This document shows, piece after piece, positions 1 through 64,000 of a stretch of 64,000 nt of DNA. Numbering within the stretch: position 1 is the first letter of the stretch; every line of letters begins with the position of its first letter. The position numbers and the translations under genes were made by a program. The stretch is taken from the NCBI GenBank assembly GCA_965204745.1, contig OZ242010.1:1312001-1376000 (forward strand). The letters run 5' to 3'. The notes under the pieces are model-generated. The model saw only the letters and a program-made list of their open reading frames with translations. It was not told the origin of the DNA and did no database searches. Origin of the DNA: Candidatus Latescibacterota bacterium (GTDB taxonomy: Bacteria; Latescibacterota; UBA2968).

Positions 1-274
1 CCACGCCGCATACGCCGCCTGCCTGCCGCGCGTGCCAGCCGAATTGTTTGATTTTGCGAAAGACTTTGTCCACGTTGCAGGGGTTTTCACCCAAGAGTTG
101 ACGCTTGAGTTGCAAGGCGTAGATGTGGCTTGCCCCATCGCGCACTTCGCCCAAGCCGTAGATGTCCTGATTCGTGTCCAAGCGAATGAGGGTCGAGCGC
201 ATAGGCACGCCCGCGAGGTTGACGATACGCAGATCCGTGATTTTGAGTTCAGACGGGGAGGAATGCGCGTTCAT
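1..274 (-). CDS. Mandelate racemase/muconate lactonizing enzyme family protein, N-terminal part (runs off window)
   Basis: Hand-translated from ATG at 274 (AGGAG RBS upstream): MNAHSSPSELKITDLRIV...IRLDTNQDIYGLGEVRDGAS...LLGENPCNVDKVFRKIKQFG; enolase-superfamily capping domain. Confidence 0.85.
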   Translation of the reverse strand, partial: MNAHSSPSELKITDLRIVNLAGVPMRSTLIRLDTNQDIYGLGEVRDGASHIYALQLKRQLLGENPCNVDKVFRKIKQFGWHARQAGGVCGV

Positions 275-385
275 GAAGTTCTCCTGTTGGCAAATGGCGG
301 TAGGGCGGGGACTGACAACTGACAAAGGTGAGAGGTGAGAGGCAAGACGGGAGAAGACTTACACTCACTGCTCGCCTTTGAATTA

Positions 386-623
386 GGTTGTGTTGACATT
401 TCATTTTTTTTGTTGCGCGAGGGGACCTATCCCCCGGCCCCTTTCCTACAAGGAAAGGGGAGTAAAGCACCTTTGATGGCTTCTCGCTCTGGTTGCTCTG
501 ATGGCGTTGACCGAGGGCATAAAGCGATTAAAAATCCCTCATCAATCCCCTCGCAAAACCGCTCACAGTTCTCCCCTTCCTCAAAGGAAGGGGGGTTAGG
601 GGGGTAGGTCCCGATACAGAACC
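386..623. mobile_element. IS5/IS427-derived MITE carrying GC-rich hairpin modules
   Basis: TA|GGTTGTGTTGACATTT left end and truncated ACAGAACC|TA right end; internal blocks shared with 12434-13020, 20645-21014 and 57555-57760. Confidence 0.6.
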
Positions 624-732
624 TAGCTATCGCCAGTTGTACCCCGCTCGTGGCTAAACTTCCATCTCCCCTCTTGCATCTTCCTTCTTCCCTCTCCCGT
701 CTTACGTCTCACCTTTCTTACGTCTTACCGCT

Positions 733-1701
733 TTACGGAATCAACAGCACCTTCCCCGTGGTCTGCCGACCTTCGAGGCGGGTGTGGGCGTCGGCGGCAT
801 TTGCGAGGGGATGCTCTTCGCCAATCCGCACATTGAGAGCGCCATCTTGAAGCCAGCCCATCACCTCGTCTGTGCGCTGGAGGTATTCCTCGCGGGTCTG
901 CGTGTAGTCGTTGAGGGTGGGGCGCGTGAGATAAATCGAGCCTTTTTGCGACAAGAGCAGGGGATCGATGGGCGGCACCGGGCCGCTGGCATTGCCGAAA
1001 AAGACCATGTAACCGCACGGCTTGAGGCAGTTGATGCTCTTTTCCCAGGTGGCTTTGGCAACGGAATCGTACACGACTTCGACGCCTTGCCCATTTGTGA
1101 GCCGCTGGACTTCGGCTTCAAAATCCTGTTCCGTGTAGAGGATGAGGTCGTCTGCTCCTGCGCCGCGTGCGAGGGCGGCTTTTTCGTCGGTGGAGGTGGT
1201 GCCGATAACCCGCGCCCCGCGCATTTTCGCCATCTGCACGAGCAAGAGGCCAACGCCCCCTGCGGCTGCGTGGATGAGACAGGTGTCGCCTTCTCGAATG
1301 GGGTACGTGCTGTTGACCAAGTAATGCGCGGTCAGGCCCTGCAACATCACGGCGGCGGCGGTCTTGGTGGCAACTGCACCGGGGATTTTGACCACATCAT
1401 CCTCATTGGCAACGACTTGCTCGGCATAAGACCCTGCCACGCTTTTCCACGCAACGCGGTCTCCTTCTGCCAAACCCGTGACCCCCGCGCCTACGGCGTT
1501 CACAGTGCCCGCGCCTTCCAGCCCCAGGGTGAGGGGCAAGTCCAAGGGATAGAGGCCCGTGCGGTGATAGGTGTCGATAAAGTTGACACCAGCGGCTTCG
1601 ATGGCAACGCGAACCTGTCCATCTCCCGGCTCTGGCGCGTCAACATCCTCAAAACACAACACCTCTGCACCGCCGTATTGTGCTATGCGAATGGCTTTCA
1701 T
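733..1701 (-). CDS. qor: NADPH:quinone oxidoreductase (zeta-crystallin/MDR family)
   Basis: GVNFIDTYHRTGLYP, AAAGGVG nucleotide-binding motif, C-terminal TTGKVLL. Confidence 0.93.
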   Translation of the reverse strand: MKAIRIAQYGGAEVLCFEDVDAPEPGDGQVRVAIEAAGVNFIDTYHRTGLYPLDLPLTLGLEGAGTVNAVGAGVTGLAEGDRVAWKSVAGSYAEQVVANEDDVVKIPGAVATKTAAAVMLQGLTAHYLVNSTYPIREGDTCLIHAAAGGVGLLLVQMAKMRGARVIGTTSTDEKAALARGAGADDLILYTEQDFEAEVQRLTNGQGVEVVYDSVAKATWEKSINCLKPCGYMVFFGNASGPVPPIDPLLLSQKGSIYLTRPTLNDYTQTREEYLQRTDEVMGWLQDGALNVRIGEEHPLANAADAHTRLEGRQTTGKVLLIP

Positions 1702-1730
1702 GTGGCTCTCCTTTAAAAAAAATAAGCAAC

Positions 1731-1754
1731 ACAGGCACGGGAGCCTGTCCCTAC
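1731..1754 (-). repeat. GTAG-type REP-like hairpin
   Basis: Reverse complement reads GTAGGGACAGGCTCCCGTGCCTGT, near-identical to copies at 14410 and 18839. Confidence 0.6.
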
Positions 1755-1759
1755 GGGTG

Positions 1760-1895
1760 ATGGTAGTCAGTGGTCAGCCCCCACCTGACCCTACCGCCCA
1801 AGTAGTCAGTGGTCAGTCCCCGCCCACTCCCCACCACTATGTTCATTAGAATTAGTCAACTGACCACTGACCACTGACCACTGACCACTGACAAC
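1760..1895. repeat. Heptamer tandem repeats (CAGTGGT / ACTGACC), convergent arrays
   Basis: TAGTCAGTGGTCAG blocks at ~1764 and ~1803, followed by about five ACTGACC units at 1859-1895. Confidence 0.8.
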
Positions 1896-3077
1896 GGCGT
1901 TGTTGCATAAATCGCTATTGCCTGCGAGTTGGGATTGCAAAAAGACAGGCTCCTTCGTAGTTGGGCATATGGAGCACCGAAACCACTCACCCTTTCTCAC
2001 CAGGAACCTGTCATGCCCAAGATAACCGCTTCCAAGACCGCCGTCAAGGCCCCTCGTCGCCTTCGTCGCCCGCGCTGTGAGCCTGTCTATCGGGTTCGGA
2101 ACTGGGCGGCCTACGAGGCCGGTCTCAAGCAGCGGGGCAGTCTGACGTTTTGGATCACGCCGCAAGCCCTTCGGGGGTGGTACCATCAAGGGCCAACGCA
2201 ACGGGGGAGGCAAAACACCTTTTCAGATTTGGCTATTCAAACGGCGTTGATGGTGCGCTTGGTCTATGCCTTGCCCCTGCGTCAAACCGAGGGGTTTCTC
2301 ACGTCCATCCTGGCGTTGATGGGGGTGGCTTTGCGCGTGCCCGATCATACGACCCTCTGCCGGCGACAGGGCGATTTGAATGTGGATTTACCTGTCCAAT
2401 CCCATCATGCGCCGATCCACTTAGTGGTGGATTCCACCGTCCTGAAAGGGTATGGCGAAGGGGAATGGAAGGTGCGTCAACACGGCTTTTGCAAGCACCG
2501 GACTTGGCGCAAATTGCACATCGGCGTCGATGAGGCCACCGGCGAGCTTGTCGCACAGACCCTGACCTCGGCAAGCGTTGATGACGCTTCGCAGGTCAAC
2601 CCCTTGCTCGATCAAGTCCCGGCCCCTGTGATATGATGGGTGCAGATGGCGGCTATGACAAACGCAAGGTCTTCAACACATGCGCCGCCCCCAAACAAGG
2701 AGCCCCCATCCGACCCCTGATTCCCCCGCGCCATGACGCGAAAATTGAACAACACGGAAACAGGAAGGCCCCCCCCTCGCTCGCGATGAAATCATCCGAG
2801 CCATCCGGCGTCAAGGCCGCCGACAGTGGAAACGCACCAGTGGCTATCATCGTCGCTCGGTCGTTGAAACCCAACTATGCCGCTACAAACAACTCATTGG
2901 GCGGCAGTTGCACGCACGAAGTCAGGAGAACCAAGAAACGGAAGCGCGGTTGGGATGTGCGGTGCTCAATCGCATGATGAGGATCGCGAAACCCGTGTCC
3001 TATCCCAGAGAAAGAGGGGCTTAAATCTCGCGGGAAAGGGACGAACTTTGCCACGACAACATTTATGCAACAACGCC
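1896..3077 (+). mobile_element. IS5 family, IS903-group insertion sequence (1182 bp)
   Basis: Perfect 17-bp terminal IR GGCGTTGTTGCATAAAT / ATTTATGCAACAACGCC; 9-bp target duplication ACTGACAAC at 1887-1895 and 3078-3086. Confidence 0.95.
2013..3024 (+). pseudogene. IS903-group DDE transposase with two single-base frameshifts (~2630 and ~2770)
   Basis: YRVRNWAAYEAGLKQRGSLTFW, VVDST, WRKLH, ADGGYD and GYHRRSVVET motifs are spread over three frames; stop TAA at 3022-3024. Confidence 0.85.
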
Positions 3078-3134
3078 ACTGACAACTGACTACTGACTAC
3101 TGACTACTGATTTTTCGGGACGATACGAGGCGCG

Positions 3135-4097
3135 TTAAACCACCGCATTCCGCGTTCGGCCCTCCAAGAATGCGATCACATTTTCCACTGCGCCGCTGTT
3201 GAGCAAATCCACGCCTTCCGGGGTCATGTCCGCGCAATGGGGCGTGAGCACCACTTGGTCGCACGCAAACAGGGGATGATCCGATGGCGCGGGTTCTTCC
3301 TCGAACACGTCAATGCCCGCGCCGCCTACCTGACCGCGATTCAACGCCTCCGCGAGCGCGTCAGTATCCACAATCGCGCCGCGCGCCCCATTCAGCAACA
3401 GCACGCCCTTTTTCATCTTTGCCAACTCGGCCTTCCCAATCAGCCCTTCGGTATCTTCTGTCAGCGCGACGTGCAAACTGATCACGTCAGCGGTTTCGAG
3501 CAGCGCGTCCCATTCCACGAATCGCACCCCGAGTCGTTCGCCCCGTTCGACAGAGGGGTGAAAGGTCCACGCGATCACCGCCATGCCAATGGCCTGCGCG
3601 AGGCGCGCCATCTCCGCGCCGGTATTGCCCGCGCCGATGATCCCCAATGTCTTGCCCTGAAGCATCGCATTGTCCAGCCGAGGCCAGCCTCCGTTTTTCA
3701 TCGCCGCGGTAAAGTACGCCGCGCGTTTTGCCACCGCGAACATCAGCCCGAAAATGTGTTCTGCCACCACCGGCGCGGTTCTGCCCGGCTGATTGCAAAT
3801 CGCGATTCCCCGCGCTTTTGCGGCGTCCAAGTCGAACATGTCCGTGCCGATGGAACAGGTCGTAATCATCTTCAACTTGGGCAAGTGGGAAAACTCGGCC
3901 TCGCCCCATGTGACTGCGCCGCGCGTGTTCATAATCACATCGGCGTCTCGCACCCGGGCGATTTTCTCTGCCACTGACGCGGGCCGCGTGTCGTAGAGCA
4001 CCACCTCGCCATAAGGGCGCAATTTCTCGAGATGGGGCGACCCTGCGATCTGCACGGGCGCGTCCCCCGGCACCACGATTTGTATATGTCCCGCCAT
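3135..4097 (-). CDS. D-isomer-specific 2-hydroxyacid dehydrogenase
   Basis: GIIGAGNTG, NGARGAIVD, DVFEEEP, LTPH motifs; ATG 4097 with AGGAG RBS. Confidence 0.92.
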   Translation of the reverse strand: MAGHIQIVVPGDAPVQIAGSPHLEKLRPYGEVVLYDTRPASVAEKIARVRDADVIMNTRGAVTWGEAEFSHLPKLKMITTCSIGTDMFDLDAAKARGIAICNQPGRTAPVVAEHIFGLMFAVAKRAAYFTAAMKNGGWPRLDNAMLQGKTLGIIGAGNTGAEMARLAQAIGMAVIAWTFHPSVERGERLGVRFVEWDALLETADVISLHVALTEDTEGLIGKAELAKMKKGVLLLNGARGAIVDTDALAEALNRGQVGGAGIDVFEEEPAPSDHPLFACDQVVLTPHCADMTPEGVDLLNSGAVENVIAFLEGRTRNAVV

Positions 4098-4231
4098 AGC
4101 CACTCCTTTCAGAAACATTGCCCGTCAAAACATCCTTTGGTATATTCCCCAATGTACGCAACGGGGCATCCCCGTGCCAACAACTTTGTTTGGACGTAGT
4201 ACCCACCCATCAATACGCTCGAGGAGTGCCA

Positions 4232-5704
4232 ATGCCGCTGGCAAAATATCAACGCATCGGACATCACAAAACCGTAGCATCATTCCGAGAACATGTCAAA
4301 AGCCTGGGCCTCGACCTGCCCTGCGATAGCGACATTCTCACAGCGCCCGAATCCCCGCTCGCGCAACCGGCCGAGTGCCACGGGTTTCGCATTGGCAATC
4401 GCTTCTGCATTCACCCCATGGAGGGCTGGGATGGCGAAGCCGATGGCAACCCCTCGCAATACACCCTGCGCCGATGGCACAACTTCGGCTTGAGCGGCGC
4501 GAAATTGATCTGGGGGGGCGAAGCGGTTGCGGTGCGCGACGAAGGCCGGGCAAATCCCAACCAACTCTATGCTGCGGGCCACACCAAAGCGGGCCTCGGG
4601 CAACTCCGCGAGGTGCTCTTATCCGCGCACCGCGACCACATCGGCGATACCGACGACCTGCTCATCGGCCTTCAACTGACGCATTCGGGTCGCTTTTGCA
4701 GGCCCAATGACAAGATCAAACTCGAACCCCGCATCGCGTATCGGCATCCGATCCTCGACCGCAAGTTCGGCATTGACTCGGACGACCCCATCCTGTCCGA
4801 CAGCGAGATCAAACACCTGATTGACGACTACCTCAACGCGGCGCGCATGGCCTGTGACCTCGGCTATCAGTTCGTGGATATCAAACACTGCCACGGCTAC
4901 CTCGGCCATGAGTTTTTGAGCGCGTTCACCCGCCCGGGCCCCTATGGCGGCAGCTTTGAAAACCGCACTCGGTTCCTGCGCGAAATCGTCGCGGGCATTC
5001 GCGCCGATTGTCCCGATCTCCAAATTGGCGTGCGCCTCAGCGCGTTCGACTTTGTGCCCTTTTATCCGGATCCCGACCGATCCGAAGGCAAAAAACTCGG
5101 CCCGGGCATTCCCGAAGACTTCGGCGCGTGCCTGCCCTACAAGTACGGCTTTGGCATTGACGAAAACGATCCCACCGCCGCCAATCTCGCCGAGACCTGC
5201 CGCTTCCTCGCCCTGTTGCGCGACCTCGACATCGCGCTCGTCAACCTCTCTGCCGGCAGCCCCTACTACAACCCCCACATCCAACGGCCCGCCTATTTTC
5301 CGCCGTCGGACGGGTACCAACCCCCCGAAGACCCGCTCGTGGGCGTCGCGCGGCAAGTGGAGATGGTCGCGCAAATCAAAAAGCAATTTCCCGACCTGCT
5401 CATCGTGGGCACGGCCTATTCCTACCTCCAAGACTTTCTGCCCCACGTAGCCCAACCGCTCGTGCGCGATGGCATGGTCGATTTCATCGGCCTCGGGCGC
5501 ATGGTGCTGTCCTATCCGGACTTGCCCGCGGATGTGCTCCAAAAAGGCGAAACCGTCAAACGCAAATTCTGCCGCACTTTCAGCGACTGCACCACGGCCC
5601 CTCGAAATGGCATGATCTCGGGCTGCTTCCCCCTCGATCCCTACTACAAAAAATCCCCCGAAGGCACCGCACTCAGGGAACTCAAAAAGTCCATTCAGTT
5701 GTGA
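4232..5704 (+). CDS. NADH:flavin oxidoreductase / Old Yellow Enzyme family
   Basis: [36 protein letters not shown]; GAGGAG RBS before ATG 4232. Confidence 0.9.
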
Positions 5705-5742
5705 AACAATGCAATCACAGAGAAACACCGATGAACGCGAAT

Positions 5743-5768
5743 GTAGGGGCGTGGCCCCTGTGCCTGCC
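5743..5768 (+). repeat. GTAG-type REP-like hairpin
   Basis: GTAGGGGCGTGGCCCCTGTGCCTGCC. Confidence 0.55.
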
Positions 5769-6082
5769 TGAATCGAACATCACTACGGCCTAGCAGGGCA
5801 ACGCCCGGTGGGAGACCACCAAACGAGACAGTTTTTACGGCTCAAATCAGAAATCTTGCATTTGTAATCAGATTTGAAATGCTATTTATCGACCTGCTCA
5901 AGAATCACCTTTTCCATTATAGCCGTAATGCCCTCACGCAGTTCAACATGCCTATATAGGAGCCGTCCCTACATATCCTTCTTTGCCTCATTGACTATGT
6001 AATCAATAGCTCCAGCCATCTCTTGCCGTCGGAAGAATAATGTCACAACGATGCGGTTTTGTCAATCGCGCGTTTATCGACC

Positions 6083-6634
6083 TCACCGCTCGTCGAAGCC
6101 GAGGAATTTGAGAAATGTCTTTTTGCCGCCTGCTTTTTTGCGCGTGTTCCATGCTTTGAGGAGCGCGTAATAGGGGGCTTCTTCCCACGCTTCCCATTTG
6201 GCGATAGCCTTGATTTCGCCCAACGGGGTGTAGCTATCGAGTTCATACGGGCAATCGGTGGATTGGCTGATGCTGAGCAACTCGATGTCGCCATTCGCGT
6301 CAAATTCCAAGTCGAACGGATAGCGGCGGCAGGTCACGGGCCGGTAATTGTAGATGCGGCACAAGTCGTCATCGCCCAAGTATTGGCATCCGCTTTCGGT
6401 TCGGCGCAACCCCATGATGCGGCGCCCCGTCTTCAAACGGATCCAGCCGGGCTGATCCTCGCCCCATTCGATTTCACTCGGTTTGTAAAAATCGACAATG
6501 CCATAAGCCGTCTGACCCGTGCCCTCGATGATGCGGCGCACGTCCTCATCCGTGACCAAGACGATGGGTTCTCGACAACAGTTGCCACAGCGCGTGCAAC
6601 GAAAATTGAGCAGGTGTTTCCAGGATTGGGACAT
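6083..6634 (-). CDS. YkgJ family cysteine-cluster (Zn/Fe-chelating) protein
   Basis: CTRCGNCC ... CQYL...CRIYNYRPVTCRRYPF; AGGAG RBS. Confidence 0.9.
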   Translation of the reverse strand: MSQSWKHLLNFRCTRCGNCCREPIVLVTDEDVRRIIEGTGQTAYGIVDFYKPSEIEWGEDQPGWIRLKTGRRIMGLRRTESGCQYLGDDDLCRIYNYRPVTCRRYPFDLEFDANGDIELLSISQSTDCPYELDSYTPLGEIKAIAKWEAWEEAPYYALLKAWNTRKKAGGKKTFLKFLGFDER

Positions 6635-6755
6635 GGGGTCTCCTGCAAAAAAACAAAAAAAGCAAAAGTCAGCGGATGTCTCGCGTTTCGGGCGGACACA
6701 GGGCCCGCCCCTACGGTTTGGAGGCGGGGAGTTGGGACTGACCACTGACCACCTT

Positions 6756-7946
6756 TCATCGGGGGTCACTTTTCGCCCTCTCTTCCAACCACGCTTTCGT
6801 GACTTCGATGCCAAAGCCAGGCGCGTTGCTCGGGATGAGGTACCCGTCTTTAATTACGGGTGTGCCCGGCAGGGCGACGCGTTCTTCCAAAGGCACGCCG
6901 GGGGGTGACACGCCTTCGGACCGCTCGCCCCATTGGATCGCGGGCATGGCAAAGGAAAGGTGTTGTCCGTAGGGGTAATTCATGCCCGCGTGGCTGATGA
7001 CCGTCATCCCATGCGCTTCGGCGAGGTGGCAGATCCGCACCAACGCCGTGATGCCGCCTGCCCATTGGATATCGGGTTGCAAAATATCGACAAGCCCGTG
7101 GCGTGCGGCAGTGGCAAAGGGATGGATGGTGTACCAGTGTTCGCCCGTGGCGAGGATTTGTTCGGGCACGCGCTGGCGCACCTTCATGTAGCTCTCCATA
7201 TCCTCGGGCAACACGTAATCCTCGAGCCACTTGAGGCGATACGGTTTCAGGGCTTCCACGAGGCGCACGGTGTATTCCACATTGAGCGACATCCACGCAT
7301 CGAGCATGAGCTCGACATCATCGCCGATTTGAGCGCGCGTTTGGGCGACGAGGTCTTCGGTCTTGCGGATGCCCTCAATGCCGGATTCCGGGCCGTATCG
7401 CGCAAAGAGCTTCACGGCCTTGAACCCCAGTTCGAGAAACCAAGCGATGCTGTTCTCCGTGCCGTAGGAAAGGTCCGTGTTGCTGGCATAGCAAAAAATT
7501 TTGTCTTTTTGCGGCCCGCCTAAAAGCTCGTACACCGGACGCTGCAACAATTTGCCCTTCAAATCCCACAGCGCGTTATCCACCGCGCTGATCGCGTAAC
7601 TGGGCAACCCGGCCGTGTGATAGGGCGAGGACGCCCGGCGCATCATATCCCACAACTTTTCGGTTGCCATGCAATTTTGGCCTTGGAGCAAGGGGGCAAA
7701 GTGGTCGTTGATGATGCGGATCACCGGGCCGCTGTGGTTGGTCAGGCCAAGCCCCCAGGTGCCGTCTTGCGCGGTGACGACGCAAGCCGTGCGCGTCCAA
7801 CTTGGATTCCAGTCGGATCGTCTGTATTCGGGATACCGCGCCATCGGGCTGATGAAGCCATCGGTCCGTCGCTTGGGAACGCGGGCCCGTGTCCGCTGTA
7901 CAGGCGTGAGATCCACCGCCACAGCGCGAATGTCTTTGATGTTCAT
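6756..7946 (-). CDS. Enolase-superfamily acid-sugar dehydratase, L-rhamnonate dehydratase-like
   Basis: SPMARYPEY, AISAVDNALWDL, LMLDAWMSL, WLED, TGEHWYT, QPDIQWAGG. Confidence 0.85.
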   Translation of the reverse strand: MNIKDIRAVAVDLTPVQRTRARVPKRRTDGFISPMARYPEYRRSDWNPSWTRTACVVTAQDGTWGLGLTNHSGPVIRIINDHFAPLLQGQNCMATEKLWDMMRRASSPYHTAGLPSYAISAVDNALWDLKGKLLQRPVYELLGGPQKDKIFCYASNTDLSYGTENSIAWFLELGFKAVKLFARYGPESGIEGIRKTEDLVAQTRAQIGDDVELMLDAWMSLNVEYTVRLVEALKPYRLKWLEDYVLPEDMESYMKVRQRVPEQILATGEHWYTIHPFATAARHGLVDILQPDIQWAGGITALVRICHLAEAHGMTVISHAGMNYPYGQHLSFAMPAIQWGERSEGVSPPGVPLEERVALPGTPVIKDGYLIPSNAPGFGIEVTKAWLEERAKSDPR

Positions 7947-8203
7947 GAGTGCTCCTTTGTTGATGAACCTCTCCCCAAGGCGGGAAGACCTGCTCCCACC
8001 TTTCTCGCAGGCATAAGCAAAGCCTTGGGGTTGGGCAGTTGGGTGGCCCTCTCCCGTCTCTTAAGCAATCAGCAAAACAATCGGTCAGCACATACATTGC
8101 CTTGGGGCGGAAGGGTGGGGACTGACCACTGACCACTGACTACTGACCACTGCACCTTGTATCTTCGGGCGAGCACGGGGCATCGCCCCTACACACACCG
8201 CTC

Positions 8204-8300
8204 GTGCCTTTGAACGGGCTATCGCCAGTTGTACCCCTTTTGTGCCTTTGAACGGGCTATCGCCAGTTGTACCCCGCTCGTGCCTTTTGTGGCTAAAATC
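8204..8300. repeat. Tandem 34-bp duplication (period 38) of a dispersed repeat
   Basis: GTGCCTTTGAACGGGCTATCGCCAGTTGTACCCC at 8204-8237 and 8242-8275; part of the unit also at ~626-657. Confidence 0.75.
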
Positions 8301-8320
8301 CCGTCTCCCCTTTTTATTTT

Positions 8321-9973
8321 TCAAAACGCAACCGCGTACCCATCGTGGCGAGGGTCCGAGCCGGCCATGAGGCTGCCGGTTGCGGGGTCAATTTGAATGG
8401 CTTGTGCGTTGCCGGTCGCGCCCCACAATGGGAGGCTACGCACGTCGTGACCCTTCTTCTCGAGGTCCATGTGCAGAAAGGTGTCGAAACGGGCTTCGAG
8501 TTGCAACACGTCTTCGCATGTGTGGGGCACGGTGGATTCCATCGGGTTTTGCAGGGAACGCCAGCGCGGGGCTTCGACCGCTTCTTGCGGGGTCAGGCCA
8601 AAGTCCAGAATGTGCGTCACCAGTTGCAAATTGGTCTGAACCTGCGTGTCTGCGCCCGGGGTGCCGCAGATCAGAACGGGCTTGTCGTCTTTGGTGACGA
8701 TCACCGGGTTCATCGTGTGGCGCACCCGTTTGCCGGGCATGAGGCAGTTGGGATGATCGGCGTCCAAGTGCCAGTAGGTCATGCGGTTGTTGAGCAAGAT
8801 GCCGGTCTCGCCTGCGATCAGGCTCGATCCCCAGCCGGATTGAATGCTCTGAAGTTGACACACGGCATTGCCCGCCTTGTCGGCCACGCAAAAACAAGTG
8901 GTGTCTTCCACGGCTTCTGGGATGCCGGGAGGGACATGCACAGATGCACGGTCGGGATCGATCAGGGCGGCGCGTTCTTTGGCATATACTTTGGACAGCA
9001 GGGCATCGATGGGTATGTCTATCCAGTCCGGATCGGCCACGTACTTTTCCCGATCCGCAAATGCGAGTTTCTTGGCCTCGACCATCAGGTGGATCCGCTC
9101 TGCTTTGCTCATGGCGTGCAGGTCGAAATTTTCCACGATGTTGAGTTCTTGCAACAAGATGTGGCCGCTCGAGTTGGGCGGCGTCTCATAGACCGTGTGG
9201 CCTTTGTACGTCACGGCAATGGGATCCGCGATGTGGGCGCGGTGGTTTTTCATGTCGGCTTCTGTGAGCAAGCCCCCGCGCGATTGGCTGAACGCGACCA
9301 TGGCTTTGGCGATTTCCCCTTCGTAAAACGCATCCCGGCCCTGCGCGGCGAGGGTTCGCAAGGTTTTGCCCAAGTCTTTTTGATAGACGATGTCCCCAGG
9401 CGCGAGGGGTTGACCGTCATCGGTGAACACGGCCCGCGTGTGCGGGTCGGACGCAAAGCGTTTGGTCTGTGCTTTTAAGGAGCCGGCCAATTTGTGGCTG
9501 AGGGGAAAGCCGTCTTCGCACAGGCCAATGGCCGGGGCAAAGACCTCGTGGAGGGGGCGCGTGCCAAAGCGTTCGTGGGCGACGAGCCAGCCATCGACCA
9601 AGCCGGGGATGGACGCGCTGAGGATGCCTTTCATCGGGATGCCATCGCGCTTGAGATAAAATTCCCGGGTGGCGCCGGTGGGCGCCGCGCCCGTGGCATT
9701 GACGGCATAGACGTCGCGGGTTTTGGCGTCGTAGATCAGGATGAAGCCATCCCCGCCCACGCCAGAGGACTGCGGTTCGACCACGCCCAGGGCCGCGGCT
9801 GTGGCGATGGCCGCGTCAATGGCATTGCCTCCGGCCATCATGATTTGCAGGCCCGCTTGCGACGCGAGGTAATGGCCCGATGCCACCGCGCCATTTCTGC
9901 CCCTGACGGACGGCCTGTAAGCTTTTTGCGAGATTTCGTGTGGGGAATATGGCGAAGGAGGTTGAGAATACAT
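8321..9973 (-). CDS. ggt: Gamma-glutamyltransferase
   Basis: GGNAIDAA, GVGGDGF, nucleophile region EDTTCFCVAD, LNNRM, GTPGAD, SDPR; GAGGAG RBS. Confidence 0.93.
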   Translation of the reverse strand: MYSQPPSPYSPHEISQKAYRPSVRGRNGAVASGHYLASQAGLQIMMAGGNAIDAAIATAAALGVVEPQSSGVGGDGFILIYDAKTRDVYAVNATGAAPTGATREFYLKRDGIPMKGILSASIPGLVDGWLVAHERFGTRPLHEVFAPAIGLCEDGFPLSHKLAGSLKAQTKRFASDPHTRAVFTDDGQPLAPGDIVYQKDLGKTLRTLAAQGRDAFYEGEIAKAMVAFSQSRGGLLTEADMKNHRAHIADPIAVTYKGHTVYETPPNSSGHILLQELNIVENFDLHAMSKAERIHLMVEAKKLAFADREKYVADPDWIDIPIDALLSKVYAKERAALIDPDRASVHVPPGIPEAVEDTTCFCVADKAGNAVCQLQSIQSGWGSSLIAGETGILLNNRMTYWHLDADHPNCLMPGKRVRHTMNPVIVTKDDKPVLICGTPGADTQVQTNLQLVTHILDFGLTPQEAVEAPRWRSLQNPMESTVPHTCEDVLQLEARFDTFLHMDLEKKGHDVRSLPLWGATGNAQAIQIDPATGSLMAGSDPRHDGYAVAF

Positions 9974-10106
9974 GGTGTGCTCCTCGTGGTGATGAGTATG
10001 AAACGGGTGAACAGCCGGATTAGCCACAAGAAGCACAGAAACACACGGGAAAGTCGTAGGTACCCTGCTCGGTGCCTTTGTGGCGATAACGGGTTTAAGA
10101 TACGGC

Positions 10107-10135
10107 TTGACAAAATTTCGCGCACGCCCTAATTT
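10107..10135 (+). promoter_or_regulatory. sigma70-like promoter for the response regulator
   Basis: TTGACA-17 bp-TAATTT. Confidence 0.5.
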
Positions 10136-10173
10136 GCGAACCAAAATCACATCAATCCCTCCCTTCCCTTCCC

Positions 10174-10845
10174 ATGGCAACGATTCTCCTTTTCGCGGAC
10201 GAAGCCCACGGCGCGCGTCTCAAATCTGACCTCGAGTACATCGGGCATCAGGTCGACCACCTGATCATGCGCGGGCAGAGTAACTTGCCTTCTGTTTCCG
10301 CCAATGGGATTGACCTGACGATCATCGACCCGGAATCCTCGCTCGACCGCCTCGCCCACGCCATCTCGCACCTGCAAAAACACCACTCTGCCAACGCCTG
10401 TCCCTTGCTCGTGGTCACGGACGAAATGACCGCGCTCAACTTGGATTTTTCGGTCGGGATTTCGGATTTTGTCATCAAGCCGTATAGCATGCGCGAATTT
10501 GAAGCGCGCTTGCGCTTGGCCCTTTGGAACGACGACCGCCCCGCGGACAACCAAACGGTAAAAGTCGATGATCTCGTCATCAATATGGCGCGGTATGAAG
10601 TGCGCGTCAAGGGCAGCGTGGTCGAACTCACCCTCAAGGAATACGAACTTCTCAAGCACCTCGCAACGCACGAGGCCCGCGTGTTCACCCGCTCGGACTT
10701 GCTCGACAGCATCTGGGGCTACGACTATTACGGCGGCATGCGGACCGTGGATGTCCACATTCGCCGGTTGCGCTCCAAACTCGGGGAATCGGGCAAAGCC
10801 ATCACCACCGTGCGCGGCGTGGGCTACAAATTCGATCCGCCGTGA
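10174..10845 (+). CDS. OmpR/PhoB-family response regulator, GlnR-like DNA-binding domain, orphan
   Basis: Receiver (FADE, TIID, DFVIKP) plus winged helix LTLKEYELL...WGYDYYGGMRTVDVHIRRLRSKLG...TVRGVGYKF. Confidence 0.9.
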   Translation: MATILLFADEAHGARLKSDLEYIGHQVDHLIMRGQSNLPSVSANGIDLTIIDPESSLDRLAHAISHLQKHHSANACPLLVVTDEMTALNLDFSVGISDFVIKPYSMREFEARLRLALWNDDRPADNQTVKVDDLVINMARYEVRVKGSVVELTLKEYELLKHLATHEARVFTRSDLLDSIWGYDYYGGMRTVDVHIRRLRSKLGESGKAITTVRGVGYKFDPP

Positions 10846-10934
10846 TGTGCAGCTCGCCCACCAGCACGACAAAGCCCCCAAGAGTGCATGGCTCTTGGGG
10901 GTCAGTTTTTGGGGGTCAGTTTGGTATTGTACTA

Positions 10935-11103
10935 GGTCGTGTTGACATTTTATTTTTTGCGCTGAAAGTGGTAGCAAAACAGAGAAATCCGAAGAATCGA
11001 CCTGTCCCAATTTCTTAAACCGAGAGCATATCCTGCGATAGGGCTTGATTTTCCCGATAAACCGCTCAATTCAGTTGCAGTGCTCGTAAATGTCAACACG
11101 ACC
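10935..11103 (-). mobile_element. Internally deleted IS427-group element (MITE, 169 bp)
   Basis: TA|GGTCGTGTTGACATTT ... AAATGTCAACACGACC|TA; minus strand retains transposase C-terminus IERFIGKIKPYRRICSRFKKL. Confidence 0.85.
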
Positions 11104-11119
11104 TACTGACCACCTTTGC

Positions 11120-12394
11120 CTATAAAGCACTGTGCCATGCATTGAGGCGGGTGAGGAGGGCGTTGGTCAACTCGGGTTCGTCGCCTGCGATGTTGGTGGT
11201 TTCGTTGGGGTCCGCATCGAGATTGGAGAGGTGAATTTCGTTTTTGTCGAGCAGGAGTTTGTAGCGGTTGTGCTGAATGGCGCGGGTTTCGCCTCGTTGT
11301 CCGCGCGTCCAAAAAAGGTCGGCGTCGGCGTGCGGCGAGGGCGCGTCGTCAGCGATCATGGGCAGAATGTCCGTGCCGTCGAGGCGATAGGTTGCCGGGT
11401 CCCCACCTGCGGCGGTGAGGATGGTGGGGAAGATGTCCATGCCAATGCCGACTTCGTCGATGGTCTTGCCACCTTGAACGCGGGCGGGCCAACTCATCAG
11501 GGTGGGAACGCGGATGCCGCCTTCCCAAAGCGTGCCTTTGTGCCCGCGCAGGCCGCCTGTGTCGCCGCCGGGAAAGGGGAGATCGGTGCCGTCTGTCCAG
11601 TTGCGCGGTTCGCGTGAAGGGCCGTGGTCGGGTTGAAAAAAGATGCAGGTGTTGTCGAAGAGGGCTAAGCGTTCGAGTTCGTCGAGGATTTTGCCGATGG
11701 CGTCGTCCATCACCGCGAGCATGGCGGCCATGAGTTGCCGCGAGCGCGACAAGTGGGCAAAGCGTTCCATGTACGCTTCGGGCGCGTGCATGGGATAGTG
11801 GGGCGTATTAAAGGGGATGTACATGAAAAACGGACGGCCATCGCGGTTGGCTTTCCGAATGTATTCAATGGCTTTGTCGCGCATGAGATCGACGAAATAC
11901 TCGCCGTTGCGATACGCTTCCCGGCCATTTTCCCAAAGGTCGTGACGCGCTTGTCGCCCCGAGCTCAGTGCCCAATAGAACGTGTGGGAATAGTAGTCGA
12001 TACACCCGTTTGTGAACCCAAACCAATGGTCAAAGCCGTGGTTGTGCGGCAAAAAAGGCTCGCGGTTGCCCAAGTGCCATTTGCCCGACATGTAGGTCTG
12101 ATAGCCCAATTTTTTGAGCGCGCTGGGAATGGTGGGCAAATCCGGCGACAGGCCATCGGCATCGATGCCCACGTTGCCGGGAATGCCCGCGGCAATGGGA
12201 TAACGCCCGGTGAGAATGCCGCATCGCCCGGCCGAGCAGATCGGCGCGTTGGAATACCAGCGGGTGAGTTTGACGCCCCGCGTAGCGATGCGGTCAAAAT
12301 GGGGCGTTTGAAAATCGGTGGCCCCCATGCATGAGAGATCGCGGTGCCCGTGGTCGTCACTCATAAAGACGATGAAGTTGGGTTTGTCGGACAT
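11120..12394 (-). CDS. Sulfatase (arylsulfatase A-like)
   Basis: KPNFIVFMSDD, CSAGRCGILTG, GKWHLG, PHYP, GHKGTLWEGGIRVP, DPNETTNI. Confidence 0.92.
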   Translation of the reverse strand: MSDKPNFIVFMSDDHGHRDLSCMGATDFQTPHFDRIATRGVKLTRWYSNAPICSAGRCGILTGRYPIAAGIPGNVGIDADGLSPDLPTIPSALKKLGYQTYMSGKWHLGNREPFLPHNHGFDHWFGFTNGCIDYYSHTFYWALSSGRQARHDLWENGREAYRNGEYFVDLMRDKAIEYIRKANRDGRPFFMYIPFNTPHYPMHAPEAYMERFAHLSRSRQLMAAMLAVMDDAIGKILDELERLALFDNTCIFFQPDHGPSREPRNWTDGTDLPFPGGDTGGLRGHKGTLWEGGIRVPTLMSWPARVQGGKTIDEVGIGMDIFPTILTAAGGDPATYRLDGTDILPMIADDAPSPHADADLFWTRGQRGETRAIQHNRYKLLLDKNEIHLSNLDADPNETTNIAGDEPELTNALLTRLNAWHSAL

Positions 12395-12433
12395 GGGCGT
12401 TCCTTTCTTCTGGCGAGTACTGACCACTGACTA

Positions 12434-13020
12434 GGTCGTGTTGACATTTTATTTTTTGACCTGACATTACGCACAGATTAGCAACTGTGTTGCTTGCTGC
12501 TTTAAGGCGTTTGGTCCTACAGCCTCGTTGGTTGCCTCCGATGCCTTCGGCGACCTACTTTTTTCAACAGCAAAAAAAAGTAGGCGAGCGGGGTACAACT
12601 GCCCCAGCAGTTCAAAAATGCCGCTCTCAAACGCCGAGAGGCTTGCACAGCGCAAAGCGCTTTTGTAACAGCACGACATGCGTCAGCCTGCAAAGTGGGT
12701 TGCAACATGGATGTTGGTTGCGAGACGGACTTGCGCGCTGTGCGTGATGGCTTTATCCGAGGGGGTTTTGCGAGGGCATAAAGCGATTAAATATCCCCCA
12801 TCAATCCCCTCGCAAAACCGCTCACAGTTCCCCCTTCCTCACAGGAAGAGTTCTGGTTGCTCTGATGGCGTTTTGCGAGGGCATAAAGCGATTAAATATC
12901 CCCCATCAATCCCCTCGCAAAACCGCTCACAGTTCCCCCCTTCCTCGCAGGAAGGGGGGTTAGGGGGGTAGGTCCCGATAAGAAGCGACTGTTCTAGTTT
13001 CTCAAAATGTCAACACAACC
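12434..13020 (-). mobile_element. IS427-derived composite MITE (587 bp)
   Basis: TA|GGTCGTGTTGACATTTT ... AAAATGTCAACACAACC|TA; internal ~70-bp duplication (~12770 and ~12876) and hairpins. Confidence 0.8.
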
Positions 13021-13045
13021 TACTGCACTTGGTGGTTGAGGCCAT

Positions 13046-13453
13046 CTATTCATCTGCGGTTGCTTCCAAATCGAGCGCGACGGAGTTGATGCAATAGCGC
13101 AGGCCCGTAGGAGCCGGGCCGTCGTCGAAGATGTGCCCCAAGTGGGCGTCGCAACGGGCGCAGGTGACTTCAATGCGGCGCATGCCAAAACTCAGGTCTT
13201 CGTGCTGGTTGATGCGAGTGGGGTCAATGGCGTCAAAGAAGCTGGGCCAGCCGCAGTGCGAGTCGAATTTTTGGTCCGAGCGAAAGAGTTCCGCCTGGCA
13301 ACACACGCAGCGGTACACGCCTTTGTCTCGGCAGTCCCAATACATGCCGGTGAAGGCGCGTTCCGTGCCCTTTTGACGGCAGACATAGTACTGTTCGGGC
13401 GTGAGTTGGGCGCGCCATTCCGCGTCTGCTTTGGTGATTTTTTCGTCTGACAT
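13046..13453 (-). CDS. msrB: Peptide-methionine (R)-S-oxide reductase
   Basis: [30 protein letters not shown]. Confidence 0.95.
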
Positions 13454-13575
13454 GGTCATCCTTTCGTTTCGCGTTGCGAGAACATTTTGTTGCTGGAGTG
13501 CGATGGGGCCGGGCGCGTGAATGTGGGTTTGACATAGCGGTTGTGCGCCGGGTCTTGAACGACAGGTCTGGATGT

Positions 13576-14232
13576 TCAATTTTCATCTAAAATCGGATAC
13601 CCTGTCAACTGCGTCGCCTCAATCCATCCTTCGAGACGTGCGGTTTTGACTTTTTTTACCCATAGATACCGGGGTTCCGATAAAAAATCAAAGCAATCTT
13701 GGGAGAGTACGGCAAAGTGTTTGCCCAACTTGATCAAGTGGTACCCTTCCCCTAAATAGCGATAGAGGAGAGCCTCGGTTCCAACTTTCAAACTATCGCG
13801 TGCGTCGGCATCGAGCTTCTCTATCATTTTCAGCGTCCTCGCATCAGACAGGTCAAATTTTCGATGATAATATTCCCAGACACGCACCAATTCTCCTGTT
13901 TTGTTAAACAAATAAAAATCGAGATCTTGTGGTGGCTTTTTGACTTTTAGGCGTCCAAAGTTGTAGAGCATCAAAACAGAATCGAGAACCTCAATATCAT
14001 CGGTGGCATAAACAGTCCCAACCTCACTTTTTAGGCAAGAATCTCGATAAGCAGACACCGAATCAGTTTTGATGGCCAGGCGCCATTTTCCGCTTGTGGA
14101 GACGATCTCAACCTCCCGCTCAATGAGAATGACCTTATCTTCAGAACTTGATACACAGCCAAAAAAAATCAGAAAAAAACAAACAAAATTTCGCAGGAGC
14201 AGTGTCGATTTCACGGGCACAAAATATTTCAT
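13576..14232 (-). CDS. Hypothetical (probable lipo)protein, AT-rich
   Basis: 218-aa ORF, hydrophobic N-terminus ending IFFGC; AT-rich codon usage unlike neighbours. Confidence 0.6.
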
Positions 14233-14409
14233 GTCTATTTCCCTTTCGTTCGCAAAAGAGCGGGATAGCCAAAACGACTGAGCGACACCGCGTCGCGGTC
14301 AACCGTTGATTATGGACTCAAAAACCCATCATTATACCAATTTGATTTTTAGTTGTCCTAATTTTTAGTACACGACAAAAGCGCGCACAGGCGTAGCTTA
14401 CAACATAGC

Positions 14410-14494
14410 GTAGGGACAGGCCCCGTGCCTGTCCGAAGCAGGGACTCGTTGAAGTGTCCTACGTATATAGGACAACAACAATTCAATTTGGTAT
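14410..14494 (+). repeat. GTAG-REP hairpin with conserved AT-rich extension (copy 1)
   Basis: GTAGGGACAGGCCCCGTGCCTGTCC-GAAGCAG...GTATATAGGACAACAACAATTCAATT; second copy at 28669-28740. Confidence 0.7.
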
Positions 14495-14546
14495 TATATT
14501 GTCGCATCTTGCCTCACATCGTCCCGATTACCGGCACCTTTATCCC

Positions 14547-16523
14547 ATGGCACTTTCGCAATCACAATCCGAACCCGTGCGTCCTCGACGCATTACTGTC
14601 CGATCCGTTCTCCTCGGCGCGGGGACCGCTGCATGGCTCAATATTTACAGCGACTACACGGGCATGATACTGGGTTCTGCCTCGCTGGTCAAATCGCAGT
14701 TGTCCATGGCCATGCTCTTGCCCTTTGTCGCGTGGTTGGCGGTCAACCTCGTGCTCAAGCTCGCCTGGCCGCGCATGGCCTTGTCCAGCGCAGAGTTGTT
14801 GGTCATTTACAGCATGTCGTGGATCGTGGGCACGGTCTCGGCGAGTGGGTGGACGACTTACTGGGGCGGCGTTGTCAGCACCCCGTTTTACTACGCGTCG
14901 CCGGAAAACCGATGGGAAGAAATCCTCTTTGATATTTTGCCCTGGTGGTGTTTGCCCCAGGCGACGCCCGAGATTATTCGCACGTACTACGAGGGCCTGC
15001 CCGATGGCGCGGGCATTCCTTGGCGCGGATGGCTGGCGTCTTTGCACTGGTGGTTTGCGGTGTCCATTGCCTTGGTGGTCGCGGGATTGTGCCTCGCGGT
15101 CATTTTTCAAAAACAATGGGAGGAAAACGAGCGGCTGACCTTTCCGCTCGCCGCGTTTCCCATCGCGCTGACCGAGGGCTTTGACGAACCCGGCCGCGTC
15201 CTGCCCGGGATTTTTTGCAACAAGCTCTTTTGGGCGGGCTTCTGCATCGTGTTCGGGGTGTTTGCGTGGAACATTCTCGGGTATTTCGCCATCAGCTTGC
15301 CGCGCATCGGCATTTACGACGGGTATCTGACCAAAGAAGTGCCTATCGCGCGCGACTTTCCATCGTTCTACTTGCGTATCTTGCCGCCCGTCGTGGGCTT
15401 GACCTACTTGTGCAATCTCGACATTCTCTTCAGTTTCTGGGCGTTTCGCCTCATCGCCATTGTCAAAGAAGGGGCGATGTCCCGCACGGGCTTTCACGTC
15501 GGGCTTTCCGGGCAACAGGCCGAGGCGGGTGAAATCCTCATTTTGGAATCCCACGGCGCGTTTCTCTTTCTCGCACTGTGGGCGATTTGGGTCGCGCGCG
15601 GGCATTTGCGGCATGTGCTCCGCGTCGCCATCACGGGCCGCGGGGATGACGGCCTCATCGCCTATCGCTTTGCCGCGCTCGGCTTTCTCGCGGCAACCCT
15701 CTTTGTTTGGGGCTGGTTCGTCGCCGTGGGCCTGTCGCCGGTTCTCGCGATCTTCCACTTGTTTTTGCTCTACGCCGCCTATTTCACCATTGCCAAATAC
15801 ACCGCGGCCAGCGGCTTTTCCTATCTTTTTCCGGTGGGCGGCAAAGGAGGCCAGATCGTGGAAATTTTTACGGGAACGGCAACGCTGACACAAAAAAACG
15901 CGGTTGCACTGGGCGTTATCAATTCCAGCGCGTTTTTTGGCAATTCGCGCATTCCCGCGTGGCCCGCCTTGCCCCATCATCTCAAACTCTTGGGCGATGA
16001 CTTTCGCCGCCGCTGGGTTTTCTGGATCGTCCTTCTGGCCTTTGCCGCGGGGTTCTTCGGCTCGTGCCTGTTCATTATCCAGTTGGGCTATCATTACGCG
16101 GGCCAAAACCTCGGCTTGTCGGGTTTTAGCGGCGCGAATATCCGCACGTACGACCGCATGGTTTCCGCCATTGTGGGCGCGGACAAAACGGTTTTTGACC
16201 CCGGCAAAATCGCGGTCTGGGTTTTTGGGCTCGCGCAAGCCGGCCTGCTGATGCTCCTCCGCAATCGCGTTCCGTGGTGGCCCCTGCACCCGCTCGGCTT
16301 GGCATTTCAGCGCATGCAAGGCTCTCGCATCTATGCGTTCAGCATTTTTCTCACCTGGGCGTCCAAACTCGTTATTTTGCGAATGGGCGGCATCGCGCTC
16401 TACCGGCGGTGCGTCCCGTTGTTCTTTGGCTTGGTGATCGGCTACGTGGTCGGCGTGGGCGTTTCCTCGCTCGTCGATTTTACCTTTTTCCCGGAAGAGG
16501 GCCATTCCGTTCACGGGTGGTAA
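14547..16523 (+). CDS. Multi-pass membrane protein, DUF6785/DUF6784-like
   Basis: YYASPENRW, KQWEENERLTFPL, WWPLHPLG motifs; many TM segments. Confidence 0.75.
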   Translation: MALSQSQSEPVRPRRITVRSVLLGAGTAAWLNIYSDYTGMILGSASLVKSQLSMAMLLPFVAWLAVNLVLKLAWPRMALSSAELLVIYSMSWIVGTVSASGWTTYWGGVVSTPFYYASPENRWEEILFDILPWWCLPQATPEIIRTYYEGLPDGAGIPWRGWLASLHWWFAVSIALVVAGLCLAVIFQKQWEENERLTFPLAAFPIALTEGFDEPGRVLPGIFCNKLFWAGFCIVFGVFAWNILGYFAISLPRIGIYDGYLTKEVPIARDFPSFYLRILPPVVGLTYLCNLDILFSFWAFRLIAIVKEGAMSRTGFHVGLSGQQAEAGEILILESHGAFLFLALWAIWVARGHLRHVLRVAITGRGDDGLIAYRFAALGFLAATLFVWGWFVAVGLSPVLAIFHLFLLYAAYFTIAKYTAASGFSYLFPVGGKGGQIVEIFTGTATLTQKNAVALGVINSSAFFGNSRIPAWPALPHHLKLLGDDFRRRWVFWIVLLAFAAGFFGSCLFIIQLGYHYAGQNLGLSGFSGANIRTYDRMVSAIVGADKTVFDPGKIAVWVFGLAQAGLLMLLRNRVPWWPLHPLGLAFQRMQGSRIYAFSIFLTWASKLVILRMGGIALYRRCVPLFFGLVIGYVVGVGVSSLVDFTFFPEEGHSVHGW

Positions 16524-17682
16524 AGCTGCGTTTTGAGAACTCGGGCAAGCGCGTTTGGGGATCGATGCGGAGGGCGCGTTCGCCATTTAAGAGCGCGATC
16601 AAATCCGCGCCCACAAATTCGTATCGCCAACCGGTGTGCAATGGATGCGCGGTTTCGCTTTTTGACTCGTAAACGAGCGCTTTCACGTCTGCACGCGATG
16701 CCACCATTGCGATGTCGATTCCCCGCGACAAACACCGACCGCGCAAAAATGCCAGGGCGAGATCGAGCCGCGCTTCGTCCACCGGATTGGGCGGTGTAGG
16801 CCGCGCGATAGGCGGGTGATTTTGGATGTCTATCGCGCGCCGCACGATCTCCAAAAGGATTCTGCCGTGGTACTTTGCGGTCGATCTCCCAATGCCCCGC
16901 AATTTTTTTAATGCCTGAATCGATTGGGGCTTGCGCTTGGCGATTTGCACGATCACCTCATCCCTCAGCACGCGGTTTTTGGGGCGGTCGATCTGGCGCG
17001 CTTTTTGTTCTCGCCATGTCGCCAGATCGCGCACGATGCCCATCTCGCGCCTCGAAAGCCGGCTCGCGCCTTTTACGCGCAGATACTGCTCTTCGGGCAC
17101 GCGGTCGTCATACAAGTTGGCACAATCGTATTGTCGGAGTTCGTCCGCCAAATAGGTTTCCCGACCGCGTTGCCGAATTTCGGCGAGGAGGTGGTCGCGT
17201 AGCGCGGGCAAGAATCGCACGTCATCCGCAGCATAAGCGCGCTGTTTTTCGGATAGGGGGCGTCTCAACCAGTCCGTGCGCGTCTCGGTTTTGGTCAACT
17301 GAATATCGAGACAGAGCCGCAACGAGTTGTTCAGGGACAGGGTCGATCCCATACCCACAAACCCCGCGGCGCGGCGCGTGTCGAAGACGTTGCGGGGCAC
17401 AGCGCCTGTTGCCCGTCTTAAAATCCAGAGGTCTTGCTGTGCGTCGTGCAGAATTTTCACCGTGCCGCAATCGGCTAGCAACGCGCCCAACGGAGACAGA
17501 TCGGGCAATGCGACCGCATCGATCAAGTGGCTATCGTCCGCGGCAAATCCCACTTGCACGATGCCCAACTGCGGGTAATAGGTTTGCTCCCAAACAAATT
17601 CCGTGTCGATGCCCACACAGGGCGCGTCCAAGGCGCAGTTGACCAGGGCGTTCAGCGCGGCGGGCGTATCGATCATCGCCAT
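16480..17682 (-). CDS. rnd: Ribonuclease D (DEDDy exonuclease + HRDC)
   Basis: GIDTEF, LHDAQQD, TDWLRRPLS, YAADDV, WREQKARQID. Confidence 0.9.
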   Translation of the reverse strand: MAMIDTPAALNALVNCALDAPCVGIDTEFVWEQTYYPQLGIVQVGFAADDSHLIDAVALPDLSPLGALLADCGTVKILHDAQQDLWILRRATGAVPRNVFDTRRAAGFVGMGSTLSLNNSLRLCLDIQLTKTETRTDWLRRPLSEKQRAYAADDVRFLPALRDHLLAEIRQRGRETYLADELRQYDCANLYDDRVPEEQYLRVKGASRLSRREMGIVRDLATWREQKARQIDRPKNRVLRDEVIVQIAKRKPQSIQALKKLRGIGRSTAKYHGRILLEIVRRAIDIQNHPPIARPTPPNPVDEARLDLALAFLRGRCLSRGIDIAMVASRADVKALVYESKSETAHPLHTGWRYEFVGADLIALLNGERALRIDPQTRLPEFSKRSFTTRERNGPLPGKR

Positions 17683-17814
17683 AAAAAACCTTTCTGTTTG
17701 ATTTCGGGTTGTCCGTGTCCTAACTTCCATCTGGTATCGGCTGGGACTTCAGAACTTATGGCATCCCACATCGAAAATCAAGCATCGAAGTTTCCCACAT
17801 TTCAAGGAGGAATC

Positions 17815-18708
17815 ATGAACTATCGACAACTCGGCAAAAACGGCCCGGAGGTGCCGGTCATCGGCTTGGGCGCGTGGCCCATTGGCGGCGGGATGGGCGA
17901 CTTGGACGAGAGCACTTGCATCGCCACTGTGCGCACGGCTATCGACAGCGGCATTACCCTGCTCGACACGGCCCAAGCCTATCGCACGAGCGAAGCCACA
18001 TTGGGCAGGGCACTCAAAGACGGCTATCGCGAGCGGTGCTTTCTCGCCACAAAAGTCAGCCGCCACTATTCGCGCAAAGCCATTGACCGCGCCATTGAAA
18101 ACAGCTTGCGCGCACTCGATGTCGATTGCGTTGACCTGTATCAGATTCACAGTTGGAACGCGCAATATCCCATTGCGGAGAGCATGGAAGCGATGGCGCG
18201 GTTGCAAGAACAGGGCAAAACGCGCTTTATCGGGGTGTCCAATTTCAATGCTGTGCAACTGCAACAGGCGTACGACATTGCCCCGTTTCACGCTAACCAG
18301 CCGCGCTACAACATGTTTGACCGCGCCATCGAAGCCGAAGACTTGGGCTTTTGCAACCGCACGGGCATTGGCATCTTGGCCCACAGCCCTTTGGGCAAAG
18401 GCTTGCTCACGGGCAAATACGCGCCCGACCACGTCTTTGCCCCAGGCGATGAACGGGCGCGTTCCCCTCGGTTCCAAGGCGACCTCTTCGCGCAGTATCT
18501 CGCCATGGCAGACCGGTTGCAGGCTGTCGCCGCAGACAAAAATATCACGCTGGTGCAACTCGCCATCGCTTGGCTTTTGCGCCGCGAAGAAGTGACGTGC
18601 GTGCTCGTCGGCGCGAAAAATCCCGACCAAGTCGAGGAACACGTCGGCGCGGCAGACGTCGCATTCTCGGACAGGGAATTGGAACGGATCGAGGATATTT
18701 TGCGATAG
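17815..18708 (+). CDS. Aldo/keto reductase
   Basis: GLGAW, DTAQAY, ATKV, DLYQIH, IGVSNF, SPLGKGLLTG; AGGAGG RBS. Confidence 0.93.
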   Translation: MNYRQLGKNGPEVPVIGLGAWPIGGGMGDLDESTCIATVRTAIDSGITLLDTAQAYRTSEATLGRALKDGYRERCFLATKVSRHYSRKAIDRAIENSLRALDVDCVDLYQIHSWNAQYPIAESMEAMARLQEQGKTRFIGVSNFNAVQLQQAYDIAPFHANQPRYNMFDRAIEAEDLGFCNRTGIGILAHSPLGKGLLTGKYAPDHVFAPGDERARSPRFQGDLFAQYLAMADRLQAVAADKNITLVQLAIAWLLRREEVTCVLVGAKNPDQVEEHVGAADVAFSDRELERIEDILR

Positions 18709-18838
18709 GCGGAAAGCAAGGTGCGTGCCTCGCCGCCCTACCGCAAGCCCTATCCCCAAGTAAGAGGCAAGAAGTAAGAGGCGAGAGCCACCCACCGCCC
18801 TACCGCCGCTTCGTCCTTCCCATCCGCTACATCCTTCG

Positions 18839-18866
18839 GTAGGGACAGGCCCCCGTGCCTGTCCCT
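18839..18866 (+). repeat. GTAG-type REP-like hairpin
   Basis: GTAGGGACAGGCCCCCGTGCCTGTCCCT, 10-bp stem. Confidence 0.65.
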
Positions 18867-18901
18867 AGTTAACCAGCAGATTCGCCGACAGGAGATCGCC
18901 C

Positions 18902-20380
18902 ATGATCCTCAGCATCGATCAGGGAACGACCGGAACCACCGCATTGGTTTTGGATTCACAGGGAAAAATTTTGGGCAGGGGATACGCGGAATTTCGACAG
19001 ATTTTTCCCCGCCCCGGGTGGGTGTCGCACGATGCGATAGAGATATGGGACACGGCGTTGAACGTCATCGGCCGGGCTATCGCCGATGCCGGGATAGACG
19101 CGACGGACATCCAGGGCATCGGCATTGCGAATCAGCGCGAGACAACGGTGATGTGGTATCGCAAAACCGGCATCCCCGTTCACGACGCCATCGTTTGGCA
19201 GTGCAGGCGCACCGCGGATTTGTGTGCCCAGTACCGCGCAACTGGACTCGAAGACGTGGTGCGAGAGAAAACCGGATTGGTCATTGACGCCTATTTTTCC
19301 GCGAGCAAAATCGCGTGGTTGCTCGAGCAGGTGGATGGCTTGCGTGCGCGTGCGGACCGGGGCGAGGTGTGTTTTGGCACGGTGGACAGTTTTTTGTTGT
19401 ACAAACTCACGGGTGGGGCCGTCCACGCCACGGACTATACCAACGCGTCGCGCACGATGATTTACGATATCCACGCCAAAGAATGGGATGCCGAATTATT
19501 GCGTCTCTTCGACATCCCCGCGGCGATCCTCCCCGAGGCGCGCCCGTCGTCTGGCGTATTTGGAAGCACAGTGGATTTGGGCGTCTTGCCCGCGGGCATT
19601 CCCATTGGCGGCATGGCGGGCGATCAACAAGCCGCGCTCTTTGGGCATCGCGGCGTTCGCACAGGCGATCTCAAAAACACCTACGGCACGGGTTGTTTCA
19701 TGCTCTTTCAAACCGGGAATACGCCCGTGCCCTCGTCGCATGGCCTGTTGACGACGCTCGCGTGCGACCCGTGCGGGGGCGTGTGCTATGCCCTTGAAGG
19801 CGCGGTATTCAGCGCGGGGTCAGCGGTTCAGTGGTTGCGCGATGGCCTTGGGATGATCAAAACCGCGGCTGAAACCGAGGCGATGGCGCGTTCCATTGAC
19901 GATACCGGCGGCGTGTATTTCGTCCCGGCATTTACGGGCCTGGGCGCGCCGCATTGGAACGCGGATGCTCGCGGCACAATCGCGGGGATCACGCGCGGTA
20001 CCCAACGCGCCCATCTCGCACGCGCAGCCTTGGAGGCCATTGCCTATCAATCCGCGGACCTCGCGGTTGCGATGGTCGCCGATGCCGCGCAACCCATCGC
20101 GGGTCTAAGCGTGGATGGCGGCGCGGTGGCGAATGATTTTTTGATGCAATTTCAAGCGGATATTTTGAACGTGCCGGTGATGCGCCCGCAATGCGTGGAG
20201 ACCACCGCCTTGGGCGCGGGCATGCTGGCCGGACTGGCAATAGGCGTGTGGACGGATTCGGACGCGCTCGTCGATATCAACGCGCCACAGCGGATTTTTG
20301 AACCCGAGATGTCCCGCGACCGACGAGACGCCTTGCTGGCGGGTTGGCACAAGGCGGTTGAGCAGACCTCGTTGACATGA
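18902..20380 (+). CDS. glpK: Glycerol kinase
   Basis: IDQGTTGT, NQRETT, WQCRRT, YFSASK, GDQQAALFG, KNTYGTGCF, VDGG. Confidence 0.96.
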   Translation: MILSIDQGTTGTTALVLDSQGKILGRGYAEFRQIFPRPGWVSHDAIEIWDTALNVIGRAIADAGIDATDIQGIGIANQRETTVMWYRKTGIPVHDAIVWQCRRTADLCAQYRATGLEDVVREKTGLVIDAYFSASKIAWLLEQVDGLRARADRGEVCFGTVDSFLLYKLTGGAVHATDYTNASRTMIYDIHAKEWDAELLRLFDIPAAILPEARPSSGVFGSTVDLGVLPAGIPIGGMAGDQQAALFGHRGVRTGDLKNTYGTGCFMLFQTGNTPVPSSHGLLTTLACDPCGGVCYALEGAVFSAGSAVQWLRDGLGMIKTAAETEAMARSIDDTGGVYFVPAFTGLGAPHWNADARGTIAGITRGTQRAHLARAALEAIAYQSADLAVAMVADAAQPIAGLSVDGGAVANDFLMQFQADILNVPVMRPQCVETTALGAGMLAGLAIGVWTDSDALVDINAPQRIFEPEMSRDRRDALLAGWHKAVEQTSLT

Positions 20381-20442
20381 TCTCTTGATTCCGCGTATAT
20401 TCACCGCAGATGATCCATTCGCCAAGTGCTCGGAGAAATGCC

Positions 20443-20652
20443 ATGGGCAAAACGATCAGCCGCACGCCGGATGGGAAGTTGGAAAGGCGCACGCCCGATG
20501 AACTGTTGCGCGATGCTGTGGCAGGTGATATGGACTTGCCCGGCAAGGGCAAAGCGCTCGACTTAAAGGCGTATTTCCAACCCGACGCGGAACACCGCAT
20601 GGCGGGCAAAATTATGCGCGACAACAACGTGCTTCCCCCGCAACTTGGTTGA
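20443..20652 (+). pseudogene. DUF1992 (DnaJ-related) domain protein, apparently truncated by an IS remnant
   Basis: DLPGKGKALDL...RMAGKIMRDNNVLPP followed by a stop inside the IS427-derived sequence. Confidence 0.65.
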
Positions 20653-21014
20653 GCGGTTTATCGAGAAAATCAAGCCCTATCGCAGAATATGCTCTCGGTT
20701 TGAGAAACTGAAACAGTCGCGCCTTATCGGGACCTACCCCCCTAACCCCCCTTCCTGTGAGGAAGGGGGGAACGGTGAGCGGTTTTGCGAGGGGATTGAT
20801 GAGGGATATTTAATCGCTTTATGCCCTCGCGCAACGCCATCAAAGAAACTTTACTCCCCTTTCCTCGTAGGAAAGGGGCCGGGGGATAGGTCCCCTCGCG
20901 CAACGCCATCAGAGCAATCAGACCGAGAAGCCATCAGAGGAAACGCCTTAAATGAGCAAGCAACACAGTTGCTACTCTGTGCGTAACGTCAAAAAATAAA
21001 ACGTCAACACGACC
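20645..21014 (+). mobile_element. One-ended IS427-derived MITE remnant
   Basis: Begins with transposase tail VERFIEKIKPYRRICSRFEKL, carries hairpin modules, ends AAAACGTCAACACGACC|TA; other terminus missing. Confidence 0.75.
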
Positions 21015-21085
21015 TACTGACCGTAGCCTTGGGAACAACTACATCTCATTTTTCGTCAAAAGCCAACCACAACGAGGAGGACGTT

Positions 21086-24000
21086 ATGAAACTCAGCGAA
21101 TTTGCCATTCACAAGCCGATTAGCACCATTATGATCGCGATCAGTATCGTGGTGATGGGGTTTATTTCCCTGTTCAGGTTGCCGCTCGAATACCTGCCCA
21201 GTCTGACATTCCCGCGCATTTTTGTGTCGGTCAATTATCCCTCGTCTTCGCCGGAGGAAATCGAGCGGTTCATCACGCGGCCCATCGAGGAGATTCTCGG
21301 CACGATGTCCGGTATCGAAGGCATCAGTTCCTCGTCGAGCGGTTCTAGCGCGCGCATTGGGATGGAATTTGCGATGGACGCGGACATGGACCTCGTCGGC
21401 GTCCACATCCGCGACCGCTTGGATCAAGTGCGTGCGGACCTGCCCGAGGATGTGGACCGCATCGACATTCGCAGCTTTGACACCGAAGACTTTCCGGTGC
21501 TCGAATACTCCCTCACCTGGCTCGGGGAAAACGAACAAGAACTCGTCAATCTGTACAACCAGACGATCCTGCCCAGATTGCAACGTCTCGATGGCGTGGC
21601 GAGTGTGGTACTCGAGGGCTTGCGGGAAAAAGACCTGCTCGTGGAAGTCGATCAAAAAGCCCTGACCGCGTACAAACTCGACTTTCGCACCATCAATCGC
21701 GCCCTGAACAGCAACAACATCAACATCTCGGCGGGTTATGTCACCGAAGGCGGCAAACGCCTCGCGATTCGCAGCATGGGCGAGTTTGAAACCATCGATC
21801 AAATTCGGGAATTGCCCATTCGCCCCAACCTCACCTTGGGCGATATCGCCAACGTCACGTACGATTATCCCGAATCCCGCAGATTTGAACGCCTCGACGG
21901 CCGCGCCGCGCTGACCCTCGAAGTGCAGAAAGCCTCCACCGCCAACATGGTTGACGTGTGCAAACTCGCACGCACAGAACTCGAGACCATCCGCGATGAA
22001 GTCGGCAAAGACAAACTCCGCATGCACTTGGTGCGCGACCGGTCCATCGACGTGACGAACAGCATCGCCAGCCTCAGCCAGTCCGCGATCTTGGGGGGCC
22101 TGTTGGCCGTTGTTGCGATTTTCATTTTTCTCCGCAACTTCCGCAGCACGCTCATCATCGGCTCGGCCATTCCCATCAGCGTGCTCACCGTGTTTTTGAT
22201 CATGTACCTCATGCGGCAATTCGGGTCGAACATCACCCTCAATCTGATTTCCATGATGGGCTTGATGGTCGCCATCGGCATGCTGGTCGATCCCGCTGTC
22301 GTGGCCCTGGAAAATATCTTTCGCAAGCGATTTGACGAAGGCCAAGGCGCCACGCGGGCCGCACTCGAAGGCAGCGATGAAATCGGCCTGCCCGTGCTCG
22401 CCGCGTCGCTGACGACCATCTGCGTCTTCGTCCCGGTCATTTTCGTGACGGATTCGCGCACCTCGCTTTTCATGCGCGACTTTGCCGTGACGGTCATCAT
22501 CTCGGTCATCGCCTCGTTTTGCATCGCGCTCTCGCTCATCCCCTTGGCCGCGTCTCGCGCCTTCAACGCGGGCGGGCGCACGGTCGACCGCGTGCTCAAA
22601 GGCATCGTCGGCCTCGTAGGCGCGCTCGGGGTGGCTGTTTTTGCGTATTACACGGATTTTAGCAAAGTCGATTTTGCGGGCATGTGGGCAAATTTTGAGA
22701 ACACCATCCGCGCCTTGCCGGCATTTGCCAAAGTCGGTTTTCCCGGCATCGTCGCGCTGATCGTCTTTCTCGTGGTGCGATACCGCGCCATCGGCCCCAA
22801 AGCCCTGTACGCCAAGTGGGTCTCGGCCACCTTGCACTACCGCTGGGCCACGCTCTCTGCCGCGTGCGTGCTTCTGTTTGTGGGCAATCACATCTACGGC
22901 AAGGTGGAGCAACAGCCCTTCCGGTACCAACCCTCGCGGGCCGTGCGCCTCACGGTGGAGATGCCCCGTAGCTACGATGTGGATAAAGCGCGCGAGATTT
23001 TTGAGATCGCGGAAAACATTTTGATCGCGCGCAAAGACGAACTCGACATCGAGGCTATCGGTAGCCGATACAGCGGGCGGCGCGGCACGCGCTTGACCTT
23101 GTACCTCACGCCGGCAGACGAGGGCAAACTGACCACCGATGAGGTTCAGCGCAGGGTGATGGCCCTGTTGCCCAAAGACATTCCCGGGGTGCGCTTCAAA
23201 TCCGGCGGTGGGCGCGGCAGTTCGGCGGTGGGCGCGGGCGTGCAACTCAAGGGCCGCAACCAAGAAACGCTGGCGATTTTGGCCGAAGACATCGAGACCG
23301 GCATGCAGGACATGCCCGGCGTCCACGAAATCCAGACCAGCCTCGAGAGCGGCACCGAGGAAATCCGCGTGACCGTCAACCGGGAGCGCGCACAGCGATA
23401 CGGCCTTTCCCCACGCGACATCGCCACGACCATTGCCTCGGCCTTGGGGTCGCGCGGCGGGTCGAACTTCAAGACCCCGGATGGGGAGATCGACATCACC
23501 GTGCTCTTGCGCGAAGAAGACCGCGCCACCCTCGAGCAACTCAAAACGACGGAATTTGAGAGCGACAATGGCGGGATGGTCGCGTTCTCGAGCTTGGCGA
23601 ATTTCGACCTGACCACGGGCCGCAACACGATCCAGCGCGAAGACCGCATGTCAACTGTGACGGTGTTCGCCAACACGGACCAGCAAGCGGTGTTTCGCGT
23701 GGGGCAGATCATGAAAGCGCGCATGGAGGGCGTGCCCTTGCCCAAGGGCTATTCCTACGAAATGGACCGCCGGTTCCGGTCGATGAATGCGGAACAGGCG
23801 CAGGACTACGAGACCCTGATCTTCGCGCTGATCCTCATCTACATCATCATGGCGTCGCTCTTTGAATCCTACGTGCATCCGCTGACCATCATGTTCTGCA
23901 TCTTCTTTGCGTTCATCGGCGTGGCCTTGGGCCTCTACACGTTCAAAATCGCGATGGACAGCAATGCCAAGTACGGGCTTTTGGTGTTGTTTGGGATTGT

Positions 24001-24340
24001 GGTGAACAACGGGATCGTCTTGGTGGATCACATCAACCGGTACCGCAAACAGGGGCTCGTGCGCCGGGATGCGATTATTCGCGGGGGTCAGGACCGCCTG
24101 CGTCCGATTATGATGACCGCCACGACCACGATCATCGGCCTGATGCCGCTCGTCGTCCCCATGCTCTTTGGCAATGCCGAAGGCACGTCTCGGCGCTGGG
24201 GGCCCATTGGCTTGGTGGTGATTTCCGGGCTGTCCATCTCCACGGTTTTGACCCTCGTGCTCTTGCCCACGGTGTATTCGCTGATGGACGATTTGTCGCA
24301 CTTTGCCAAGCGCGTCACCGCTGTTGCGCGTGCGCGGTGA
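21086..24340 (+). CDS. RND efflux permease (AcrB/AcrD/AcrF family)
   Basis: ITRPIEE, IPISVL, GMLVDPAVVALENI, LFESYVHP, GIVVNNGIVLVD, RLRPIMMT; GAGGAGG RBS. Confidence 0.95.
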   Translation: MKLSEFAIHKPISTIMIAISIVVMGFISLFRLPLEYLPSLTFPRIFVSVNYPSSSPEEIERFITRPIEEILGTMSGIEGISSSSSGSSARIGMEFAMDADMDLVGVHIRDRLDQVRADLPEDVDRIDIRSFDTEDFPVLEYSLTWLGENEQELVNLYNQTILPRLQRLDGVASVVLEGLREKDLLVEVDQKALTAYKLDFRTINRALNSNNINISAGYVTEGGKRLAIRSMGEFETIDQIRELPIRPNLTLGDIANVTYDYPESRRFERLDGRAALTLEVQKASTANMVDVCKLARTELETIRDEVGKDKLRMHLVRDRSIDVTNSIASLSQSAILGGLLAVVAIFIFLRNFRSTLIIGSAIPISVLTVFLIMYLMRQFGSNITLNLISMMGLMVAIGMLVDPAVVALENIFRKRFDEGQGATRAALEGSDEIGLPVLAASLTTICVFVPVIFVTDSRTSLFMRDFAVTVIISVIASFCIALSLIPLAASRAFNAGGRTVDRVLKGIVGLVGALGVAVFAYYTDFSKVDFAGMWANFENTIRALPAFAKVGFPGIVALIVFLVVRYRAIGPKALYAKWVSATLHYRWATLSAACVLLFVGNHIYGKVEQQPFRYQPSRAVRLTVEMPRSYDVDKAREIFEIAENILIARKDELDIEAIGSRYSGRRGTRLTLYLTPADEGKLTTDEVQRRVMALLPKDIPGVRFKSGGGRGSSAVGAGVQLKGRNQETLAILAEDIETGMQDMPGVHEIQTSLESGTEEIRVTVNRERAQRYGLSPRDIATTIASALGSRGGSNFKTPDGEIDITVLLREEDRATLEQLKTTEFESDNGGMVAFSSLANFDLTTGRNTIQREDRMSTVTVFANTDQQAVFRVGQIMKARMEGVPLPKGYSYEMDRRFRSMNAEQAQDYETLIFALILIYIIMASLFESYVHPLTIMFCIFFAFIGVALGLYTFKIAMDSNAKYGLLVLFGIVVNNGIVLVDHINRYRKQGLVRRDAIIRGGQDRLRPIMMTATTTIIGLMPLVVPMLFGNAEGTSRRWGPIGLVVISGLSISTVLTLVLLPTVYSLMDDLSHFAKRVTAVARAR

Positions 24341-24348
24341 TGCAACCC

Positions 24349-24377
24349 TTGACAATTTCCGAAAAAGATACTACAAT
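24349..24377 (+). promoter_or_regulatory. sigma70-like promoter
   Basis: TTGACA-17 bp-TACAAT. Confidence 0.6.
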
Positions 24378-24413
24378 CGCATATCGTTCATCCAACCCCA
24401 CCCACACAAGGAG

Positions 24414-25058
24414 ATGTCGTCTATGATTCCCTATTTGGAGTTAGGTCTCGGGCTGCTCGTCGTGTTGCTGTTCATTTTTAATGTCTGCCAGTTTCTCCAG
24501 CGGCGGGCCGCTTTGCACATCGCCGAAGTGCTCTACGTGATGACCCGGCATGTGCGCGAAAAGATCGCCGAAGCCAATGCCGAACCCAAAGACATTGAAA
24601 TCGTGGAAGCCCATCTGTTTTCGATGATCACATCCGCCCGCAGCCTGTTGCGGACCTTGGGCCGCAAGTTGCGCCCAGACCCGGCATTGGATTTGACCGG
24701 CAACGCGCCCAAAATGGACGATGAAAGCCTCGTCCGCCTCGCCGACAATATCCTCTTTTCGGTCAAAGAAGATGCGAAAGATGTCAGTTGGAATGAGGTT
24801 GTCGATAACGCGCTCGACAAATTCCATCAAAGAACGCCGGAACTCGACCGCGAAGGCGCGAAGAAAATCATGACCGTCGTCGCCAAACAACACGAGCCGG
24901 ACAACTCGTACACCTTGCGCGAAGAACCCGCCCGAGAAGAACCGACCATCAAAGCATCCGCAGAACCCGTGCAAGGCTCAAAAAGCAAAACCGCAGAGGA
25001 TAACCGCCGTGAATCCAGAAGCGAGCCCATTCAGACCGGGGCAGCCAGTGCCGATTGA
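24414..25058 (+). CDS. Hypothetical protein with N-terminal membrane anchor
   Basis: AAGGAG RBS, single TM segment, charged low-complexity tail; alternative start 24423. Confidence 0.75.
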   Translation: MSSMIPYLELGLGLLVVLLFIFNVCQFLQRRAALHIAEVLYVMTRHVREKIAEANAEPKDIEIVEAHLFSMITSARSLLRTLGRKLRPDPALDLTGNAPKMDDESLVRLADNILFSVKEDAKDVSWNEVVDNALDKFHQRTPELDREGAKKIMTVVAKQHEPDNSYTLREEPAREEPTIKASAEPVQGSKSKTAEDNRRESRSEPIQTGAASAD

Positions 25059-26223
25059 GTTTTTTGTCGGACGCATCAAAGAGATCGACCGCGTGCGCGG
25101 CATGGCAAAAGCGGCCGCGCAGGGCAGATTCAAAATTGGATTCATCAGCGGAGAGCGGGGCATTGGCAAGAGCTCTTTGGCCTATTTCGCACGCCGCCTT
25201 TCGGCCCGCGAGTGCAATACCGCAGGTTGCCACGTTTTTCTCGGCGGCGTCCAAGCCTTGAACGAGATGGTGCGAAAGACATTTGATCACCTGATCAAAG
25301 AGAGCGTCGACCAGCCGTGGCACCAGCAAGTCAGGGGATTCTTTGGCGATCACATCCGCAAAGTGGGCTTGTTTGGCTTTTCGCTCGAGTTGGATCTCAA
25401 AGAGCGCGATTTATCCATCCTGACCCAAAATTTTGTTCCGTCCATGAGAAATTTTTTGGACGAACTCAAGGGTCAAAAGGACGCGCTCTTTTTGGTTTTG
25501 GATGATATCAACGGGCTTGCGACCTCCGAAGAATTTGCCAACTGGCTCAAAAGCACGGTGGATGAAATCGCCACATCCGACCGAGAAATGCCGCTTTGCA
25601 TGCTCGTCGTTGGGCTTGAAGAGCGACGCCGAGAACTGGTAGAGAGACAACCCTCACTCGCCCGGGTTTTTGAACTGATCGATATCGCCCCATGGTCAGA
25701 CGAGGAAGCCGCAGAGTTTTACCGACGCACGTTCCAATCCGCACGCGCAAAAATAGAACCGGCGGAACTCAATACCCTCGTTCAGTTCACGGGTGGCTTG
25801 CCGGTTTTGGCGCACGAGATCGGCGATGCAGTGTGGCGAACCGCCAAAACCTTGGAAATCAATGCGCGGGAAATTTCCCGAGGCATCGTCAACGCGGCCG
25901 AGGTCATCGGTCACAAATTGTTGGAACCGCAAATTTTCAGCGCGATTCGCAGTGAAAGGTACCGATCAATTTTCCAGAAAATGGCGGATAAGCCCCAAAT
26001 GCGTTTTCGGAGATCGGAACTCGCGGCGCGTCTGACGACCGAAGAGGGAAAAGTGATGGACAATTTCCTCAGACGCATGCGAAACCTGGGCGCCATCGAG
26101 ACAGACGCCGATGTGCGCGGGGGGTACAAATTTCCCAATCACCTCCACGCCCTCTATTTTTGTTTGGAAGCGAAACGCGCAAAATCAAATAGACGCACAG
26201 GCGTAGCCCACAACGCAATGTAG
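25009..26223 (+). CDS. STAND-like/AAA_16 P-loop ATPase with C-terminal winged helix
   Basis: SPFRPG..FFVGR, Walker A GERGIGKS, Walker B LVLDD, TGGLP motif. Confidence 0.85.
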   Translation: MNPEASPFRPGQPVPIEFFVGRIKEIDRVRGMAKAAAQGRFKIGFISGERGIGKSSLAYFARRLSARECNTAGCHVFLGGVQALNEMVRKTFDHLIKESVDQPWHQQVRGFFGDHIRKVGLFGFSLELDLKERDLSILTQNFVPSMRNFLDELKGQKDALFLVLDDINGLATSEEFANWLKSTVDEIATSDREMPLCMLVVGLEERRRELVERQPSLARVFELIDIAPWSDEEAAEFYRRTFQSARAKIEPAELNTLVQFTGGLPVLAHEIGDAVWRTAKTLEINAREISRGIVNAAEVIGHKLLEPQIFSAIRSERYRSIFQKMADKPQMRFRRSELAARLTTEEGKVMDNFLRRMRNLGAIETDADVRGGYKFPNHLHALYFCLEAKRAKSNRRTGVAHNAM

Positions 26224-26250
26224 CGAGTAATTTCGTCCAACGCGCCAAAC

Positions 26251-26289
26251 CAGTTGTCAGTTGTCAGTTGTCAGTTGTCAGTTGTCAGT
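26251..26289. repeat. Heptamer tandem repeat (CAGTTGT)x5
   Basis: Direct reading. Confidence 0.9.
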
Positions 26290-26323
26290 CCCCGCCCAAC
26301 ACACCCAAAACCGAGGAGCAACT

Positions 26324-26698
26324 GTGGCATTTACCATTACCAAAACCATCCGTCCCAATGCCGTGTGGCAAGAGATGTATCTCCAGGTGCAAAAAGATCA
26401 GCGCGTGATCATCAGCGCGGAGGGCCTCTGGTCGCCCGAGATGCGCCCGCTGACAATCGTCTGGTGCGGGCCCGATGGCATTGAAGGCCGTCCCGCGGGC
26501 GAGCGATATCTTTTGCCCGGCACCAATGTCGGCGCGTTGGTCGGGCGCATTGCCGGTAGCCCGATCCTCGCGGTGGGCAATTACTTCGATTTTTATTCGC
26601 CCTACGAAGGCCCGCTGTTTCTCGCGATGAACGAAAATCCCGACTACCACGGTCAGGCCGGTTCCGTCCACGCGCAAATCATCTTGTTCGACCTGTGA
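26324..26698 (+). CDS. LecA/PA-IL-like beta-sandwich (putative lectin)
   Basis: GTG start with GAGGAG RBS; pattern IISAEGLW...GPDG...GALVGRI...VG...GPLFLAMNE...GSVHAQI resembles PA-IL. Confidence 0.55.
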   Translation: MAFTITKTIRPNAVWQEMYLQVQKDQRVIISAEGLWSPEMRPLTIVWCGPDGIEGRPAGERYLLPGTNVGALVGRIAGSPILAVGNYFDFYSPYEGPLFLAMNENPDYHGQAGSVHAQIILFDL

Positions 26699-27477
26699 AA
26701 CTTTTCCGTTTTTTCGCCCGCGAATACGCCCTGTCCGGGCTGTTCATCCTCTTGTTGCTCGGCGTGTGGGAAGCCATCGTGCGAACCCTCGACATCGCGG
26801 CATTCATCTTGCCTCCCCCCTCGCAAATCCTATCCAAATTCGCAACCTCGCATCGCCTTTTGCTCTCGCACGGCGCGGTGACATTGACCGAAGCCCTGGG
26901 CGGTTTTTTCCTCGGCGCCTCGTCCGGCTTGCTCTGCGCGATAGCCATGGCCCGCTCTCGCCTGATCGAGCGGATGCTCTATCCGCTGGTCATCTCCACG
27001 CAGACCTTTCCCAAAGAAGCACTCGCCCCGGTCTTCGTGATCTGGTTTGGATTTGGCCTGTTGCCCAAGGTGATCATCGCCGGACTCATTTCATTTTTTC
27101 CGGTCGTGATCAACACCACGCGCGGCCTGCTCTCGGTTGACAAACCCATCCTCGACTTGATGCGGTCGCTTTCGGCCAATCAACGCCAGATATTTTTTAA
27201 GGTTCGCCTGCCCCATGCCATTCCCTACCTTTTTGCGGCCCTCAAGATGTGCATCACGCTCAGCGTTATCGGCGCGGTGGTCGGCGAATTTGTCGGCGCC
27301 AGCGCGGGATTGGGCCACCTCATTCGCCTCGCCAATTCAGAACTCGCCACGGACCTGATGTTCGCCGCGCTGCTCGCCTTGGGTTGCATGGGCACGGGCC
27401 TGTTTTTGCTCGTGGATGGCCTCGAGAAAATCGCCCTGCGCCGTTGGGGCGGCACCGTTGAAACGATGGGTCGCTAA
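26695..27477 (+). CDS. ABC transporter permease, NitT/TauT family
   Basis: FILPPPS, SQTFPKEALAP, FFPVVINT, IGAVVGEF. Confidence 0.92.
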   Translation: MKLFRFFAREYALSGLFILLLLGVWEAIVRTLDIAAFILPPPSQILSKFATSHRLLLSHGAVTLTEALGGFFLGASSGLLCAIAMARSRLIERMLYPLVISTQTFPKEALAPVFVIWFGFGLLPKVIIAGLISFFPVVINTTRGLLSVDKPILDLMRSLSANQRQIFFKVRLPHAIPYLFAALKMCITLSVIGAVVGEFVGASAGLGHLIRLANSELATDLMFAALLALGCMGTGLFLLVDGLEKIALRRWGGTVETMGR

Positions 27478-27582
27478 CTGGAAACTGGAATTGCGAATGC
27501 CCATCCCCGACAGCTCGTTTTGTTCGTCTATTACTCGCACGTCGTAGCACTTGTATCGCGTATTCTGAACGGAGAGATCGCC

Positions 27583-28557
27583 ATGAAATGGATCGCTTTT
27601 GCCCTCGGGTTCATCGCCCTGTCCTGCACGGGGACGGATGAGACGCCTGTGCCGTTCATCCTCGACTGGAAGGCGCAGATGGAACACGCGGGCTTTTTTG
27701 TCGCGCAACAAAAGGGGTTTTACGAACAAGAGGGCCTCGAGGTCGAAATCCTCGACGGTAGCGGCGCGCCCACTGCGGCCCGCGTGGTTGGCAACGGGAC
27801 TTACAAACTCGGCGTGGCGAGTGGCGCGGCAACGGTGATGGCACGCGCGCACAATATCCCCATCGTGTCGCTGGCCGTGATCAATCAGCAAACCCCGGTG
27901 GTCGTGTATTCGCTCGTAGAAAAAAATATTACAACCCCCGCGGACTTGATCGGCAAACGCATTGGGGTCAACATCGGCGGCACCAAGCACCGGGAATTTC
28001 AAGCCTTTTTGCGCCGGCAAAATATTTCCGAAGACGACATCCAACTGATGGGCATGAGCGAAGCCAGTCCCGCGCCGCTCTTGGCGGGTCAAGTGGATGC
28101 GATGCTCGGGTACACCGAAGACCAACCCGTGACCGTAGAACTACAAGGCCACGCGGTTCACCGCCTCGCGCTGTCGGATTACGGCATCGACATCTACAGC
28201 ACCAACATCATTGCCAACGCGAATTTTCTCAAAGAAAACCCCGATCTGGTCAAACGCTTTTTGCGGGCGAGTCTGCGCGGCTGGCAACGCGCTGTCGATC
28301 ATCCCGAAGACGCGGTCGCCGCGTACATGGCGGCCCGCCCGGAAAGCGACGAGGCTTTCAACCGCGCCAATTTCAAATACCTAATCCCCCTGTTGCAAAG
28401 CGCGGACACGCAGCAACTGGGCTTGGGGGCGCAAACAAAAGCCAAGTGGCAACAGACGCAGGACATCCTCCACAGCTTGGGCATGATCGATCAAAAAGTC
28501 GATCCCGACCTGCTCTTCACCGCGGCGTTTATGCCTGAAAAGGGGAGCCGCCCTTAG
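27583..28557 (+). CDS. ABC substrate-binding lipoprotein, NMT1/THI5-like
   Basis: Lipobox ALSC, LDW, KGFYEQEGLEVEI, DLIGKRIG, FLRASLRGW. Confidence 0.9.
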   Translation: MKWIAFALGFIALSCTGTDETPVPFILDWKAQMEHAGFFVAQQKGFYEQEGLEVEILDGSGAPTAARVVGNGTYKLGVASGAATVMARAHNIPIVSLAVINQQTPVVVYSLVEKNITTPADLIGKRIGVNIGGTKHREFQAFLRRQNISEDDIQLMGMSEASPAPLLAGQVDAMLGYTEDQPVTVELQGHAVHRLALSDYGIDIYSTNIIANANFLKENPDLVKRFLRASLRGWQRAVDHPEDAVAAYMAARPESDEAFNRANFKYLIPLLQSADTQQLGLGAQTKAKWQQTQDILHSLGMIDQKVDPDLLFTAAFMPEKGSRP

Positions 28558-28668
28558 CCCTAACCCGTGCGATCCCTGCCCACCGCCACCCCGCCGTGTG
28601 CGTGAGTGCGTTAGAAACAGGCCATCCATCTAGACCGCATGCCCGTGAACTCAAACCCCATTCCCAAG

Positions 28669-28740
28669 CCCCGTGCCTGTCCGAAGCAGTGATAGTTGAA
28701 GTGTTCCAGTATATAGGACAACAACAATTCAATTTTGTAT
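28669..28740 (+). repeat. REP half with conserved AT-rich extension (copy 2)
   Basis: Matches 14421-14494. Confidence 0.7.
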
Positions 28741-28995
28741 AAGTAATCCAGTAATTTTTTTTCCAACAAAATAACATGCCCCGACGATCCAAAAATCGCC
28801 GGGGCGTGTGTTTTGGCGGATGGGCGGGGACTGACCACTTGGGCGGCGGGATTGCCTCCCCTCCCGTCTTACATCTTACGTCTCACGTCTTGCCTCTCAC
28901 TGGTGGATGGGCTGTTGGGCGGCCCTCTCCCGTCTCACCTCTTACCTCTCACTGGTGGATGGGCGAATGGGTGGGGACTGACCACTGACCACGAC

Positions 28996-29739
28996 ATGAA
29001 AAATTGGCTCATTTATTTTCTTTTTTTCACCTCGCACGGAACCACCTTTGCCGAACCCGTGACCGTGTACGCGGCGGCCAGTTTGACGAGCGCGTTGCAG
29101 GACGTGTCCAAAATCGCAGAACAGCGGGGTGTGGCACTGCGCTTGTCTTTTGCCAGTTCTTCCATCCTCGCCAAGCAAATTGCGATGGGCGCGCCTGCGG
29201 ACGTGTATTTCTCCGCAAATGTGAAATGGATGGATTTTCTGGCAGATGAAAATTTGATAGAACCCGATACCCGCATCGACCTCTTGGGCAACGCGCTGGT
29301 GGTGATCGCGCCCAAGGGCGAGCAAAAACCCTGGTCCGAGTTTCGCTTGCCCGCGTCCGGGACAGTGGCCCTGGGCGATCCGTCCCATGTGCCTGCGGGG
29401 ATGTACGCCAGAGACGCGCTGAAAAAATTGGGCTGGTGGGACGTGCTCAAAAACCGCATGGCCCCTGCAATGGATGTGCGCGGCGCGTTGGCATTGGTCG
29501 CACGCGGCGAGTGCGCGTTGGGAATCGTCTATGCCACTGATGCCGCGATCAGCACTGAGATCGAGATACTCGCCACCCTGCCCGATTCCCTGTTGAATAC
29601 ATCTATCGCCTATCCCATCGCCATTGTAAAAGGCCGCCGCACGCCCTCGGTCAATGCGGCGATGGCCCTTTTGCAATCGGCCACAGCCGCTACGGTATTT
29701 CGACGATACGGATTTCGCGTCTTGCCCATAGCGAAATAA
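28996..29739 (+). CDS. modA: Molybdate ABC transporter substrate-binding protein
   Basis: VYAAASL, FASSSILAKQI, GAPADVYFSAN, HVPAGMYA, GIVYATDA. Confidence 0.93.
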   Translation: MKNWLIYFLFFTSHGTTFAEPVTVYAAASLTSALQDVSKIAEQRGVALRLSFASSSILAKQIAMGAPADVYFSANVKWMDFLADENLIEPDTRIDLLGNALVVIAPKGEQKPWSEFRLPASGTVALGDPSHVPAGMYARDALKKLGWWDVLKNRMAPAMDVRGALALVARGECALGIVYATDAAISTEIEILATLPDSLLNTSIAYPIAIVKGRRTPSVNAAMALLQSATAATVFRRYGFRVLPIAK

Positions 29740-29776
29740 AAAAAAGGACGGAAGCGAGATTGCCTCCGTCCTTTTG
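29740..29776. terminator. Bidirectional intrinsic terminator
   Basis: A-tract, GGACGGA...TCCGTCC stem, T-tract. Confidence 0.7.
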
Positions 29777-29817
29777 CATAACGAAGCGTAGCGAAGGGGG
29801 CGGTTGGTTTTATCACG

Positions 29818-29846
29818 TTGACAATACTGGGCGTTTTGTCTATTAT
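29818..29846 (+). promoter_or_regulatory. sigma70-like promoter
   Basis: TTGACA-17 bp-TATTAT. Confidence 0.65.
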
Positions 29847-29875
29847 GCGAACTCTTTTTTACGGCGATTGATCCC

Positions 29876-30583
29876 ATGGTGGCATTAGAAAAATTGGCGA
29901 AAATTTGTGCCCAAAATCCCGCGTCCGTTTTGTTTGCGCGATTGGCGGATGGGTTGTTGCAACAGGGAGATGTTGCACGGGCACTGGCGGTTTGCCGCAC
30001 CGGAGTGCGATATCGACCGTCTTATGTGGCCGGGCAAGTGGTGATGGGCAAGTGCTATTTGGCCGCGGGTCAGTGCGAAGAAGCGCGGTTGGCGTTTGAA
30101 AAGGCGTTGCAGTTGGATGCGGACCACTTGGTTGCGCGCTGGCATTTGGGCCATATCGCGTTGCAACAGGGCCGAGGCGCTCTCGCGCTGGAGCACTTTG
30201 AATCGGCGCGGGCACGCGATCCCTTTGGCCCTGAACTCCGCGAGCAAATTTGCAAACTCAAGGGCGAACCGACCGAAGAGGCGCGAGATGAAACATCGAA
30301 AGCCCCACCCGATGAATCTGACGCGCCTGTTCCCGTATCCGAGTCGCTACCGCCTCTCGCAGAGGAAGGGATTGAGGAACATTTAGACGCGCTGATCGAG
30401 CCGCGCAACCCAGCGCCGAAATCCGACGCGCCGCTGATCGCAACCGCAACACTGGCCGAACTCTACGCCAATCAAGGGTCGATTCAAGAGGCCATCGCGG
30501 TTTTGGAACAGATGCTCGCACGCGAGCCAGACAATAGGCGCGTGATCGCGCGGTTGGACGAGTTGCGAAATTTGCCGGAATAG
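29876..30583 (+). CDS. Tetratricopeptide repeat protein
   Basis: NPASVLFARLAD, TPR helices, C-terminal TATLAELYANQG...AIAVLEQML. Confidence 0.85.
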   Translation: MVALEKLAKICAQNPASVLFARLADGLLQQGDVARALAVCRTGVRYRPSYVAGQVVMGKCYLAAGQCEEARLAFEKALQLDADHLVARWHLGHIALQQGRGALALEHFESARARDPFGPELREQICKLKGEPTEEARDETSKAPPDESDAPVPVSESLPPLAEEGIEEHLDALIEPRNPAPKSDAPLIATATLAELYANQGSIQEAIAVLEQMLAREPDNRRVIARLDELRNLPE

Positions 30584-30617
30584 GCGACCCACCCATTCAT
30601 CTTTTTTGGAGTGCATC

Positions 30618-31361
30618 ATGAGTGCTGAAAATCAGTATGACGCGATTGCCGAAGCGTATAAAAATTCCAAGCAACTGCCCTTTCGGGAATATATCGAAGC
30701 CCATACGCTTTTTGAGATTTTGGGCGACATCCGCGGGGCAAGCGCGTTGGACTTGGCTTGCGGCGAGGGGTTTTACACGCGCAAGATCATGCAGGCCGGG
30801 GCACGCGCAGTGACCGGCGTGGATATTTCCGCAGAGATGATCAAGTTGGCCGAAGCAGAAGAGCGCGTCCGGCCTTTGGGGTGCGCGTACTTGCATCGAG
30901 ATGCGGCGGACTTGGATTTGACCGAACAGGTCGATCTCGTGGTGGCGATGTACCTTCTGAATTACGCCAAGACGCCTGCGGATCTGTTGCGCTTTGTCGA
31001 GGTGGCGCATCGCAGTTTGCGACCAGGGGGCCGCTTTGTCGGGTTCAACGACAATGTTCAGAATGTGCCGCAGAGCACGGTTTCCTTTCCGCAATACGGA
31101 TTTGACAAGACGTGTGCCAACGCGCCGCAAGAGGGCGATGTGATTTTGTACCGGGTGAAAAATGCGGATGGCACGGTGTTTGAATTTGAGAATTATTATC
31201 TCAAACCCGATACCTATCACTGGGCGTTCCAACGCGCTGGATTCGCCGATTTTCAATGGGTCGGCCCGTTCCTCCACCCGTCTCAACAGGGCAATCCCCA
31301 TTGGGATGCGTTCCTGTCGCACGCGCCAGTCATTGGCTTTTGCGCGGTGAAAACTGTCTGA
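30618..31361 (+). CDS. Class I SAM-dependent methyltransferase
   Basis: LDLACGEGFY, GVDIS, LRPGGRF; stop TGA lies inside the downstream palindromic element. Confidence 0.92.
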   Translation: MSAENQYDAIAEAYKNSKQLPFREYIEAHTLFEILGDIRGASALDLACGEGFYTRKIMQAGARAVTGVDISAEMIKLAEAEERVRPLGCAYLHRDAADLDLTEQVDLVVAMYLLNYAKTPADLLRFVEVAHRSLRPGGRFVGFNDNVQNVPQSTVSFPQYGFDKTCANAPQEGDVILYRVKNADGTVFEFENYYLKPDTYHWAFQRAGFADFQWVGPFLHPSQQGNPHWDAFLSHAPVIGFCAVKTV

Positions 31362-31636
31362 ATCGCGGATTAAACGGATTACGCAGATGAACGCGGATTG
31401 GGTTGGCAGGTAGAACAGAGGGCGCAGAAAATACAGACGCCGCAAGTGGGCAGAGGACGCGGATTGGGCAACGCAGGTGGGACAGAGAATGCAGAAGGCA
31501 CGAAGGACATAGCGGCGGTAGGGCGGTGGGGGGATCTCACCTCTTACCTCTTGCCTCTTACTTGGGGATAGGGCTTGCGAGGGGTGGATAGGTAATCCGC
31601 GCAATCTCCAAATCCGCGAAATCCGCGATTCAGACA
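31355..31636. repeat. Palindromic spacer element copy A (282 bp)
   Basis: TGTCTGAATCGCGGATT ... AATCCGCGATTCAGACA perfect 17-bp IR with sub-terminal CGGAT/ATCCG repeats. Confidence 0.85.
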
Positions 31637-31648
31637 AATGGACCATCC

Positions 31649-34600
31649 ATGAATAACAACATCAGAGAGCAAATCGGGCATGCCTTGGGCGCGCTGGCGG
31701 ATGGGGATTTTGTGGTGGGGGCGCGAGACTTGCTCGCGGTGCTCGGTTATGAAAGCACGCGCACCTTAGACATCTCGGGCAAGGTGAATGAGTTTATTGC
31801 TCAATTCCCCGCGCCAAACGAGAACACGCAGACCGAGCAAGTGTTCTGCGAGAACGCCCAATCCGTGCGGATTCTCTTTCAAGTGACGGATACGGAAATC
31901 GCGGCGCAGAATACGCTGTTTGACACGAACGATTTTGACACGGGCAATGCGCGGAGTTTCTTGTTCGCCGCCGTCGAACTAAACGGCAAAACCTATTCGC
32001 GCGGGCAATACGCCACATTTACTCGCGAGATCAACAAGCGGATACACACGCCGACCGTGGTGCTGTTCAAGACCGCAACCGATCTGTTGACCCTATCCTT
32101 TGTTCACCGCCGCGAACACAAGCGCGATTCCAACCGCGATGTGCTCGGCCATGTGTCGCTGATCCGAGAGATCGATCCCATCAAGCCGCATCGCGCTCAC
32201 TTAGATATTTTGTCCGATTTATCGCTACCGCAACGGTTGGCGTGGATGGACGCCCACGACAAGCCGCACAATTTTGATGGCCTGTTGGCCGCTTGGCTCA
32301 ACGCGCTGGATACCGAAGCACTGAACAGGCGGTTCTACGGGGATTTGTTCGGCTGGTTTGAATGCGCCATCCGCGAGGCCCAATTCCCGTCTTCTCGTCA
32401 GAAGCGGACGTTGCCACCTGAAGAACATATCATCCGCTTGATCACTCGGTTGATGTTCGTTTGGTTCATCAAGGAAAAAAGATTGATCGCAACGGATCTG
32501 TTCATCGAGGATCAGATCGCCAGGTTGCTGAAAAACTATGACCGCGACGCGGGCGATTCGTATTATCGCGCTGTGTTGCAAAATCTGTTTTTCGCTACGC
32601 TCAACACCGAGAAAAACAGACGCGGTTTTAGCCAGGGGAGCAACGCCACGCACCGCGATTTCTCCCGCTATCGGTACGAGAACGAGATCGCTGACCCCAC
32701 CCAGTTGCTCGACCTGTTCGATCAAACGCCGTTCATCAATGGCGGCCTGTTTGATTGCCTCGACAGCGAGGCGGGCACCCGCGCTGGCGGCTATCGCATC
32801 GACTGTTTCACCGACACCCCCGGTCAACGCCGCGACTATTCTATCCCCAACCGCCTGTTTTTTGACCATGACGGGCTGATTCCCCTGTTCAACCGCTACA
32901 AGTTCACGGTGGAGGAGAACACGCCTGTCGAGCAAGAAGTCGCGCTTGACCCCGAGCTTCTCGGCAAGGTGTTCGAGAATCTCCTCGCCGCGTACAACCC
33001 CGAAACCCGCGACACCGCCCGCAAGCAAACAGGCTCGTACTACACGCCGCGCCCTGTGGTGGATTACATGGTGGATGAGGCATTGGTCGCGGCGTTGGCT
33101 CAAGCGTGTTCGCCAAGCGATGCCGACACAGGGTTTTGGCAAGATCGGTTGCGCTATTTGTTGGACTACGAGGATGCGTTCAACGACGCCCATGAACTGT
33201 TTGAAGAGGATGAAACCGCGGGCATTGTGCGGGCGATTTCCGAGATTAAAGTGCTCGATCCTGCGGTCGGTTCCGGCGCGTTCCCGATGGGCATGTTGCA
33301 CAAGATGGCGATGGCCTTGCGTCGCCTTGACCCGGATAACCAACGCTGGGCCACCTTGCAAAAAGAACGCGCTCGCGCCAAGGCAGACGCGGCGTTTGAT
33401 ACGAAAAATCAGCGAGAACGCGATGCCGAGTTGCTGGCGATCAGCGAGATCTTCGAGCGGTATTCGGGCGACTTTGGGCGCAAGTTGTATCTGATTCAAA
33501 ACAGCATTTTCGGCGTGGATATTCAGCCTATCGCCACGCAGATCGCCAAGTTGCGATTTTTCATCTCCCTCGCCATCGAGCAAGAGCCGGACGAGAACGC
33601 GCCCAACTTCGGCATCAAGCCCTTGCCCAATTTGGAAACGCGCTTTATCGCCGCGGATACGCTGATGCAACTCAAGGCCGCGGATCAACTGGACTTGTTC
33701 CGCCAACAAATTGAAGCCCTGCAAACAAAACTGACGGAAAACCGCGAGCGACATTTTCACGCGACCACGCGCCCGAAAAAACTCGCGTGCAGAGATGCGG
33801 ACAACCAGTTGCGCCGCGCATTGGCAGACGAACTCAACTCTGCCGGCCTTCCCGAAGATGATGCGAAGAAAATCACGCATTGGGATCCCTACGACCAAAA
33901 CGCCAAAGCCGACTGGTTCGATCCCGAATATATGTTCGGCATCGCGGACGGGTTCGACATCGTGATCGGCAATCCGCCGTATGTCGAGTCGCGGAATAGC
34001 TTGTTGTCGGCTGAACAGAAAACATCCTATTGCAACCGAGTTCTTTCCGATTGGGGAGAAACACTCCCGCGTGGCAGTGATCTGCTGATTTACTTTTATG
34101 CCCGTGCCGCAAAACTATTGTCCGAGACCGGCTGTGGTTGTTTTATTACGCAAAACGCTTGGCTCAGTACCGACTATGGGCAGAAATTTCAAACATTCTC
34201 CATTGGAAAATTCTCATTCGAGAAAATCATCGACACTTCCGCCAAATTTTTTTTGGACGCCAAAAGCCAAAATATCAATGCGGTCATCACACTTTTTACC
34301 CCGAAACCGTTGCAGACCATAGAATACGGAATCGCCAACAGCGATATGGCGATGGCCTCAAAAAGACATATTGCCGCCCGACAAACGATGAAGTGGGGGC
34401 ATCTCTTTGCCATGCCGCCATTCTTCGCAGATATATTGACAACAATGGCTACCAACGCCGGCGCGGGCAATACGATCACCTTCGGACAAGGGCTCAATTT
34501 TCCCTTGAAGAAACGCAACGAGTTGGATGCCGATGTGCCCGTCATTGTCAAAGCCGCCCAGTTTGTCGCGGTTTCGGCTGACGACAAAATCGGGAAAGCG

Positions 34601-35104
34601 TTGGTTTCATCTCGCAGAAAAGACAAAATTCCAGCCCTCATTCTGCCGCGTGGAATCGGCAGTAGGCACTATTGCACCTTTAATTTGTGCCGAGCATTTT
34701 CATACAGCCATGTGGAACTCTATCTCCCCGATGACCTTTGGGAATCCGATTTGCACTATTGTCTATGGGCGTACCTGAACTCATCGTTTGTCTGTCTTTT
34801 CCGAGAGATTACGGGGCGGAAAAATCTCGGTGGCGGTATGTTGAAAGCCGAAGCAACGGACATGAAGGCGTTGCCCGTCAATTTTGACTTTGATTTCGCC
34901 GCAGATGCGAAGGAGGTTTTTGACACTGTGACGCACCGAGCACCCTTGCCCATAGCAGAGGAAGTGACCACGCGAGCGCATTTGTCGCTCGATGACATGA
35001 TTGCCGACTACTTCGGCTTTCGAGGACTAACAGAAACAATTAGACAGACCCTCGTCGAACATGTCCATTTCCGGGTCGACAGAGCACGCGCCCAAAGTGT
35101 CTGA
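31649..35104 (+). CDS. Type IIG/Eco57I-like N6-adenine DNA methyltransferase
   Basis: PFINGGLF, DPELLGKVFENLL, GSYYTP, VLDPAVGSGAF, GVDIQ, IGNPPY, C-terminal TRD. Confidence 0.92.
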   Translation: MNNNIREQIGHALGALADGDFVVGARDLLAVLGYESTRTLDISGKVNEFIAQFPAPNENTQTEQVFCENAQSVRILFQVTDTEIAAQNTLFDTNDFDTGNARSFLFAAVELNGKTYSRGQYATFTREINKRIHTPTVVLFKTATDLLTLSFVHRREHKRDSNRDVLGHVSLIREIDPIKPHRAHLDILSDLSLPQRLAWMDAHDKPHNFDGLLAAWLNALDTEALNRRFYGDLFGWFECAIREAQFPSSRQKRTLPPEEHIIRLITRLMFVWFIKEKRLIATDLFIEDQIARLLKNYDRDAGDSYYRAVLQNLFFATLNTEKNRRGFSQGSNATHRDFSRYRYENEIADPTQLLDLFDQTPFINGGLFDCLDSEAGTRAGGYRIDCFTDTPGQRRDYSIPNRLFFDHDGLIPLFNRYKFTVEENTPVEQEVALDPELLGKVFENLLAAYNPETRDTARKQTGSYYTPRPVVDYMVDEALVAALAQACSPSDADTGFWQDRLRYLLDYEDAFNDAHELFEEDETAGIVRAISEIKVLDPAVGSGAFPMGMLHKMAMALRRLDPDNQRWATLQKERARAKADAAFDTKNQRERDAELLAISEIFERYSGDFGRKLYLIQNSIFGVDIQPIATQIAKLRFFISLAIEQEPDENAPNFGIKPLPNLETRFIAADTLMQLKAADQLDLFRQQIEALQTKLTENRERHFHATTRPKKLACRDADNQLRRALADELNSAGLPEDDAKKITHWDPYDQNAKADWFDPEYMFGIADGFDIVIGNPPYVESRNSLLSAEQKTSYCNRVLSDWGETLPRGSDLLIYFYARAAKLLSETGCGCFITQNAWLSTDYGQKFQTFSIGKFSFEKIIDTSAKFFLDAKSQNINAVITLFTPKPLQTIEYGIANSDMAMASKRHIAARQTMKWGHLFAMPPFFADILTTMATNAGAGNTITFGQGLNFPLKKRNELDADVPVIVKAAQFVAVSADDKIGKALVSSRRKDKIPALILPRGIGSRHYCTFNLCRAFSYSHVELYLPDDLWESDLHYCLWAYLNSSFVCLFREITGRKNLGGGMLKAEATDMKALPVNFDFDFAADAKEVFDTVTHRAPLPIAEEVTTRAHLSLDDMIADYFGFRGLTETIRQTLVEHVHFRVDRARAQSV

Positions 35105-35155
35105 ATCGCGGATTAAACGGATTACGCGGATGAACGCGGATTGGGTTGGCAGGTA
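35098..35155. repeat. Palindromic spacer element copy B (left arm only)
   Basis: TGTCTGAATCGCGGATTAAACGGATTACGCGGATGAACGCGGATTGGGTTGGCAGGTAG; supplies the MTase stop codon. Confidence 0.85.
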
Positions 35156-35275
35156 GAGAGAAGAAAGTGAAATGTAGAGGACGCGAGTCGTGCAGAGAAA
35201 GTGAATGAAAGCGATTTTAGGGGCGTGGTCCCCGTGCCCGCCCAAGGATAATGACACGACAGGGAGTTCTGTAGC

Positions 35276-35560
35276 ATGGATATTGGATTTATATGGGACG
35301 AAGACAAATATCGAGAAGTGCAAAGAAAGCATGATGTCAAGTTTTACGAGGTGGTTTTCGCATTTGATGACCCAAAAGGATACGAAACCTTAGATCCAGA
35401 AGGCCATGAAGATCGGTGGATGTGGGTAGGCGCAACAGTTAATGGTCGGGTGTTGGCTGTGATCTGCTCCGAAGAAGATGCCCCACTCTATCGCCTTATC
35501 ACCGCATTTGATGCAGAAGGGAGATTTCTCAATGAGTACTCCAACAGAAGTGGAATTTGA
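35276..35560 (+). CDS. brnT: BrnT family toxin (RelE-fold RNase)
   Basis: FIWDEDK...KHDVKFYEV...FDD...EDRWMWVG...GRVLAVI...RLITA. Confidence 0.85.
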   Translation: MDIGFIWDEDKYREVQRKHDVKFYEVVFAFDDPKGYETLDPEGHEDRWMWVGATVNGRVLAVICSEEDAPLYRLITAFDAEGRFLNEYSNRSGI

Positions 35561-38500
35561 TTATCAAACGTATATGAAGGAAAACACCCCCGAAATTTAT
35601 CGTGGGCCAGAGGCGCGTCGAAAAAGACGAGAGGCCGCCAGAGCGCGGGTTTTTCCAAACAAGACCCACATCGTTCGTGCCGCCGACCTCGAACAATATG
35701 CGAATAGCATAAACAGCCAAACCGTAATACCAGAATTGATCTACTTGCTTGTAAAGCAGTCTATCTCTAATGCCTCTGTGTGCCGCATTCCCTACGGAGA
35801 CGCTGTAAATCAAAGCGGTTGGGATGGGATCGTTGAAGCTGAATCGGCGTTTCTCGAGTTCGTCCCGGATGGCAGATCGTACTGGGAGATCGGCACCGGA
35901 AACGATCCGCAGGCCAAGGCGACCAAAGACTTCAAAAAGAGAACAAGCCAACTCTCCGCCGATGATCGGGCCCAAGGTTCATTTGTTTTTGTGACTCCTC
36001 GTTTCGCTGGGTGGGGAGCACCGGAACAAATAAGGTGGCTGGAACGCAGAAAAGATAAAGGTTGGAAAGATATCCGCATTATCGACGGCGTTAAGCTCGC
36101 CGATTGGTTGCGGGAATTTCCCGCCGTGGGCCAGTGGATGGCAGGAAAGATAGGCTTGTCGAGCAACTCAGGTGTGATTTCTACTCCGAGGGAGCATTGG
36201 GAAAATATCGTCTCTCTGACTAAACTGGGCGATCCCCCCATTCCACCAACACTATTCACTGAAGGGCGTAGCCATGCCTGCAATGCGCTTCAGGCACTAT
36301 TCGAAGGCACCTCGCAAAAGTTGCAGTTGTTGATGTTTGCAGAAGGCGAGCAAGATGTCGCCGATTTCGTTGCAGCTTACATTGAGACTCTTGATGAAGA
36401 TACCGCAAGAGATTACGCCAACCGATGCCTCTATATCGCTGAAGAAGACGCTTGGCGTACGGTTGTAGAAGTTCGGAAATCACATGTTTTGGTCGCTAAT
36501 CCTCGGCTCAATTTGGAGTCGGACGAGCGAGCCGGTCTCCTAACAATCGCCACGCGAAAAGGACACGCGGTCATAGTTCCTCTTTGCGGTGCATTTGCAA
36601 GGGGAAATTCTGAGATCATCAAACTACAAAGTCCATCTCAACTCCAGATAGAAAAGGTTCTGAAAGAGGCAGATTACTCGGATGTACGCTCGCGAGAACT
36701 AGCGGGCATTGGAGGTGATCGACTGTCCGCTTTACTCAGAAACTTACGTGGTTTTGGGGCTGTGCCGCCCTATGCAAAATGGAAAAATGCGAGACTCATT
36801 GCACAGGCAGGGCTCGCCGGAAAGTGGGATGGAAAAAGCGCGGCAGATCGGGAGGCTTTGGAGAGTTTGTTGAAAAAAGAATATGGGGAGTGGATCGAGA
36901 CACTGAGACCTGACGCGCTTCGCTCGGACTCTCCCCTGATTCAACGCGATGAAAAATGGCGATTCGTCGTGCGGGGGGAAGCATGGAGCGCGTTGGGGAA
37001 CAGAATAACGGATGAAGACCTCAATCGGCTCGAAGAGACTGCCGTTGCCGTTCTAGGGGAAAGAGATCCAGAATTTGACTTGCCCAAAGAGAAACGATTC
37101 GCGGCGAGCATTCACGGCAAACAACTGAAACATTCCCGTCTGCTCCGCGAAGGCATGGCAGAAACACTCGCTCTTGTAGGCAGTCGCTCAGAAGCACTTT
37201 CCGAGTGTTCGTTTAGAAAAGCCGAATACGTGGCTGTTCGCACCGTCCAACGACTTTTGGCGAGTGCGAAATGGGACCGCTGGGCGAGTTTGGATTCGCT
37301 GTTGCCACTTCTCGCTGAAGCGGCTCCCAACGAGTTTCTCGCCGCTGTCGAGTCAGCATTGGTGGATTTAGACCAATCTCCATTTCACGAGGTTTTTGCC
37401 CAAGAAAGCAGTGGAGGCATAGGAGGGGGGAACTACATGAGTGGCCTATTGTGGGCTTTGGAAACCCTTGCCTGGCATCCAGATTTCCTTTCTCGGGTAG
37501 CCGTTATCCTATCCGACCTCGCTTCGATTGATCCCGGAGGGAATTGGGCAAATCGGCCGTTTAATTCCCTCTTCGATATCTTCTTACCTTGGCATGTGCA
37601 AACGAGTGCCTCACTCGAGAAACGAAAGGCAGCTATCAAAAACGTGCTCCAAAAGCAACCAGAAGTAGGTTGGCAGTTAATTCTAGGTCTATTACCACAC
37701 AATCATGGTTTCACTATTGGATGCCATCAACCGACTTGGCGGGACTACATTCCGAGAGACTGGAAGGATGATGTCTCGGGGGCAGAGTATTGGGAACAAA
37801 TAACGATTTACACCGAAATGGCAATAGAACTCGCAAAGACGAGCACTGAGAACCTGGGCGAGTTGATCAACTGTATGTCCGATTTACCCAACTCTGCACT
37901 CGATAATCTTCTAGAACACTTAGCCTCAGAAGAGGTCGTAGCTTTGCCCGAGGCTGATCGCGTTTTAATCTGGGAAAGGTTAGATGGTCTAGTGCGCCAA
38001 CACCGAAAATTTGCGGACGCTGAGTGGGCAATGCCGAAAGGCACCATTTCAAGAATTGAGACTGTGGCAAATACCTTGGCACCCGAGACTCCAGTACGGA
38101 AATATTGTTATCTATTTAATAATCAAGGTTTTGATCTTTTTTTTGATGATACGGAAAATTACGAGGAACAAAAAAAACGCCTTGATAAAGCTCAACGGGA
38201 TGCTGTGCAAAAAATTCTCGATACAGGAGGCGTGTCTGCTGTACTGGATTTCGCTCAGAGTGTTGCTATACCTGGCAAAGTTGGAGATGCTTTGAGTAGT
38301 ATCGAAAATGAAGATATTGAGGTGGAAATTCTTCCGTCTCTGCTTAATACTGAAGACGAAACCGCAAAGCGGGTTGTATCTGGATTTGTTCAGGGACGAT
38401 TCCAGAAATCGAGTTGGACTTGGGTTGATCAAGTTCTCGGGAACTCTTGGAACGACACCCAGAAAAATGCGTTCCTAATTTTGCTTCCATTTGAGGATGG

Positions 38501-39467
38501 CGTCTGGAGTCGAGTAGAAGAACACCTCGGCAGAGAGAATGAGAGGCTCTATTGGCAAAAGGTCGCCGTAAATCCGTTTGAACCAGAGCGAGACTTGACT
38601 TTGGCGATTGAGAAGTTGCTCGAATATGAACGGGCTCCCGAAGCTGTCCTTTGTGTTTCTCGCACCGTCAACGACAGAGAAAGATCTAAGGAAGACCTTG
38701 CAATTCGAGCACTTCTCTCGGTGCTGGAGAAGTCTGATGTGGATGTTCAGCTAGATCAATATCAGACTGTCGAGGTGATAAAGTGCCTTCAGAAATCCCC
38801 CTCCGTTGACCGAGAAGTTCTTTGCGAGATTGAGTGGTGCTTCCTATCAATGTTGCGTTTCTCAACCGGATCACCCGTTACACTCGAAAGTCGTCTTGCT
38901 TCGGAGCCTGCCTTCTTCGCTGAGATCGTCGCTTACGCCTTTCGTTCAAAGAACGAGGCTGAAAGCGACGACGAACCGAGCGCAGAAAGGAAGGCGACGG
39001 CCATGAATGCCTACAGACTTCTAAACGAATGGAGAGGGTGCCCCGGCAAACTTTCCGATGACGCCTTTAACAAAAAAATATTCACGAATTGGTTGAATGA
39101 GGCCATGCGAATTACGAAAGAGACCGGTCACAGTGAGATCGCTCAGAATCGGATCGGCCACGTATTGACAAATGCACCCAAAGATCCCAACGGCCTATGG
39201 ATACATCGAGCAGTCGCGTCGGCATTGAACGAAAGAGACGCAGGAAAAATGCGTTCTGGCTTTACGATTGAGCTTTACAATCAGCGAGGCGTCCATGGCT
39301 TCACTGCCGGAAGAGAAGAGCGAGAACTGGCGCAACGAAATCGCGAAAAGGCAGAGGCCCTTGAAACAGCAGGTTATTCGAGATTTGCAACTGCAATGCG
39401 CGAGTTTGCAAGGGGCTATGAACGAGATGCGGAACGTGATGCACAGAGAAGCCCATTCGAAGAGTGA
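35532..39467 (+). CDS. 1311-aa protein: antitoxin-like N-terminus + Mrr-like PD-(D/E)XK nuclease + degenerate STAND NTPase + helical region
   Basis: Overlaps brnT 3' end; GWDGIV...SYWEIGT...KATKDF, FVFVT, IIDGVKLADWL; LFTEGR with no intact Walker A; lower GC than flanks. Confidence 0.75.
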   Translation: MSTPTEVEFDYQTYMKENTPEIYRGPEARRKRREAARARVFPNKTHIVRAADLEQYANSINSQTVIPELIYLLVKQSISNASVCRIPYGDAVNQSGWDGIVEAESAFLEFVPDGRSYWEIGTGNDPQAKATKDFKKRTSQLSADDRAQGSFVFVTPRFAGWGAPEQIRWLERRKDKGWKDIRIIDGVKLADWLREFPAVGQWMAGKIGLSSNSGVISTPREHWENIVSLTKLGDPPIPPTLFTEGRSHACNALQALFEGTSQKLQLLMFAEGEQDVADFVAAYIETLDEDTARDYANRCLYIAEEDAWRTVVEVRKSHVLVANPRLNLESDERAGLLTIATRKGHAVIVPLCGAFARGNSEIIKLQSPSQLQIEKVLKEADYSDVRSRELAGIGGDRLSALLRNLRGFGAVPPYAKWKNARLIAQAGLAGKWDGKSAADREALESLLKKEYGEWIETLRPDALRSDSPLIQRDEKWRFVVRGEAWSALGNRITDEDLNRLEETAVAVLGERDPEFDLPKEKRFAASIHGKQLKHSRLLREGMAETLALVGSRSEALSECSFRKAEYVAVRTVQRLLASAKWDRWASLDSLLPLLAEAAPNEFLAAVESALVDLDQSPFHEVFAQESSGGIGGGNYMSGLLWALETLAWHPDFLSRVAVILSDLASIDPGGNWANRPFNSLFDIFLPWHVQTSASLEKRKAAIKNVLQKQPEVGWQLILGLLPHNHGFTIGCHQPTWRDYIPRDWKDDVSGAEYWEQITIYTEMAIELAKTSTENLGELINCMSDLPNSALDNLLEHLASEEVVALPEADRVLIWERLDGLVRQHRKFADAEWAMPKGTISRIETVANTLAPETPVRKYCYLFNNQGFDLFFDDTENYEEQKKRLDKAQRDAVQKILDTGGVSAVLDFAQSVAIPGKVGDALSSIENEDIEVEILPSLLNTEDETAKRVVSGFVQGRFQKSSWTWVDQVLGNSWNDTQKNAFLILLPFEDGVWSRVEEHLGRENERLYWQKVAVNPFEPERDLTLAIEKLLEYERAPEAVLCVSRTVNDRERSKEDLAIRALLSVLEKSDVDVQLDQYQTVEVIKCLQKSPSVDREVLCEIEWCFLSMLRFSTGSPVTLESRLASEPAFFAEIVAYAFRSKNEAESDDEPSAERKATAMNAYRLLNEWRGCPGKLSDDAFNKKIFTNWLNEAMRITKETGHSEIAQNRIGHVLTNAPKDPNGLWIHRAVASALNERDAGKMRSGFTIELYNQRGVHGFTAGREERELAQRNREKAEALETAGYSRFATAMREFARGYERDAERDAQRSPFEE

Positions 39468-39540
39468 CCCGCCTCATTTCTGAGATCACCGCTACGAATC
39501 AGTGCTCGTTTGTCTGCTCATTGACTGAAAGGACTGAAAA

Positions 39541-40020
39541 TTGGAGATACAGATTTTGAGCGTATATGCAGATACGTCTGTTTTCGGGGGCGCATTCGAT
39601 GAAGAATTTGAGCAAGCCAGTCAGTCCTTTTTCGATATGGTTCGACGGGGGGATTTTAACCTGCTAACATCTGTCGTGGTGCAAGAGGAAATTGAGCATG
39701 CACCTGCGAAAATTGGAGAGCTCTTTGACGAGATGCTCAATTTTGCAGAAATTGTAGAGATTTCTGAAGGTGCTTTGCAACTCCAGCGATCTTATTTAGA
39801 TGCAGAAATCGTAACAAAAAAGTGGGCAACAGACGCGCTCCATGTTGCGTTAGCCACTATCGGGGAGTGTTCTATGATCGTAAGTTGGAATTTCAGACAT
39901 ATCGTGCATTTTTCAAAAATTTCGCTCTACAATGCGGTCAACACCCGTTCTGGCTACTCAAATATTGCTATCCATTCTCCTCAAGAGGTGATTGACTATG
40001 AAGACGAAGAAGACTTTTAA
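39541..40020 (+). CDS. PIN domain protein (VapC-like)
   Basis: VYADTSVFG, EEI, DALHVALA, IVSWNFRH. Confidence 0.88.
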   Translation: MEIQILSVYADTSVFGGAFDEEFEQASQSFFDMVRRGDFNLLTSVVVQEEIEHAPAKIGELFDEMLNFAEIVEISEGALQLQRSYLDAEIVTKKWATDALHVALATIGECSMIVSWNFRHIVHFSKISLYNAVNTRSGYSNIAIHSPQEVIDYEDEEDF

Positions 40021-40177
40021 TTGTGTCGAAATGAAACGGCGTGGTGCGAAAATAATCCACGACCAAATCGCAACTCTGACGCCCAAAGAGCAGCTAATTT
40101 TCTGGCAGAAACGCAACGAGTTGCTAAAAAAGCGTCAAAAAAAAATAAAAACGAAGTATAAGAATTCTGCGGATTAA
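39998..40177 (+). CDS. Small basic protein, probable antitoxin partner of the PIN gene
   Basis: Overlaps PIN stop; KTFNCVEMKRRGA...LTPKEQLIFW pattern. Confidence 0.65.
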   Translation: MKTKKTFNCVEMKRRGAKIIHDQIATLTPKEQLIFWQKRNELLKKRQKKIKTKYKNSAD

Positions 40178-40298
40178 GCGGATTAAGCGGATGAACGCGG
40201 ATTGGGTTGGCAGGTGGCGCAAAGGACATAGCGGGTGTGAAGGGCGGTGGGGTTAATCCGCGCAATCTCCTAATCCGCGAAAATCCGCGATTCAGACA
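40169..40298. repeat. Palindromic spacer element copy C
   Basis: GCGGATTAAGCGGATTAAGCGGATGAACGCGGATTGGGTTGGCAGG ... AATCCGCGATTCAGACA. Confidence 0.85.
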
Positions 40299-40343
40299 AG
40301 GGACTGACCACTGCCGAGGCGGTGTTTCTTGAAAGGAACTTTG

Positions 40344-40661
40344 ATGACAGCCCAAACAAAGACAGGTGCCGTTGCGAATATCGTCAGTGAGACCCTGGCG
40401 CAACGCTTCGGAGACGAGTTTGTGTTTGACCCAATTATCGTAGAACCCGAAATAGACCGCGATGGCGAAGAGTACCTGCACATTACCATTGTATTCGACG
40501 GGAACCAGAAACACCTGGACCCAGAATGGACCGCTGGCCTGCTCGGGCGGATTTTTCCAAAATTGATAGAACTGGGAATAGACGATTTCCCAAGCAAGTC
40601 ATTTGTGGAGAAGTCCGAATGGGAGGCACTCCAAAAAGGAAGGTACTTTGAACCCGCGTGA
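40344..40661 (+). CDS. Small protein upstream of HEPN, MNT-like antitoxin candidate
   Basis: Coupled to HEPN gene; acidic DRDGEEYLHITIVFD beta-strand pattern. Confidence 0.55.
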   Translation: MTAQTKTGAVANIVSETLAQRFGDEFVFDPIIVEPEIDRDGEEYLHITIVFDGNQKHLDPEWTAGLLGRIFPKLIELGIDDFPSKSFVEKSEWEALQKGRYFEPA

Positions 40662-41124
40662 TCTGCTGAGAATCGCCAGACAATTGGCACGCGGGCCCAA
40701 CAGAGGTCGCCCCCGAGAAGCCAACCTGAGACGGGCTGTGAGTGCCACCTATTACGCGCTGTTCCACGCGCTGGCAACCTGTTGCGCCGACATGCTAGCT
40801 GGCACGACCAGAGCCAACCGCAGCCAACAGGCATGGCGGCAAGCATACCGAGCATTGGAACACGGATACGCCAAAAGCCAATGTCTGAATCAATCTGTTA
40901 TGACCAGGTTCCCGGCAGAAATCCGGAAATTTGGTGAAGTGTTCGTAGATATGCAAAGGCAGCGGCACCGCGCCGACTACGACCCTGGCGCGACATTCAC
41001 CCGTTCAGGCGTCCTACTACGCATTGAAGAAACCGAGAAAACCATAAAGCAGTTTGAGCGCACAACGCCAAACGACCGCCGCGCATTCGCCATCTACGTA
41101 CTGCTTAGATTCAGAAATGAGTAA
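40648..41124 (+). CDS. HEPN domain protein (UPF0332-like)
   Basis: RRAVSATYYALFH and RHRADYD motifs; TTG start. Confidence 0.8.
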   Translation: MNPRDLLRIARQLARGPNRGRPREANLRRAVSATYYALFHALATCCADMLAGTTRANRSQQAWRQAYRALEHGYAKSQCLNQSVMTRFPAEIRKFGEVFVDMQRQRHRADYDPGATFTRSGVLLRIEETEKTIKQFERTTPNDRRAFAIYVLLRFRNE

Positions 41125-41167
41125 AAAAATCCTGCCAATCCTCAAATCCCAAATAAAGGATGTAGCG

Positions 41168-41313
41168 AACACAAACGCCGTAAGTAGGGCAGAGGACGCG
41201 GATTGGGTAGCACAGGTAAAACGAAGGGTGCAGGTGGTACGAAGGACATAGCGGTTGTGGGGAGCGGGGTAATCCGTGAAATCCCAAAATCCGCGTAATC
41301 CGCGATTCAGACA
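41168..41313. repeat. Palindromic spacer element copy D (right arm + internal blocks)
   Basis: GGGCAGAGGACGCGGATTGGG, GAAGGACATAGCGG, AATCCGCGATTCAGACA. Confidence 0.8.
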
Positions 41314-41324
41314 AGAAAAATAAA

Positions 41325-41555
41325 ATGCGGAACATCAAAGCCAAATTTTTTGAAGGCGTGCTCATACCGCAGGAGAAGCTCGACCTCAAAGAAGGTGCGG
41401 ATGTGGTCATAGCCATCACTGCCCCGCCGGATCGCACACTTGAGACGCTGCGAGCAACAGCGGGGGCATGGAAGGGAACACATGATCCAGAAGCATTGAA
41501 ACAGGCCATCTACGCTGGCCGGCGCACTCTTTCTCGGCCTCAACCAAAGTTGTAA
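41325..41555 (+). CDS. DUF104/AF2212-like antitoxin
   Basis: IKAKFFEGVLIPQEKLDLKEGADVVIAI. Confidence 0.8.
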   Translation: MRNIKAKFFEGVLIPQEKLDLKEGADVVIAITAPPDRTLETLRATAGAWKGTHDPEALKQAIYAGRRTLSRPQPKL

Positions 41556-41558
41556 TGT

Positions 41559-41675
41559 ATGCAATATCTCGTAGATACAGATTGGGTCATTGACCACCTA
41601 CACGGGCGCGGGAAACTGTCTGAATCGCGGATTAAACGGATGACGCGGATGAACGCGGATTGGGTTGGCAGGTAG
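41559..41675 (+). pseudogene. vapC-like PIN toxin truncated after ~19 codons by the palindromic element
   Basis: MQYLVDTDWVIDHLHG (first PIN strand) runs straight into TGTCTGAATC at 41617. Confidence 0.75.
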
Positions 41676-41840
41676 GGCAGAGGGCGCAGATGACACAGAC
41701 GCCGTAAGTAGGGCAGAGGACGCGGATTGGGTTGGCAGGTGACGCGAAAGGCATAGCAGATCGGAAGGACACAGCGGGTGTGGATGGGTGGGTTTTTAAT
41801 CCGCGTAATCCCCAAATCCGCGTAATCCGCGATTCAGACA
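41617..41840. repeat. Palindromic spacer element copy E (224 bp)
   Basis: Both 17-bp IR arms present. Confidence 0.85.
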
Positions 41841-41930
41841 AGGGGCGATCACAGCCCACTGACCACTTGATCAGGATAGCGCAGTTGCCTTCTCCCCTCT
41901 CCCTTCTTACGTCTCACCGATGTTTTACTA

Positions 41931-41957
41931 GGTCGTGTTGACATTTTATTTTTTTAG
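41931..41957. mobile_element. Isolated IS427-type MITE terminus
   Basis: TA|GGTCGTGTTGACATTTTATTTTTT identical to ends at 10935 and 12434. Confidence 0.65.
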
Positions 41958-41973
41958 CGTTATGGACTGATTA

Positions 41974-42791
41974 GGTTCTGTTGACATTTGGGATATTTTG
42001 AGTTACTCTGTGTGTATGTCAAACCTTATTCTTTCTGCGAACCAGTGGCCTAAAATTCTCGCATTCATCCGCGAATGCCCTCGCGTCTATGTCGGCGAGG
42101 AAGCCGGTTGCAAACGCTTCATTGAAGCGGTTCTGTGGGTGATGCGCTCGGGTGGTCAGTGGCGTCAGTTGCCCGCACAGTACGGGAAGTGGAACACAGT
42201 CTATAAACGCTTTGCTCGCTGGTGCCGGTATGGCGTGTGGGAACGCATGCACCAGCATTTTACGTCTGATCCAGACTTGGCATGTCTGATCATTGACAGC
42301 ACTGTCGTGCGTGCTCATGCCTGTGCAGCGGGTGCCTCAAAAAAAAAGGGGGGCAAGCCGCGCAAGCCCTCGGCAAGAGCCGAGGCGGGTTCAGCACCAA
42401 AATCCATCTCTGCACAGATGCGCGTGGCCTCCCGCTCCGGTTTCGACTCACACCGGGACAAACCCACGATATCACGCAAGCCGAAGCGTTAATCGCTGGG
42501 TATGAGAGCCGATCTGTCATCGCGGATAAGGGCTATGATTCACAAGCGTTTCTGGACGTCCTTTCTCACCATGGACAGGTTGCCGTGATTCCGCCCCGGT
42601 CTTATCGCAAGACCCCGCGTGATTATGATCGCCATCGGTATAAGCAACGCAATTTGATTGAGCGGTTGATTGGAAAAATGAAGCAGTATCGCAGGATATT
42701 TGCTCGCTTTGAGAAACTCAGCACGAGTTATCGAGGCTTTCTCGCTTTTGCGGCCACGCTCATCGCTCTAAAACAAAATGTCAACAGAACC
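41974..42791 (+). mobile_element. IS5 family, IS427-group insertion sequence (818 bp)
   Basis: TA|GGTTCTGTTGACATTT ... AAATGTCAACAGAACC|TA; two-ORF transposase. Confidence 0.93.
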
Positions 42792-42794
42792 TAA
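42016..42794 (+). CDS. IS5/IS427 transposase expressed by -1 frameshift at the A-run/G-run (~42339-42353)
   Basis: orfA WRQLP..YGKWNTVYKRF..IDSTVVRAH..SKKKGG; orfB ADKGYD..YKQRNLIERL..RFEK. Confidence 0.9.
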
Positions 42795-42815
42795 CCACTG
42801 ACAAAGGACAATGCG

Positions 42816-43373
42816 ATGGTTTCCACTTCTGATTTTCGCACGGGCATGGTGATTCGCCTGAATGGGCAGCTTTTTTTTCTCACTGAGTTTGAGCATTTTA
42901 AGCCCGGCAAGGGGGCTGCGGTCGTGCGGACCAAACTCAAGAGCGTGCAGTCTGGCGCGGTGATCGACAAGACGTTTCGATCCGGCGACAAGGTGGATGA
43001 TGTGCGCTTGGAAAAACGCAAGAGCCAGTATTTGTACCAACAGGATGCGTTTTACATTTTTATGGATACGCGCACCTACGAGCAGTACGAAGTGCCCCAA
43101 GAGACCGTGGGCGACGCACAAAAGTTGTTGAAGGAAAGCGAGATGGTCGAGGTGCTCGTCGCCGAGGGCAATGCCTTGGGCGTGGAACTGCCCATTTTTG
43201 TGGCGTTGAAAGTCGATCAAACCGATCCCGGGCTGCGCGGAGATACGGCCACGGGCGGCACAAAGCCCGCGCGCGTCGAGACCGGTGCCACAGTACAAGT
43301 CCCGCTGTTTGTCGAGATTGGCGATGTGCTGAAAATCGACACGCGCACCCAGTCTTATGTGGAGCGGGTTTAG
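42816..43373 (+). CDS. efp: Elongation factor P
   Basis: KPGKG, PGLRGDTA, VPLFV, IDTRT..YVERV. Confidence 0.97.
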   Translation: MVSTSDFRTGMVIRLNGQLFFLTEFEHFKPGKGAAVVRTKLKSVQSGAVIDKTFRSGDKVDDVRLEKRKSQYLYQQDAFYIFMDTRTYEQYEVPQETVGDAQKLLKESEMVEVLVAEGNALGVELPIFVALKVDQTDPGLRGDTATGGTKPARVETGATVQVPLFVEIGDVLKIDTRTQSYVERV

Positions 43374-43436
43374 GCCCTTCCCAAGGTTTGAGACAGTGCA
43401 TTTTGCGAGACGATAAACTACTCAAGGAGAAAGCGC

Positions 43437-43910
43437 GTGAAAATTTCCAAACAAGTGATGACCGTGGTCAAAGACCTCATCGACCTCATCGGGGCTGATG
43501 AGGTGCAGGAAGTCGAAATCGAGCGCAAGTTCTTCGGACGCGGGCGCATTCGCGTGGTGCGTGCGAACGGGCAGGTTCCCATCGTGCAAACGCTGGGCGC
43601 GCCGGCCCCTGCCGAAGCACAAGAGCCGCAGGCAGAAGACGATGCGGTAAGCGAAGACGAGAGCCGGTACCACACCTTGCGGTCGCCGATGGTGGGGATG
43701 TTTTACCAATCGCCAAGCCCGGACGCGCTGCCCTATGTCACAGAAGGCGACGAGGTGACGCGCGGGCAGACCTTGTGCATCATCGAAGCCATGAAAATCA
43801 TGAATGAAATCGAGAGCGATGTAAATGGCCGGGTGGTGCGCGTGCTGGTCGATAATACCTCGCCCGTGGAATACAATACCCCCCTGTTTTTGATCGACCC
43901 ACAATCGTAA
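43437..43910 (+). CDS. accB: Acetyl-CoA carboxylase biotin carboxyl carrier protein
   Basis: SPMVGMFY, EAMKIMNEI biotinylation motif. Confidence 0.95.
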   Translation: MKISKQVMTVVKDLIDLIGADEVQEVEIERKFFGRGRIRVVRANGQVPIVQTLGAPAPAEAQEPQAEDDAVSEDESRYHTLRSPMVGMFYQSPSPDALPYVTEGDEVTRGQTLCIIEAMKIMNEIESDVNGRVVRVLVDNTSPVEYNTPLFLIDPQS

Positions 43911-44070
43911 CCGCTCTTTCAAATCGTAACATCTTGTAACATCTTGTCACAAATCGCACAATTTGAATAGACGCTTCATCGGGCTTGCGTCCTGACTCCG
44001 TATAGCGTCAGTCCGTCTTACAGCACCTCCACGTCCGTTTTTTACTTGCTCGGAGAAGCTCGCCGCGCAA
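43911..44070 (-). ncRNA. TnpB omega-RNA (reRNA)-like scaffold at the right end of the IS607-like element
   Basis: Minus strand: GCGGCGAGCTTCTCCGAGCAAGTAAAAAACGGACGTGGAG..GTAAGAC..hairpin..GATGAAGCGTC..GAAAGAGCGG; matches the recalled ACGnnnGTGGAG...GATGAAGCnnn layout with GACG/CGTC pairing. Confidence 0.5.
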
Positions 44071-44421
44071 GTGATAGTTGGTTATTACCATCATTCCTTT
44101 GGATTTTACGCTGGCAGGAGATTTTAGGTCTGTCGCTTGGTTATCGCTGTCACAGACGTTCCTTCGCCAGCAACCACATATCCCGCTTCACTTGTCAAAG
44201 AACAAGAAAAACAAAAAATCCGCCGATGGTTGAGACCAAAGCCACGCTTTGCCACCGGCGGAATGAGATAAATACAAATAGGGCGTGGCTGTTGGTCTCG
44301 TTACTTAGATGACCGCAAACCGCAAAAGGTTTCACTTATTTGTGCGATTTGTGATGATTTGTTACCATTTGTTACGATTTTCGCACACTGTTAAAAGCCC
44401 TCCATTTTCGAGATCATAACC
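43911..44421 (-). mobile_element. Protein-free IS607-like element between accB and accC
   Basis: GG core at both junctions (plus-strand CC 43911-12 and 44420-21); inverted sub-terminal arrays of four 10-bp repeats; removal restores accB TAA-CC-TTG accC. Confidence 0.6.
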
Positions 44422-45765
44422 TTGTTCAAAAAAGTTCTCATTGCGGACCGCGGCGAAATCGCGTTGCGGATTATCCGCGCCTGCAAAGAGTTGGGCTTGC
44501 AGACGGTCGCCATTTACTCGGAGGCCGACAGCAATTCCCTGCACGTCGGGATGGCTGATGAAGATGTGTGTATTGGCCCGCCCCCGGGCGATCAGAGCTA
44601 TCGCAACATCCCGCGCATTTTGAGCGCGGCTGAAGTGACCGATGCAGACGCGATTCATCCCGGGTACGGGCCCCTGGCTGAAAATGCCGAGTTCGCTGAA
44701 ATTTGCGGCACATGCGGGGTCGCGTTTATCGGCCCGTCTGCGGATGCCATCCGCAAAATGGGGGACAAGGCCATCGCGCGCGAGACCATGCAACGAGCCG
44801 GAGTGCCGGTCGCGCCGGGCACGGGTGTTTTGGAAAGCTATGCCGACGCGCAAAACGCAACGCGCCGCTTGGGGTATCCGGTGCGCCTCAAGGCCGTTGC
44901 AGGCGGCGGGGGCAGGGGCATGCGAACCGTGTTTTCCGAAGGCGAGTTGGAACGCGCCTGGCACATGGCGCAAGCCGAAGCGCGGGCCGCCTTTACGTCC
45001 GGCGCGCTCTATTTGGAAAAAGAAATCGCGCAACCTCGGCATGTCGAGATTCAGGTGTTGGGCGATTTGTCCGGGCGCATCGTGCATTTGGGCGAGCGCG
45101 AGTGTTCGGTGCAGCGGCGGCATCAAAAGCTCATCGAAGAATCGCCTTCGCCTGTGGTCGATGATGGCTTGCGCGAGCGCATGGGGCAGGCGGCCCTCAA
45201 AGGCGCGTCTGCGGTTGGGTACGCCAGCGCGGGCACGGTAGAGTTTTTGCTCGACGCGTCCGGCGAATTTTACTTTTTGGAGATGAACACGCGCATTCAA
45301 GTCGAGCATCCCGTAACCGAGATGGTGACCGGCTTGGACCTCGTCAAATGGCAGATTCGCATTGCGGCCGGCGCGTCCTTGCCGCGCGCCCAAGATCTGT
45401 TCGCGTTCAAGGGACACGCGATAGAGTGCCGCATCAATGCCGAGGATCCCGACCACCACTTCAGACCCTCGCCCGGCACGATTGCCACGTTTCACATGCC
45501 GGGCGGGCCGGGCATTCGCGTGGATTCACACGTCTATGCGGGGTACACCGTGCCGCCGCAATACGATTCCCTCTTGGCAAAGCTCATCGGGTACGGGGAC
45601 ACGCGCGACGAGGCCATTGCCCGGGCGGTGCGCGCGCTCGACGAGTTTGTGATCGAAGGCGTGCCCACGACCATTCCGTTTCACTTGCACGCCTTGCAAC
45701 ACGAGGATTTTAGAACGGGCCGAACCACGACGGAATTTGTGAACGAGTTGGGGTACGGGGGATGA
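44422..45765 (+). CDS. accC: Acetyl-CoA carboxylase biotin carboxylase
   Basis: [46 protein letters not shown]. Confidence 0.96.
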
Positions 45766-45792
45766 GTTGCAGGCCATTCAAAGGAGGCAGAG

Positions 45793-46176
45793 ATGGCGCA
45801 TATACCGGAAGATCTGTACTATAACAGCGATCACGATTGGGTGCGGATCGAGGGCGATGTGGGCACTTGCGGGATTACGGATTACGCGCAGGGCGAATTG
45901 GGCGACATCGTGTTTTTGGAATTGCCCGAGGTCGGCGATTGGGTTGTGCAAGGCGAATCCTACGGCACGATTGAGGCGGTCAAGACCGTGTCCGATCTCA
46001 TCGCCCCGGTCTCGGGCGAGGTGATCGACGTCAACGTGGAACTGACAGACGACGCGGCTTTGGTCAATGCCGAACCCTACGAAGACGGGTGGATGATCCA
46101 AGTGCGCCTGTCCGACCCCTCCGAAACAGATGCCCTGATGGACGCCCCTGCTTATACCGGCCTTCTCGATGAATGA
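45793..46176 (+). CDS. gcvH: Glycine cleavage system H protein
   Basis: GITDYAQGELGDIVF, IEAVKTVSD lipoyl lysine, PYEDGW. Confidence 0.96.
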   Translation: MAHIPEDLYYNSDHDWVRIEGDVGTCGITDYAQGELGDIVFLELPEVGDWVVQGESYGTIEAVKTVSDLIAPVSGEVIDVNVELTDDAALVNAEPYEDGWMIQVRLSDPSETDALMDAPAYTGLLDE

Positions 46177-46188
46177 GAAAGTGACCCA

Positions 46189-46632
46189 ATGAGTCTTGTA
46201 CTGACACAGCGGGAAGCCGATTCCCTTTTGAACCGCGACAAGCATTACATGGGAAACGAACAATTTTCCTTTCCCGGTTTGGGCGGCGCGTTGCGAATCC
46301 CGTTGTATTCCAATGATCGCCGCGAGGAATTTAGCTTGGACATCACCCGAGGGCGCATCGAACTGCGAAAGAATACGTTCCAAACACGGGCGCGACGAGT
46401 CGCGATTTTGGCGCGTGTCGATATTGGGGGTCCACCGCACCGCAATCCAGATGGGAGAGAAATTCCCTGCCCACACCTACATATTTATCGGGAGGGATAT
46501 GGTGACAAATGGGCGATACCTTTGCCTGATAACTTCAAAAATTATCGGGATGCGTGGCAGACCTTAATGGACTTCATGGATTATTGCCATGTGGTCACTC
46601 GACCCCCCATTCAGCCGGAGTTGTTCCCATGA
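46189..46632 (+). CDS. DUF6978-like protein
   Basis: LARVDIGGPPHRNPDG...PHLHIYREGYGDKWA. Confidence 0.7.
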   Translation: MSLVLTQREADSLLNRDKHYMGNEQFSFPGLGGALRIPLYSNDRREEFSLDITRGRIELRKNTFQTRARRVAILARVDIGGPPHRNPDGREIPCPHLHIYREGYGDKWAIPLPDNFKNYRDAWQTLMDFMDYCHVVTRPPIQPELFP

Positions 46633-47399
46633 TGATTCGAGAAATCGCTAAACTGGTCAATGAGTACACGCGCTGGTTGGGGGATAAAACCATTTTTAAG
46701 GAGATCGATACGGCTTGGGTCGAGATCACGACGCCGTATCTGGATCGGCATAACGACTGCTTGCAGATCTATGCGTGCAGGGAAGGCAATGGATTCGTTC
46801 TGACAGATGATGGTTATATCATCAATGATCTCATCAACTCGGGTTGCCCTCTCGATACGCCGAAACGTCGCGCATTGTTAAAGACAACGCTGGCGGGATT
46901 TGGCGTGCAGATGGCGGGAGATCAATTGACTGTCCACACCACGCGAGAAAATTTTTCGATAAAAAAACACAATATCATCCAAGCCATGCTATCGGTAAAC
47001 GACCTTTTCTTTTCAGCTTCTCCTTATGTCGCCAGTCTCTTTTTGGAAGATGTAACGAACTGGTTGGAGTCGTCGGATATTCGTTATACGCCGCATATCA
47101 AGTTCACGGGCAAGAGTGGTTACGATCACATGTTTAATTTTGTGATCCCCAAGTCTCGCAGCCAGCCCGAGCGCATTGTGCAAGCCGTGGCAAATCCTCA
47201 AAAAAATTCAGCGGAAGCACTCGTGTTCAAATGGCTGGATACCAGAGAAATGAGGTCGCCCGATGCCATGCTGTTTGCCTTTCTAAACGATAGCAATCTC
47301 AAAGTCTCGCAATCGGCGATTGGGGCGTTGGAAAATTACGATCTTAAACCCGTGCTTTGGTCACGACGAGAAGAATCCAGGGAGTTATTAGCGGCATGA
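46629..47399 (+). CDS. DUF1828/DUF1829 domain protein (C-terminal restriction-endonuclease-like fold)
   Basis: ITTPYLDRHNDCLQIY, LTDDG, GKSGYDHMFNFVIP; ATGA-coupled. Confidence 0.75.
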   Translation: MMIREIAKLVNEYTRWLGDKTIFKEIDTAWVEITTPYLDRHNDCLQIYACREGNGFVLTDDGYIINDLINSGCPLDTPKRRALLKTTLAGFGVQMAGDQLTVHTTRENFSIKKHNIIQAMLSVNDLFFSASPYVASLFLEDVTNWLESSDIRYTPHIKFTGKSGYDHMFNFVIPKSRSQPERIVQAVANPQKNSAEALVFKWLDTREMRSPDAMLFAFLNDSNLKVSQSAIGALENYDLKPVLWSRREESRELLAA

Positions 47400-48604
47400 A
47401 TCGACTTGATGTTTTTTCTCAAATCGCCCTCGGCGAAGACAGCACTCGGCAGTTCAAGGTCGATGTACGCAACAGTACGTCGCTGGCCGCAGAGATGGCG
47501 GCGTTTGCCAATTCCAAGGGCGGCACAATTTTTATCGGCGTGGCAGATGACGGGACTGCACCGGGGCTTGGTAGCGAGGATGTCTCTCGCATCAACCAAC
47601 TCATCGGCAACGCCGCGAGTCAATTAGTGCGTAGCCCTTTGACGGTACAGACGGAAAATGTGGCACTAAAAAATGGTCGCCTCGTGATTGTGCTGACCGT
47701 GCCCAATGGGATTGACAAACCCTATTTCGACAAAAACGGCGTGATTTGGCTGAAGACCGGCTCGGACAAGCGGCGGGTGAACGCCAAGGAAGAACTGCGG
47801 CGGTTGTTCCAATTTTCTGCACAGTTCTACGCCGATGAATTACCCACCAAAGCGGGTATTGACAAACTGGACAAATTGCGCTTTCGCGATTTTCTGCGCG
47901 ATGTCTATCATTGGGAATATCCAGATTCCGCCGCAGAAATGACCCGCCTGCTCCAGAATATGAATCTCGCCACCGAGGACGGACAGTTGAACTTGGCGGG
48001 CGTACTGCTGTTCGCCGAACAGCCAGCGTGGATCGCGCCGCAGTTTGTCGTAAAGGCCATCCGCTATCCCGGCAACGAGATTCACGCGACAGACTACGTC
48101 GATACCGAGGTTTTCGACGGGCCATTGCCCAAGAGCTTTGACGATGCCTTGGCTTTTGTGATGCGAAACCTGCACAAAGTACAGGCCGGACGCGGGGTCA
48201 ATGCGCCGGGCTTGCCGGAAATCCCGCCAAGCGCGTTTGAGGAGTTGCTGGTCAACGCGCTGGTGCATCGAGACTATTTGGTAAGCGCGCCAATTCGCCT
48301 GTTCATTTTTGACAACCGCATCGAGATCATCAGCCCTGGGCATTTGCCCAACAACTTGACCGTGGAGAAAATTCGCACCGGCAATTCCAATATTCGCAAC
48401 CCGATTCTCATTTCTTATGTGGCGAAGGGGTTGTTGCCCTATCACGGCCTCGGTTCCGGCATCAAGCGCGCCCTAGACGTATGGCCGCAGATCGATTTTT
48501 GCGATGATCGCGAGGGCTGTTTGTTCACCGCAACCGTACACCGCAAGCCCGTAGAAAAGTTGAGATTGGCGGATGTTTCTCCCCGAGGTGTGGCAAAAAT
48601 TTGA
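47396..48604 (+). CDS. Schlafen/AlbA_2 domain + HATPase_c_4 protein
   Basis: GEDSTRQFK, AFANSKGGTIFIGVADDG, ELLVNALVHRDY, IEIISPG, RNP, GSGI. Confidence 0.88.
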   Translation: MNRLDVFSQIALGEDSTRQFKVDVRNSTSLAAEMAAFANSKGGTIFIGVADDGTAPGLGSEDVSRINQLIGNAASQLVRSPLTVQTENVALKNGRLVIVLTVPNGIDKPYFDKNGVIWLKTGSDKRRVNAKEELRRLFQFSAQFYADELPTKAGIDKLDKLRFRDFLRDVYHWEYPDSAAEMTRLLQNMNLATEDGQLNLAGVLLFAEQPAWIAPQFVVKAIRYPGNEIHATDYVDTEVFDGPLPKSFDDALAFVMRNLHKVQAGRGVNAPGLPEIPPSAFEELLVNALVHRDYLVSAPIRLFIFDNRIEIISPGHLPNNLTVEKIRTGNSNIRNPILISYVAKGLLPYHGLGSGIKRALDVWPQIDFCDDREGCLFTATVHRKPVEKLRLADVSPRGVAKI

Positions 48605-48672
48605 GACGCAATCCCCGATGTCCCATGCCATCACATGGTCGCCAAACTTCAGAAATATCAGTGCATTAAGTC

Positions 48673-48700
48673 TTGACACGCTTTGGGCAATGCGTATCAT
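48673..48700 (+). promoter_or_regulatory. sigma70-like promoter upstream of HNH-trpS
   Basis: TTGACA-16 bp-TATCAT. Confidence 0.5.
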
Positions 48701-48816
48701 AGAGCCTTATGCCGAGGCTGAGAAGGATCCCCTGTGCCAAAAAAAAGACACTGGACGCCGGCGTTGGCTACGCCTGTGTGCGTCGGAATGACGAAGGGGT
48801 TGGTTGGGCGAGGTGG

Positions 48817-48861
48817 ACTGACAACTGACAACTGACAACTGACAACTGACAACTGACAACT
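48817..48861. repeat. Heptamer tandem repeat (ACTGACA)x6
   Basis: Direct reading. Confidence 0.9.
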
Positions 48862-48872
48862 CGAGGCTTGCA

Positions 48873-49400
48873 ATGCAAGTGACGATGCCCACAATTCTCA
48901 ATCAAGCCGTACTGGTGCTCAATCAGAGTTACGAACCGTTGCATGTGTGTTCTGTGCGCCGGGCCATTGTGCTGATTTTTCGGGGCCGCGCCGAGGTGGT
49001 CGAAGAGCTCGATTTGCGGATTCGCACGGTGAGCGAGTCCTTTCCGGTGCCGAGCGTGGTGCGCTTGGCGGTCTATGTGCGCGTGCCGCCCAAGCCGCTC
49101 GCGTTGACCAAGCGCAACATCCTCAAGCGCGATGGGTTTCAGTGTCAATACTGCGGTGTTCGGCGCGGGCCATTTACCATCGACCACGTCATCCCGCGCT
49201 CGCACAATGGTCGCGATACTTGGGACAATCTGGTGTGTGCATGTCATCGATGCAACAATCGCAAGGGCGACCGCACGCCCGCAGAGACCGGCTTGGCTCT
49301 GTTGCGAAAGCCGAAGTCGCCCAACCGCGTGACCTTTATTCGCCACCACATCGGCATACCGGATCGCCGCTGGCGGCCGTATCTTTTTATGGATGATTGA
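48873..49400 (+). CDS. HNH endonuclease (McrA-like, conserved standalone type)
   Basis: [43 protein letters not shown]. Confidence 0.92.
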
Positions 49401-49435
49401 CCCTCTACGAGGGCATAACCGAAACCGGATCGCTC

Positions 49436-50497
49436 ATGAAAAAACGCATTTTAACAGGTGATCGGCCCACGGGGCGACTGCATTTGGGGCACTATGTGGG
49501 GTCCTTGAAAAACCGCGTGGCCCTGCAAGACGAGTACGAGTGCTACTTTTTAGTGGCTGATTTGCACACCTTGACCACGCAGCCGCAACGGGAATACATC
49601 CACGCCTTGCGGGAGAATATCCACGACATGGTCTTGGATTATTTGGCCGTGGGCATCGACCCGGAAAAATCGACCATTTACTTGCAGTCCGCGATTCCCG
49701 CGGTCTATGAGCTGAATTTGTTTTTTGAGATGCTGGTGACATTGCCCCGGGTGGCGCGGTTGCCGAGTGTGAAAGAGATGGCGCGCGCGGCGAATATGAC
49801 GGACGAGGCGATTCCGTTTGGCCTGATTGGGTATCCGGTGCTTCAAAGCGCGGATATTTTGATGCCCCGCGCCCATCTCGTGCCGGTGGGCAAAGACAAT
49901 GAGGCGCATGTGGAAGTCACGCGAGAAATTGCGCGGCGGTTCAACCACTACTACGGCGACGTGTTTCCCATTCCCGATCCCCTCATCGGCGACGTGCCTT
50001 CGTTGGTGGGCACGGACGGTCAGGCAAAGATGAGCAAGAGCCTGGGCAATGCGATCTTTTTGTCTGACGCTGAAAAGAGCGTCCACAAAAAAGTGCGCGG
50101 GATGTACACGGATCCCAACCGCATTCGCGCCGATATTCCGGGCAGGGTGGAAGGCAACCCCGTGTTCGCGTATCACGATGCGTTTAATCCGGATGTGGAT
50201 GAGGTCGCCGATCTCAAAGCCCGGTACCGCAAGGGCCGCGTGGGCGACGTGGAGGTCAAAGACAAATTGGCCCGCGCGCTCAATCGGTTTCTCGATCCCA
50301 TCCGGGAACGCCGAGCGCATTTTGCCGCGCAGTCGGGATATGTCGAACAGGTGATTTACGAAGGCACGCTCAAAACGCAAGCACTGGCGAGCGAAACGCG
50401 CTCTGCCGTGAAAAAGGCGATGGGATTCACGGGAATATGGAATCGGATTTCCCGCAAAGCGCGAGATCGAATCAAAAAACGCGAGAGGGAAGTTTAG
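49436..50497 (+). CDS. trpS: Tryptophan--tRNA ligase
   Basis: [28 protein letters not shown]. Confidence 0.96.
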
Positions 50498-50618
50498 CCA
50501 CGAGCGGGGTATGTAGGGCCGACGCCCCGTGCTCGCCCAAAGAGACGAGAAGGCATGACACTGCGCCAAAGTCGAAACCACGCGGCTTTTGTCGCGTACT
50601 CTGAGAAAGGAGAATCAC

Positions 50619-51188
50619 ATGATTTTAATCATTGCTTTTACGCTGATCGTATCGGCCTTGTTGCCTGTTCGCGTTGAGGCGTCCGATAGCTTGATAGTGG
50701 TGCATTTGGAGTATATTCGTAAAGATATATCCGAACTCAAAACCGATATGTCCAAACTCAAAACCGATGTGTCCGAACTCAAAACCGATGTAGCCGAACT
50801 CAAAACCGATGTAGCCGAACTCAAAACCGATGTGTCCAAACTCAAAACCGATGTAGCCGAACTCAAAACCGATGTGTCCAAACTCAAAACCGATGTAGCC
50901 GAACTCAAAACCGATGTGTCCAAACTCAAAACCGATGTAGCCGAACTCAAAGACGATATGAACAAGCGTTTTGACGGTGTAGATAAGCGTATAACTGCAA
51001 ATACGGATCGGCTTTTTTACAGTAACTTGATGGTCATGGTTACAGCAATAGGGGTCGTAATCACAGCAATAGGGGTCATCGTTTCAATATGGCTTTCGGT
51101 TAGGCCAACAAAGACGCCTAACGCTCCTGGAGTTGTGCCACAAATCAACAATCCTTTGGAGACGCAAAACGCGCCGGCCGCGCCTTAG
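50619..51188 (+). CDS. Membrane-anchored coiled-coil protein with 11 heptad repeats
   Basis: Signal-like N-terminus, (S/A)(E/K)LKTDV repeats, C-terminal TM helix. Confidence 0.8.
   Translation: MILIIAFTLIVSALLPVRVEASDSLIVVHLEYIRKDISELKTDMSKLKTDVSELKTDVAELKTDVAELKTDVSKLKTDVAELKTDVSKLKTDVAELKTDVSKLKTDVAELKDDMNKRFDGVDKRITANTDRLFYSNLMVMVTAIGVVITAIGVIVSIWLSVRPTKTPNAPGVVPQINNPLETQNAPAAP
50730..50960 (+). repeat. 21-bp coding VNTR
   Basis: Unit CC(G/A)AACTCAAAACCGATGT(AG/GT), about 11 copies. Confidence 0.9.
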
Positions 51189-51230
51189 AATTGTCAACAA
51201 AAGGCCCACAATTCAAATGACGAGAAACTT

Positions 51231-52016
51231 ATGCTGATCACATCCCAAGCGCAGATCGATCTGGATGCCGCGCCTTATGGCGTGAAGCTCGCGTTGTTTG
51301 AAGGCCCGCTGGATCTCTTGCTCTTTCTCATTCGGAAAAATGAGATCGACATTTACGACATTCCCATTGCTGAAATTACGCGGCAATTCTTGGAATACGT
51401 GGAGATCATGCAACGCCTCAACTTGGAGGTGGCCGGCGATTTTGTGGTGATGGCCGCCACGTTGATGCGGATCAAATCCCGCATGTTGTTGCCTACTGAT
51501 CCAGATGCCGATGAGGATGAAGGCGATCCGCGCGAGGAACTGGTGCGCCGCTTGTTGGAATACCAGCAATTTCGGGAGGTGGCCGCGTGGATGGAAGACC
51601 AGCAAGCGGAATACCGCGATGTGTTTTATCGGGGTGCGTCAATGGATTTGGCGGATGTTCGGCAACAGCAGGCGGCCGAGGCCATGGGCTTTCGGCCCGT
51701 GAGCCTGTTCGAGTTGATCCGCGCCTTTAAGCAGGCGATAGACGCCGCGCCGAAAACCGAGTTTCACGAGGTCACGCGGGTCGATGTGACGACCGAGGAG
51801 CGCGCCGAATACGTGCTCGACGTTTTGACGCGACAAGGCCGCGTGCCATTTGGGGACCTGATTGTGAACGTGCATCGCGTGGTTGCTATCGTGACGTTTA
51901 TCGCCCTGCTCGACTTGATGAAAGACGGCCAGATCTCGGTGCAACAGGCCGGCGTGGATGGCGAGATTTGGGTGTACCCCCGCGATGCTTTCGAGGAGGT
52001 GGGCGCCGATGGCTGA
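51231..52016 (+). CDS. scpA: Segregation/condensation protein A
   Basis: FEGPLDLLLFLI, DIPIAEIT, MAATLMRIKSRMLLP, DPREELV. Confidence 0.95.
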   Translation: MLITSQAQIDLDAAPYGVKLALFEGPLDLLLFLIRKNEIDIYDIPIAEITRQFLEYVEIMQRLNLEVAGDFVVMAATLMRIKSRMLLPTDPDADEDEGDPREELVRRLLEYQQFREVAAWMEDQQAEYRDVFYRGASMDLADVRQQQAAEAMGFRPVSLFELIRAFKQAIDAAPKTEFHEVTRVDVTTEERAEYVLDVLTRQGRVPFGDLIVNVHRVVAIVTFIALLDLMKDGQISVQQAGVDGEIWVYPRDAFEEVGADG

Positions 52017-52755
52017 CATGGACGACGCGCGCATCGCGCGTTTGGCAACAGACGAAGCAGCGCGCAACAAGGGCGTGGTTGAGGCGTTGTTGATCGCCGC
52101 CGATGATCCCTTGGGCGCGGCGCGTCTGTCTTCGGTTTTGGGATCGCAGACCGGAGCCAGGGAGATTCGCGCTTATGTCGATGATCTCAATGACGAGTAC
52201 GCACAGACGGGCCGCAGTTTTCGGATTGTGGAAGTCGCCGGCGGATTTCAACTGGCTGTCCACAGCGAATTTGCGCCGTGGTTGCGGCAACTGATGCGCG
52301 AAAAAGTCGCGCCGCGCCTGTCCCAAGCATCTTTGGAAACCCTCGCGATTTTGGCGTTTAAGCAACCCGTGACCAAAGCCGAAGTCGAGCATATTCGCGG
52401 CGTGTCTGTGGATGGGGTTTTGCGGCAGTTGATGGAAAAGGGGCTGATCCGCATTTCCGGGCGGTCAGACGCGCCGGGGCGGCCCTTGTTATACGGCACG
52501 ACGCGGGACTTTTTGAAGCATTTCGGGCTGAAGACCCTGTCTGATTTGCCCAGGATCCGCGAGTTGGAAGAATTGCTCCGCGAAGAAGAACAACGGGTGG
52601 CCGACGGCAAAGACAGCCCCATAACCGAGGTGCTCAATGCCGGCGGCGAGAACGTGCGAGACGACCATGACAGAGCGTCTGAACCGGTTTCTGGCCCGAG
52701 CAGGGGTGGCGTCGCGCAGGGCGAGCGAGCGGCTCATCCAAACGGGCAACGTTAA
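52009..52755 (+). CDS. scpB: Segregation/condensation protein B
   Basis: LSQASLETLAI, QPVT, IRGV, PGRPLLYGTT..FL..FGL. Confidence 0.95.
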   Translation: MADMDDARIARLATDEAARNKGVVEALLIAADDPLGAARLSSVLGSQTGAREIRAYVDDLNDEYAQTGRSFRIVEVAGGFQLAVHSEFAPWLRQLMREKVAPRLSQASLETLAILAFKQPVTKAEVEHIRGVSVDGVLRQLMEKGLIRISGRSDAPGRPLLYGTTRDFLKHFGLKTLSDLPRIRELEELLREEEQRVADGKDSPITEVLNAGGENVRDDHDRASEPVSGPSRGGVAQGERAAHPNGQR

Positions 52756-53392
52756 ACTCAATGGCGCGGTTGTGACGCATCCGGGCGTGCGGGTCAATCC
52801 GGATGGGGACAGCGTGTGTGTCCACGGTCAGCCGGTGCGAGCGGTTGATCGACAAACTTATGTTTTGTTGCACAAACCCCCTGGATATCTGGTGTCGGCA
52901 CGCGATCCGCATCATGGCCGAACAATTTACGAATTGTTGCGCGGCATTGATGCGCGGATTTTTCCGGCCGGCCGGCTCGATCTGGATACCCGCGGGGTTT
53001 TGTTGTTGACGGATGATGGGGATTTGGCTTTTCGCCTGACCCATCCGCGCTATGGCGTGGCGAAAATTTATCGCGCTTGGGTGCGCGGGCATCCCAAGGC
53101 TACGGCTTTGACCGCACTGCGAACAGGCATCGCGCTCGACGAGGGCGCGTCCGCTCCAGCACGGGTTCGGGTCGTGCGCGTCAAGGATGGCAATGCGGAG
53201 TTGGAATTGGTGTTGCACGAGGGCCGAAAACGACAGGTGAAACAGATGTGCATGGCCGTGGGCCATCGCGTGCAATCCCTAACGCGCACGCACTTTGCCG
53301 GCCTGACGACCCGCCACCTGCGCCAAGGCCAATGGCGACACCTGACGCATGCAGAAGTCAAAAGGCTACGGGAACAGGTCGGGTTGGCGTAG
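52667..53392 (+). CDS. rluB: RsuA/RluB-family rRNA pseudouridine synthase
   Basis: RLNRFLARAGVASRR S4 domain, GRLD, EGRKRQVK. Confidence 0.88.
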   Translation: MTERLNRFLARAGVASRRASERLIQTGNVKLNGAVVTHPGVRVNPDGDSVCVHGQPVRAVDRQTYVLLHKPPGYLVSARDPHHGRTIYELLRGIDARIFPAGRLDLDTRGVLLLTDDGDLAFRLTHPRYGVAKIYRAWVRGHPKATALTALRTGIALDEGASAPARVRVVRVKDGNAELELVLHEGRKRQVKQMCMAVGHRVQSLTRTHFAGLTTRHLRQGQWRHLTHAEVKRLREQVGLA

Positions 53393-53405
53393 CAAGAAGA
53401 AAAGC

Positions 53406-53510
53406 GTAAGAGGTAAGAGGCAAGAGGCAAGAGGCAAGAGGCAAGACGCAAGACGCAAGACGCAAGAGGCAAGACGTAAGACGTAAGACGCAAGACGTAA
53501 GACGCAAGAC
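53406..53510. repeat. Heptamer tandem repeat G(C/T)AAGA(G/C) x15
   Basis: Direct reading. Confidence 0.9.
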
Positions 53511-53635
53511 GTAAAAGGGCCAAATCCACTGCGCGTTTCGATGAACGGCTGGCGCAGTTGTACCATCGTTCCGCTAATGAACTGACTCGAGAGACCGCCA
53601 ATTGTACACCGCTCCGCTGATTCGCATGTTGCCCC

Positions 53636-54115
53636 ATGATTATCACCCGCAATATTCTGCTCGTTTTTTTGGCCCTGCTTTTCCAAGCGTCTTGGGCGCA
53701 TGGCCTCGCCATTTACGGGATCGTGCCAGATCTCGTGATCATAACCCTGGTGTTTATCGCCATCAGCCGAGGGCAAATTGAAGGCACTGTGCTGGGGTTC
53801 GTATCGGGGTTGCTCATCGACTTATACGACCCCGGCGCGCGGTTGGGCATCAATGCCTTGGGCAACAGCTTGATCGGTTTTTGCGTGGGGTATAGCCGCC
53901 TTGGCATCGTCGCAGAATCCCTGCGCGTGCAGGCTGTGATTCTGTTTTTTGCCACGCTTTTGCACGATGTCATTTTTTTTCTGTTTTCTTCAGACCCGAT
54001 CAAAATTTTGAGCATCGGGTTGGGCACTAGCTTTTACACAGCCGCGCTGGGCACGGCATTGTCGTTTGCCTTTGCCCGCATCATTGGAATGGGACGCCAT
54101 GCAACGCGACTATGA
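53636..54115 (+). CDS. mreD: Rod shape-determining protein MreD
   Basis: PDLVII, GFVSGLLIDL; directly upstream of mrdA. Confidence 0.85.
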   Translation: MIITRNILLVFLALLFQASWAHGLAIYGIVPDLVIITLVFIAISRGQIEGTVLGFVSGLLIDLYDPGARLGINALGNSLIGFCVGYSRLGIVAESLRVQAVILFFATLLHDVIFFLFSSDPIKILSIGLGTSFYTAALGTALSFAFARIIGMGRHATRL

Positions 54116-55955
54116 CAACAGCCTGCGAGAACGCCACGCGCACATCCTGATGGGTGTGATCGCGTTGCTCTTTGGCATTTTGGGCGTGCGTCTCTACATG
54201 TTGCAAATTGCCGGCGGGGATCAGTATCGCATCCAGTCAAAAAAAAACACCATGCAACCGGTCGTCATTCAGGCCAATCGCGGCCTGATCCGCGACCGCA
54301 ATGGCGCGATCTTGGTCGATAACAGTCCGTCTTATGCCATTTCTGTGATTCCCCCGCGCCTGTTGGCTAATATTGAAGAAGGCGCGTGCGATGGCCTTCT
54401 TGAACGCCTGGGACAAATTGTGGACCTGCCATGTGAGAGCATCGCGGAAAAACTGCAATCGCGCCATCTGCATTTTTACGATCCGGTCAAACTCAAACGC
54501 GATGTGGATTTTAAGGCCATTTCCATTGTCGAAGAAAACCGCTACGATTTGCCGGGTGTGGAAATCCAAACGGAAGTCCGAAGGGGCTATCCCATTTTTG
54601 ACCCTCTGGCTTTGATACCCGCCGAGTCGCCGCACCCCTTCCCCTTAGCCCCGCATATCTTGGGCTATGTGGGGTTGATCAGCCCAGCGCAATATGCCCA
54701 GTTGAAACCCTTGGGCTATCGCTATGACGATCAGATTGGAAAGCGCGGGATCGAGCGCCTCTTTGAAGACCGCATGCGGGGATCTAAGGGCATCAAATAT
54801 ATCGAAGTCAATGCCAAGGGGCGTGAAGTGGGCAGTTTTCCAGAACAAACATCTCCGCCCATCCCTGGCGAAGACATATCCCTGACGCTCGACTGGCGCG
54901 TGCAGTGGGTTGCCGAGCACGCATTTGCCGACAGCATGCGCGGTAGCTTGGTGGCGATGAACCCACAGACCGGCGCAATTCTCGCGATAGTCAGCAAACC
55001 GAGTTTTCACCCGCGTTCCATCCGCGACCCCAAGGCCTGGCACCTCTTGCAAACAGACCCGGCCATTCCCTTGCTCAACCGCAGCCTTCAGGGCGAATAT
55101 CCACCCGCGTCGGTTTTCAAAATGGTCGCATCTATCGCCGCGTTGGACATGGGCCTTTTCGAGGCGGGCGATTATCGCTTCCGCCCGTGCAGGGGGGGCA
55201 TGGTTTTTGGCAATCGCCGGTTTGGTTGCCACAACAAAAAGGGCTGTGGAAAAATCAACTTGCGCGAGGCCCTCGCCAAGTCGTGCGATGTGGTTTTTTA
55301 TCAACTCGGCATGGAAATGGGCATTGAAAACTGGCATCGGTACGCCCACATGTTTGGCTTTGGGGAAGTGACAAAGATCGACATTGCATCCGGCGGCGAT
55401 GGCGAAGCCCGCGGCCTGTTGCCCAACCGCACCTATTACGAACAGCGGCACGGCGCCTGGACGAGGGGGTACATGCTCAACTTGGTCATTGGACAAGGGG
55501 AACTTTTGGCGACGCCCATTCAGGTGGCGCGCTACGTCAGCGCGTTGGCAACGGGTCGGCTACCCACGCCTTATGTGATCAAAGGCACGCAGAGCCAAAC
55601 CGCGCCCCTTCCCATCTCGGCATCGGCCATCCAAACCGTGCAAAGCATGATGTGGGATGTGGTCAACAGCCCAAGTGGCACGGGCCGCAACGCTCAGGTA
55701 CCCGATATTGCCGTTGCGGGAAAAACCGGTACCGCGCAAAATCCACACGGGGAAGACCACGCATGGTTTGTCGCATTCGCGCCCGTGCAAAACCCGCGCA
55801 TTGCCCTAGCGGTCATCGTTGAAAACAGCGGTTCGGGTGGCGCGATAGCCGCGCCCATTGCCCAAAAAACGCTCGCCGCCTATTTTGAATACGCCGATCC
55901 AAGATCCGCTGGGGAATGGGTTGTCGATGATCAAAAAGCGCGAGGGGATGAATAG
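54099..55955 (+). CDS. mrdA: Penicillin-binding protein 2
   Basis: RGLIRDRNG, YPPASVFK (SxxK), SCD, KTGTAQ, DHAWF. Confidence 0.95.
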   Translation: MQRDYDNSLRERHAHILMGVIALLFGILGVRLYMLQIAGGDQYRIQSKKNTMQPVVIQANRGLIRDRNGAILVDNSPSYAISVIPPRLLANIEEGACDGLLERLGQIVDLPCESIAEKLQSRHLHFYDPVKLKRDVDFKAISIVEENRYDLPGVEIQTEVRRGYPIFDPLALIPAESPHPFPLAPHILGYVGLISPAQYAQLKPLGYRYDDQIGKRGIERLFEDRMRGSKGIKYIEVNAKGREVGSFPEQTSPPIPGEDISLTLDWRVQWVAEHAFADSMRGSLVAMNPQTGAILAIVSKPSFHPRSIRDPKAWHLLQTDPAIPLLNRSLQGEYPPASVFKMVASIAALDMGLFEAGDYRFRPCRGGMVFGNRRFGCHNKKGCGKINLREALAKSCDVVFYQLGMEMGIENWHRYAHMFGFGEVTKIDIASGGDGEARGLLPNRTYYEQRHGAWTRGYMLNLVIGQGELLATPIQVARYVSALATGRLPTPYVIKGTQSQTAPLPISASAIQTVQSMMWDVVNSPSGTGRNAQVPDIAVAGKTGTAQNPHGEDHAWFVAFAPVQNPRIALAVIVENSGSGGAIAAPIAQKTLAAYFEYADPRSAGEWVVDDQKARGDE

Positions 55956-56121
55956 ACGGAACGGTGTACAACTGCGTAGGAGTTCATCGACGAATCGGGT
56001 AGGTCTGCGGTTTATCCGCGAATCCCGTCCCAACTCAAAGCGCGAAATACATCGTAGAGGCGCGGCCCCGTGCCCGCCCGAATCAGCGAATCGGATCCCA
56101 GCTCGAGGCAGTTGTCAGGAC

Positions 56122-56220
56122 ACCCCGTAAAGTTGCAACAAACTGCTTTGACCCCGAGGGCGAAAGCCTGCGGCAGAGCCACACCATATCCCCGTGCTGA
56201 AGCGACGGGGTTTCACGGGC
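56122..56220 (+). mobile_element. IS200/IS605-type terminal hairpin remnant
   Basis: CATATCCCCGTGCTGAAGCGACGGGGTTTCACGGG resembles IS605-group end hairpins (CCCCG..CTGAAG..CGGGGTTT); no transposase. Confidence 0.4.
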
Positions 56221-56227
56221 TATTTAG

Positions 56228-57451
56228 ATGAACCTTTCTCGATTTGTCAGACGCGACCTCGATATTGGCCTCATCGCGGCGATATGTTTGGGCCTTGGCG
56301 CGGGCGTTACCGTTCTTTACAGTGCCAGTTACGATTGGGATTCGGGCCTGCCCAGCGACATTTATGAAAAGCAGATGACTTGGGTGTTGGTCGGGTGGAT
56401 GGCCCTCGCTATCGCCATGGGCATTCCCATCAAATTCTTTTACGCCTTTGCCTATATTTTTTACGGGCTTGCGGTTGCACTTTTGATTTTGGTGTTCGAA
56501 TGGGGCAACCAACGCTGGTTCAACTTCGGCCCCATTTACCTTCAACCCTCTGAACTGGCTAAGATCGCGACTGTCTTGGCACTCGCGCGCTATTTGTCCT
56601 ATAGCAACCGCGACCTGACCCGGGTGCTGGCCTTTGTCCCGCCGTTGTTGCTCGTGCTCGTTCCCATCCTCTTGGTTTTTAAGCAGCCCGATTTGGGCAC
56701 GGCCCTGGTATTTGGCGCGCTGGTCTTGCCCATGTTCTTCTGGGCCGGTGCAAAACCCCTGCACTTGTTCTTTCTCATCTCCCCCGTTCTCACCTTGATC
56801 TGCGCCTTCCATCCCTGGACCCTCGCGCCGATGATGCTCTTGCTCATCGCCAGCCAGTTCATCGCACGCCCCCGCTTGTTCGCCAGCATGGCCTTGATGC
56901 TGGTCAACCTCATCGTCGCCATTGGCGCGCCGTACATGTGGGAACACAAACTCCACGACTACCAAAAACGCCGCGTCCTCACCTTCCTCGATCCGGATAC
57001 GGACAAACTCGGCGCGGGGTACCAGGTCATCCAATCCAAAATCGCCATTGGCTCCGGCGGCCTCACCGGCAAGGGGTTTTTGGACGGCACGCAGACCAAA
57101 CTCGCGTTTTTGCCCGAACAACACACCGACTTCATCTTCGCCGTGATCTGCGAAGAGTTCGGGTTTGTCGGCGCGCTGTTCGTCTTGGCCCTGTTTATGT
57201 TCATCCTTTGGCGCGCCCTGTCTATCTCGGTGCAAGCCAAAAGCCGCTTCTCGAGCTTGGTCGCCGTGGGCTTGGCGAGCATCCTCCTCTTTCACATTTT
57301 CGTCAACATCGGCATGACTATCGGCATCATGCCTGTCACTGGCCTGCCCCTGCCCTTCCTGAGCTACGGCGGCTCAACCCTCACCATGAACATGGTCCTC
57401 TGCGGCCTCCTCCTCAACATCTACGCAAGTAGGTATAAAGAGGATTATTAG
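56228..57451 (+). CDS. rodA: Rod shape-determining protein RodA
   Basis: QPSELAK, QPDLGT, GYQVIQS, FLPEQHTDFIF, GLPLPFLSYGG. Confidence 0.95.
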   Translation: MNLSRFVRRDLDIGLIAAICLGLGAGVTVLYSASYDWDSGLPSDIYEKQMTWVLVGWMALAIAMGIPIKFFYAFAYIFYGLAVALLILVFEWGNQRWFNFGPIYLQPSELAKIATVLALARYLSYSNRDLTRVLAFVPPLLLVLVPILLVFKQPDLGTALVFGALVLPMFFWAGAKPLHLFFLISPVLTLICAFHPWTLAPMMLLLIASQFIARPRLFASMALMLVNLIVAIGAPYMWEHKLHDYQKRRVLTFLDPDTDKLGAGYQVIQSKIAIGSGGLTGKGFLDGTQTKLAFLPEQHTDFIFAVICEEFGFVGALFVLALFMFILWRALSISVQAKSRFSSLVAVGLASILLFHIFVNIGMTIGIMPVTGLPLPFLSYGGSTLTMNMVLCGLLLNIYASRYKEDY

Positions 57452-57554
57452 AGGCGGAGCAACCACGCTCTGACGAAAGCCCGCCCCTACCTGCTTATTG
57501 GGTGGCCGGGCCGGGACTGACAACTGACAATGCGAATAAAGCGTTGAATCCTTA

Positions 57555-57760
57555 TTGGGACCTACCCCCCTGGCCCCCCTTCCTGCGAGGAAGGGGGGAA
57601 TGGCGAGAGGTTGTGCGAGGGGTTTGGGTTTCCAGAGCGTGATCTATTCGCTCAAAGCCATCAGAACAGCCAGGGAGACAACCCTTCAAAAAGCCATGCG
57701 CTCCCCCTTTCCTTGTAGGAAAGGGGGCCGGGGGGATAGGTCCTACGAGGAAGGGGAAGA
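57555..57760. repeat. GC-rich hairpin module pair (CCCCC..CCCCCTTCCT..AGGAAGGGGG) without IS ends
   Basis: Same modules as inside MITEs at 386, 12434 and 20645. Confidence 0.7.
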
Positions 57761-57889
57761 ACCTCTCTCGTTGCGGAGAGGAGCCGGATGACTCGTCCAT
57801 GTCTTTGGGCGATTGGTCTCGGCTTGCTTCCTACTCGCTTTCTACTCTTAATTCGCATTGACCACTGACAACTACCCCAGGAGTTCTCC

Positions 57890-59146
57890 ATGGCTTCCGA
57901 CAAACCAAACATCATCCTCATTCTAGCCGATGACTTGGGCTACGAATGCCTCGGCTGTTACGGCGGCGAATCGTATCAAACGCCCGTGCTCGACGGGTTG
58001 GCCCAAGCGGGCATGCGATTTGACCATGCGTACGCCCTGCCCCTGTGTACGCCCACGCGCCTGCAACTGATGACCGGCAAATACAATTTTCGCAACTGGC
58101 GCGCCTTTGGCGTGATGGATCCCCACGAGCGAACCTTTGGGCATCTGATGAAAGCGGCCGGCTATCAAACGTGCATTTCGGGCAAATGGCAAATGTACAG
58201 CTACAAGTACAGCTACAATCCCCCAGATTTTGAACCCGAATGGCGCGGGAAAGGCCAGCGGCCCGAAGAGTCCGGGTTTGACGAATATTGCTTGTGGCAC
58301 ACTGAACACACCGAGGACAAGGGGTCGCGGTACGCGGATCCGGTGATTCAGCAAAATGGGGCGTATTTGACGGATACAGAAGGCGAGTACGGGCCTGATA
58401 TTTTTACGGCCTATATTTGCGATTTTATCGAACGGCATCAGAACGATCCGTTTTTTGTGTACTACCCCATGGCCCTGACCCACGGCCCATTTGAACCCAC
58501 GCCCCACAGCGCGATTTGGCCTGAAAATCGGCACGATAGCGGCGCGAAATATTTTGCGGATATGGTCGAGTACATGGACGTGGTGATCGGGCGCATTGTC
58601 GATAAATTGGACGCCCTCGGTTTGCGCGAAAACACCTTGCTCCTGTTTTTGGGCGATAATGGATCCCCGCGTCAGATCACGTCCATCCTCAACGGCCGCG
58701 CGTTCCAAGGGGGCAAGGGCCTTTCGACAGACGCGGGCACCCGCGTGCCCCTCATCGCCAGTTGCCCGGGCGCGATTCCCCCCGGCTCGGCGTGTGGCGA
58801 TTTGATCGATTGCAGCGACTTTTTGCCCACGATGATGGCACTGGCCGGCGCGCCTTTGCCCGAAGACGACGCGTTCGATGGCGTATCGTTCTCGCCGCAA
58901 CTAAAGGGTGAATCGGGCACCCCGCGCGAGTGGATTTTCGCGCACCACGATCCCCTTCCCGGCTGGGGCAAAGAGGGCTATTACCTGAAACGCTGGGCAC
59001 AAGATACGCGCTGGAAACTCTACGACACGGGCGACCTGTACGACGTGGTAGAAGACGAACTGGAAGAACATCCCATCACAGATCACAATGCCGAAGCCAC
59101 CGCCGCACGCCAAAAATTACAAGCCGTGCTGGATCGGATGCAGTAG
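57890..59146 (+). CDS. Sulfatase
   Basis: KPNIILILADD, CTPTRLQLMTG, GKWQ, GDNG, GTRVP. Confidence 0.93.
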   Translation: MASDKPNIILILADDLGYECLGCYGGESYQTPVLDGLAQAGMRFDHAYALPLCTPTRLQLMTGKYNFRNWRAFGVMDPHERTFGHLMKAAGYQTCISGKWQMYSYKYSYNPPDFEPEWRGKGQRPEESGFDEYCLWHTEHTEDKGSRYADPVIQQNGAYLTDTEGEYGPDIFTAYICDFIERHQNDPFFVYYPMALTHGPFEPTPHSAIWPENRHDSGAKYFADMVEYMDVVIGRIVDKLDALGLRENTLLLFLGDNGSPRQITSILNGRAFQGGKGLSTDAGTRVPLIASCPGAIPPGSACGDLIDCSDFLPTMMALAGAPLPEDDAFDGVSFSPQLKGESGTPREWIFAHHDPLPGWGKEGYYLKRWAQDTRWKLYDTGDLYDVVEDELEEHPITDHNAEATAARQKLQAVLDRMQ

Positions 59147-59221
59147 TCAGTAGTCAGTAGTCAGTAGTCAGTAGTCAGTAGTCAGTAGTCAGTAGTCAGT
59201 AGTCAGTAGTCAGTAGTCAGT
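59141..59221. repeat. Heptamer tandem repeat (CAGTAGT)x11
   Basis: Direct reading; supplies the sulfatase stop codon. Confidence 0.92.
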
Positions 59222-59251
59222 CCCCTCACCGCCCCACCGCATTCAAAAAAC

Positions 59252-59288
59252 AAAAAGCGGCGATCCGAAGATCACCGCTTTTTGTTTG
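59252..59288. terminator. Bidirectional intrinsic terminator between convergent genes
   Basis: AAAAAGCGGCGATC-CGAA-GATCACCGCTTTTT. Confidence 0.75.
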
Positions 59289-59338
59289 TACGCAAACCAT
59301 CGGGGGCAAGTGCTCAACCTACCAGAGGTTCATACAGG

Positions 59339-59557
59339 CTACCCATACAAATATTTATCGTGTTGTTCAGACGCATCTGAAACATCGCATTCAATTGGGT
59401 CTTTGCCCAAGTTCCAAATGGGATCGTTTTGAACCGTCGGCACAAGTGTAATCACGCCATTTTCCTTTTTGAGTTCGACTTCCTCGATGCCTTCCAACAA
59501 CTGCCGAGGAATCAAAACCCCTTGCGCCGTCACGCTTATCTTAATCGTTTCGTCCAT
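59339..59557 (-). CDS. Small AbrB-like antitoxin-type protein, orphan
   Basis: VTAQGVLIP...EVELKKENGVITLVP, C-terminal DASEQHDKYLYG. Confidence 0.65.
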   Translation of the reverse strand: MDETIKISVTAQGVLIPRQLLEGIEEVELKKENGVITLVPTVQNDPIWNLGKDPIECDVSDASEQHDKYLYG

Positions 59558-59819
59558 CACCAAACCCTTTCACAATGGCGGGGAAGCAATCGCGTATCGC
59601 AAAAATAACGGATTGTAAAACAACGGGCAACTTTTTGTTTTGCCGCGCAATCCGTTTCATCTGCGGATCCCCATTGTGAACAGATCGTTCAATGCCGATG
59701 CGCTTGGTGATGGGGTATTTGTTTTGTGAACAACGAGTTATGTTGCAAGGGGTGCTGGCACGTTCCTTGCCTGATTGCATGTGGTTTTCGGTTCGTTCAC
59801 TTCTTGCAAGGAGGGTGTG

Positions 59820-61358
59820 ATGACAGCGCGCGTATTGAGTTGTGCAACGCTGGGTATTGATGCGTATATCGTGCATATTGAGGCGGATATTTCGCAACAA
59901 CTGCCCGCGTTTTCCGTGGTGGGGCTGCCCGATAGCGCGGTGAAGGAAAGCCGGGATCGGGTGATGGCCGCGATTAAAAATGCCGGGCGATCCTTTCCGA
60001 GCAACCGCATCACCGTGAACTTGGCACCGGCGGACATTCGGAAGGAAGGTTCGGCATTTGACTTGCCCATCGCCATTGGCATCATCGCGGCGATGAGCAG
60101 TTGTGTTTCGCCCGAGAAATTGTCGCAATACATCATCTTGGGCGAGTTGGCCTTAGACGGCACGGTGCGCCCGATTCGCGGCGCGTTGTCCATGGCCGTG
60201 GAAGCCAAACGGGCCGGCCTCAAGGGGTTGATCATGCCAGTGGAAAATGCGCGGGAAGCGGCGATAGCCGGCGGGATGGAGGTGTTGCCCGTGCGCGATT
60301 TGACCGAGGCACTGGACTTTTTGGAGGGGTATTGCGACATCATGCCCTTTGAAATCAACAGCGACGCGATTTTTCGGCAGGCCATGACGCATCGGGTGGA
60401 TTTTAAGGATGTGCGCGGGCAAGAACACGCCAAGCGCGCGCTGGAGGTGGCCGCCGCAGGCGCGCACAACGCGATCCTCATGGGGCCGCCCGGATCCGGC
60501 AAGACCATGCTCTCGCGGAGATTGCCGACCATCTTGCCGGACCTGACATTGGACGAGGCCCTTCAGACCACAAAAATTCACTCGGTGGCCGGCTTGTTGC
60601 CCCCGGACACCGCGCTGGTGGCAACGCGGCCCTTTCGCTCCCCGCATCACACGATTTCAGACGCGGGCCTGATCGGCGGCGGCCCCTATCCCCGCCCCGG
60701 CGAGGTGTCGCTAGCCCATCACGGAGTGCTGTTTTTGGACGAGTTGCCCGAGTTCAAAAAGCAGGTGCTGGAATCCCTGCGCCAACCCATTGAGGACAGT
60801 TTTGTCACCATAGCACGCGCCGCGATCTCGCTTTCGTATCCCGCGTGCTTTATGCTCGTTTGCGCGATGAATCCGTGCCCGTGTGGGTATTTGGGCGATC
60901 CGAGCCACGAGTGTATCTGCTCGCCCCCGGTGATCCAACGCTATCTCAACAAAATTTCAGGCCCGCTGATGGATCGCATCGACATTCATGTGGAAGCCCC
61001 TGCGGTGCCTTACGAAGAACTGGCGGATGAACCCGCAGGCGAGTCCTCCGCAGACATCCGCAAGCGCGTGCAAGCCGCCCGCCAAACCCAACTGGATCGC
61101 TTTGGGGAGTATCCCGACCTGTTTAGCAACGCGCACATGGGCCCGCGCGAGATTCGGTCGTTTTGCAAAATAGATGGCAAGAGCGAGGAGTTGTTGCGGA
61201 TGGCAATTACGCGCTTGGGCCTGTCGGCCCGCGCCTATGATCGGATATTAAAAGCGAGCCGCACCATAGCAGACCTCGAAGGCGAAGCGGAGATTCAATC
61301 GCGCCATGTGGCCGAGGCCATTCAATACCGCAGTTTGGACAGGAGATTGTGGGAGTGA
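59820..61358 (+). CDS. comM: YifB/ComM Mg-chelatase-like AAA ATPase
   Basis: VGLPD, NLAPAD, GPPGSGKT, RPFRSPHH, LFLDELPEF, MNPCPCG, RTIADL. Confidence 0.93.
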   Translation: MTARVLSCATLGIDAYIVHIEADISQQLPAFSVVGLPDSAVKESRDRVMAAIKNAGRSFPSNRITVNLAPADIRKEGSAFDLPIAIGIIAAMSSCVSPEKLSQYIILGELALDGTVRPIRGALSMAVEAKRAGLKGLIMPVENAREAAIAGGMEVLPVRDLTEALDFLEGYCDIMPFEINSDAIFRQAMTHRVDFKDVRGQEHAKRALEVAAAGAHNAILMGPPGSGKTMLSRRLPTILPDLTLDEALQTTKIHSVAGLLPPDTALVATRPFRSPHHTISDAGLIGGGPYPRPGEVSLAHHGVLFLDELPEFKKQVLESLRQPIEDSFVTIARAAISLSYPACFMLVCAMNPCPCGYLGDPSHECICSPPVIQRYLNKISGPLMDRIDIHVEAPAVPYEELADEPAGESSADIRKRVQAARQTQLDRFGEYPDLFSNAHMGPREIRSFCKIDGKSEELLRMAITRLGLSARAYDRILKASRTIADLEGEAEIQSRHVAEAIQYRSLDRRLWE

Positions 61359-61394
61359 ATCGCCATTGTAAAACCACGTATCGAGCGTTATATT

Positions 61395-61715
61395 ATGGTA
61401 TTCATCGAAACATCCGTATTTACGCGTTGCGTTCAAAATGCCCTGACCGACGAGCATTATCGCAGTCTGCAACACCTTTTGGTCCATCGCCCGGATATCG
61501 GCGTTGTCATTCCCAACAGCGGTGGTTTGAGGAAGATGCGATGGTCCATACCAGGGCGGGGCAAGCGCAGTGGTGTTCGTATCATTTACTTTTGGGCTGT
61601 GAGGCAAAATCAAATTCTGATGCTTTTGGTATATTCCAAAAACGAAAAAGACGACTTAACGCCAAGGGAACTCAGGGCGTTAAGACGCATTGTTGAGGAG
61701 GAGTATCCGAAATGA
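61395..61715 (+). CDS. higB: RelE/HigB-2 family toxin
   Basis: FIETSVF, GGLRKMRW, GKRSGVRIIYF, YSKNEKDDL. Confidence 0.88.
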   Translation: MVFIETSVFTRCVQNALTDEHYRSLQHLLVHRPDIGVVIPNSGGLRKMRWSIPGRGKRSGVRIIYFWAVRQNQILMLLVYSKNEKDDLTPRELRALRRIVEEEYPK

Positions 61716-62059
61716 AAAAAGAATTATTTGACGATCTACTTCAAAGTGTGCGCGAGGCGGGTGCGATCATGCAAGGCGAGACAGCGCCGAGTCGCGTGTT
61801 TGATTTTGCGCCGCTGGACGTCAAAGCCATTCGCAAAAAGCTCAACAAATCTCAGCGCGAATTTGCACTCATGATCGGTGTGAGCACGTCAAAATTGCAA
61901 AATTGGGAACGGGGATGTTGCATGCCTCATGGGCCTGTCCAGGCATTGTTAAAAATAGCAAAAAAAAATCCCCGAGCATTTGTCGAGGCATTGGAGGAGT
62001 GGGAGAATCCGCTTTTGGCAAATCAGCGGATTTCGTCCGGGCAACAGGATCAAAAATGA
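61712..62059 (+). CDS. higA: HigA-2/NadS-like XRE antitoxin
   Basis: LFDDLLQSVREA, SQREFALMIGVS..LQNWERG; ATGA-coupled. Confidence 0.85.
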   Translation: MKKELFDDLLQSVREAGAIMQGETAPSRVFDFAPLDVKAIRKKLNKSQREFALMIGVSTSKLQNWERGCCMPHGPVQALLKIAKKNPRAFVEALEEWENPLLANQRISSGQQDQK

Positions 62060-62069
62060 TCTATGAACC

Positions 62070-62105
62070 AAAAAGCGGTGCATCGGCAGGTGCGCCGCTT
62101 TTTTT
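62070..62105 (+). terminator. Intrinsic terminator
   Basis: AAAAAGCGGTGCA...TGCGCCGCTTTTTTT. Confidence 0.75.
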
Positions 62106-62114
62106 AGGCACAAT

Positions 62115-64000
62115 ATGAAACGAGACGCAAAAAAAATGATCATCCCAGGCGTAGTGGGCGAGGTGTGTATCAAGCGCGGGGCGCACGGGTTTCCGCATAT
62201 CGCGGCGCGGGATGAACGAGATCGGTATTACGGCTTGGGATATGCCCACGGCAGGGATCGGCAAATGCACATGGGCTTGCTCAAGCTCATCGGACGGGGG
62301 CAGGCATCCGCGCATCTAAAAGCGAGTGATCCCTTGATCGCATCGGACAAATACATGCGCTGGCTCGATTTGGCAGGCGACGCGGCAGGGGAAGCGCGGC
62401 ATGTATCCGCGGAGGTGAAAGCGGTATTGGATGCGTATTGCAAAGGCGTCAACGACGCGGTTCGCGCCGCGGGAAGGCCGTTTGAGTTTGCATTGATGGG
62501 CTATCGACCCGACGACTGGACCCCGGCAGATGTCTTGCTGATGGTCAAATTGATAGGATTCGCGGGCCTGTCGCAAAGCCAGGCCGATCTGGAAAAATTG
62601 ATCGTTCAGATGATTCGACAAGGCGTGGCACCCGAGCGATTGAAAGCCCTCTTTCCGGCGATTCGGGAAGCGATACCCGACTCGCTCATCGACCTGCTCA
62701 AAAGCGCGCATCTCACCCATCCGATCATCCCGGCCACTGCGCGCGAGGTCTTGCCCAATTTTTCATCGAGCAACAACTGGGCAGTGCGTCCACAAAAAAC
62801 CGCGTCTGGACAGGCGATGTTGTGCGGGGATCCGCATTTGGCACTGCAACTGCCATCCGTGTGGTACCCGGCCGTGCTGGCTGGCGAGGGCGATTATTTG
62901 ATGGGCGCGACCCTGCCGGGCGTGCCCTTTGTGGCTATCGGACGCACGCGGCGATTGGCGTGGGCCGCGACTTATGGCACTGCGGATGTGTGCGATTATT
63001 TTGTCGAGGAAGTGAAAGCGGGAAAGTACAGAAGCGGGGATCAGTGGATGCCCCTGCGCGTGCGCGAGGAGATCATTCGGCCCAAAAATCGGGCGGCGAT
63101 AACACTCCGCGTTTGCGAAACAGAGCGCGGCTTGATCGAAGGCGAAGTCCAAGCGGATGGGTATTATCTCTGCTATGCGTGGACCGGCAAGCAAGTCAAG
63201 GGAACGGCCGCGGAATCACTAAACCGCATCTTGCAAATCGTGAAAGCACGGGACGCGGCAGAAGCGCGGGATGCGTTTGCAGGGCTGACATTCGCCCCGT
63301 TTAATTGGGTATTCGCAGACGCCGCCGGGAACATCGGCTACCAACTCGGCGGGCTGGTGCCCAAACAACCCGCAGGCACGTCCGGCTTGCTGCCGTATTT
63401 GGGATGGGAAAAAGAACAAAATTGGGATGGCATGGTCGATCCGAAATGGTACCCCCGCGCATTCAATCCGGCATGCGGATTTCTCGTCACGGCAAACAAC
63501 GACCTCAACCACTTGGGACGAGTCGCGCCGATGAAATTGCCCATCTCCTCGTATCGCGCAGACCGCATCCGCGACCTGTTGCGGGAAAAAGACGACCTGA
63601 CTGTGGCAGACATGAAGCGGATTCAAAACGACCGCTACGCACGTCAGGCAAAGGTGTTCATGGAGGTTATACGGCCGTTATTGCCCGAATCGAAAAACGG
63701 GGATATTTTGCGAAACTGGGATTTGCGTTACGATGCGGACTCGCTGGGTGCGACGCTTTTTGAGCGCGTTTATCGAGAACTCGTTTTGCTCGTTTTTGGG
63801 GATTGCGGATTGGGCCGCGAGGTCATCGCACATTTATTGAACGAGACCATGTTGTTCAACATCCTGCACGGGTATTTTGACCGCATTCTGTTGCGCGAGG
63901 CATCGGCGTCGCGCAAGGCCATGCAGACGGCGATAGAACGGGGGTTGCGAGAAAAAGCCATCCCCCACGGCGAGGCGCGCAAAATTTATGTCGAGCATCT
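62115..64000 (+). CDS. Penicillin acylase family (Ntn-hydrolase) protein, runs off window
   Basis: Hand-translated: GFPHIAA..YGLGYAHGRDR, in-frame SNNWAV at 62769, GDPHL..PSVWY, NWVFAD..GNIG. Confidence 0.9.
   Translation, partial: MKRDAKKMIIPGVVGEVCIKRGAHGFPHIAARDERDRYYGLGYAHGRDRQMHMGLLKLIGRGQASAHLKASDPLIASDKYMRWLDLAGDAAGEARHVSAEVKAVLDAYCKGVNDAVRAAGRPFEFALMGYRPDDWTPADVLLMVKLIGFAGLSQSQADLEKLIVQMIRQGVAPERLKALFPAIREAIPDSLIDLLKSAHLTHPIIPATAREVLPNFSSSNNWAVRPQKTASGQAMLCGDPHLALQLPSVWYPAVLAGEGDYLMGATLPGVPFVAIGRTRRLAWAATYGTADVCDYFVEEVKAGKYRSGDQWMPLRVREEIIRPKNRAAITLRVCETERGLIEGEVQADGYYLCYAWTGKQVKGTAAESLNRILQIVKARDAAEARDAFAGLTFAPFNWVFADAAGNIGYQLGGLVPKQPAGTSGLLPYLGWEKEQNWDGMVDPKWYPRAFNPACGFLVTANNDLNHLGRVAPMKLPISSYRADRIRDLLREKDDLTVADMKRIQNDRYARQAKVFMEVIRPLLPESKNGDILRNWDLRYDADSLGATLFERVYRELVLLVFGDCGLGREVIAHLLNETMLFNILHGYFDRILLREASASRKAMQTAIERGLREKAIPHGEARKIYVEH

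Follow-up and report, generated by a model that had tools for sequence, protein, structure and literature searches.

The REP/BIME sequences of Enterobacteria and Pseudomonas are built of REP units, each a single hairpin of 20–40 nt, and the associated RAYT enzymes are Y1 transposases; roles in RNA processing, stabilisation or attenuation are known from REP, ERIC and Correia repeats. Integron attC sites measure 57–141 bp, carry the core sites RYYYAAC ... GTTRRRY and form arrays beside IntI, a tyrosine-recombinase integrase, and clusters of attC sites without an integrase are referred to as CALINs.

The repeat family described here behaves like the intergenic repeats of bacteria that are grouped as REP/BIME and MITE: it lies outside genes, its units may be solo, in tandem or inverted, it combines with other modules and it has housekeeping as well as accessory genes for neighbours. 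As in REP/BIME, the palindromic units are short, form mosaics with other motifs, often stand just after genes in co-oriented units and show no target duplication; the present unit, however, measures 45 nt and consists of arrayed 9-nt sub-repeats with a 17-nt tip that is conserved. Like MITEs (such as Correia/NEMIS of Neisseria, ERIC and cyanobacterial Nezha), the elements are non-coding, 90–440 bp long, multi-copy and bounded by terminal inverted repeats (with TG...CA ends in this case), insert at gene ends, donate stop codons, lie near starts and have been seen nested inside another MITE, whereas their inverted repeats are unusually long and composed of sub-repeats, and they have neither a consistent target-site duplication nor a parent IS (see below). 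Their likeness to attC sites and CALINs consists in imperfect palindromes placed 3' of co-oriented, often toxin–antitoxin, genes, with stops at one end and the next start just past the other, but IntI is absent, the ends read TGTCTGA/TCAGACA, the length reaches 282 bp and solo arms stand by housekeeping genes. ORF-bearing hairpin cassettes (GxxExxY genes in inverted repeats and, as far as the available part of the source describes them, 23S rRNA intervening sequences with an ORF) similarly hold a small gene between long inverted arms of ~9-nt units; in the present case, by contrast, arms flank either large restriction–modification (RM) or toxin–antitoxin (TA) genes or nothing, outside any rRNA context. 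We consider it probable that a small, non-coding foldback repeat family of REP/BIME- or MITE-like type marks the junctions of a patchwork island.

In the window (the whole 64-kb stretch of DNA that was analysed), the family sits in the spacers of an island whose restriction and toxin–antitoxin genes all point the same way. The exact 17-mer TGTCTGAATCGCGGATT has seven matches (31355+, 31620-, 35098+, 40282-, 41297-, 41617+ and 41824-) where 0.26 are expected, and none of 100 shuffles reaches seven. A profile made from 149 arms finds eight arms in the window, every one within 31355-41841, leaving 53 kb of the window without any. Together with the alignment, these searches bear out the preliminary description of five palindromic elements, which are real copies or fragments of a single foldback repeat; only copies A and E are complete foldbacks, B, C and D being fragments. 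The island and its elements, in order, are as follows:

30606..31361, + strand, class I SAM methyltransferase, UbiE/BioC-like; its stop TGA lies inside the tip of copy A
31355..31636, + strand, copy A, full foldback of 282 bp with arms at 31355-31400 and 31593-31637
31649..35104, + strand, type IIG (Eco57I-type) restriction-modification enzyme; its stop TGA lies inside the tip of copy B
35098..~35160, + strand, copy B, left arm only (35098-35142), followed by just a few bases from the first middle module
35276..35560, + strand, BrnT-family toxin gene; DNA 75% identical to the BrnT region of locus L047
35532..39467, + strand, 1311-aa protein whose start overlaps the brnT end
39541..40020, + strand, PIN_3-domain protein
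39992..40177, + strand, putative 61-aa ORF without a family match; its stop TAA lies within the sub-repeats of copy C
40169..40299, + strand, copy C, short foldback with arms at 40169-40203 and 40254-40299
40329..41124, + strand, two overlapping ORFs of 110 and 173 aa without a family match
41168..41314, + strand, copy D, right half: middle modules and right arm (41270-41314), without a left arm
41325..41555, + strand, AF2212-like (DUF104) small protein, starting 11 nt past the right tip of copy D
41559..41675, + strand, stub ORF that runs into copy E after 19 native residues (MQYLVDTDW...)
41617..41841, + strand, copy E, full foldback of 224 bp with arms at 41617-41661 and 41797-41841
41998-42492 and 42585-42794, + strand, IS5-family transposase split in two, at the island's right edge and immediately ahead of efp

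Some of the gene labels first given to the island need revision. The initial gene, which had been called an MTase, is a UbiE/BioC-like class I SAM methyltransferase that matches no DNA-methylase family; the label MNT-HEPN for the ORF pair at 40329..41124 is not borne out by any family match; the HEPN leads are weak and concern the second, 173-aa ORF (E 0.28 for a HEPN match in the PDB, and HEPN in 14% of the members of an Atlas cluster). The 1311-aa protein has no family match in Pfam, NCBIfam or PADLOC. With 19 native residues, too short a stretch for verification, the stub at 41559 is a plausible N-terminus of a putative VapC. The IS5 remnant was considered as a mobiliser and rejected, being located outside the elements and having no visible ends in common with them.

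The basic unit of the family is an arm of ~45 nt, in which two or three more sub-repeats, each of 9 nt and of the type CGGATT, GGGATT or CGGAGGA, come after a conserved tip, (T)TGTCTGAATCGCGGATT. The tip contains an AATC-GCG-GATT dyad, its 17 nt are strongly conserved across phyla and the 9-nt period of the sub-repeats is regular. A full element consists of two inverted arms (TGT...ACA) enclosing a mosaic middle of other short repeat modules, and those of the window end in TGTCTGAATCG ... CGATTCAGACA, with the termini TGTCTGA/TCAGACA. We collected 27 full foldbacks, all non-coding with TGT...ACA ends and 92–440 bp in length, and a single genome carries several copies. Five Poribacteria-type and window elements fold more stably than their shuffles (z -2.4 to -4.9), as does one Bacteroidota hairpin (z -13). 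The arms of a given element pair poorly outside the 17-bp tip.

All eight arms in the window are extragenic or at ORF ends, and the elements do sit at module boundaries of the co-oriented RM/TA island, as the preliminary description had it. Its account of the gene ends likewise holds: three stop codons fall in element sequence (31359-61, 35102-04 and 40175-77) and two starts lie just past right tips (31649 at 12 nt from copy A, 41325 at 11 nt from copy D). The left arm of copy C is without its tip (the first ~10 nt), and three left ends of the window copies share a 12-nt extension. Taken together, the truncation of some copies, the three ORFs ending within an element, this shared extension and the VapC-like stub point to insertions, deletions and exchanges at or between copies. 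The copies thus mark the patchwork of the island and would probably promote it, through recombination between repeats that may themselves have been spread by an enzyme encoded elsewhere. The family offers an explanation for a gene stub, for ORFs with odd ends and for assembly-prone spots of defence islands.

A scan of public genomes gave at least 123 loci (labelled L###; 80 long loci were examined), 109 of which are labelled Poribacteria among the matches listed. Its members are dispersed along the chromosomes of metagenome-assembled genomes (MAGs) from sponge-associated Poribacteria and Latescibacterota, with sites in one chromosome spread from 0.65 to 6.04 Mb; among the matches listed there are at least 154 distinct exact-tip arms, most of them solo or tandem, and inverted units also occur. 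Their neighbours include housekeeping genes (aconitase, MutS, GlnA, PurD, PdxJ, SerA, LipA, ThiD and dUTPase) as well as RM and TA genes. A literature search on intergenic repeats of Poribacteria found nothing on these repeats. We describe them as a new intergenic foldback family, from sponge symbionts that have received little study, and they should be of use for annotation.

This distribution bears directly on the integron-like capture that had been proposed for the island. That proposal survives in part, namely in the boundary position of the elements, the rearranged modules of another species, the homology breaks within arms and the occurrence of a nuclease gene between arms; it lacks support with regard to an integrase, attC ends, confinement to arrays and enrichment beside defence genes. 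No integrase or recombinase was found among the scanned ORFs of the window or in 339 ORFs of related loci (189 arm-adjacent and 150 control), and the attC core ends are absent, the termini being TGTCTGA/TCAGACA rather than RYYYAAC/GTTRRRY in full copies of 224 and 282 bp. Genes and copies are co-oriented as cassettes would be, but the modules hold 1–4 genes each and 3 of the 5 sites are fragments. Nor are the sites confined to arrays, since solo arms are dispersed over chromosomes near housekeeping genes. A repeat scattered in this way through sponge-associated bacterial genomes argues for ordinary repeat-mediated patchwork over integron-type capture.

It is also quite improbable, in our view, that the foldback is the dedicated site of some other, non-integron-integrase system that inserts, excises and reshuffles defence cassettes of a gene plus its site. 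The tight geometry at the window boundaries, with stops in left tips and starts 11–12 nt past right tips, would suit such a system and recurs elsewhere: a stop codon lies at -6 to +30 nt of the tip in 21 of the 62 arms whose tip faces a gene 3' end, and nine start codons lie 12–30 nt past tips. Single-chain RM genes (Type ISP, Eco57I) are also commoner directly beside arms (9/96) than elsewhere in the same loci (1/73; p 0.044, uncorrected for orthology), which a repeat landing plainly anywhere between genes does not predict. However, defence and mobile genes as a whole do not significantly exceed the local background (34/96 beside arms vs. 18/73 elsewhere in the same loci, p 0.18); many solo arms adjoin housekeeping genes, and solo arms show no bias of the tip towards a gene (30 vs. 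30). The mosaic, tandem and nested arrangements moreover resemble decaying repeats, and a recombinase is missing from the window and the 339 neighbouring ORFs.

In the partly syntenic L047, from another species, the homologous Eco57I-type and BrnT genes occur in a different order, with extra genes (TIR-TPR and Fic) between them and arms at the edges of these extra genes; this layout is in keeping with a capture site, and the family marks junctions where accessory modules differ between species. Between-species homology ends inside an arm in two pairs (L021/L072 and L071/L076), but breaks fall at the inner arm end or 30–180 nt off, with no single fixed point as a dedicated site would have. Of 212 ends of homology blocks, 21 fall no more than 60 nt from an arm, against 10.2 +/- 3.1 for random positions. 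This excess is confounded, since gene ends are where the blocks tend to stop and arms lie between genes, and since loci that overlap enter the count twice.

One genome carries a composite MITE with a nested 151-bp foldback in at least five copies of 91–99% identity, which indicates spread by copying. The 27 full foldbacks show no consistent target duplication (at least 2 nt of identical flank in 5/27, with no common length), which argues against a classical DDE transposase; their flanks are mostly T on the left and A on the right. Nor was a parent IS or autonomous element with these ends encountered, the 80 long loci showing no transposase flanked by an inverted pair of arms, so that mobility is itself something we infer. 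The Y1_Tnp genes of L015 and L045 were examined for a link to RAYT and set aside, since they are flanked by a different REP family and the nearest arm is ~750 nt away; the REP/RAYT analogy therefore comes without its enzyme here.

Arms are also retained at orthologous sites across species (L071/L076 and L033/L050), which suits mobile DNA and, equally well, a sequence that is old, stable or functional. One function that may be considered is that co-transcribed hairpins punctuate the RNA, serving between modules as signals for processing (of RNase III type), stabilisation or attenuation. All genes from ~28.8 to 45.8 kb and all five copies lie on a single strand, and an orientation shared with the genes by 5 of 5 copies (by alignment), expected of random insertion once in 16, leaves a strand-specific role possible. 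A role of this kind would explain both the fixed orientation and the position right after stop codons, where arms often begin within 30 nt of the stop; the stability of the foldbacks relative to shuffles, the orthologous retention and the placement of GxxExxY genes in the loops of inverted 9-mer arrays (4 of 6 plasmid genes from other phyla) are in keeping with it. On the other hand, Rfam gives no match in 30000-43000 at E up to 1, and promoter-like (6 vs. 8.6 expected) and terminator-like sites (14 vs. 14.8) are not enriched in 30500-42500. The poor pairing of arms beyond the 17-bp tip is more what one would expect of arrayed protein-binding units than of a conserved RNA stem, and the many solo arms are incapable of a long hairpin. 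We therefore regard an RNA-level role, predicted from sequence, as unlikely to be the principal explanation, though compatible with the repeat family that we favour.

The protein-binding counterpart, in which the 9-nt CGGATT units and the AATC-GCG-GATT dyad would be immobile recognition units for a regulator or a nucleoid- or partition-type protein, accounts for the regular 9-nt period, the cross-phylum conservation of the tip and the orthologous sites. We deem it very improbable nonetheless, because the arms are not linked to any candidate binding protein, 53 kb of the window have none, copy number and arrangement vary widely between species and the nested elements of 91–99% identity speak of copying.

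If the repeats are indeed spread by an enzyme encoded elsewhere, the best candidate would be the small GxxExxY PD-(D/E)XK nuclease, because its gene lies tightly between arms in other genomes. The preliminary description had called for a search for a nuclease flanked by the same repeat, and GxxExxY genes (PF13366 / TIGR04256) are bracketed in this way at three Poribacteria loci (L057, L077 and L080), whereas the window has arms but no such gene. In a Chitinophaga MAG (L084) a GxxExxY gene adjoins a tip, and genes for YhgA/Rpn-like Transposase_31, likewise a PD-(D/E)XK nuclease, are bracketed by arms in L022 and L060; these bracketed nuclease genes would also be consistent with a capture site. 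The arms on Bacteroides plasmids use CACGGAGGA-type units, as does one Poribacteria subfamily. A further proposal, which we would call a long shot, is that arms are the recognition and cleavage sites of GxxExxY nucleases and together with them make up a mobile system that spans phyla and has no integrase: its autonomous form would be the nuclease gene set between inverted 9-nt-unit arrays, with gene-less foldbacks and solo arms as derivatives, and nuclease-catalysed exchange from arm to arm would move defence genes (Type ISP/IIG, TA pairs) as cassettes between islands in sponge symbionts. Literature on GxxExxY and PDDEXK_3/PF13366 yielded nothing on these repeats or on such a hairpin cassette. 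GxxExxY is a very common protein family without a known function, which a causal link, if true, would supply; should it spread arms or move genes between them, this would constitute a cassette system that needs no integrase.

Copy E (224 bp) has no blastn match in plasmid and phage collections, a search in which the low-complexity filter may mask sub-repeats. The middle of copy A comprises two GCGGATTGGG..GCAGGT modules, one GGACATAGCGG..GGTGGGG module and a piece of a repeat from another family (31502-31579). The segment at 18742-18819, previously read as an internal fragment of the foldback family, matches this lodged piece (inverted, 92%) and belongs to that different repeat module. The companion claim that the family is not seen elsewhere in the 64 kb is correct for arms but not for the core GCGGATTGGG, which has one further occurrence at 63805, within coding DNA. 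CBDHDL010000021.1 contains tandem arrays that are mosaics with a second module. Many of the housekeeping spacers of the window are taken up by repeats of other families and by heptamer arrays, with the same succession of gene, repeat and gene.

The palindromic elements of the window are REP/BIME- or MITE-like foldback repeats, a new family of a familiar kind, and they mark the points where modules of a patchwork-like defence island join, junctions that they probably help to create. The repeat itself is real, as the preliminary description held: the 17-mer TGTCTGAATCGCGGATT, the conserved arm tip, has seven matches in the window (31355+, 31620-, 35098+, 40282-, 41297-, 41617+ and 41824-) where 0.26 would be expected, and none of 100 shuffles gave seven. 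A profile made from 149 arms, all distinct and taken from the window and related loci, places eight arms in the 64 kb, each within 31355-41841, and alignment puts all five copies in the single orientation claimed for them:

31355-31636, + strand, complete foldback (282 bp)
35098-~35160, + strand, left arm alone
40169-40299, + strand, foldback without the left tip
41168-41314, + strand, right half
41617-41840, + strand, complete foldback (224 bp)

The stop codons at 31359, 35102 and 40175 and the starts at 31649 and 41325 likewise lie where they had been placed. The stretch 18742-18819, previously read as an internal fragment of the arm family, instead matches a different module lodged in the first copy, and this module and its relatives are found elsewhere in the window without arms.

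An arm comprises ~45 nt, beginning with the tip (in most cases with a T before it) and continuing with two or three more 9-nt sub-repeats (of the types nnnCGGATT, nGGGATT and nCRCGGATT, with CGGAGGACA in one subfamily); a full element is an inverted pair of arms with the ends TGT...ACA, and its middle is a mosaic of other short modules that varies by subfamily. Single strands of the foldbacks fold more stably than shuffles (z -2.4 to -4.9), and arm-arm pairing within one element is patchy past the 17-bp tip stem.

Scanning a species-representative genome collection with the 17-mer returned at least 123 loci (numbered with L below), where ~70 chance matches would be expected collection-wide. 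Of the 123 matches listed, 109 carry the label Candidatus Poribacteria, and the remaining listed loci include Latescibacterota, Saprospiraceae and other Bacteroidota, cyanobacteria and one Patescibacteria MAG; the sub-repeat structure is present in most of the non-Poribacteria loci, and a few (e.g., L115) look like chance matches. The window has a G+C content of 55.7%, the median of the Poribacteria loci being 46.4%, and among the loci listed its element subtype is nearest to a copy in L064, from a Latescibacteria MAG. Among the matches listed, arm sites are dispersed along chromosomes (0.65-6.04 Mb on OZ244616.1), and the majority of the 154 distinct exact-tip arms in the listed loci are solo or tandem rather than full foldbacks. 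Orthologous sites keep their arms in some species pairs, and one genome holds 14 arms over 15 kb in a mosaic tandem with a second module. A 151-bp CGGATT foldback is also nested in a composite MITE of ~290 bp with inverted ends of its own (GAAGATTAATTTATTAATTCGGTAATT), seen at L025 4958-5247 with further copies in L027, L053, L083, L111 (OZ244616.1) and L035; one chromosome has at least five copies of 91-99% identity.

Of the genes beside the window copies, the enzyme at 31649-35104 is of type IIG, and the BrnT, PIN_3 and AF2212-like proteins are all borne out by family matches. The gene at 30606-31361 encodes a methyltransferase, which is UbiE/BioC-like and matches no DNA-methylase family; the proposed MNT-HEPN pair gave no family match, with weak leads to HEPN. 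The putative VapC-like stub starts at 41559 and retains 19 native residues. A 1311-aa protein (35532-39467), for which searches of Pfam, NCBIfam and PADLOC yielded zero matches, has a start that overlaps brnT, and the first ~100 nt of its gene share homology with the beginnings of TPR-protein genes downstream of brnT in L047 and L016.

The donated stop codons are a consequence of insertion or exchange close to the end of a gene, since the left arm closes any entering ORF, in all frames, within 57 nt. Where the tip faces a gene 3' end, the stop lies -6 to +30 nt from the tip in 21 of 62 arms, and the TGA of TGTCTGA serves as the stop in six of those 21 (one of the six belonging to a spurious ORF of the window). 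In nine arms, a start codon lies 12-30 nt past the tip; across 60 solo arms, the tip side and the inner side were nearer to genes equally often (30 vs 30). All three left tips of the window are preceded, inside ORFs, by ~12 similar bases (GCGCGG.GAAAC-like; GCGCGGTGAAAAC at 31342-31354, GCGCCCAAAG at 35086-35097 and GCGCGGGAAAC at 41605-41616), and the final codons of the genes for the methyltransferase and the type IIG enzyme, together with the break in the stub, may therefore have been copied from element-side sequence. The shared bases suggest that the window copies spread by copying or exchange extending past the tip.

Species comparisons (REARRANGEMENTS) covered L047 against the window, L021/L072, L071/L076, L057/L077/L002 and all usable pairs. 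L047, from another species, matches the window at 66% DNA identity in the Eco57I-type gene and at 75% in the BrnT region, and between the two it carries a mini-foldback, a TIR-TPR gene, a Fic-domain gene and another arm. In both L021/L072 and L071/L076, homology spans the flank, the tip and 25-35 nt of the arm, and then ends. A type I RM locus is common to L057, L077 and L002, with a differing hsdM-hsdS interval that has arms and a GxxExxY gene at one edge. The related species represented by L033 (5017-8191) and L050 (5017-5374) have an arm and its outer flank in common, and one of them is without nearly all of a Type ISP gene, of which only ~180 nt of the 3' end are left. When all usable pairs are pooled, homology blocks have 212 internal ends, of which 21 fall 60 nt or less from an arm, where random positions give 10.2 +/- 3.1 (3 of 2000 simulations reached 21); both gene ends and loci that overlap confound this test. 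For some breaks the distance to arms is 100-300 nt or more, and other breaks have no relation to arms.

We compared 189 ORFs directly beside arm clusters (one overlap duplicate removed) with 150 ORFs drawn at random from the remaining 543 in those loci; at Pfam E <=1e-8, 96 and 73 of these, respectively, had a match. The arm-adjacent defence/mobile families, a class that rests on our own labelling of families, were Type ISP (five), Eco57I-type (four), TIR-TPR, FRG, Mrr_N, Uma2, RAMP, AAA_15/21, HsdS, Schlafen/AlbA, YhgA-like and DDE transposases, and the ordinary genes beside arms included aconitase, MutS, GlnA, PurD, PdxJ, SerA, LipA, ThiD, dUTPase and transporters. Enrichment beside arms appeared for single-chain RM enzymes (9/96 vs 1/73; p 0.044, orthology ignored) and not for the defence/mobile class overall (34/96 vs 18/73; p 0.18 with the same loci as baseline, or 0.09 after removal of 2 of the 18 control ORFs that really lie between arms, lenient labelling raising the control count from 18 to 23). 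The arms thus inhabit accessory-rich neighbourhoods, without specificity for defence genes.

The preliminary description had likened the island to an integron, with the elements as capture sites. The likeness extends to the local geometry of the window elements and fails on the enzyme, the kind of site and the distribution over the genome. Neither an integrase nor any other recombinase was found in the window or among 339 scanned ORFs of related loci, no transposase lay between an inverted arm pair in the related loci, and 27 full foldbacks revealed no consistent target duplication. That the elements exchange cassettes has a low probability; this reading is kept alive by the fixed orientation of the window copies and the single-chain RM enrichment, both of which a plain repeat model leaves unexplained.

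Y1 (IS200-like) transposase genes (L015 4330-4930 and L045 6150-7190) are flanked by another REP family, of tandem units with a GC hairpin and TATGTCTATAGA, which directly adjoins arm tips in L023, L045, L102 and L107. The positive lead to an enzyme is a nuclease gene flanked by the repeat, GxxExxY (PF13366, TIGR04256): in L057, its ortholog L077 and L080, an arm lies 15-20 nt past the stop and a second 40-130 nt before the start. These are all three distinct GxxExxY genes of the long loci, a biased sample, as the loci were picked by their arms. In a Chitinophaga MAG, a GxxExxY gene adjoins a tip; the window itself contains none. Six GxxExxY genes on plasmids of six genera (L124-L129: Persicobacter, Bernardetia, Gemmatirosa, Treponema, Bacteroides, Fusobacteria), sampled independently of arms, gave a mixed but suggestive picture: four have inverted short sub-repeat arms at the gene ends, one has direct repeats and one same-strand AATCC arrays. 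The array sequence differs by lineage (distant phyla), and the Bacteroides plasmid arms are CACGGAGGA-type units, like those of one Poribacteria subfamily. PMC3424549 lists PF13366/PDDEXK_3 as of unknown function, with multiple transfers; searches of the literature for GxxExxY and PDDEXK_3/PF13366 gave nothing on flanking repeats, one mention of GxxExxY being as a reverse transcriptase neighbour.

Outside the arm island, at 46554-48604, a DUF1828/DUF1829 protein matching the PADLOC candidate PDC-M24B (E 1e-105) is followed by a Schlafen/AlbA_2 and HATPase_c_4 protein, judging by homology likely a second defence pair. Elsewhere, 10.9 in-frame copies of a 21-nt unit (50724-50951) lie within a coiled-coil, Lpp-like ORF (50589-51188). 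Many intergenic spacers are occupied by perfect or near-perfect tandem arrays of heptamers (ACTGACC, CAGTTGT, CGTCTTA, AAGACGC, CAGTAGT), often with an inverted partner (311-342, 659-728, 1859-1892, 3078-3110, 8121-8152, 26251-26289, 28865-28992, 48817-48861, 53415-53511 and 59141-59221), which resemble cyanobacterial STRR repeats. A second repeat family (412-616, 12747-13006, 20699-20904 and 57550-57626) is made of 75-151-nt units that are 84-94% identical and occur in both orientations, with CCCCTTCC..GGAAGGGG hairpins. The intergenic stretch 12613-12777 (165 nt) is 86% identical to 408-575 and 5804-5971 of L064; taken with the G+C content and the element subtype, this match hints at an origin of the window that may lie outside Poribacteria. 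Finally, the window contains four copies of a 35-nt repeat, ACTAGGTCGTGTTGACATTTTATTTTTT... (382-416, 10931-10965, 12430-12464 and 41927-41961), one of them adjoining the upstream side of a split IS5-family transposase (41998-42794).

Follow-up and report, generated by a model that had tools for sequence, protein, structure and literature searches.

The 64,000-nt window analyzed here, a stretch of a Candidatus Latescibacterota contig, carries a small island adjoined by a type IIG R-M gene. The island holds, on the forward strand, a brnT gene (35276 to 35560, 94 aa) and, overlapping its 3′ end by 29 nt, a very long partner open reading frame (ORF; 35532 to 39467, 1311 aa plus stop), as the initial annotation had described. 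The brnT product belongs to the BrnT family of the RelE/ParE toxin superfamily (Pfam PF04365 BrnT_toxin, E value of 1.3e-13, with a score of 51.4 bits where 34.5 is the cut-off), and a profile of 15 BrnT orthologues matched PDB entry 7vd7_A, labeled "toxin" (E value of 1.8e-7). The frame is open as a single frame from 35478 to 39467, and the ATG at 35532 is also the start used by the close homologues P0001 to P0006 and by bona fide BrnA proteins. When the whole chimeric ORF was aligned in full length to family members, 97% of it was covered by forms of ~1270 aa and 100% by P0001 to P0006. Inside the 3′ end of brnT, 8 nt before the partner ATG, the sequence reads AAGGGAG (35517 to 35523, forward strand), a Shine-Dalgarno-like element that probably serves as the ribosome-binding site of the partner.

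GC content ranges from 0.43 to 0.54 along the partner ORF; in the upstream type IIG gene it is 0.54 to 0.58 over most of the length (31649 to 33749) and 0.47 to 0.52 in the last 1.3 kb. Other toxin-antitoxin-like genes (PIN_3 and AF2212-like) are found in the same island. The left edge of the cassette is a REP-like dispersed repeat (35095 to 35157) with many genomic copies, located within a block of 550 bp that shares 91% identity with a paralogous cassette elsewhere in the same genome. One 63-nt copy, 100% identical, lies directly after the partner gene of this paralog (C1:1552601-1552663).

The BrnA-derived peptide and its partners

BrnT/BrnA is a type II toxin-antitoxin system whose prototype comes from Brucella abortus (Heaton et al. 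2012, as cited in the accessible part of PMC11980606). Here too the toxin gene comes first, its 3′ end is overlapped by the partner ORF, and the partner opens with the N-terminal segment of a bona fide BrnA of the same subfamily, but in place of the C-terminal ribbon-helix-helix (RHH) DNA-binding domain that defines BrnA it has 1270 aa of unrelated sequence. A phmmer search with residues 1 to 40 matched P0125 (E value of 1.1e-6), a 109-aa protein assigned to Pfam BrnA_antitoxin with an E value of 4e-14 and one of the 24 matches to the peptide at an E value of ≤1e-3 among 1.84e9 representatives. The invariant core of the peptide is E8 F9 D10 ... G25 ... R32. By homology, residues 1 to 37 (35532 to 35642, forward strand) are thus the N-terminal half of a BrnA antitoxin, and we presume them to be the BrnT-neutralizing module. 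The BrnA-type N terminus proposed in the initial annotation therefore stands, with an extent of ~37 to 40 residues (to ~35642-35651) rather than 45, since the sequence from residue 43 on is already that of the large family; the RHH tail was, as had been claimed, not found in the partner protein. Because a sequence search found no solved BrnA structure, the assignment of the N-terminal half as the probable toxin-binding half follows from domain logic.

Among 45 metagenomic loci of the same BrnT subfamily, 40 had a scorable partner; in 31 of these the peptide was followed by the BrnA RHH motif, and 22 metagenome partners reached Pfam BrnA at an E value of ≤1e-3. The picture was different in a survey of 168 genomes of the phylum, with brnT loci counted at a BrnT identity of at least 58%. 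All 15 close brnT loci had an overlapping, peptide-bearing partner, and the RHH tail was found in none of these 15. Classified by their N-terminal sequence, the partners were Avs-like (two), FRG/PDC-S15 (six, with TPR present where scanned), TPR (six) and an AbiLi/PDC-M38A-like ATPase (one). Pfam and PADLOC scans, run on relatives and the paralog, gave matches to defense models (PDC-S15, E value of 2e-31; AbiLi/PDC-M38A, E value of 1.5e-79; TIR). The peptide is thus grafted onto other defense-type proteins at every locus of the phylum that retains an intact member of the brnT clade. The paralogous cassette illustrates the same pattern, as its identity to the window extends up to codon 37 and is followed by an FRG protein with 11 TPRs. 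Across these loci the peptide stays constant while the tail varies.

The peptide looks like an autonomous module, since 71-aa peptide-only partners adjoin intact 94-aa brnT genes (L085 and L087) and tandem double peptides occur in P0122, P0142 and L090. Purifying selection acts on both the toxin and the peptide. For brnT, dN/dS was 0.11 to 0.42 (codons 1 to 84, 28 pairwise comparisons). Codons 11 to 37 of the peptide gave 0.04 to 0.08 against the paralog and L030, with nine synonymous and three nonsynonymous changes in the former case, and values across comparisons (0.04 to 0.3) were equal to or below those of the toxin.

The fusion point

The recombination junction at which the 5′ part of brnA meets the gene of the large family could be narrowed down to 35628 to 35664 (forward strand) by homology breakpoints and metagenome contigs. 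Homology to the paralogous cassette stops at ~35642, which agrees with the in-frame replacement suggested previously, at least as history, and homology to the leader-bearing relative L010 starts at ~35628. Metagenome contigs part from the window sequence at two points: 35638, beyond which they carry on as FRG-type sequence, and 35664, before which they have another leader. The usual methionine of the large family (MDHTHIV) is replaced by PNKTHIV in the window protein and, with this start codon absent, the protein must be made together with the peptide.

The frame was checked for a break near 35660, and the fusion proved real. The stretch from 35640 to 35664 is spanned with 0 gaps by Logan contigs of four runs, each from a different study (X1 record 6, 35511-36143; X2 record 21, 35495-35733; X6 record 30, 35527-35885; X10 record 11, 35341-35733), and no insertion or deletion relative to the window is listed between 35170 and 35905. 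One X10 contig has a 1-nt deletion at 35906, at a depth of 5.2. The same fused N terminus is present in six homologue clusters (P0001 to P0006), and the same fusion was found in a Latescibacteria-labeled MAG (L011) and in G082 (L030). Misassembly does not account for the fused frame. Two metagenome runs also contain a variant from which brnT has been deleted, with the REP-like element joined directly to 35495 (joint 35143 to 35495).

Domain structure of the large protein

By sequence comparison, what replaces the RHH half, in frame, is a complete member of an unannotated, widespread Avs-like family of ~1270 aa. The motifs quoted in the initial annotation (GWDG, YWEIG, FVFVT, IIDGVKL and LFTEGR) are all in the translation, and the predicted order of nuclease fold, P-loop-less AAA+/STAND-like domain and helical repeats was borne out by the models, the top Foldseek match being Avs4 (8dgf_A, E value of 1.1e-6). 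Residues 45 to 210 (35664 to 36161, forward strand) are modeled as a PD-(D/E)xK-fold (Mrr/MspJI-like) domain (AF2 model of residues 1 to 420, mean pLDDT of 85.2). Its VIA matches were the MspJI nuclease domain (4f0p_B, Z of 8.5, rmsd of 3.7, 134 aligned), EcoT38I (Z of 8.3) and the N-terminal domain of the type ISP enzyme LlaBIII (Z of 8.0). G96, D98, G99, W118 and E119 are invariant in the family and K129 is nearly so, and the canonical lysine of (D/E/Q)xK is a glycine here (YWEIG versus FQLKAG of the Avs8-like family). Residues 212 to 417 (36165 to 36782, forward strand) would form an AAA+/STAND-like domain without a Walker A motif, according to VIA (ClpA D1, Z of 8.8; RFC, Z of 8.4; Cdc6/Orc1, Z of 8.1) and Foldseek; LLMFAEGEQDVADFV is found at the position of VVGLSGVGKSRL in the Avs8-like family. 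Residues 46 to 420 together matched Avs4 (8dgf_B) with a VIA Z of 8.2, values of ~8 being middling by the tool's own scale. The remaining ~890 aa (36783 to 39464, forward strand) are predicted to be an alpha-helical solenoid, presumably a sensor or scaffold (AF2 model of residues 401 to 1311, nearly all helical, mean pLDDT of 87.1), with Foldseek matches to the HEAT/ARM solenoids TBC-D, Kap95, CAND1 and FANCI (E values of ~1e-4). The part from about residue 359 recurs in L125 of the same genome, where it follows a Schlafen AlbA_2 head and is 40% identical.

According to these models, the large protein is Avs-like in fold and domain order. It shares with Avs4 (PDB 8dgf) and Avs8 an N-terminal Mrr-like nuclease fold, an AAA+/STAND-like center and long C-terminal helical repeats, and with Avs8 also its length (~1270 aa versus a PD-Lambda-4_A profile of 1283 positions). 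A weak collinear signal to this profile was detected in 5 of 13 family members scanned, and the alignment of the large family with an Avs8-like alignment was likewise weak (hhalign E value of 0.0025, 835 columns, probability of 12%). No significant sequence membership in Avs was found, the PADLOC Avs models giving no match at an E value of ≤0.01. The Walker A motif is missing from the whole large family, unlike in Avs, the nuclease motif is E-x-G rather than Q-x-K, and the solenoid matches HEAT/ARM proteins and not Avs sensors. The lack of both Walker A and the canonical nuclease lysine casts some doubt on Avs-type signaling by this protein. The accessible part of a recent preprint (bioRxiv 10.64898/2026.01.04.697583) equates Avs8 with PD-lambda-4 and reports degenerate Walker motifs in KpAvs8; the word "antitoxin" does not occur in that part, which describes no toxin-antitoxin-derived N-terminal peptide on an Avs.

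Of the 40 best homologues whose N termini were read, 28 begin with the canonical M(D/E)HT, and the peptide is present in only six; judged by these N termini, the large family does not need BrnT. Forms with an "MNNQ..." leader are intact at 1272 to 1277 aa and seem to derive from the fused form through loss of brnT and half the peptide.

Possible functions of the fusion

Our preferred reading, to which we give about an even chance, is that the peptide neutralizes BrnT and the state of the large protein gates its release. The peptide would bind BrnT and hold it, neutralized, on the N terminus of the large protein; a change in the state of the latter would free or activate the toxin, and the released BrnT would cut RNA and arrest the infected cell. 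The trigger could be a phage protein that binds the solenoid, with oligomerization, or the loss of the large protein once the phage shuts off host expression. Loss of the RHH domain would also take away the usual transcriptional self-control of the operon, and the 29-nt overlap with its internal Shine-Dalgarno site suggests that translational coupling sets the toxin-to-partner ratio instead. If this is true, a BrnT-neutralizing module is tethered to an Avs-like sensor. Relatives attach the same piece to several other defense proteins. The observation behind the initial annotation is confirmed, and its interpretation is partly supported, namely in its three structural proposals; release of the toxin upon phage detection would be a candidate function.

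Similar concepts exist. In the fused toxin-antitoxin CapRel-SJ46 and in toxin-antitoxin-chaperone systems (CmdTAC), the antitoxin is tied to a phage-perceiving module and infection frees the toxin. The sensor-coupled antitoxin, proposed here from sequence alone, would be shared with them, but toxin family, antitoxin element and sensor are all different, and the candidate sensor is an Avs-like protein of >1200 aa on a separate polypeptide from the toxin. In PARIS, the AriA ATPase scaffold holds the AriB toxin and frees it on sensing. A large scaffold or sensor sequestering a small toxic effector would be common to both, and one peptide partner (L031/L066) is an AriA/AbiLi-like ATPase, although BrnT has no homology to AriB and the tethering peptide is toxin-antitoxin derived. 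Effector-associated domains (EADs) are short N-terminal adaptors on large NTPase-type or sensor proteins that recruit a neighbor-encoded effector in trans, and a toxin-antitoxin toxin (DUF397) has been recruited as co-effector in NTP-dependent conflict systems (Kaur et al. 2020, eLife, accessible part of PMC7159879). The short adaptor pairing with the product of a neighboring gene is similar, but pairing in EADs, as described there, is homotypic, whereas the one proposed here is heterotypic (toxin plus antitoxin peptide) and BrnTA derived. In known BrnT-BrnA gene fusions, the toxin is linked to its antitoxin and an RHH or HTH is retained (accessible part of PMC11980606), and the main text of that source contains no mention of TPR, STAND or Avs.

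A possible alternative, short of probable, is that the fusion is a scar of cassette exchange. The brnT-brnA locus would be a recombination hotspot inside the defense islands of REP-rich genomes, where brnA loses its 3′ part to incoming defense genes and its kept 5′ piece merely gives a ribosome site and a start codon; the peptide may continue to render BrnT harmless, with no mechanistic link between BrnT and the large protein. The breakpoints do cluster at 35628 to 35664, with both alternative joinings present in the same metagenomes, cassettes are flanked by REP-like elements, the window, L010, L022, L024 and L026 have a type IIG gene immediately upstream, the brnT-deleted joint recurs in two runs, and most large-family members function without any leader. 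Moreover, brnT is missing at 13 of the 27 peptide loci of the phylum (tblastn, E value of ≤1e-2). In five of these 13 the peptide reads in frame into R-M enzymes that still have a start of their own (the type II REase profile covers residues 55 to 310; a type IIG enzyme is found in L067), where it looks like a neutral leader scar, and six are short remnant ORFs. However, none of the 15 intact brnT loci of the phylum has a short remnant partner, the peptide being always followed by a sizeable domain; the repertoire of partners is limited to sensor or defense types instead of random genes, dN/dS of the peptide is no higher than that of the toxin, and the window gene has no start codon of its own, so fusion is obligatory. 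As for gated release, the brnT-less loci and the mostly leaderless family are some evidence against a strict dependence.

Toxin-antitoxin pairs classically stabilize DNA, and BrnT, with no part in sensing phage, might simply penalize loss or silencing of the defense gene or island, its sole antitoxin determinant being tied to the defense protein. At all 15 intact loci this determinant is physically part of costly defense genes, and the PIN_3 and AF2212-like genes of the island point in the same direction. We consider this unlikely, as a nonsense or frameshift mutation past codon ~40 would kill the defense protein and spare a working peptide, so that protection would be weak, and both the peptide-only partners beside intact brnT and the frequent loss of brnT itself speak against it.

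Finally, that a misassembly or a decaying pseudogene lies behind the long frame is highly improbable. In favor of it are the single-contig, MAG-like nature of the assembly, the split of relative L010 into three ORFs and the deletion mentioned above in one contig, but the gap-free bridging by four independent contigs, 1311 open codons aligning end to end with homologues of 60 to 97% identity and the purifying selection on the peptide refute it as far as sequence data allow.

The toxin gene and its chimeric partner

The toxin gene brnT (35276-35560, + strand) encodes 94 aa that match Pfam PF04365, BrnT_toxin (E 1.3e-13), over residues 7 to 80, with 51.4 bits against a profile cut-off of 34.5. 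The order is toxin first, as the ATG of the 1311-aa partner gene (35532-39467, + strand) lies 29 nt inside brnT, preceded by an AAGGGAG motif, and its frame is open to 39467. In relatives, the offset is likewise -29 if the called ORF starts with the peptide ATG; in the others, that ATG is in register. BrnT itself showed dN/dS values of 0.11 to 0.42. Members of this BrnT clade carry the motif RLITAFDAEG, while the two canonical BrnT copies of the genome (L001 and L002) read RIISARRA(T/S)..ER, and the Pfam profile scores lower for the clade (51 bits versus 85 to 94 bits).

The fused frame is real. Positions 35640 to 35664 are bridged without gaps by contigs from four sponge-metagenome-type runs belonging to four studies, with no indel listed between 35170 and 35905 in metagenome contigs. 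The same N-terminus was found in six homologue clusters (P0001 to P0006) that are 85 to 97% identical, as well as in the MAG record L011 and in a further genome, G082.

The initial annotation had described the first residues of the partner as BrnA-type, which is borne out here. Residues 1 to 40 match the 109-aa protein P0125 (phmmer E 1.1e-6), in which the sequence after the peptide is assigned to BrnA_antitoxin by Pfam (E 4e-14). A phmmer search of these residues against 1.84 billion representatives gave 24 matches at an E value of ≤1e-3, with the peptide N-terminal in nearly all of them. In metagenomes, we sampled 45 loci with a BrnT of the window subfamily (54 to 74% identical), 40 of which had a scorable partner. 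The partner consisted of the peptide plus the ribbon-helix-helix (RHH) motif LINxALRxWL in 31 of the 40, with a Pfam BrnA match at E ≤1e-3 in 22 of these 31. The rest were of the FRG type (2/40; L080 is FRG plus TPR by Pfam and L083 is truncated where its contig stops), TPR (2/40), TIR-like (1/40), peptide-only or tandem peptides (3/40), or cut by the contig end (1/40). This independent sample confirms peptide plus RHH as the normal state. The break in the window partner falls at precisely the point at which the RHH strand would start. Beyond residue ~40, the partner is sequence of a 1270-aa family. The BrnA profile PF14384 did not match partner residues 1 to 100 or 1 to 300 even at E ≤10, and neither RHH nor HTH was detected in the partner by Pfam and NCBIfam scans, so that it does not qualify as a canonical autoregulating type II antitoxin. 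The toxin is a BrnT; the partner, since the RHH is missing, is not a member of BrnA. An RHH remnant was also sought 3' of the stop codon and not found, the next gene being only 73 nt away. Small ORFs made of two tandem BrnA N-peptides without RHH were also seen (P0122, P0142, and L090:911-1258).

Replacement of the BrnA tail and recombination at the locus

A second brnT cassette lies in the same genome (G000:C1:1549911-1552663; L003/L045/L076), 203 kb away and with identical flanking REP-like elements. Its brnT (C1:1550094-1550378) is 84% identical to the window BrnT at the protein level, and its partner (C1:1550350-1552611, 753 aa) carries the peptide followed by FRG (E 2.3e-14) and 11 TPRs. 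The two cassettes share a 550-bp block, 91% identical to window positions 35095-35642, that comprises the REP-like element, brnT, and partner codons 1 to 37, beyond which the 753-aa protein is unrelated; on the right flank, no homology to the paralog was found besides REP-like repeats.

Among 168 genomes of the phylum, we found 17 loci with BrnT at E ≤1e-10. Where BrnT was at least 58% identical, an overlapping peptide-bearing partner was present in 15 of 15 loci, none of them with an RHH. Read from the printed N-terminal sequence, these partners were Avs-like in 2, FRG type in 6, TPR in 6, and an AAA_15 ATPase in 1. PADLOC scans of the tails, run on relatives of the phylum partners and on the paralog, assigned the FRG part to PDC-S15 (E 2e-31), the ATPase partner to PDC-M38A/AbiLi (E 1.5e-79) with a DUF3226 neighbour as PDC-M38B, and protein P0137 to TIR. 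Tail exchange is a recurrent event in this clade. The N-peptide is the sole BrnA-derived part of the chimeric partner. All intact loci of the clade keep it, and it is under selection: dN/dS over codons 11 to 37 was 0.04 to 0.08 in the window's group and 0.12 to 0.62 in a second group.

The peptide is also found without brnT. A search of the phylum gave 27 peptide loci in 24 genomes, with brnT kept in 14 of them. Of the 13 loci lacking brnT, four encode type II restriction enzymes and one a type IIG enzyme, two have truncated FRG genes, and six have short ORFs. The four restriction enzymes are 313 aa long, and in the L022-type protein the profile match covers residues 55 to 310, so the enzymes have kept their own start. 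In restriction enzymes of this type (L022:6001-6942 and L024:6001-6942, also L055, L057, L058, and L062; PADLOC REase_II, E 8.8e-101), the BrnA peptide forms an in-frame leader of 53 aa, and an N6_N4 methyltransferase follows. As nearly identical copies occur in MAGs labelled Latescibacterota and Gemmatimonadetes, a recent transfer between phyla is suggested.

Several other features speak of rearrangement. In contigs of two metagenome runs (X1 and X6), a joint from 35143 to 35495 deletes brnT, leaving the REP-like element abutting its last ~65 nt (349 to 351 nt skipped), so that a brnT-deleted cassette coexists in the same kind of sample. Metagenome contigs also showed each of the two alternative continuations (35638 and 35664). 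The REP-like repeat (core AATCGCGGATTAAACGGATTACGCGGAT) is dispersed over hundreds of genome sites; it punctuates the island (window 35095-35157, 40160-40300, 41170-41320, and 41600-41850), lies at the borders of the brnT cassettes, and gives rise to spurious minus-strand ORFs containing IRVIRLIRDSD. A broken copy of the large gene in a Limisphaerales-labelled MAG (L010:5926-9822, 79% identical) is split into three ORFs of 149, 723, and 536 aa and lacks brnT; its upstream type IIG homologue is fragmented too, and the adjacency of type IIG and large gene is common to L010 and the window. The shorter MNNQ leader of Limisphaerales-type relatives shows DNA homology to the peptide's 3' half, which argues that these relatives arose from the fused form, with brnT lost later. 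This is evidently a hotspot of recombination, and leader scars persist there.

The large protein and its likeness to Avs

The large family is widespread (of 8000 candidates scored, 747 matched at E ≤1e-3) and highly conserved, with 60 to 70% identity in MAGs labelled Gemmatimonadota, Verrucomicrobiota, and Idiomarina. The leader is an add-on, since 28 of the 40 best homologues start at M(D/E)HT, corresponding to window residue ~43; the window leader was present in 6/40, the MNNQ leader in 4/40, and other short starts in 2/40. Annotation resources contributed little: no Pfam or NCBIfam family matched the whole 1311-aa protein, a Pfam search of four pieces at E ≤10 yielded nothing beyond a chance-level match to VIGSSK, the family profile had no match among PDB sequences at E ≤1, and the nearest ESM Atlas clusters are unnamed hypothetical proteins. 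The sole PADLOC match was PD-Lambda-4_A, weak (E 0.0029) and collinear.

Models predicted with AF2 from 44-row alignments had a pLDDT of 85.2 for residues 1 to 420 and 87.1 for residues 401 to 1311. The top PDB match of the N-terminal model by Foldseek was Avs4 bound to phage portal (8dgf_A, E 1.1e-6), followed by AAA+ proteins and Avs3. With VIA, residues 45 to 210 resembled the nuclease domains of MspJI, EcoT38I, and LlaBIII (Z 8.0 to 8.5), residues 212 to 417 resembled ClpA, RFC, and Cdc6 (Z 8.1 to 8.8), and Avs4 (8dgf_B, chain residues 2-418) matched model residues 46 to 420 across the nuclease and AAA+ parts (Z 8.2), a Z of ~8 being middling by the tool's own note. The C-terminal 890 aa were modelled as a HEAT/ARM-like solenoid, for which Foldseek returned only generic solenoids and no Avs sensor among the 46 matches listed (ranks to 50), which does not imply a difference in fold. 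The predicted structure follows the tripartite order of Avs proteins, namely, an N-terminal nuclease fold, a central AAA+/STAND-like fold, and a C-terminal repeat region.

At the sequence level, the likeness was fainter. PADLOC PD-Lambda-4_A matched 5 of the 13 family members scanned (E 0.003 to 0.009), always collinearly; hhalign gave a probability of 1% (E 0.05) against a single Avs8-like sequence and a weak but collinear alignment over 835 columns (probability 11.9%, E 0.0025) against a 29-row Avs8-like alignment. In build at least, and perhaps in working, the partner resembles both BrnA and Avs proteins. Two motifs differ from those of the Avs8-like family. The Walker A motif (GxxxxGK[ST]) is absent from the family, whose consensus LFAESPQDVADFV stands opposite GLSGVGKSR, and E-x-G stands opposite the Avs8-like Q-x-K. 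D98 and E119 are invariant in the large family, with Gly at the +2 position; a possible stand-in for the nuclease lysine is K129, which is near-invariant and lies on the following helix. The lack of Walker A and the weak profile matches mean that, judged by sequence, the partner is not a demonstrable member of Avs. A true PD-Lambda-4_A homologue is present in the same phylum (L046:1411-5409, E 2.5e-79), and its Avs8-like family (P0145 to P0264; 550 matches at E ≤1e-10) keeps GLSGVGKSR, VVVVDDCD, and the Q-x-K nuclease motif. The available text of a preprint (bioRxiv 10.64898/2026.01.04.697583) identifies PD-lambda-4 as Avs8, a capsid sensor, and describes one Avs8 with degenerate Walker motifs. 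Most Avs8-like members (1340 to 1390 aa) have an N-terminal PF15731/HTH_31, and several are named "MqsA family antitoxin" by their sources, a name that appears misleading for a STAND protein of more than 1300 aa because the added part is the HTH half of MqsA only. For the same reason, we rejected this N-terminus as direct support for a toxin-binding antitoxin half.

The solenoid occurs behind another head as well. In a 1082-aa paralog (L125:1186-4434; G000:C1:3335260-3338508), Schlafen AlbA_2 (E 2.3e-13) is joined directly to a solenoid 40% identical to window residues ~359 to 1301, without the nuclease fold and with the AAA+-like domain largely or entirely missing. The solenoid, as the putative sensor, is thus a portable module common to different heads. 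The N-terminus of the large family has repeatedly acquired antitoxin-type or regulator-type modules. A distant branch of the 1270-aa family with an N-terminal HTH was found in an Azospirillum halopraeferens record (L018:5683-9759), where a toxin gene was sought upstream and none was seen. The N-terminal HTH of such distant branches matches the PADLOC restriction-modification Control_protein (E 2.3e-13), and ESM Atlas clusters of 1333 to 1372 aa, also distant branches with an N-terminal HTH, are auto-named "HigA family antitoxin".

Possible coupling of BrnT to its partners

We infer that the peptide is the element that would bind and neutralize BrnT, because the RHH is the DNA-binding half of BrnA (according to the available text of PMC11980606) and because some intact brnT genes are accompanied by partners made of one or two peptides alone. 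A predicted complex of BrnT (15-row alignment) with residues 1 to 45 (22-row alignment) scored 0.16 (mark 0.32), which counts neither way, and the BrnA P0125 had no match among PDB sequences. The reading that we favor, at roughly even confidence, is that the N-terminus of the Avs-like protein would hold BrnT, which would be released or activated once that protein is triggered or depleted. A broader version, put forward tentatively, is that the BrnA N-peptide (~37 residues) could be a portable docking tag, by which unrelated sensors and effectors (Avs-like proteins, FRG/PDC-S15-TPR proteins, TPR arrays, an AbiL/AriA-like ATPase, and TIR proteins) hold a shared RNase, BrnT, inactive at their N-terminus and fire it when they are triggered. 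If so, this would be a heterotypic adaptor system derived from toxin-antitoxin modules, with a common executioner wired to interchangeable sensors and a logic comparable to that of adaptor domains in eukaryotic innate immunity.

The strongest rival, possible though we hold it to be somewhat doubtful, is that the fusion is a recombination scar and that partner and BrnT are mechanistically unlinked. The peptide loci lacking brnT, the brnT-deleted joint, the alternative continuations, and the REP-bounded cassettes all favor it; on the other side stands the selection on the peptide. Even as a scar, the locus would record a hotspot of cassette exchange, with a defined breakpoint, in the defence islands of bacteria that live with sponges. 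A pure addiction role seems improbable, and an artefactual frame is scarcely credible given the bridging contigs.

For the question of how toxin-antitoxin modules come to be coupled to phage sensing, this locus offers a natural, repeated domain-swap experiment: one toxin and a ~37-aa piece of its antitoxin stay constant, and at least five kinds of defence or sensor module have taken the place of the DNA-binding tail. It makes directly testable whether a minimal peptide suffices to neutralize BrnT, whether a large Avs-like protein can gate a separate toxin, and whether an unannotated Avs-like family without P-loop or lysine (747 homologues detected) acts as an immune sensor at all. The literature, in its available text, describes gene fusions of BrnT with BrnA, families of Avs proteins, and effector-associated adaptor domains that pair homotypically. 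In the literature searched, we found neither BrnT together with FRG, TPR, Avs, or STAND nor a BrnA N-peptide grafted onto defence proteins, which supplementary tables (e.g., Table S2 of PMC11980606 or those of the Avs preprint) might list.

The neighboring genes of the island include a 159-aa PIN_3 protein with an overlapping 61-aa basic ORF (39541-40177), directly downstream of the large gene, and then an AF2212-like small protein (41325-41555); additional toxin-antitoxin pairs are probably represented here. Just before efp is a fragment of an IS4/5-type transposase (DUF4096; 41998-42492). Farther away are defence-like genes, namely, a 404-aa AAA_16/nSTAND1 ATPase (25009-26223) and, at 46554-48604, a DUF1828/DUF1829 protein followed by one with Schlafen AlbA_2 and HATPase_c_4.

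Follow-up and report, generated by a model that had tools for sequence, protein, structure and literature searches.

A protein-less IS607-family element with a predicted omega-RNA scaffold between accB and accC in a Latescibacterota genome

We propose that the accB-accC intergenic region of this Candidatus Latescibacterota genome carries a 488-bp MITE-like or PATE-like deletion derivative of an IS607-family element, whose omega RNA is probably transcribed and then loaded by a TnpB supplied in trans, with homing or retention at the emptied site as the outcome. The window, that is the whole stretch of DNA analysed, comprises 64,000 nucleotides of contig OZ242010.1 (positions 1,312,001 to 1,376,000), and the coordinates below are positions within it; the tnpB/omega-RNA sense of the element is the minus strand, and a caret marks an element-target junction. 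The relevant features are as follows.

43437-43910, plus strand: accB, biotin carboxyl carrier protein, 157 aa (Pfam Biotin_lipoyl, E 2.2e-20).
43911-43912, unstranded: CC (minus-strand GG), crossover dinucleotide at the right-end junction, CC in all four aligned copies; the empty site in the relative G018 reads TAACC^CTCC.
43911-44072, minus strand: predicted omega-RNA scaffold (homology, covariation), composed of the P1 hairpin (44044-44072), AAACGGACGUGGAGG, an inner hairpin, GAAGCGUC, the repeat array and GAGCGG.
43913-44400, minus strand: non-autonomous IS607-family element, 488 bp (genome copies, aligned copies, G018 empty site).
43921-43961, unstranded: right-end subterminal array, 9-49 bp from the terminus, with repeats AAATCGTAAC, ATCTTGTAAC, ATCTTGTCAC and AAATCGCACA, putative TnpA binding sites.
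44110-44171, minus strand: long conserved hairpin of protein-less copies only (covariation, helices 1-3).
44206-44299, minus strand: left-end leader, common to the tnpB element C_4230 (inverted repeats, minimum-energy fold).
44340-44380, unstranded: left-end subterminal array, likewise with four ~10-bp repeats, 21-61 bp away from the terminus.
44399-44400, unstranded: CC (minus-strand GG), left-end junction, with the tnpB-sense flank GGAGGG^CTTTTAACAG (aligned copies).
44401-44421, plus strand: native accB-accC spacer CTCCATTTTCGAGATCATAACC, outside the element, with 2 differences from the G018 sequence upstream of the accC TTG.
44422-45765, plus strand: accC, biotin carboxylase, 447 aa, TTG start (Pfam Biotin_carb_N, CPSase_L_D2, Biotin_carb_C).

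The insert can be placed at 43913-44400 or equally at 43911-44398, and taking out its 488 bp yields exactly, at the junction, the sequence of G018, the nearest relative whose site is empty (accB-TAA-CC-CTCCATTTTCGGGATCATACCC-TTG-accC); only the 2-bp crossover is held in common and there is no target-site duplication. The G018 spacer is 24 bp long (CCCTCCATTTTCGGGATCATACCC), and its empty site is TAACC^CTCCATTTTCG, or GAGGG^TTACG in the tnpB sense. An earlier note on this DNA had drawn the element as 43913-44421, exactly at the accB/accC junction and with a minus-strand GG at either edge. Its left edge and the GG at 43911-43912 are borne out, but the right edge has to be moved, since similarity among the four aligned copies ends after ...GTTAAAAGCC at 44400, and the last 21 bp of the span must be native spacer because the G018 empty site keeps its 24-bp spacer. 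A sequence similar to the 3' part of these 21 bp is found in 17 more genomes of the genus. The true right-hand CC is the one at 44399-44400, the CC at 44420-44421 being a chance occurrence in native spacer, and the insertion point lies not precisely at the gene junction but 2 nt past the accB stop and 21 nt ahead of the accC start. The spacing in relatives, which the note had proposed to check, agrees with an insertion: by tblastn to 30 relatives (18 same-genus, 12 of the neighbouring family), the accB-accC distance of 511 bp compares with 24 bp in G018, 85-101 bp in the 17 other same-genus genomes and 52-161 bp in the neighbouring family, and the 488 bp are absent from all 18 same-genus relatives examined. 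In three of four sequencing runs, which come from three studies of which one may be the source, contigs span both element junctions, and no empty-site joint is seen; the fourth run, X14, is uninformative, as coverage is missing between about 43836 and 44371 and a contig begins at 44404. The absence of tnpA and tnpB holds as well, the six ORFs scanned in the insert (36-88 aa) giving no Pfam match at E<=1.

The inverted arrays of four ~10-bp repeats reported earlier are indeed found near both ends; each is 41 nt long and the two are 83% complementary. The right-end array is kept in the copies c1853 and c3401 and in the tnpB element C_4230, and the phased ~10-bp end repeats, putative TnpA sites, are conserved in the four aligned copies. 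In the tnpB sense, the right terminus is GAGCGG in all 12 genome copies and in 14 of 15 aligned related right ends (L065, the exception, has GATCGG). The left-end flank ends in GGG in 11/11 elements recovered by a pattern search of the genome, a count that excludes a twelfth left-end pattern match (177273, flank ..agaa) judged to be a chance 12-mer; a right-end pattern search was dropped, the pattern being too short and giving many chance GAGCGG-type matches. The termini GG^(C/T)..AACAG...GAGCGG^ are common to the insert and to four intact tnpB-only elements of the genome. The insert thus shows the hallmarks of IS607: it crosses over at GG, leaves the target unduplicated and has four phased 10-bp repeats per end. 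For IS607 and IS1535, the available text of PMC6188088 reports that the core is GG and that the target is not duplicated; the phased 9-bp repeats, four in number, lie 20-60 bp from the end and are bound by TnpA in IS1535. The insert resembles these elements in its GG at the junctions and in the empty target, its lack of a duplication, its four phased ~10-bp repeats ~10-60 bp from the termini, a right end that abuts the guide in the tnpB sense and a G-rich left-end flank; it differs in having neither tnpA nor tnpB, in that no same-type repeats lie beside a tnpA of the genome, and in an associated TnpB that scores under the NCBIfam IS607_TnpB cut-off. The claim that the element is IS607-like, lacks protein genes and went in at a GG is supported, with IS1535-like subterminal arrays and no duplication, and the insert is best regarded, judging by its ends and relatives, as a gene-less derivative of an IS607-family element, a known kind of mobile DNA.

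The right end appears to retain a complete omega-RNA scaffold. Its minus-strand blocks AAACGGACGTGGAGG, GTAAGAC, GATGAAGCGTC and GAGCGG, already named in the earlier note, are all present, and the first three vary by few single bases among the 15 right ends. The last ~160 nt of the element align with the tnpB 3' end and right end of four local and three sibling elements (L064-L066), with AACGGACGTGGAGG coding for the TnpB C-terminal NGRGG. In the scaffold alignment 15 pairs are formed, five of them changed on both sides, and 94.7% of the cells are paired versus 25-40% when slid; over the 15 local and sibling copies the covariation score is 0.245 versus a shuffled mean of 0.127, with none of 500 shuffles as high, and P1 pairs across 71 sequences (15 plus 56 metagenomic) are CG 38, GC 22 and UA 8, all these counts coming from related sequences and representing few independent events. 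The inner hairpin variants CACG/CGTG, CAAG/CTTG, CTGAC/GTCAG and GCCCTG/CAGAGGC keep their pairing. Homology to the four tnpB-only elements and the covarying structure both uphold the view that a TnpB guide-RNA scaffold has been kept. The suggested covariance-model scan gave no such support: Rfam 15, run over 43000-45500 at E<=10, returned only a chance mir-360 match (E 9.8), a miss that may stem from the library and not from the sequence. The predicted guide, TTACGATTGTGGGTCGATCA, comes from the last 20 nt of accB (43891-43910) on the minus strand, as had been claimed, and the prediction follows from the right-end boundary common to all copies (GAGCGG, or GATCGG in L065). This guide sequence occurs only once in the genome, and genome-wide there is no site that combines GGG with the guide. 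A sigma-70-type promoter for the omega RNA was also sought, and the candidates are just weak 9-of-12 consensus matches, none convincingly placed.

Two further structured regions lie upstream of the scaffold in the minus-strand sense. The hairpin at 44110-44171 (helices 1-3) has 18 pairs, seven changed on both sides, and a 137-nt slice comprising it and P1 has 30 pairs with nine two-sided changes and 95% of cells paired versus 24-43% when slid. This covarying module of ~60 nt occurs in 8/8 protein-less copies and is absent from the tnpB-bearing elements; a metagenome scan with a pattern of the protein-less-copy-specific core gave no matches. A derivation of the protein-less-copy-specific core from tnpB coding sequence was considered and rejected, only insignificant local alignments being obtained. 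The left-end leader forms minus-strand nested hairpins, GAGACCAA..GCCACGC/GCGUGGC..UUGGUCUC and UCCGCCGGUGG/CCAUCGGCGGA, followed by U6GU5, and shows compensating differences against C_4230 and c1853; as folded, hairpins and U-run together look like a terminator. Folds of the whole element give z-scores of -4.8 and -5.1, good on both strands, and fold energy fails to separate the strands because the end arrays pair.

The insert belongs to a repeat family whose matches lie far beyond chance: in the 5.48-Mb genome it has 20 BLAST matches, including two more full-length copies at 90% and 74% identity, and 12 copies bear the omega-RNA motif, eight of them protein-less (the insert included) and four with an intact tnpB. 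Protein-less forms are also common among the carriers of this omega RNA in metagenomes, making up 32 of 51. The insertion between accB and accC is not recent, since its nearest copies are only 90% and 74% identical. The four intact elements encode TnpBs of 409-413 aa and no tnpA, the TnpB of C_4230 lying at 4230054-4231283 of the genome. The TnpB score on NF040570 is 256 bits (cut-off 100), and all four proteins keep the RuvC D-E-D, the residues aligning to D191, E278 and the third Asp of ISDra2 TnpB. The earlier note had proposed to look for an autonomous IS607 with matching ends: tnpB elements with such ends exist, but no tnpA of the genome lies beside repeats of the TCGTAAC/TTGTAAC type. 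The six IS607 tnpA copies that the genome does contain (170 bits on NF033518, cut-off 110) carry GTCAAC-type repeats. An IS607-type serine tnpA, combining a MerR-HTH with a Resolvase domain, is seen in a Latescibacteria MAG, immediately ahead of the genes of two TnpB relatives (L064 and L066, 71-72% identity) whose elements have the termini GGGG^TTTTAACAG...AAGGAGCGG^. In L064 this tnpA is broken up into two ORFs.

A role in homing and retention is known for TnpB of both IS605 and IS607. Here, a serine transposase would have put the element at the GG without target duplication, and the element has retained both ends, the tnpB leader of the left end, the hairpin of the protein-less copies and the full omega-RNA scaffold. 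Transcription of the minus strand would give an omega RNA with a 3' guide of 16-20 nt, reverse-complementary to the very end of accB, and this RNA would be loaded in trans by one of the four intact TnpBs encoded elsewhere in the genome. The complex is expected to cut only the emptied site (GGG followed by TTACGATTGTGG...), which could then be repaired from a sister copy still bearing the element. Transcription from accB to accC would meanwhile read through the element; its antisense orientation, a terminator-like hairpin confined to the minus strand and the intact accC start region would make it understandable that an essential operon tolerates the insertion.

An alternative that is possible, though on balance rather unlikely, is that the same IS607-derived MITE is an inert fossil, with no usable omega RNA and no movement, serving as a neutral spacer that is read through. 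Such a fossil is consistent with the 10% and 26% divergence from the nearest copies, with the presence of the element in all three runs covering the junctions without any empty-site joint, with the weak promoter matches and with the lack of a genomic tnpA with matching repeats. The last point also means that the element may now be immobile, and homing would then be without object. Against inertness, every conserved scaffold block is intact, the divergent hairpin CTGAC...GTCAG of the accB/accC copy retains its length and pairing as selection on RNA structure predicts, and four intact TnpBs persist in the genome.

We regard it as unlikely, yet worth stating, that the protein-less copies are a specialised guide-only parasite of TnpB and more than deletion debris. 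Besides sharing the covarying hairpin module, these copies show three unrelated sets of putative transposase-binding repeats attached to one and the same omega-RNA core, and one of the sets matches the six tnpA-bearing IS607 copies of the genome. If such parasitism were real, omega-RNA cassettes would swap transposon ends, ride on whichever serine transposase is available and borrow TnpB in trans. The hairpin module would then help to express or stabilise the omega RNA without any need for processing of the tnpB mRNA, and the accB/accC copy would be actively defended at its place within an essential operon.

The earlier note had further suggested that a nuclease-dead TnpB of the TldR kind, or else the antisense RNA on its own, could use the accB-directed guide to regulate accB and accC. 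The guide does match the 3' end of accB, the element runs antisense to both genes, and exaptation of TldR-type TnpBs has been reported (10.1101/2023.11.30.569447, available text). Nevertheless, this regulation is very improbable: D-E-D is kept in 4/4 TnpBs, the target at the occupied site is flanked by ...AGCGG and not by the GGG of the 11/11 left-end flanks, no other GGG-flanked target exists in the genome, and the guide, lying in the accB 3' end, is merely the DNA flanking the right end, as in all other copies. A search of the genus with the 293 nt of the right end matched none of 20 other genomes at E<=1e-8, which argues against a conserved operon regulator. The accB and accC coding sequences and the native accC translation start region are intact, accC is 89-94% identical to its same-genus relatives, and no terminator-like site is found on the plus strand inside the element. 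There is no sign that the element regulates accB or accC, and it is likely to be of little consequence for either gene.

For the family assignment, the TnpB protein leaves the matter undecided because both of its scores, 217 bits on NCBIfam IS607_TnpB (cut-off 350) and 244 bits on IS200_TnpB (cut-off 425), fall below the cut-off; with the latter slightly higher, the assignment to IS607 rests on the ends and on the tnpA of the relatives, not on TnpB. An IS200/IS605-type PATE, non-autonomous and moved as single-stranded DNA by a Y1 TnpA, could be argued from these scores, from the fact that the nearest solved natural relative of the TnpB is that of the IS605-family ISDra2 (E 1e-43, residues 10-386), and from metagenome relatives of this omega RNA some of which end in ...GATGTCAA instead of GG. 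It is hardly credible here, as the 97.65% complete genome has no Y1 transposase match (PF01797), both junctions carry GG, phased direct repeats take the place of subterminal hairpins, and a serine tnpA adjoins the 71-72% identical TnpB relatives. The fallback in the earlier note, in which the accB-accC spacer is native and regulatory and its repeats are OmpR-type GTNAC boxes, accounts for the 10-bp phasing of the GTAAC/GTCAC repeats and is otherwise virtually untenable, since the 488 bp are missing in 18/18 same-genus relatives and the sequence recurs elsewhere in the genome, where the same ends also enclose a tnpB gene. Of the three observations that the note would have taken as refuting its reading, two are contradicted, as the spacers of the 18 same-genus relatives are short (24-101 bp) and tnpB elements with matching ends exist; the third, the lack of a covariance-model match, is borne out but is given no weight here.

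Guide-only elements (PATEs) have been described for IS605. We found no description of guide-only IS607 elements in the available literature; the supplementary figures of PMC9956272 and tables of 10.1101/2023.11.20.567912 may include IS607 ends or copies without tnpA that would bear on novelty. The PATE-like IS200/IS605 elements of Geobacillus stearothermophilus, as presented in the available text of PMC10055086, are likewise minimal, with both ends and an omega RNA dependent on a TnpB encoded elsewhere; they differ in being Y1-moved as single strands with palindromic ends, whereas the insert has serine-recombinase-type ends and a GG core. For IS607 elements a strict GG and a TGGG TAM are given in the available text of 10.1101/2023.11.20.567912, and the Clostridium IS607 IStrons treated there share with the insert tnpA-less copies in the same replicon, a GG target, a TGGG-type TAM and a right-end omega RNA, used in that case for retention. 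In contrast to an IStron, which is spliced out of a gene, the insert is intergenic and antisense, and it has neither a group I intron (Rfam, E<=10) nor a tnpB. Some IS607 TnpBs are reported to use a GAGGG TAM (PMC11061315, available text), which the GAGGG flank of the insert matches. The RAGATH-18-derived IS607 reRNAs of that source are also right-end guide RNAs, with AGGAG or GAGGG TAMs; the insert has no Rfam match at E<=10 (RAGATH-18 included if Rfam holds it), and its scaffold family appears to be distinct from RAGATH-18 and closer to ISDra2.

The insert offers a natural example of a protein-less IS607-type element with an omega RNA predicted to be structurally intact, together with a sister species in which the site is empty, four intact trans-acting TnpBs and a serine tnpA of the IS607 type that is seen with sibling elements alone. 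The local family constitutes defined material on a possible use of omega RNAs in trans by TnpB, on the TAM of the clade (GGG-type) and on a possible exchange of ends between cassettes. The parent-element TnpB matches D191 and E278 of ISDra2 TnpB (PDB 8bf8, 8exa, 8h1j), whose RNA of ~150 nt is likewise drawn from the tnpB 3' end and right end with a ~16-nt guide derived from the flank (PMC8612924, available text); ISDra2 is, by the same source, an IS200/IS605 element with a TTGAT TAM, in contrast to the GGG flank and IS607-like ends seen here. As a structural-database relative of the TnpB, the ISDra2 protein is outscored by an AI-designed nuclease.

The window carries, in the order efp, accB, accC and gcvH, an accB-accC gap of 511 bp that holds the element and its predicted RNA features:

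42816-43373, efp
43437-43910, accB
43911-44072, minus strand, whole predicted omega-RNA stretch
43913-44400, 488-bp insert, tnpB sense on the minus strand
43921-43961 and 44340-44380, two 41-nt arms
44110-44171, minus strand, hairpin of ~60 nt
44206-44299, minus strand, left-end leader
44422-45765, accC, TTG start
next after accC, gcvH

The two arms are 83% complementary, each made of four units of ~10 bp, and all the minus-strand blocks quoted in the earlier note were found in the gap. A Pfam scan of six ORFs of 36-88 aa there gave zero matches at E<=1.

The element had been given as 43913-44421, and this 509-bp stretch has 20 matching places in its own genome (5.48 Mb, single contig), including two further full-length protein-less copies with starts at 1853222 (c1853, 90% identity) and 3401168 (c3401, 74%), both matches ending at query base 488. 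When the copies are aligned with their flanks, similarity sets in directly after a flanking CC (...TAACC|GCTCTTTC) and stops at window 44400, after ...GTTAAAAGCC|. The accB-accC spacer was compared across 30 relatives as an empty-site control; it measures 24 bp in the closest relative with an empty site (G018, AccC 93% identical), 85-101 bp in 17 other same-genus genomes and 52-161 bp in 12 genomes of the neighbouring family. The empty site of G018 reads ...CAATCGTAACCCTCCATTTTCGGGATCATACCCTTG, and taking 43913-44400 out of the window gives back exactly this arrangement, so 44401-44421, the last 21 bp of the earlier delimitation, are native spacer. The right boundary at 44421 was therefore misplaced, copy alignment and empty site both putting the end at 44400, and the CC found at 44420-44421 is there by coincidence. 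Target-site duplication is absent, the 2-bp crossover being all that is shared. This clean empty-site control is one main point of interest of the element. The native accB 3' end AATCGTAAC (43903-43911), which G018 has at its empty site too, matches the first subterminal repeat of the right end (43922-43930) at every base; the insertion target may have been chosen for its likeness to a TnpA binding site, or the match may be chance (n=1).

In minus-strand sense the element has GG|(G)CTTTTAACAGTG at its start and ...TTTGAAAGAGCGG| at its end. Four elements of 1.4-1.5 kb in this genome (A_1802, B_3902, C_4230 and D_5319) have these termini as well, and in each the only gene is an intact tnpB of 409-413 aa without internal stops; C_4230 has subterminal repeats of the same kind as the accB/accC copy. 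The four TnpBs carry OrfB_IS605, Cas12f1-like_TNB and HTH_OrfB domains and pass the NCBIfam model guided_TnpB (256 bits, cut-off 100), and they score below both specific models, IS607_TnpB (217, cut-off 350) and IS200_TnpB (244, cut-off 425), so that the protein cannot decide the family and the assignment rests on the element ends and relatives. Among named genomes the closest TnpBs (71-72% identity) come from "MAG: uncultured Latescibacteria bacterium", where two of three loci have a tnpA (MerR-HTH + Resolvase) directly upstream of tnpB, with the termini GGGG|TTTTAACAGTTGCG... and ...AAGGAGCGG|. At one locus of this MAG (L064 1840-2507) the IS607 tnpA that precedes tnpB consists of two overlapping ORFs of 122 and 138 aa and is probably a frameshifted pseudogene. 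The window's genome holds six IS607 elements with tnpA and tnpB (tnpA 170 bits on NF033518, cut-off 110), with repeats of the GTCAAC rather than the TCGTAAC/TTGTAAC type; no Y1 transposase was found in it. Beside C_4230 lies a 360-aa ORF (genome 4228656-4229738; L012 153-1235, minus) that by eye resembles an IS110-type transposase.

IS607-family elements are described as exchanging at a GG without duplicating the target, and the IS1535 left end as having four phased 9-bp motifs ~20-60 bp from the end that are bound by TnpA (PMC6188088); a strict need for GG, together with a TGGG motif, is also reported (10.1101/2023.11.20.567912). The element agrees in its GG at exchange, lack of duplication and four phased repeats. 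The element is real, and its earlier naming as a protein-free IS607-like element was correct: it belongs to an already known kind, non-autonomous elements that retain an omega RNA, and in this case the frame is that of IS607.

In the four copies that bear tnpB, the ~150-200 nt leading up to GAGCGG overlap the 3' end of this gene, within which AACGGACGTGGAGG encodes the C-terminal NGRGG. The stretch retained at accB/accC differs from these copies mainly in one inner hairpin preserved by compensating changes: the accB/accC copy has CTGAC/GTCAG, most protein-less copies have CAAG/CTTG, the tnpB copies CACG/CGTG and the sibling MAG GCCCTG/CAGAGGC. RNAalifold on 15 sequences predicted three helices (the P1 hairpin, a GACGU/GCGUC helix and a GG.GCU helix) with compensatory changes at 5 of 15 pairs; paired cells make up 94.7%, against 25-40% with partners slid, and the covariation score of 0.245 exceeds the shuffled mean (0.127) and is reached by 0/500 shuffles. 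A metagenome scan for AAACGGACGTGGAGG-N5-TAAG returned 96 stretches, 80 loci of which are listed, and 56 distinct slices were joined to the alignment, excluding L154, an apparent chance match. One P1 pair then reads CG in 38, GC in 22 and UA in 8 sequences, with similar switches at four other pairs. All these counts overstate independent events because the sequences are related. Judged by this covariation, the predicted omega-RNA structure is clearly conserved; an Rfam scan of the locus gave no family matching the scaffold. ISDra2 TnpB, which aligns with the genome's TnpBs (E 1e-43), is described as using an RNA of ~150 nt from the tnpB 3' end and right end with a ~16-nt guide from flanking DNA (PMC8612924), the same layout as predicted here.

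Since every copy ends at GAGCGG, the predicted guide of the accB/accC copy is TTACGATTGTGGGTCGATCA, the reverse complement of 43891-43910, in agreement with the guide from the accB 3' end proposed earlier. It occurs once in the genome, and no site of GGG plus guide prefix was found there. Left-end flanks end in GGG in 11/11 cases, and the empty site reads GAGGG|TTACG, GAGGG being one of two TAMs reported for IS607 TnpBs with RAGATH-18 RNAs (PMC11061315). At the occupied site ...AGCGG precedes the target, so self-cutting is not expected. All of this fits the homing/retention model shown for IS605 and IS607 TnpB, which may hold for this element as well.

Two further points of interest are a hairpin module and modular ends. 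The hairpin at 44110-44171 (also in L002-L008) is confined to protein-less copies, 8/8 having it and 0/4 tnpB-bearing elements. In a 137-nt slice comprising it and the P1 hairpin, 9/30 pairs are compensatory (0/500 shuffles reach the score), and this hairpin contributes 18 of the pairs, 7 of them compensatory. In the left-end leader (also in C_4230 and c1853) nested hairpins are followed by a U-run, which in C_4230 lies just upstream of the tnpB start; copies of the leader differ by compensating changes (CCACGC/GCGTGG vs CAAGGC/GCCTTG), and it may serve as an attenuator or insulate tnpB from read-through. Three different sets of subterminal repeats are found attached to one omega-RNA core:

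Subterminal repeats of protein-less copies (genome coordinates in brackets)
TCGTAAC type: accB/accC copy, c1853, c3401
CGATTTCATACGAT type, resembling the ends of A_1802, B_3902 and D_5319: m4339 (4339274-4339758), m5275 (~5275083-5275335)
GGTCAACAATGATCAAC type, resembling the six tnpA-bearing IS607: m3055 (3055908-3056247), m3848 (3848536-3848876), m5434 (5434330-5434670)

These sequences suggest that transposon ends have been exchanged between omega-RNA cassettes. The copy at ~5275083-5275335 is truncated at its 5' side.

Among the metagenome matches listed, upstream sequence of at least 1300 nt is available for 51 motif occurrences; a TnpB homologue ends at the motif in 19 and is lacking in 32, with less than 100 aa of open frame across the motif in 22 of them. 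Two of the 32 look like chance matches. Protein-less carriers are thus common in the clade, which makes the accB/accC element less novel. The motif marks a widespread putative omega-RNA family (L105-L184), whose right ends are either ...GGAACGG (GG type) or ...GATGTCAA, so elements with either kind of end seem to share one scaffold.

The suggestion that a nuclease-dead TnpB or the antisense RNA regulates fatty-acid synthesis genes found no support: all four TnpBs retain the residues aligned with ISDra2 D191 and E278 (both named in PMC8612924) and the third aspartate, a search of the genus at E<=1e-8 found the element family in 0/20 other genomes, and the guide is simply the DNA flanking the right end, as in all other copies. 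Several features would explain why insertion between accB and accC is tolerated: it leaves intact the accB stop and the 21 nt ahead of the accC TTG, a start whose context is conserved in 18/18 same-genus relatives, the element is antisense to the operon, the terminator-like hairpin and U-run of the predicted fold lie on the minus strand, and no terminator-like site was found on the plus strand within the element. Contigs crossing both junctions were found in 3/4 public runs examined (3 studies, one possibly the source of the genome).

Directly upstream of efp (41998-42794) lies a two-ORF IS4/IS5-family transposase (DUF4096, E 2e-20, then DDE_Tnp_1_2, E 8e-7) that resembles an IS5/IS427-type element whose ORFs are separated by a frameshift. 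Just downstream of gcvH (46189-47399) is a gene pair with overlapping reading frames, DUF6978 (147 aa, E 1.5e-47) and DUF1828/DUF1829 (281 aa).
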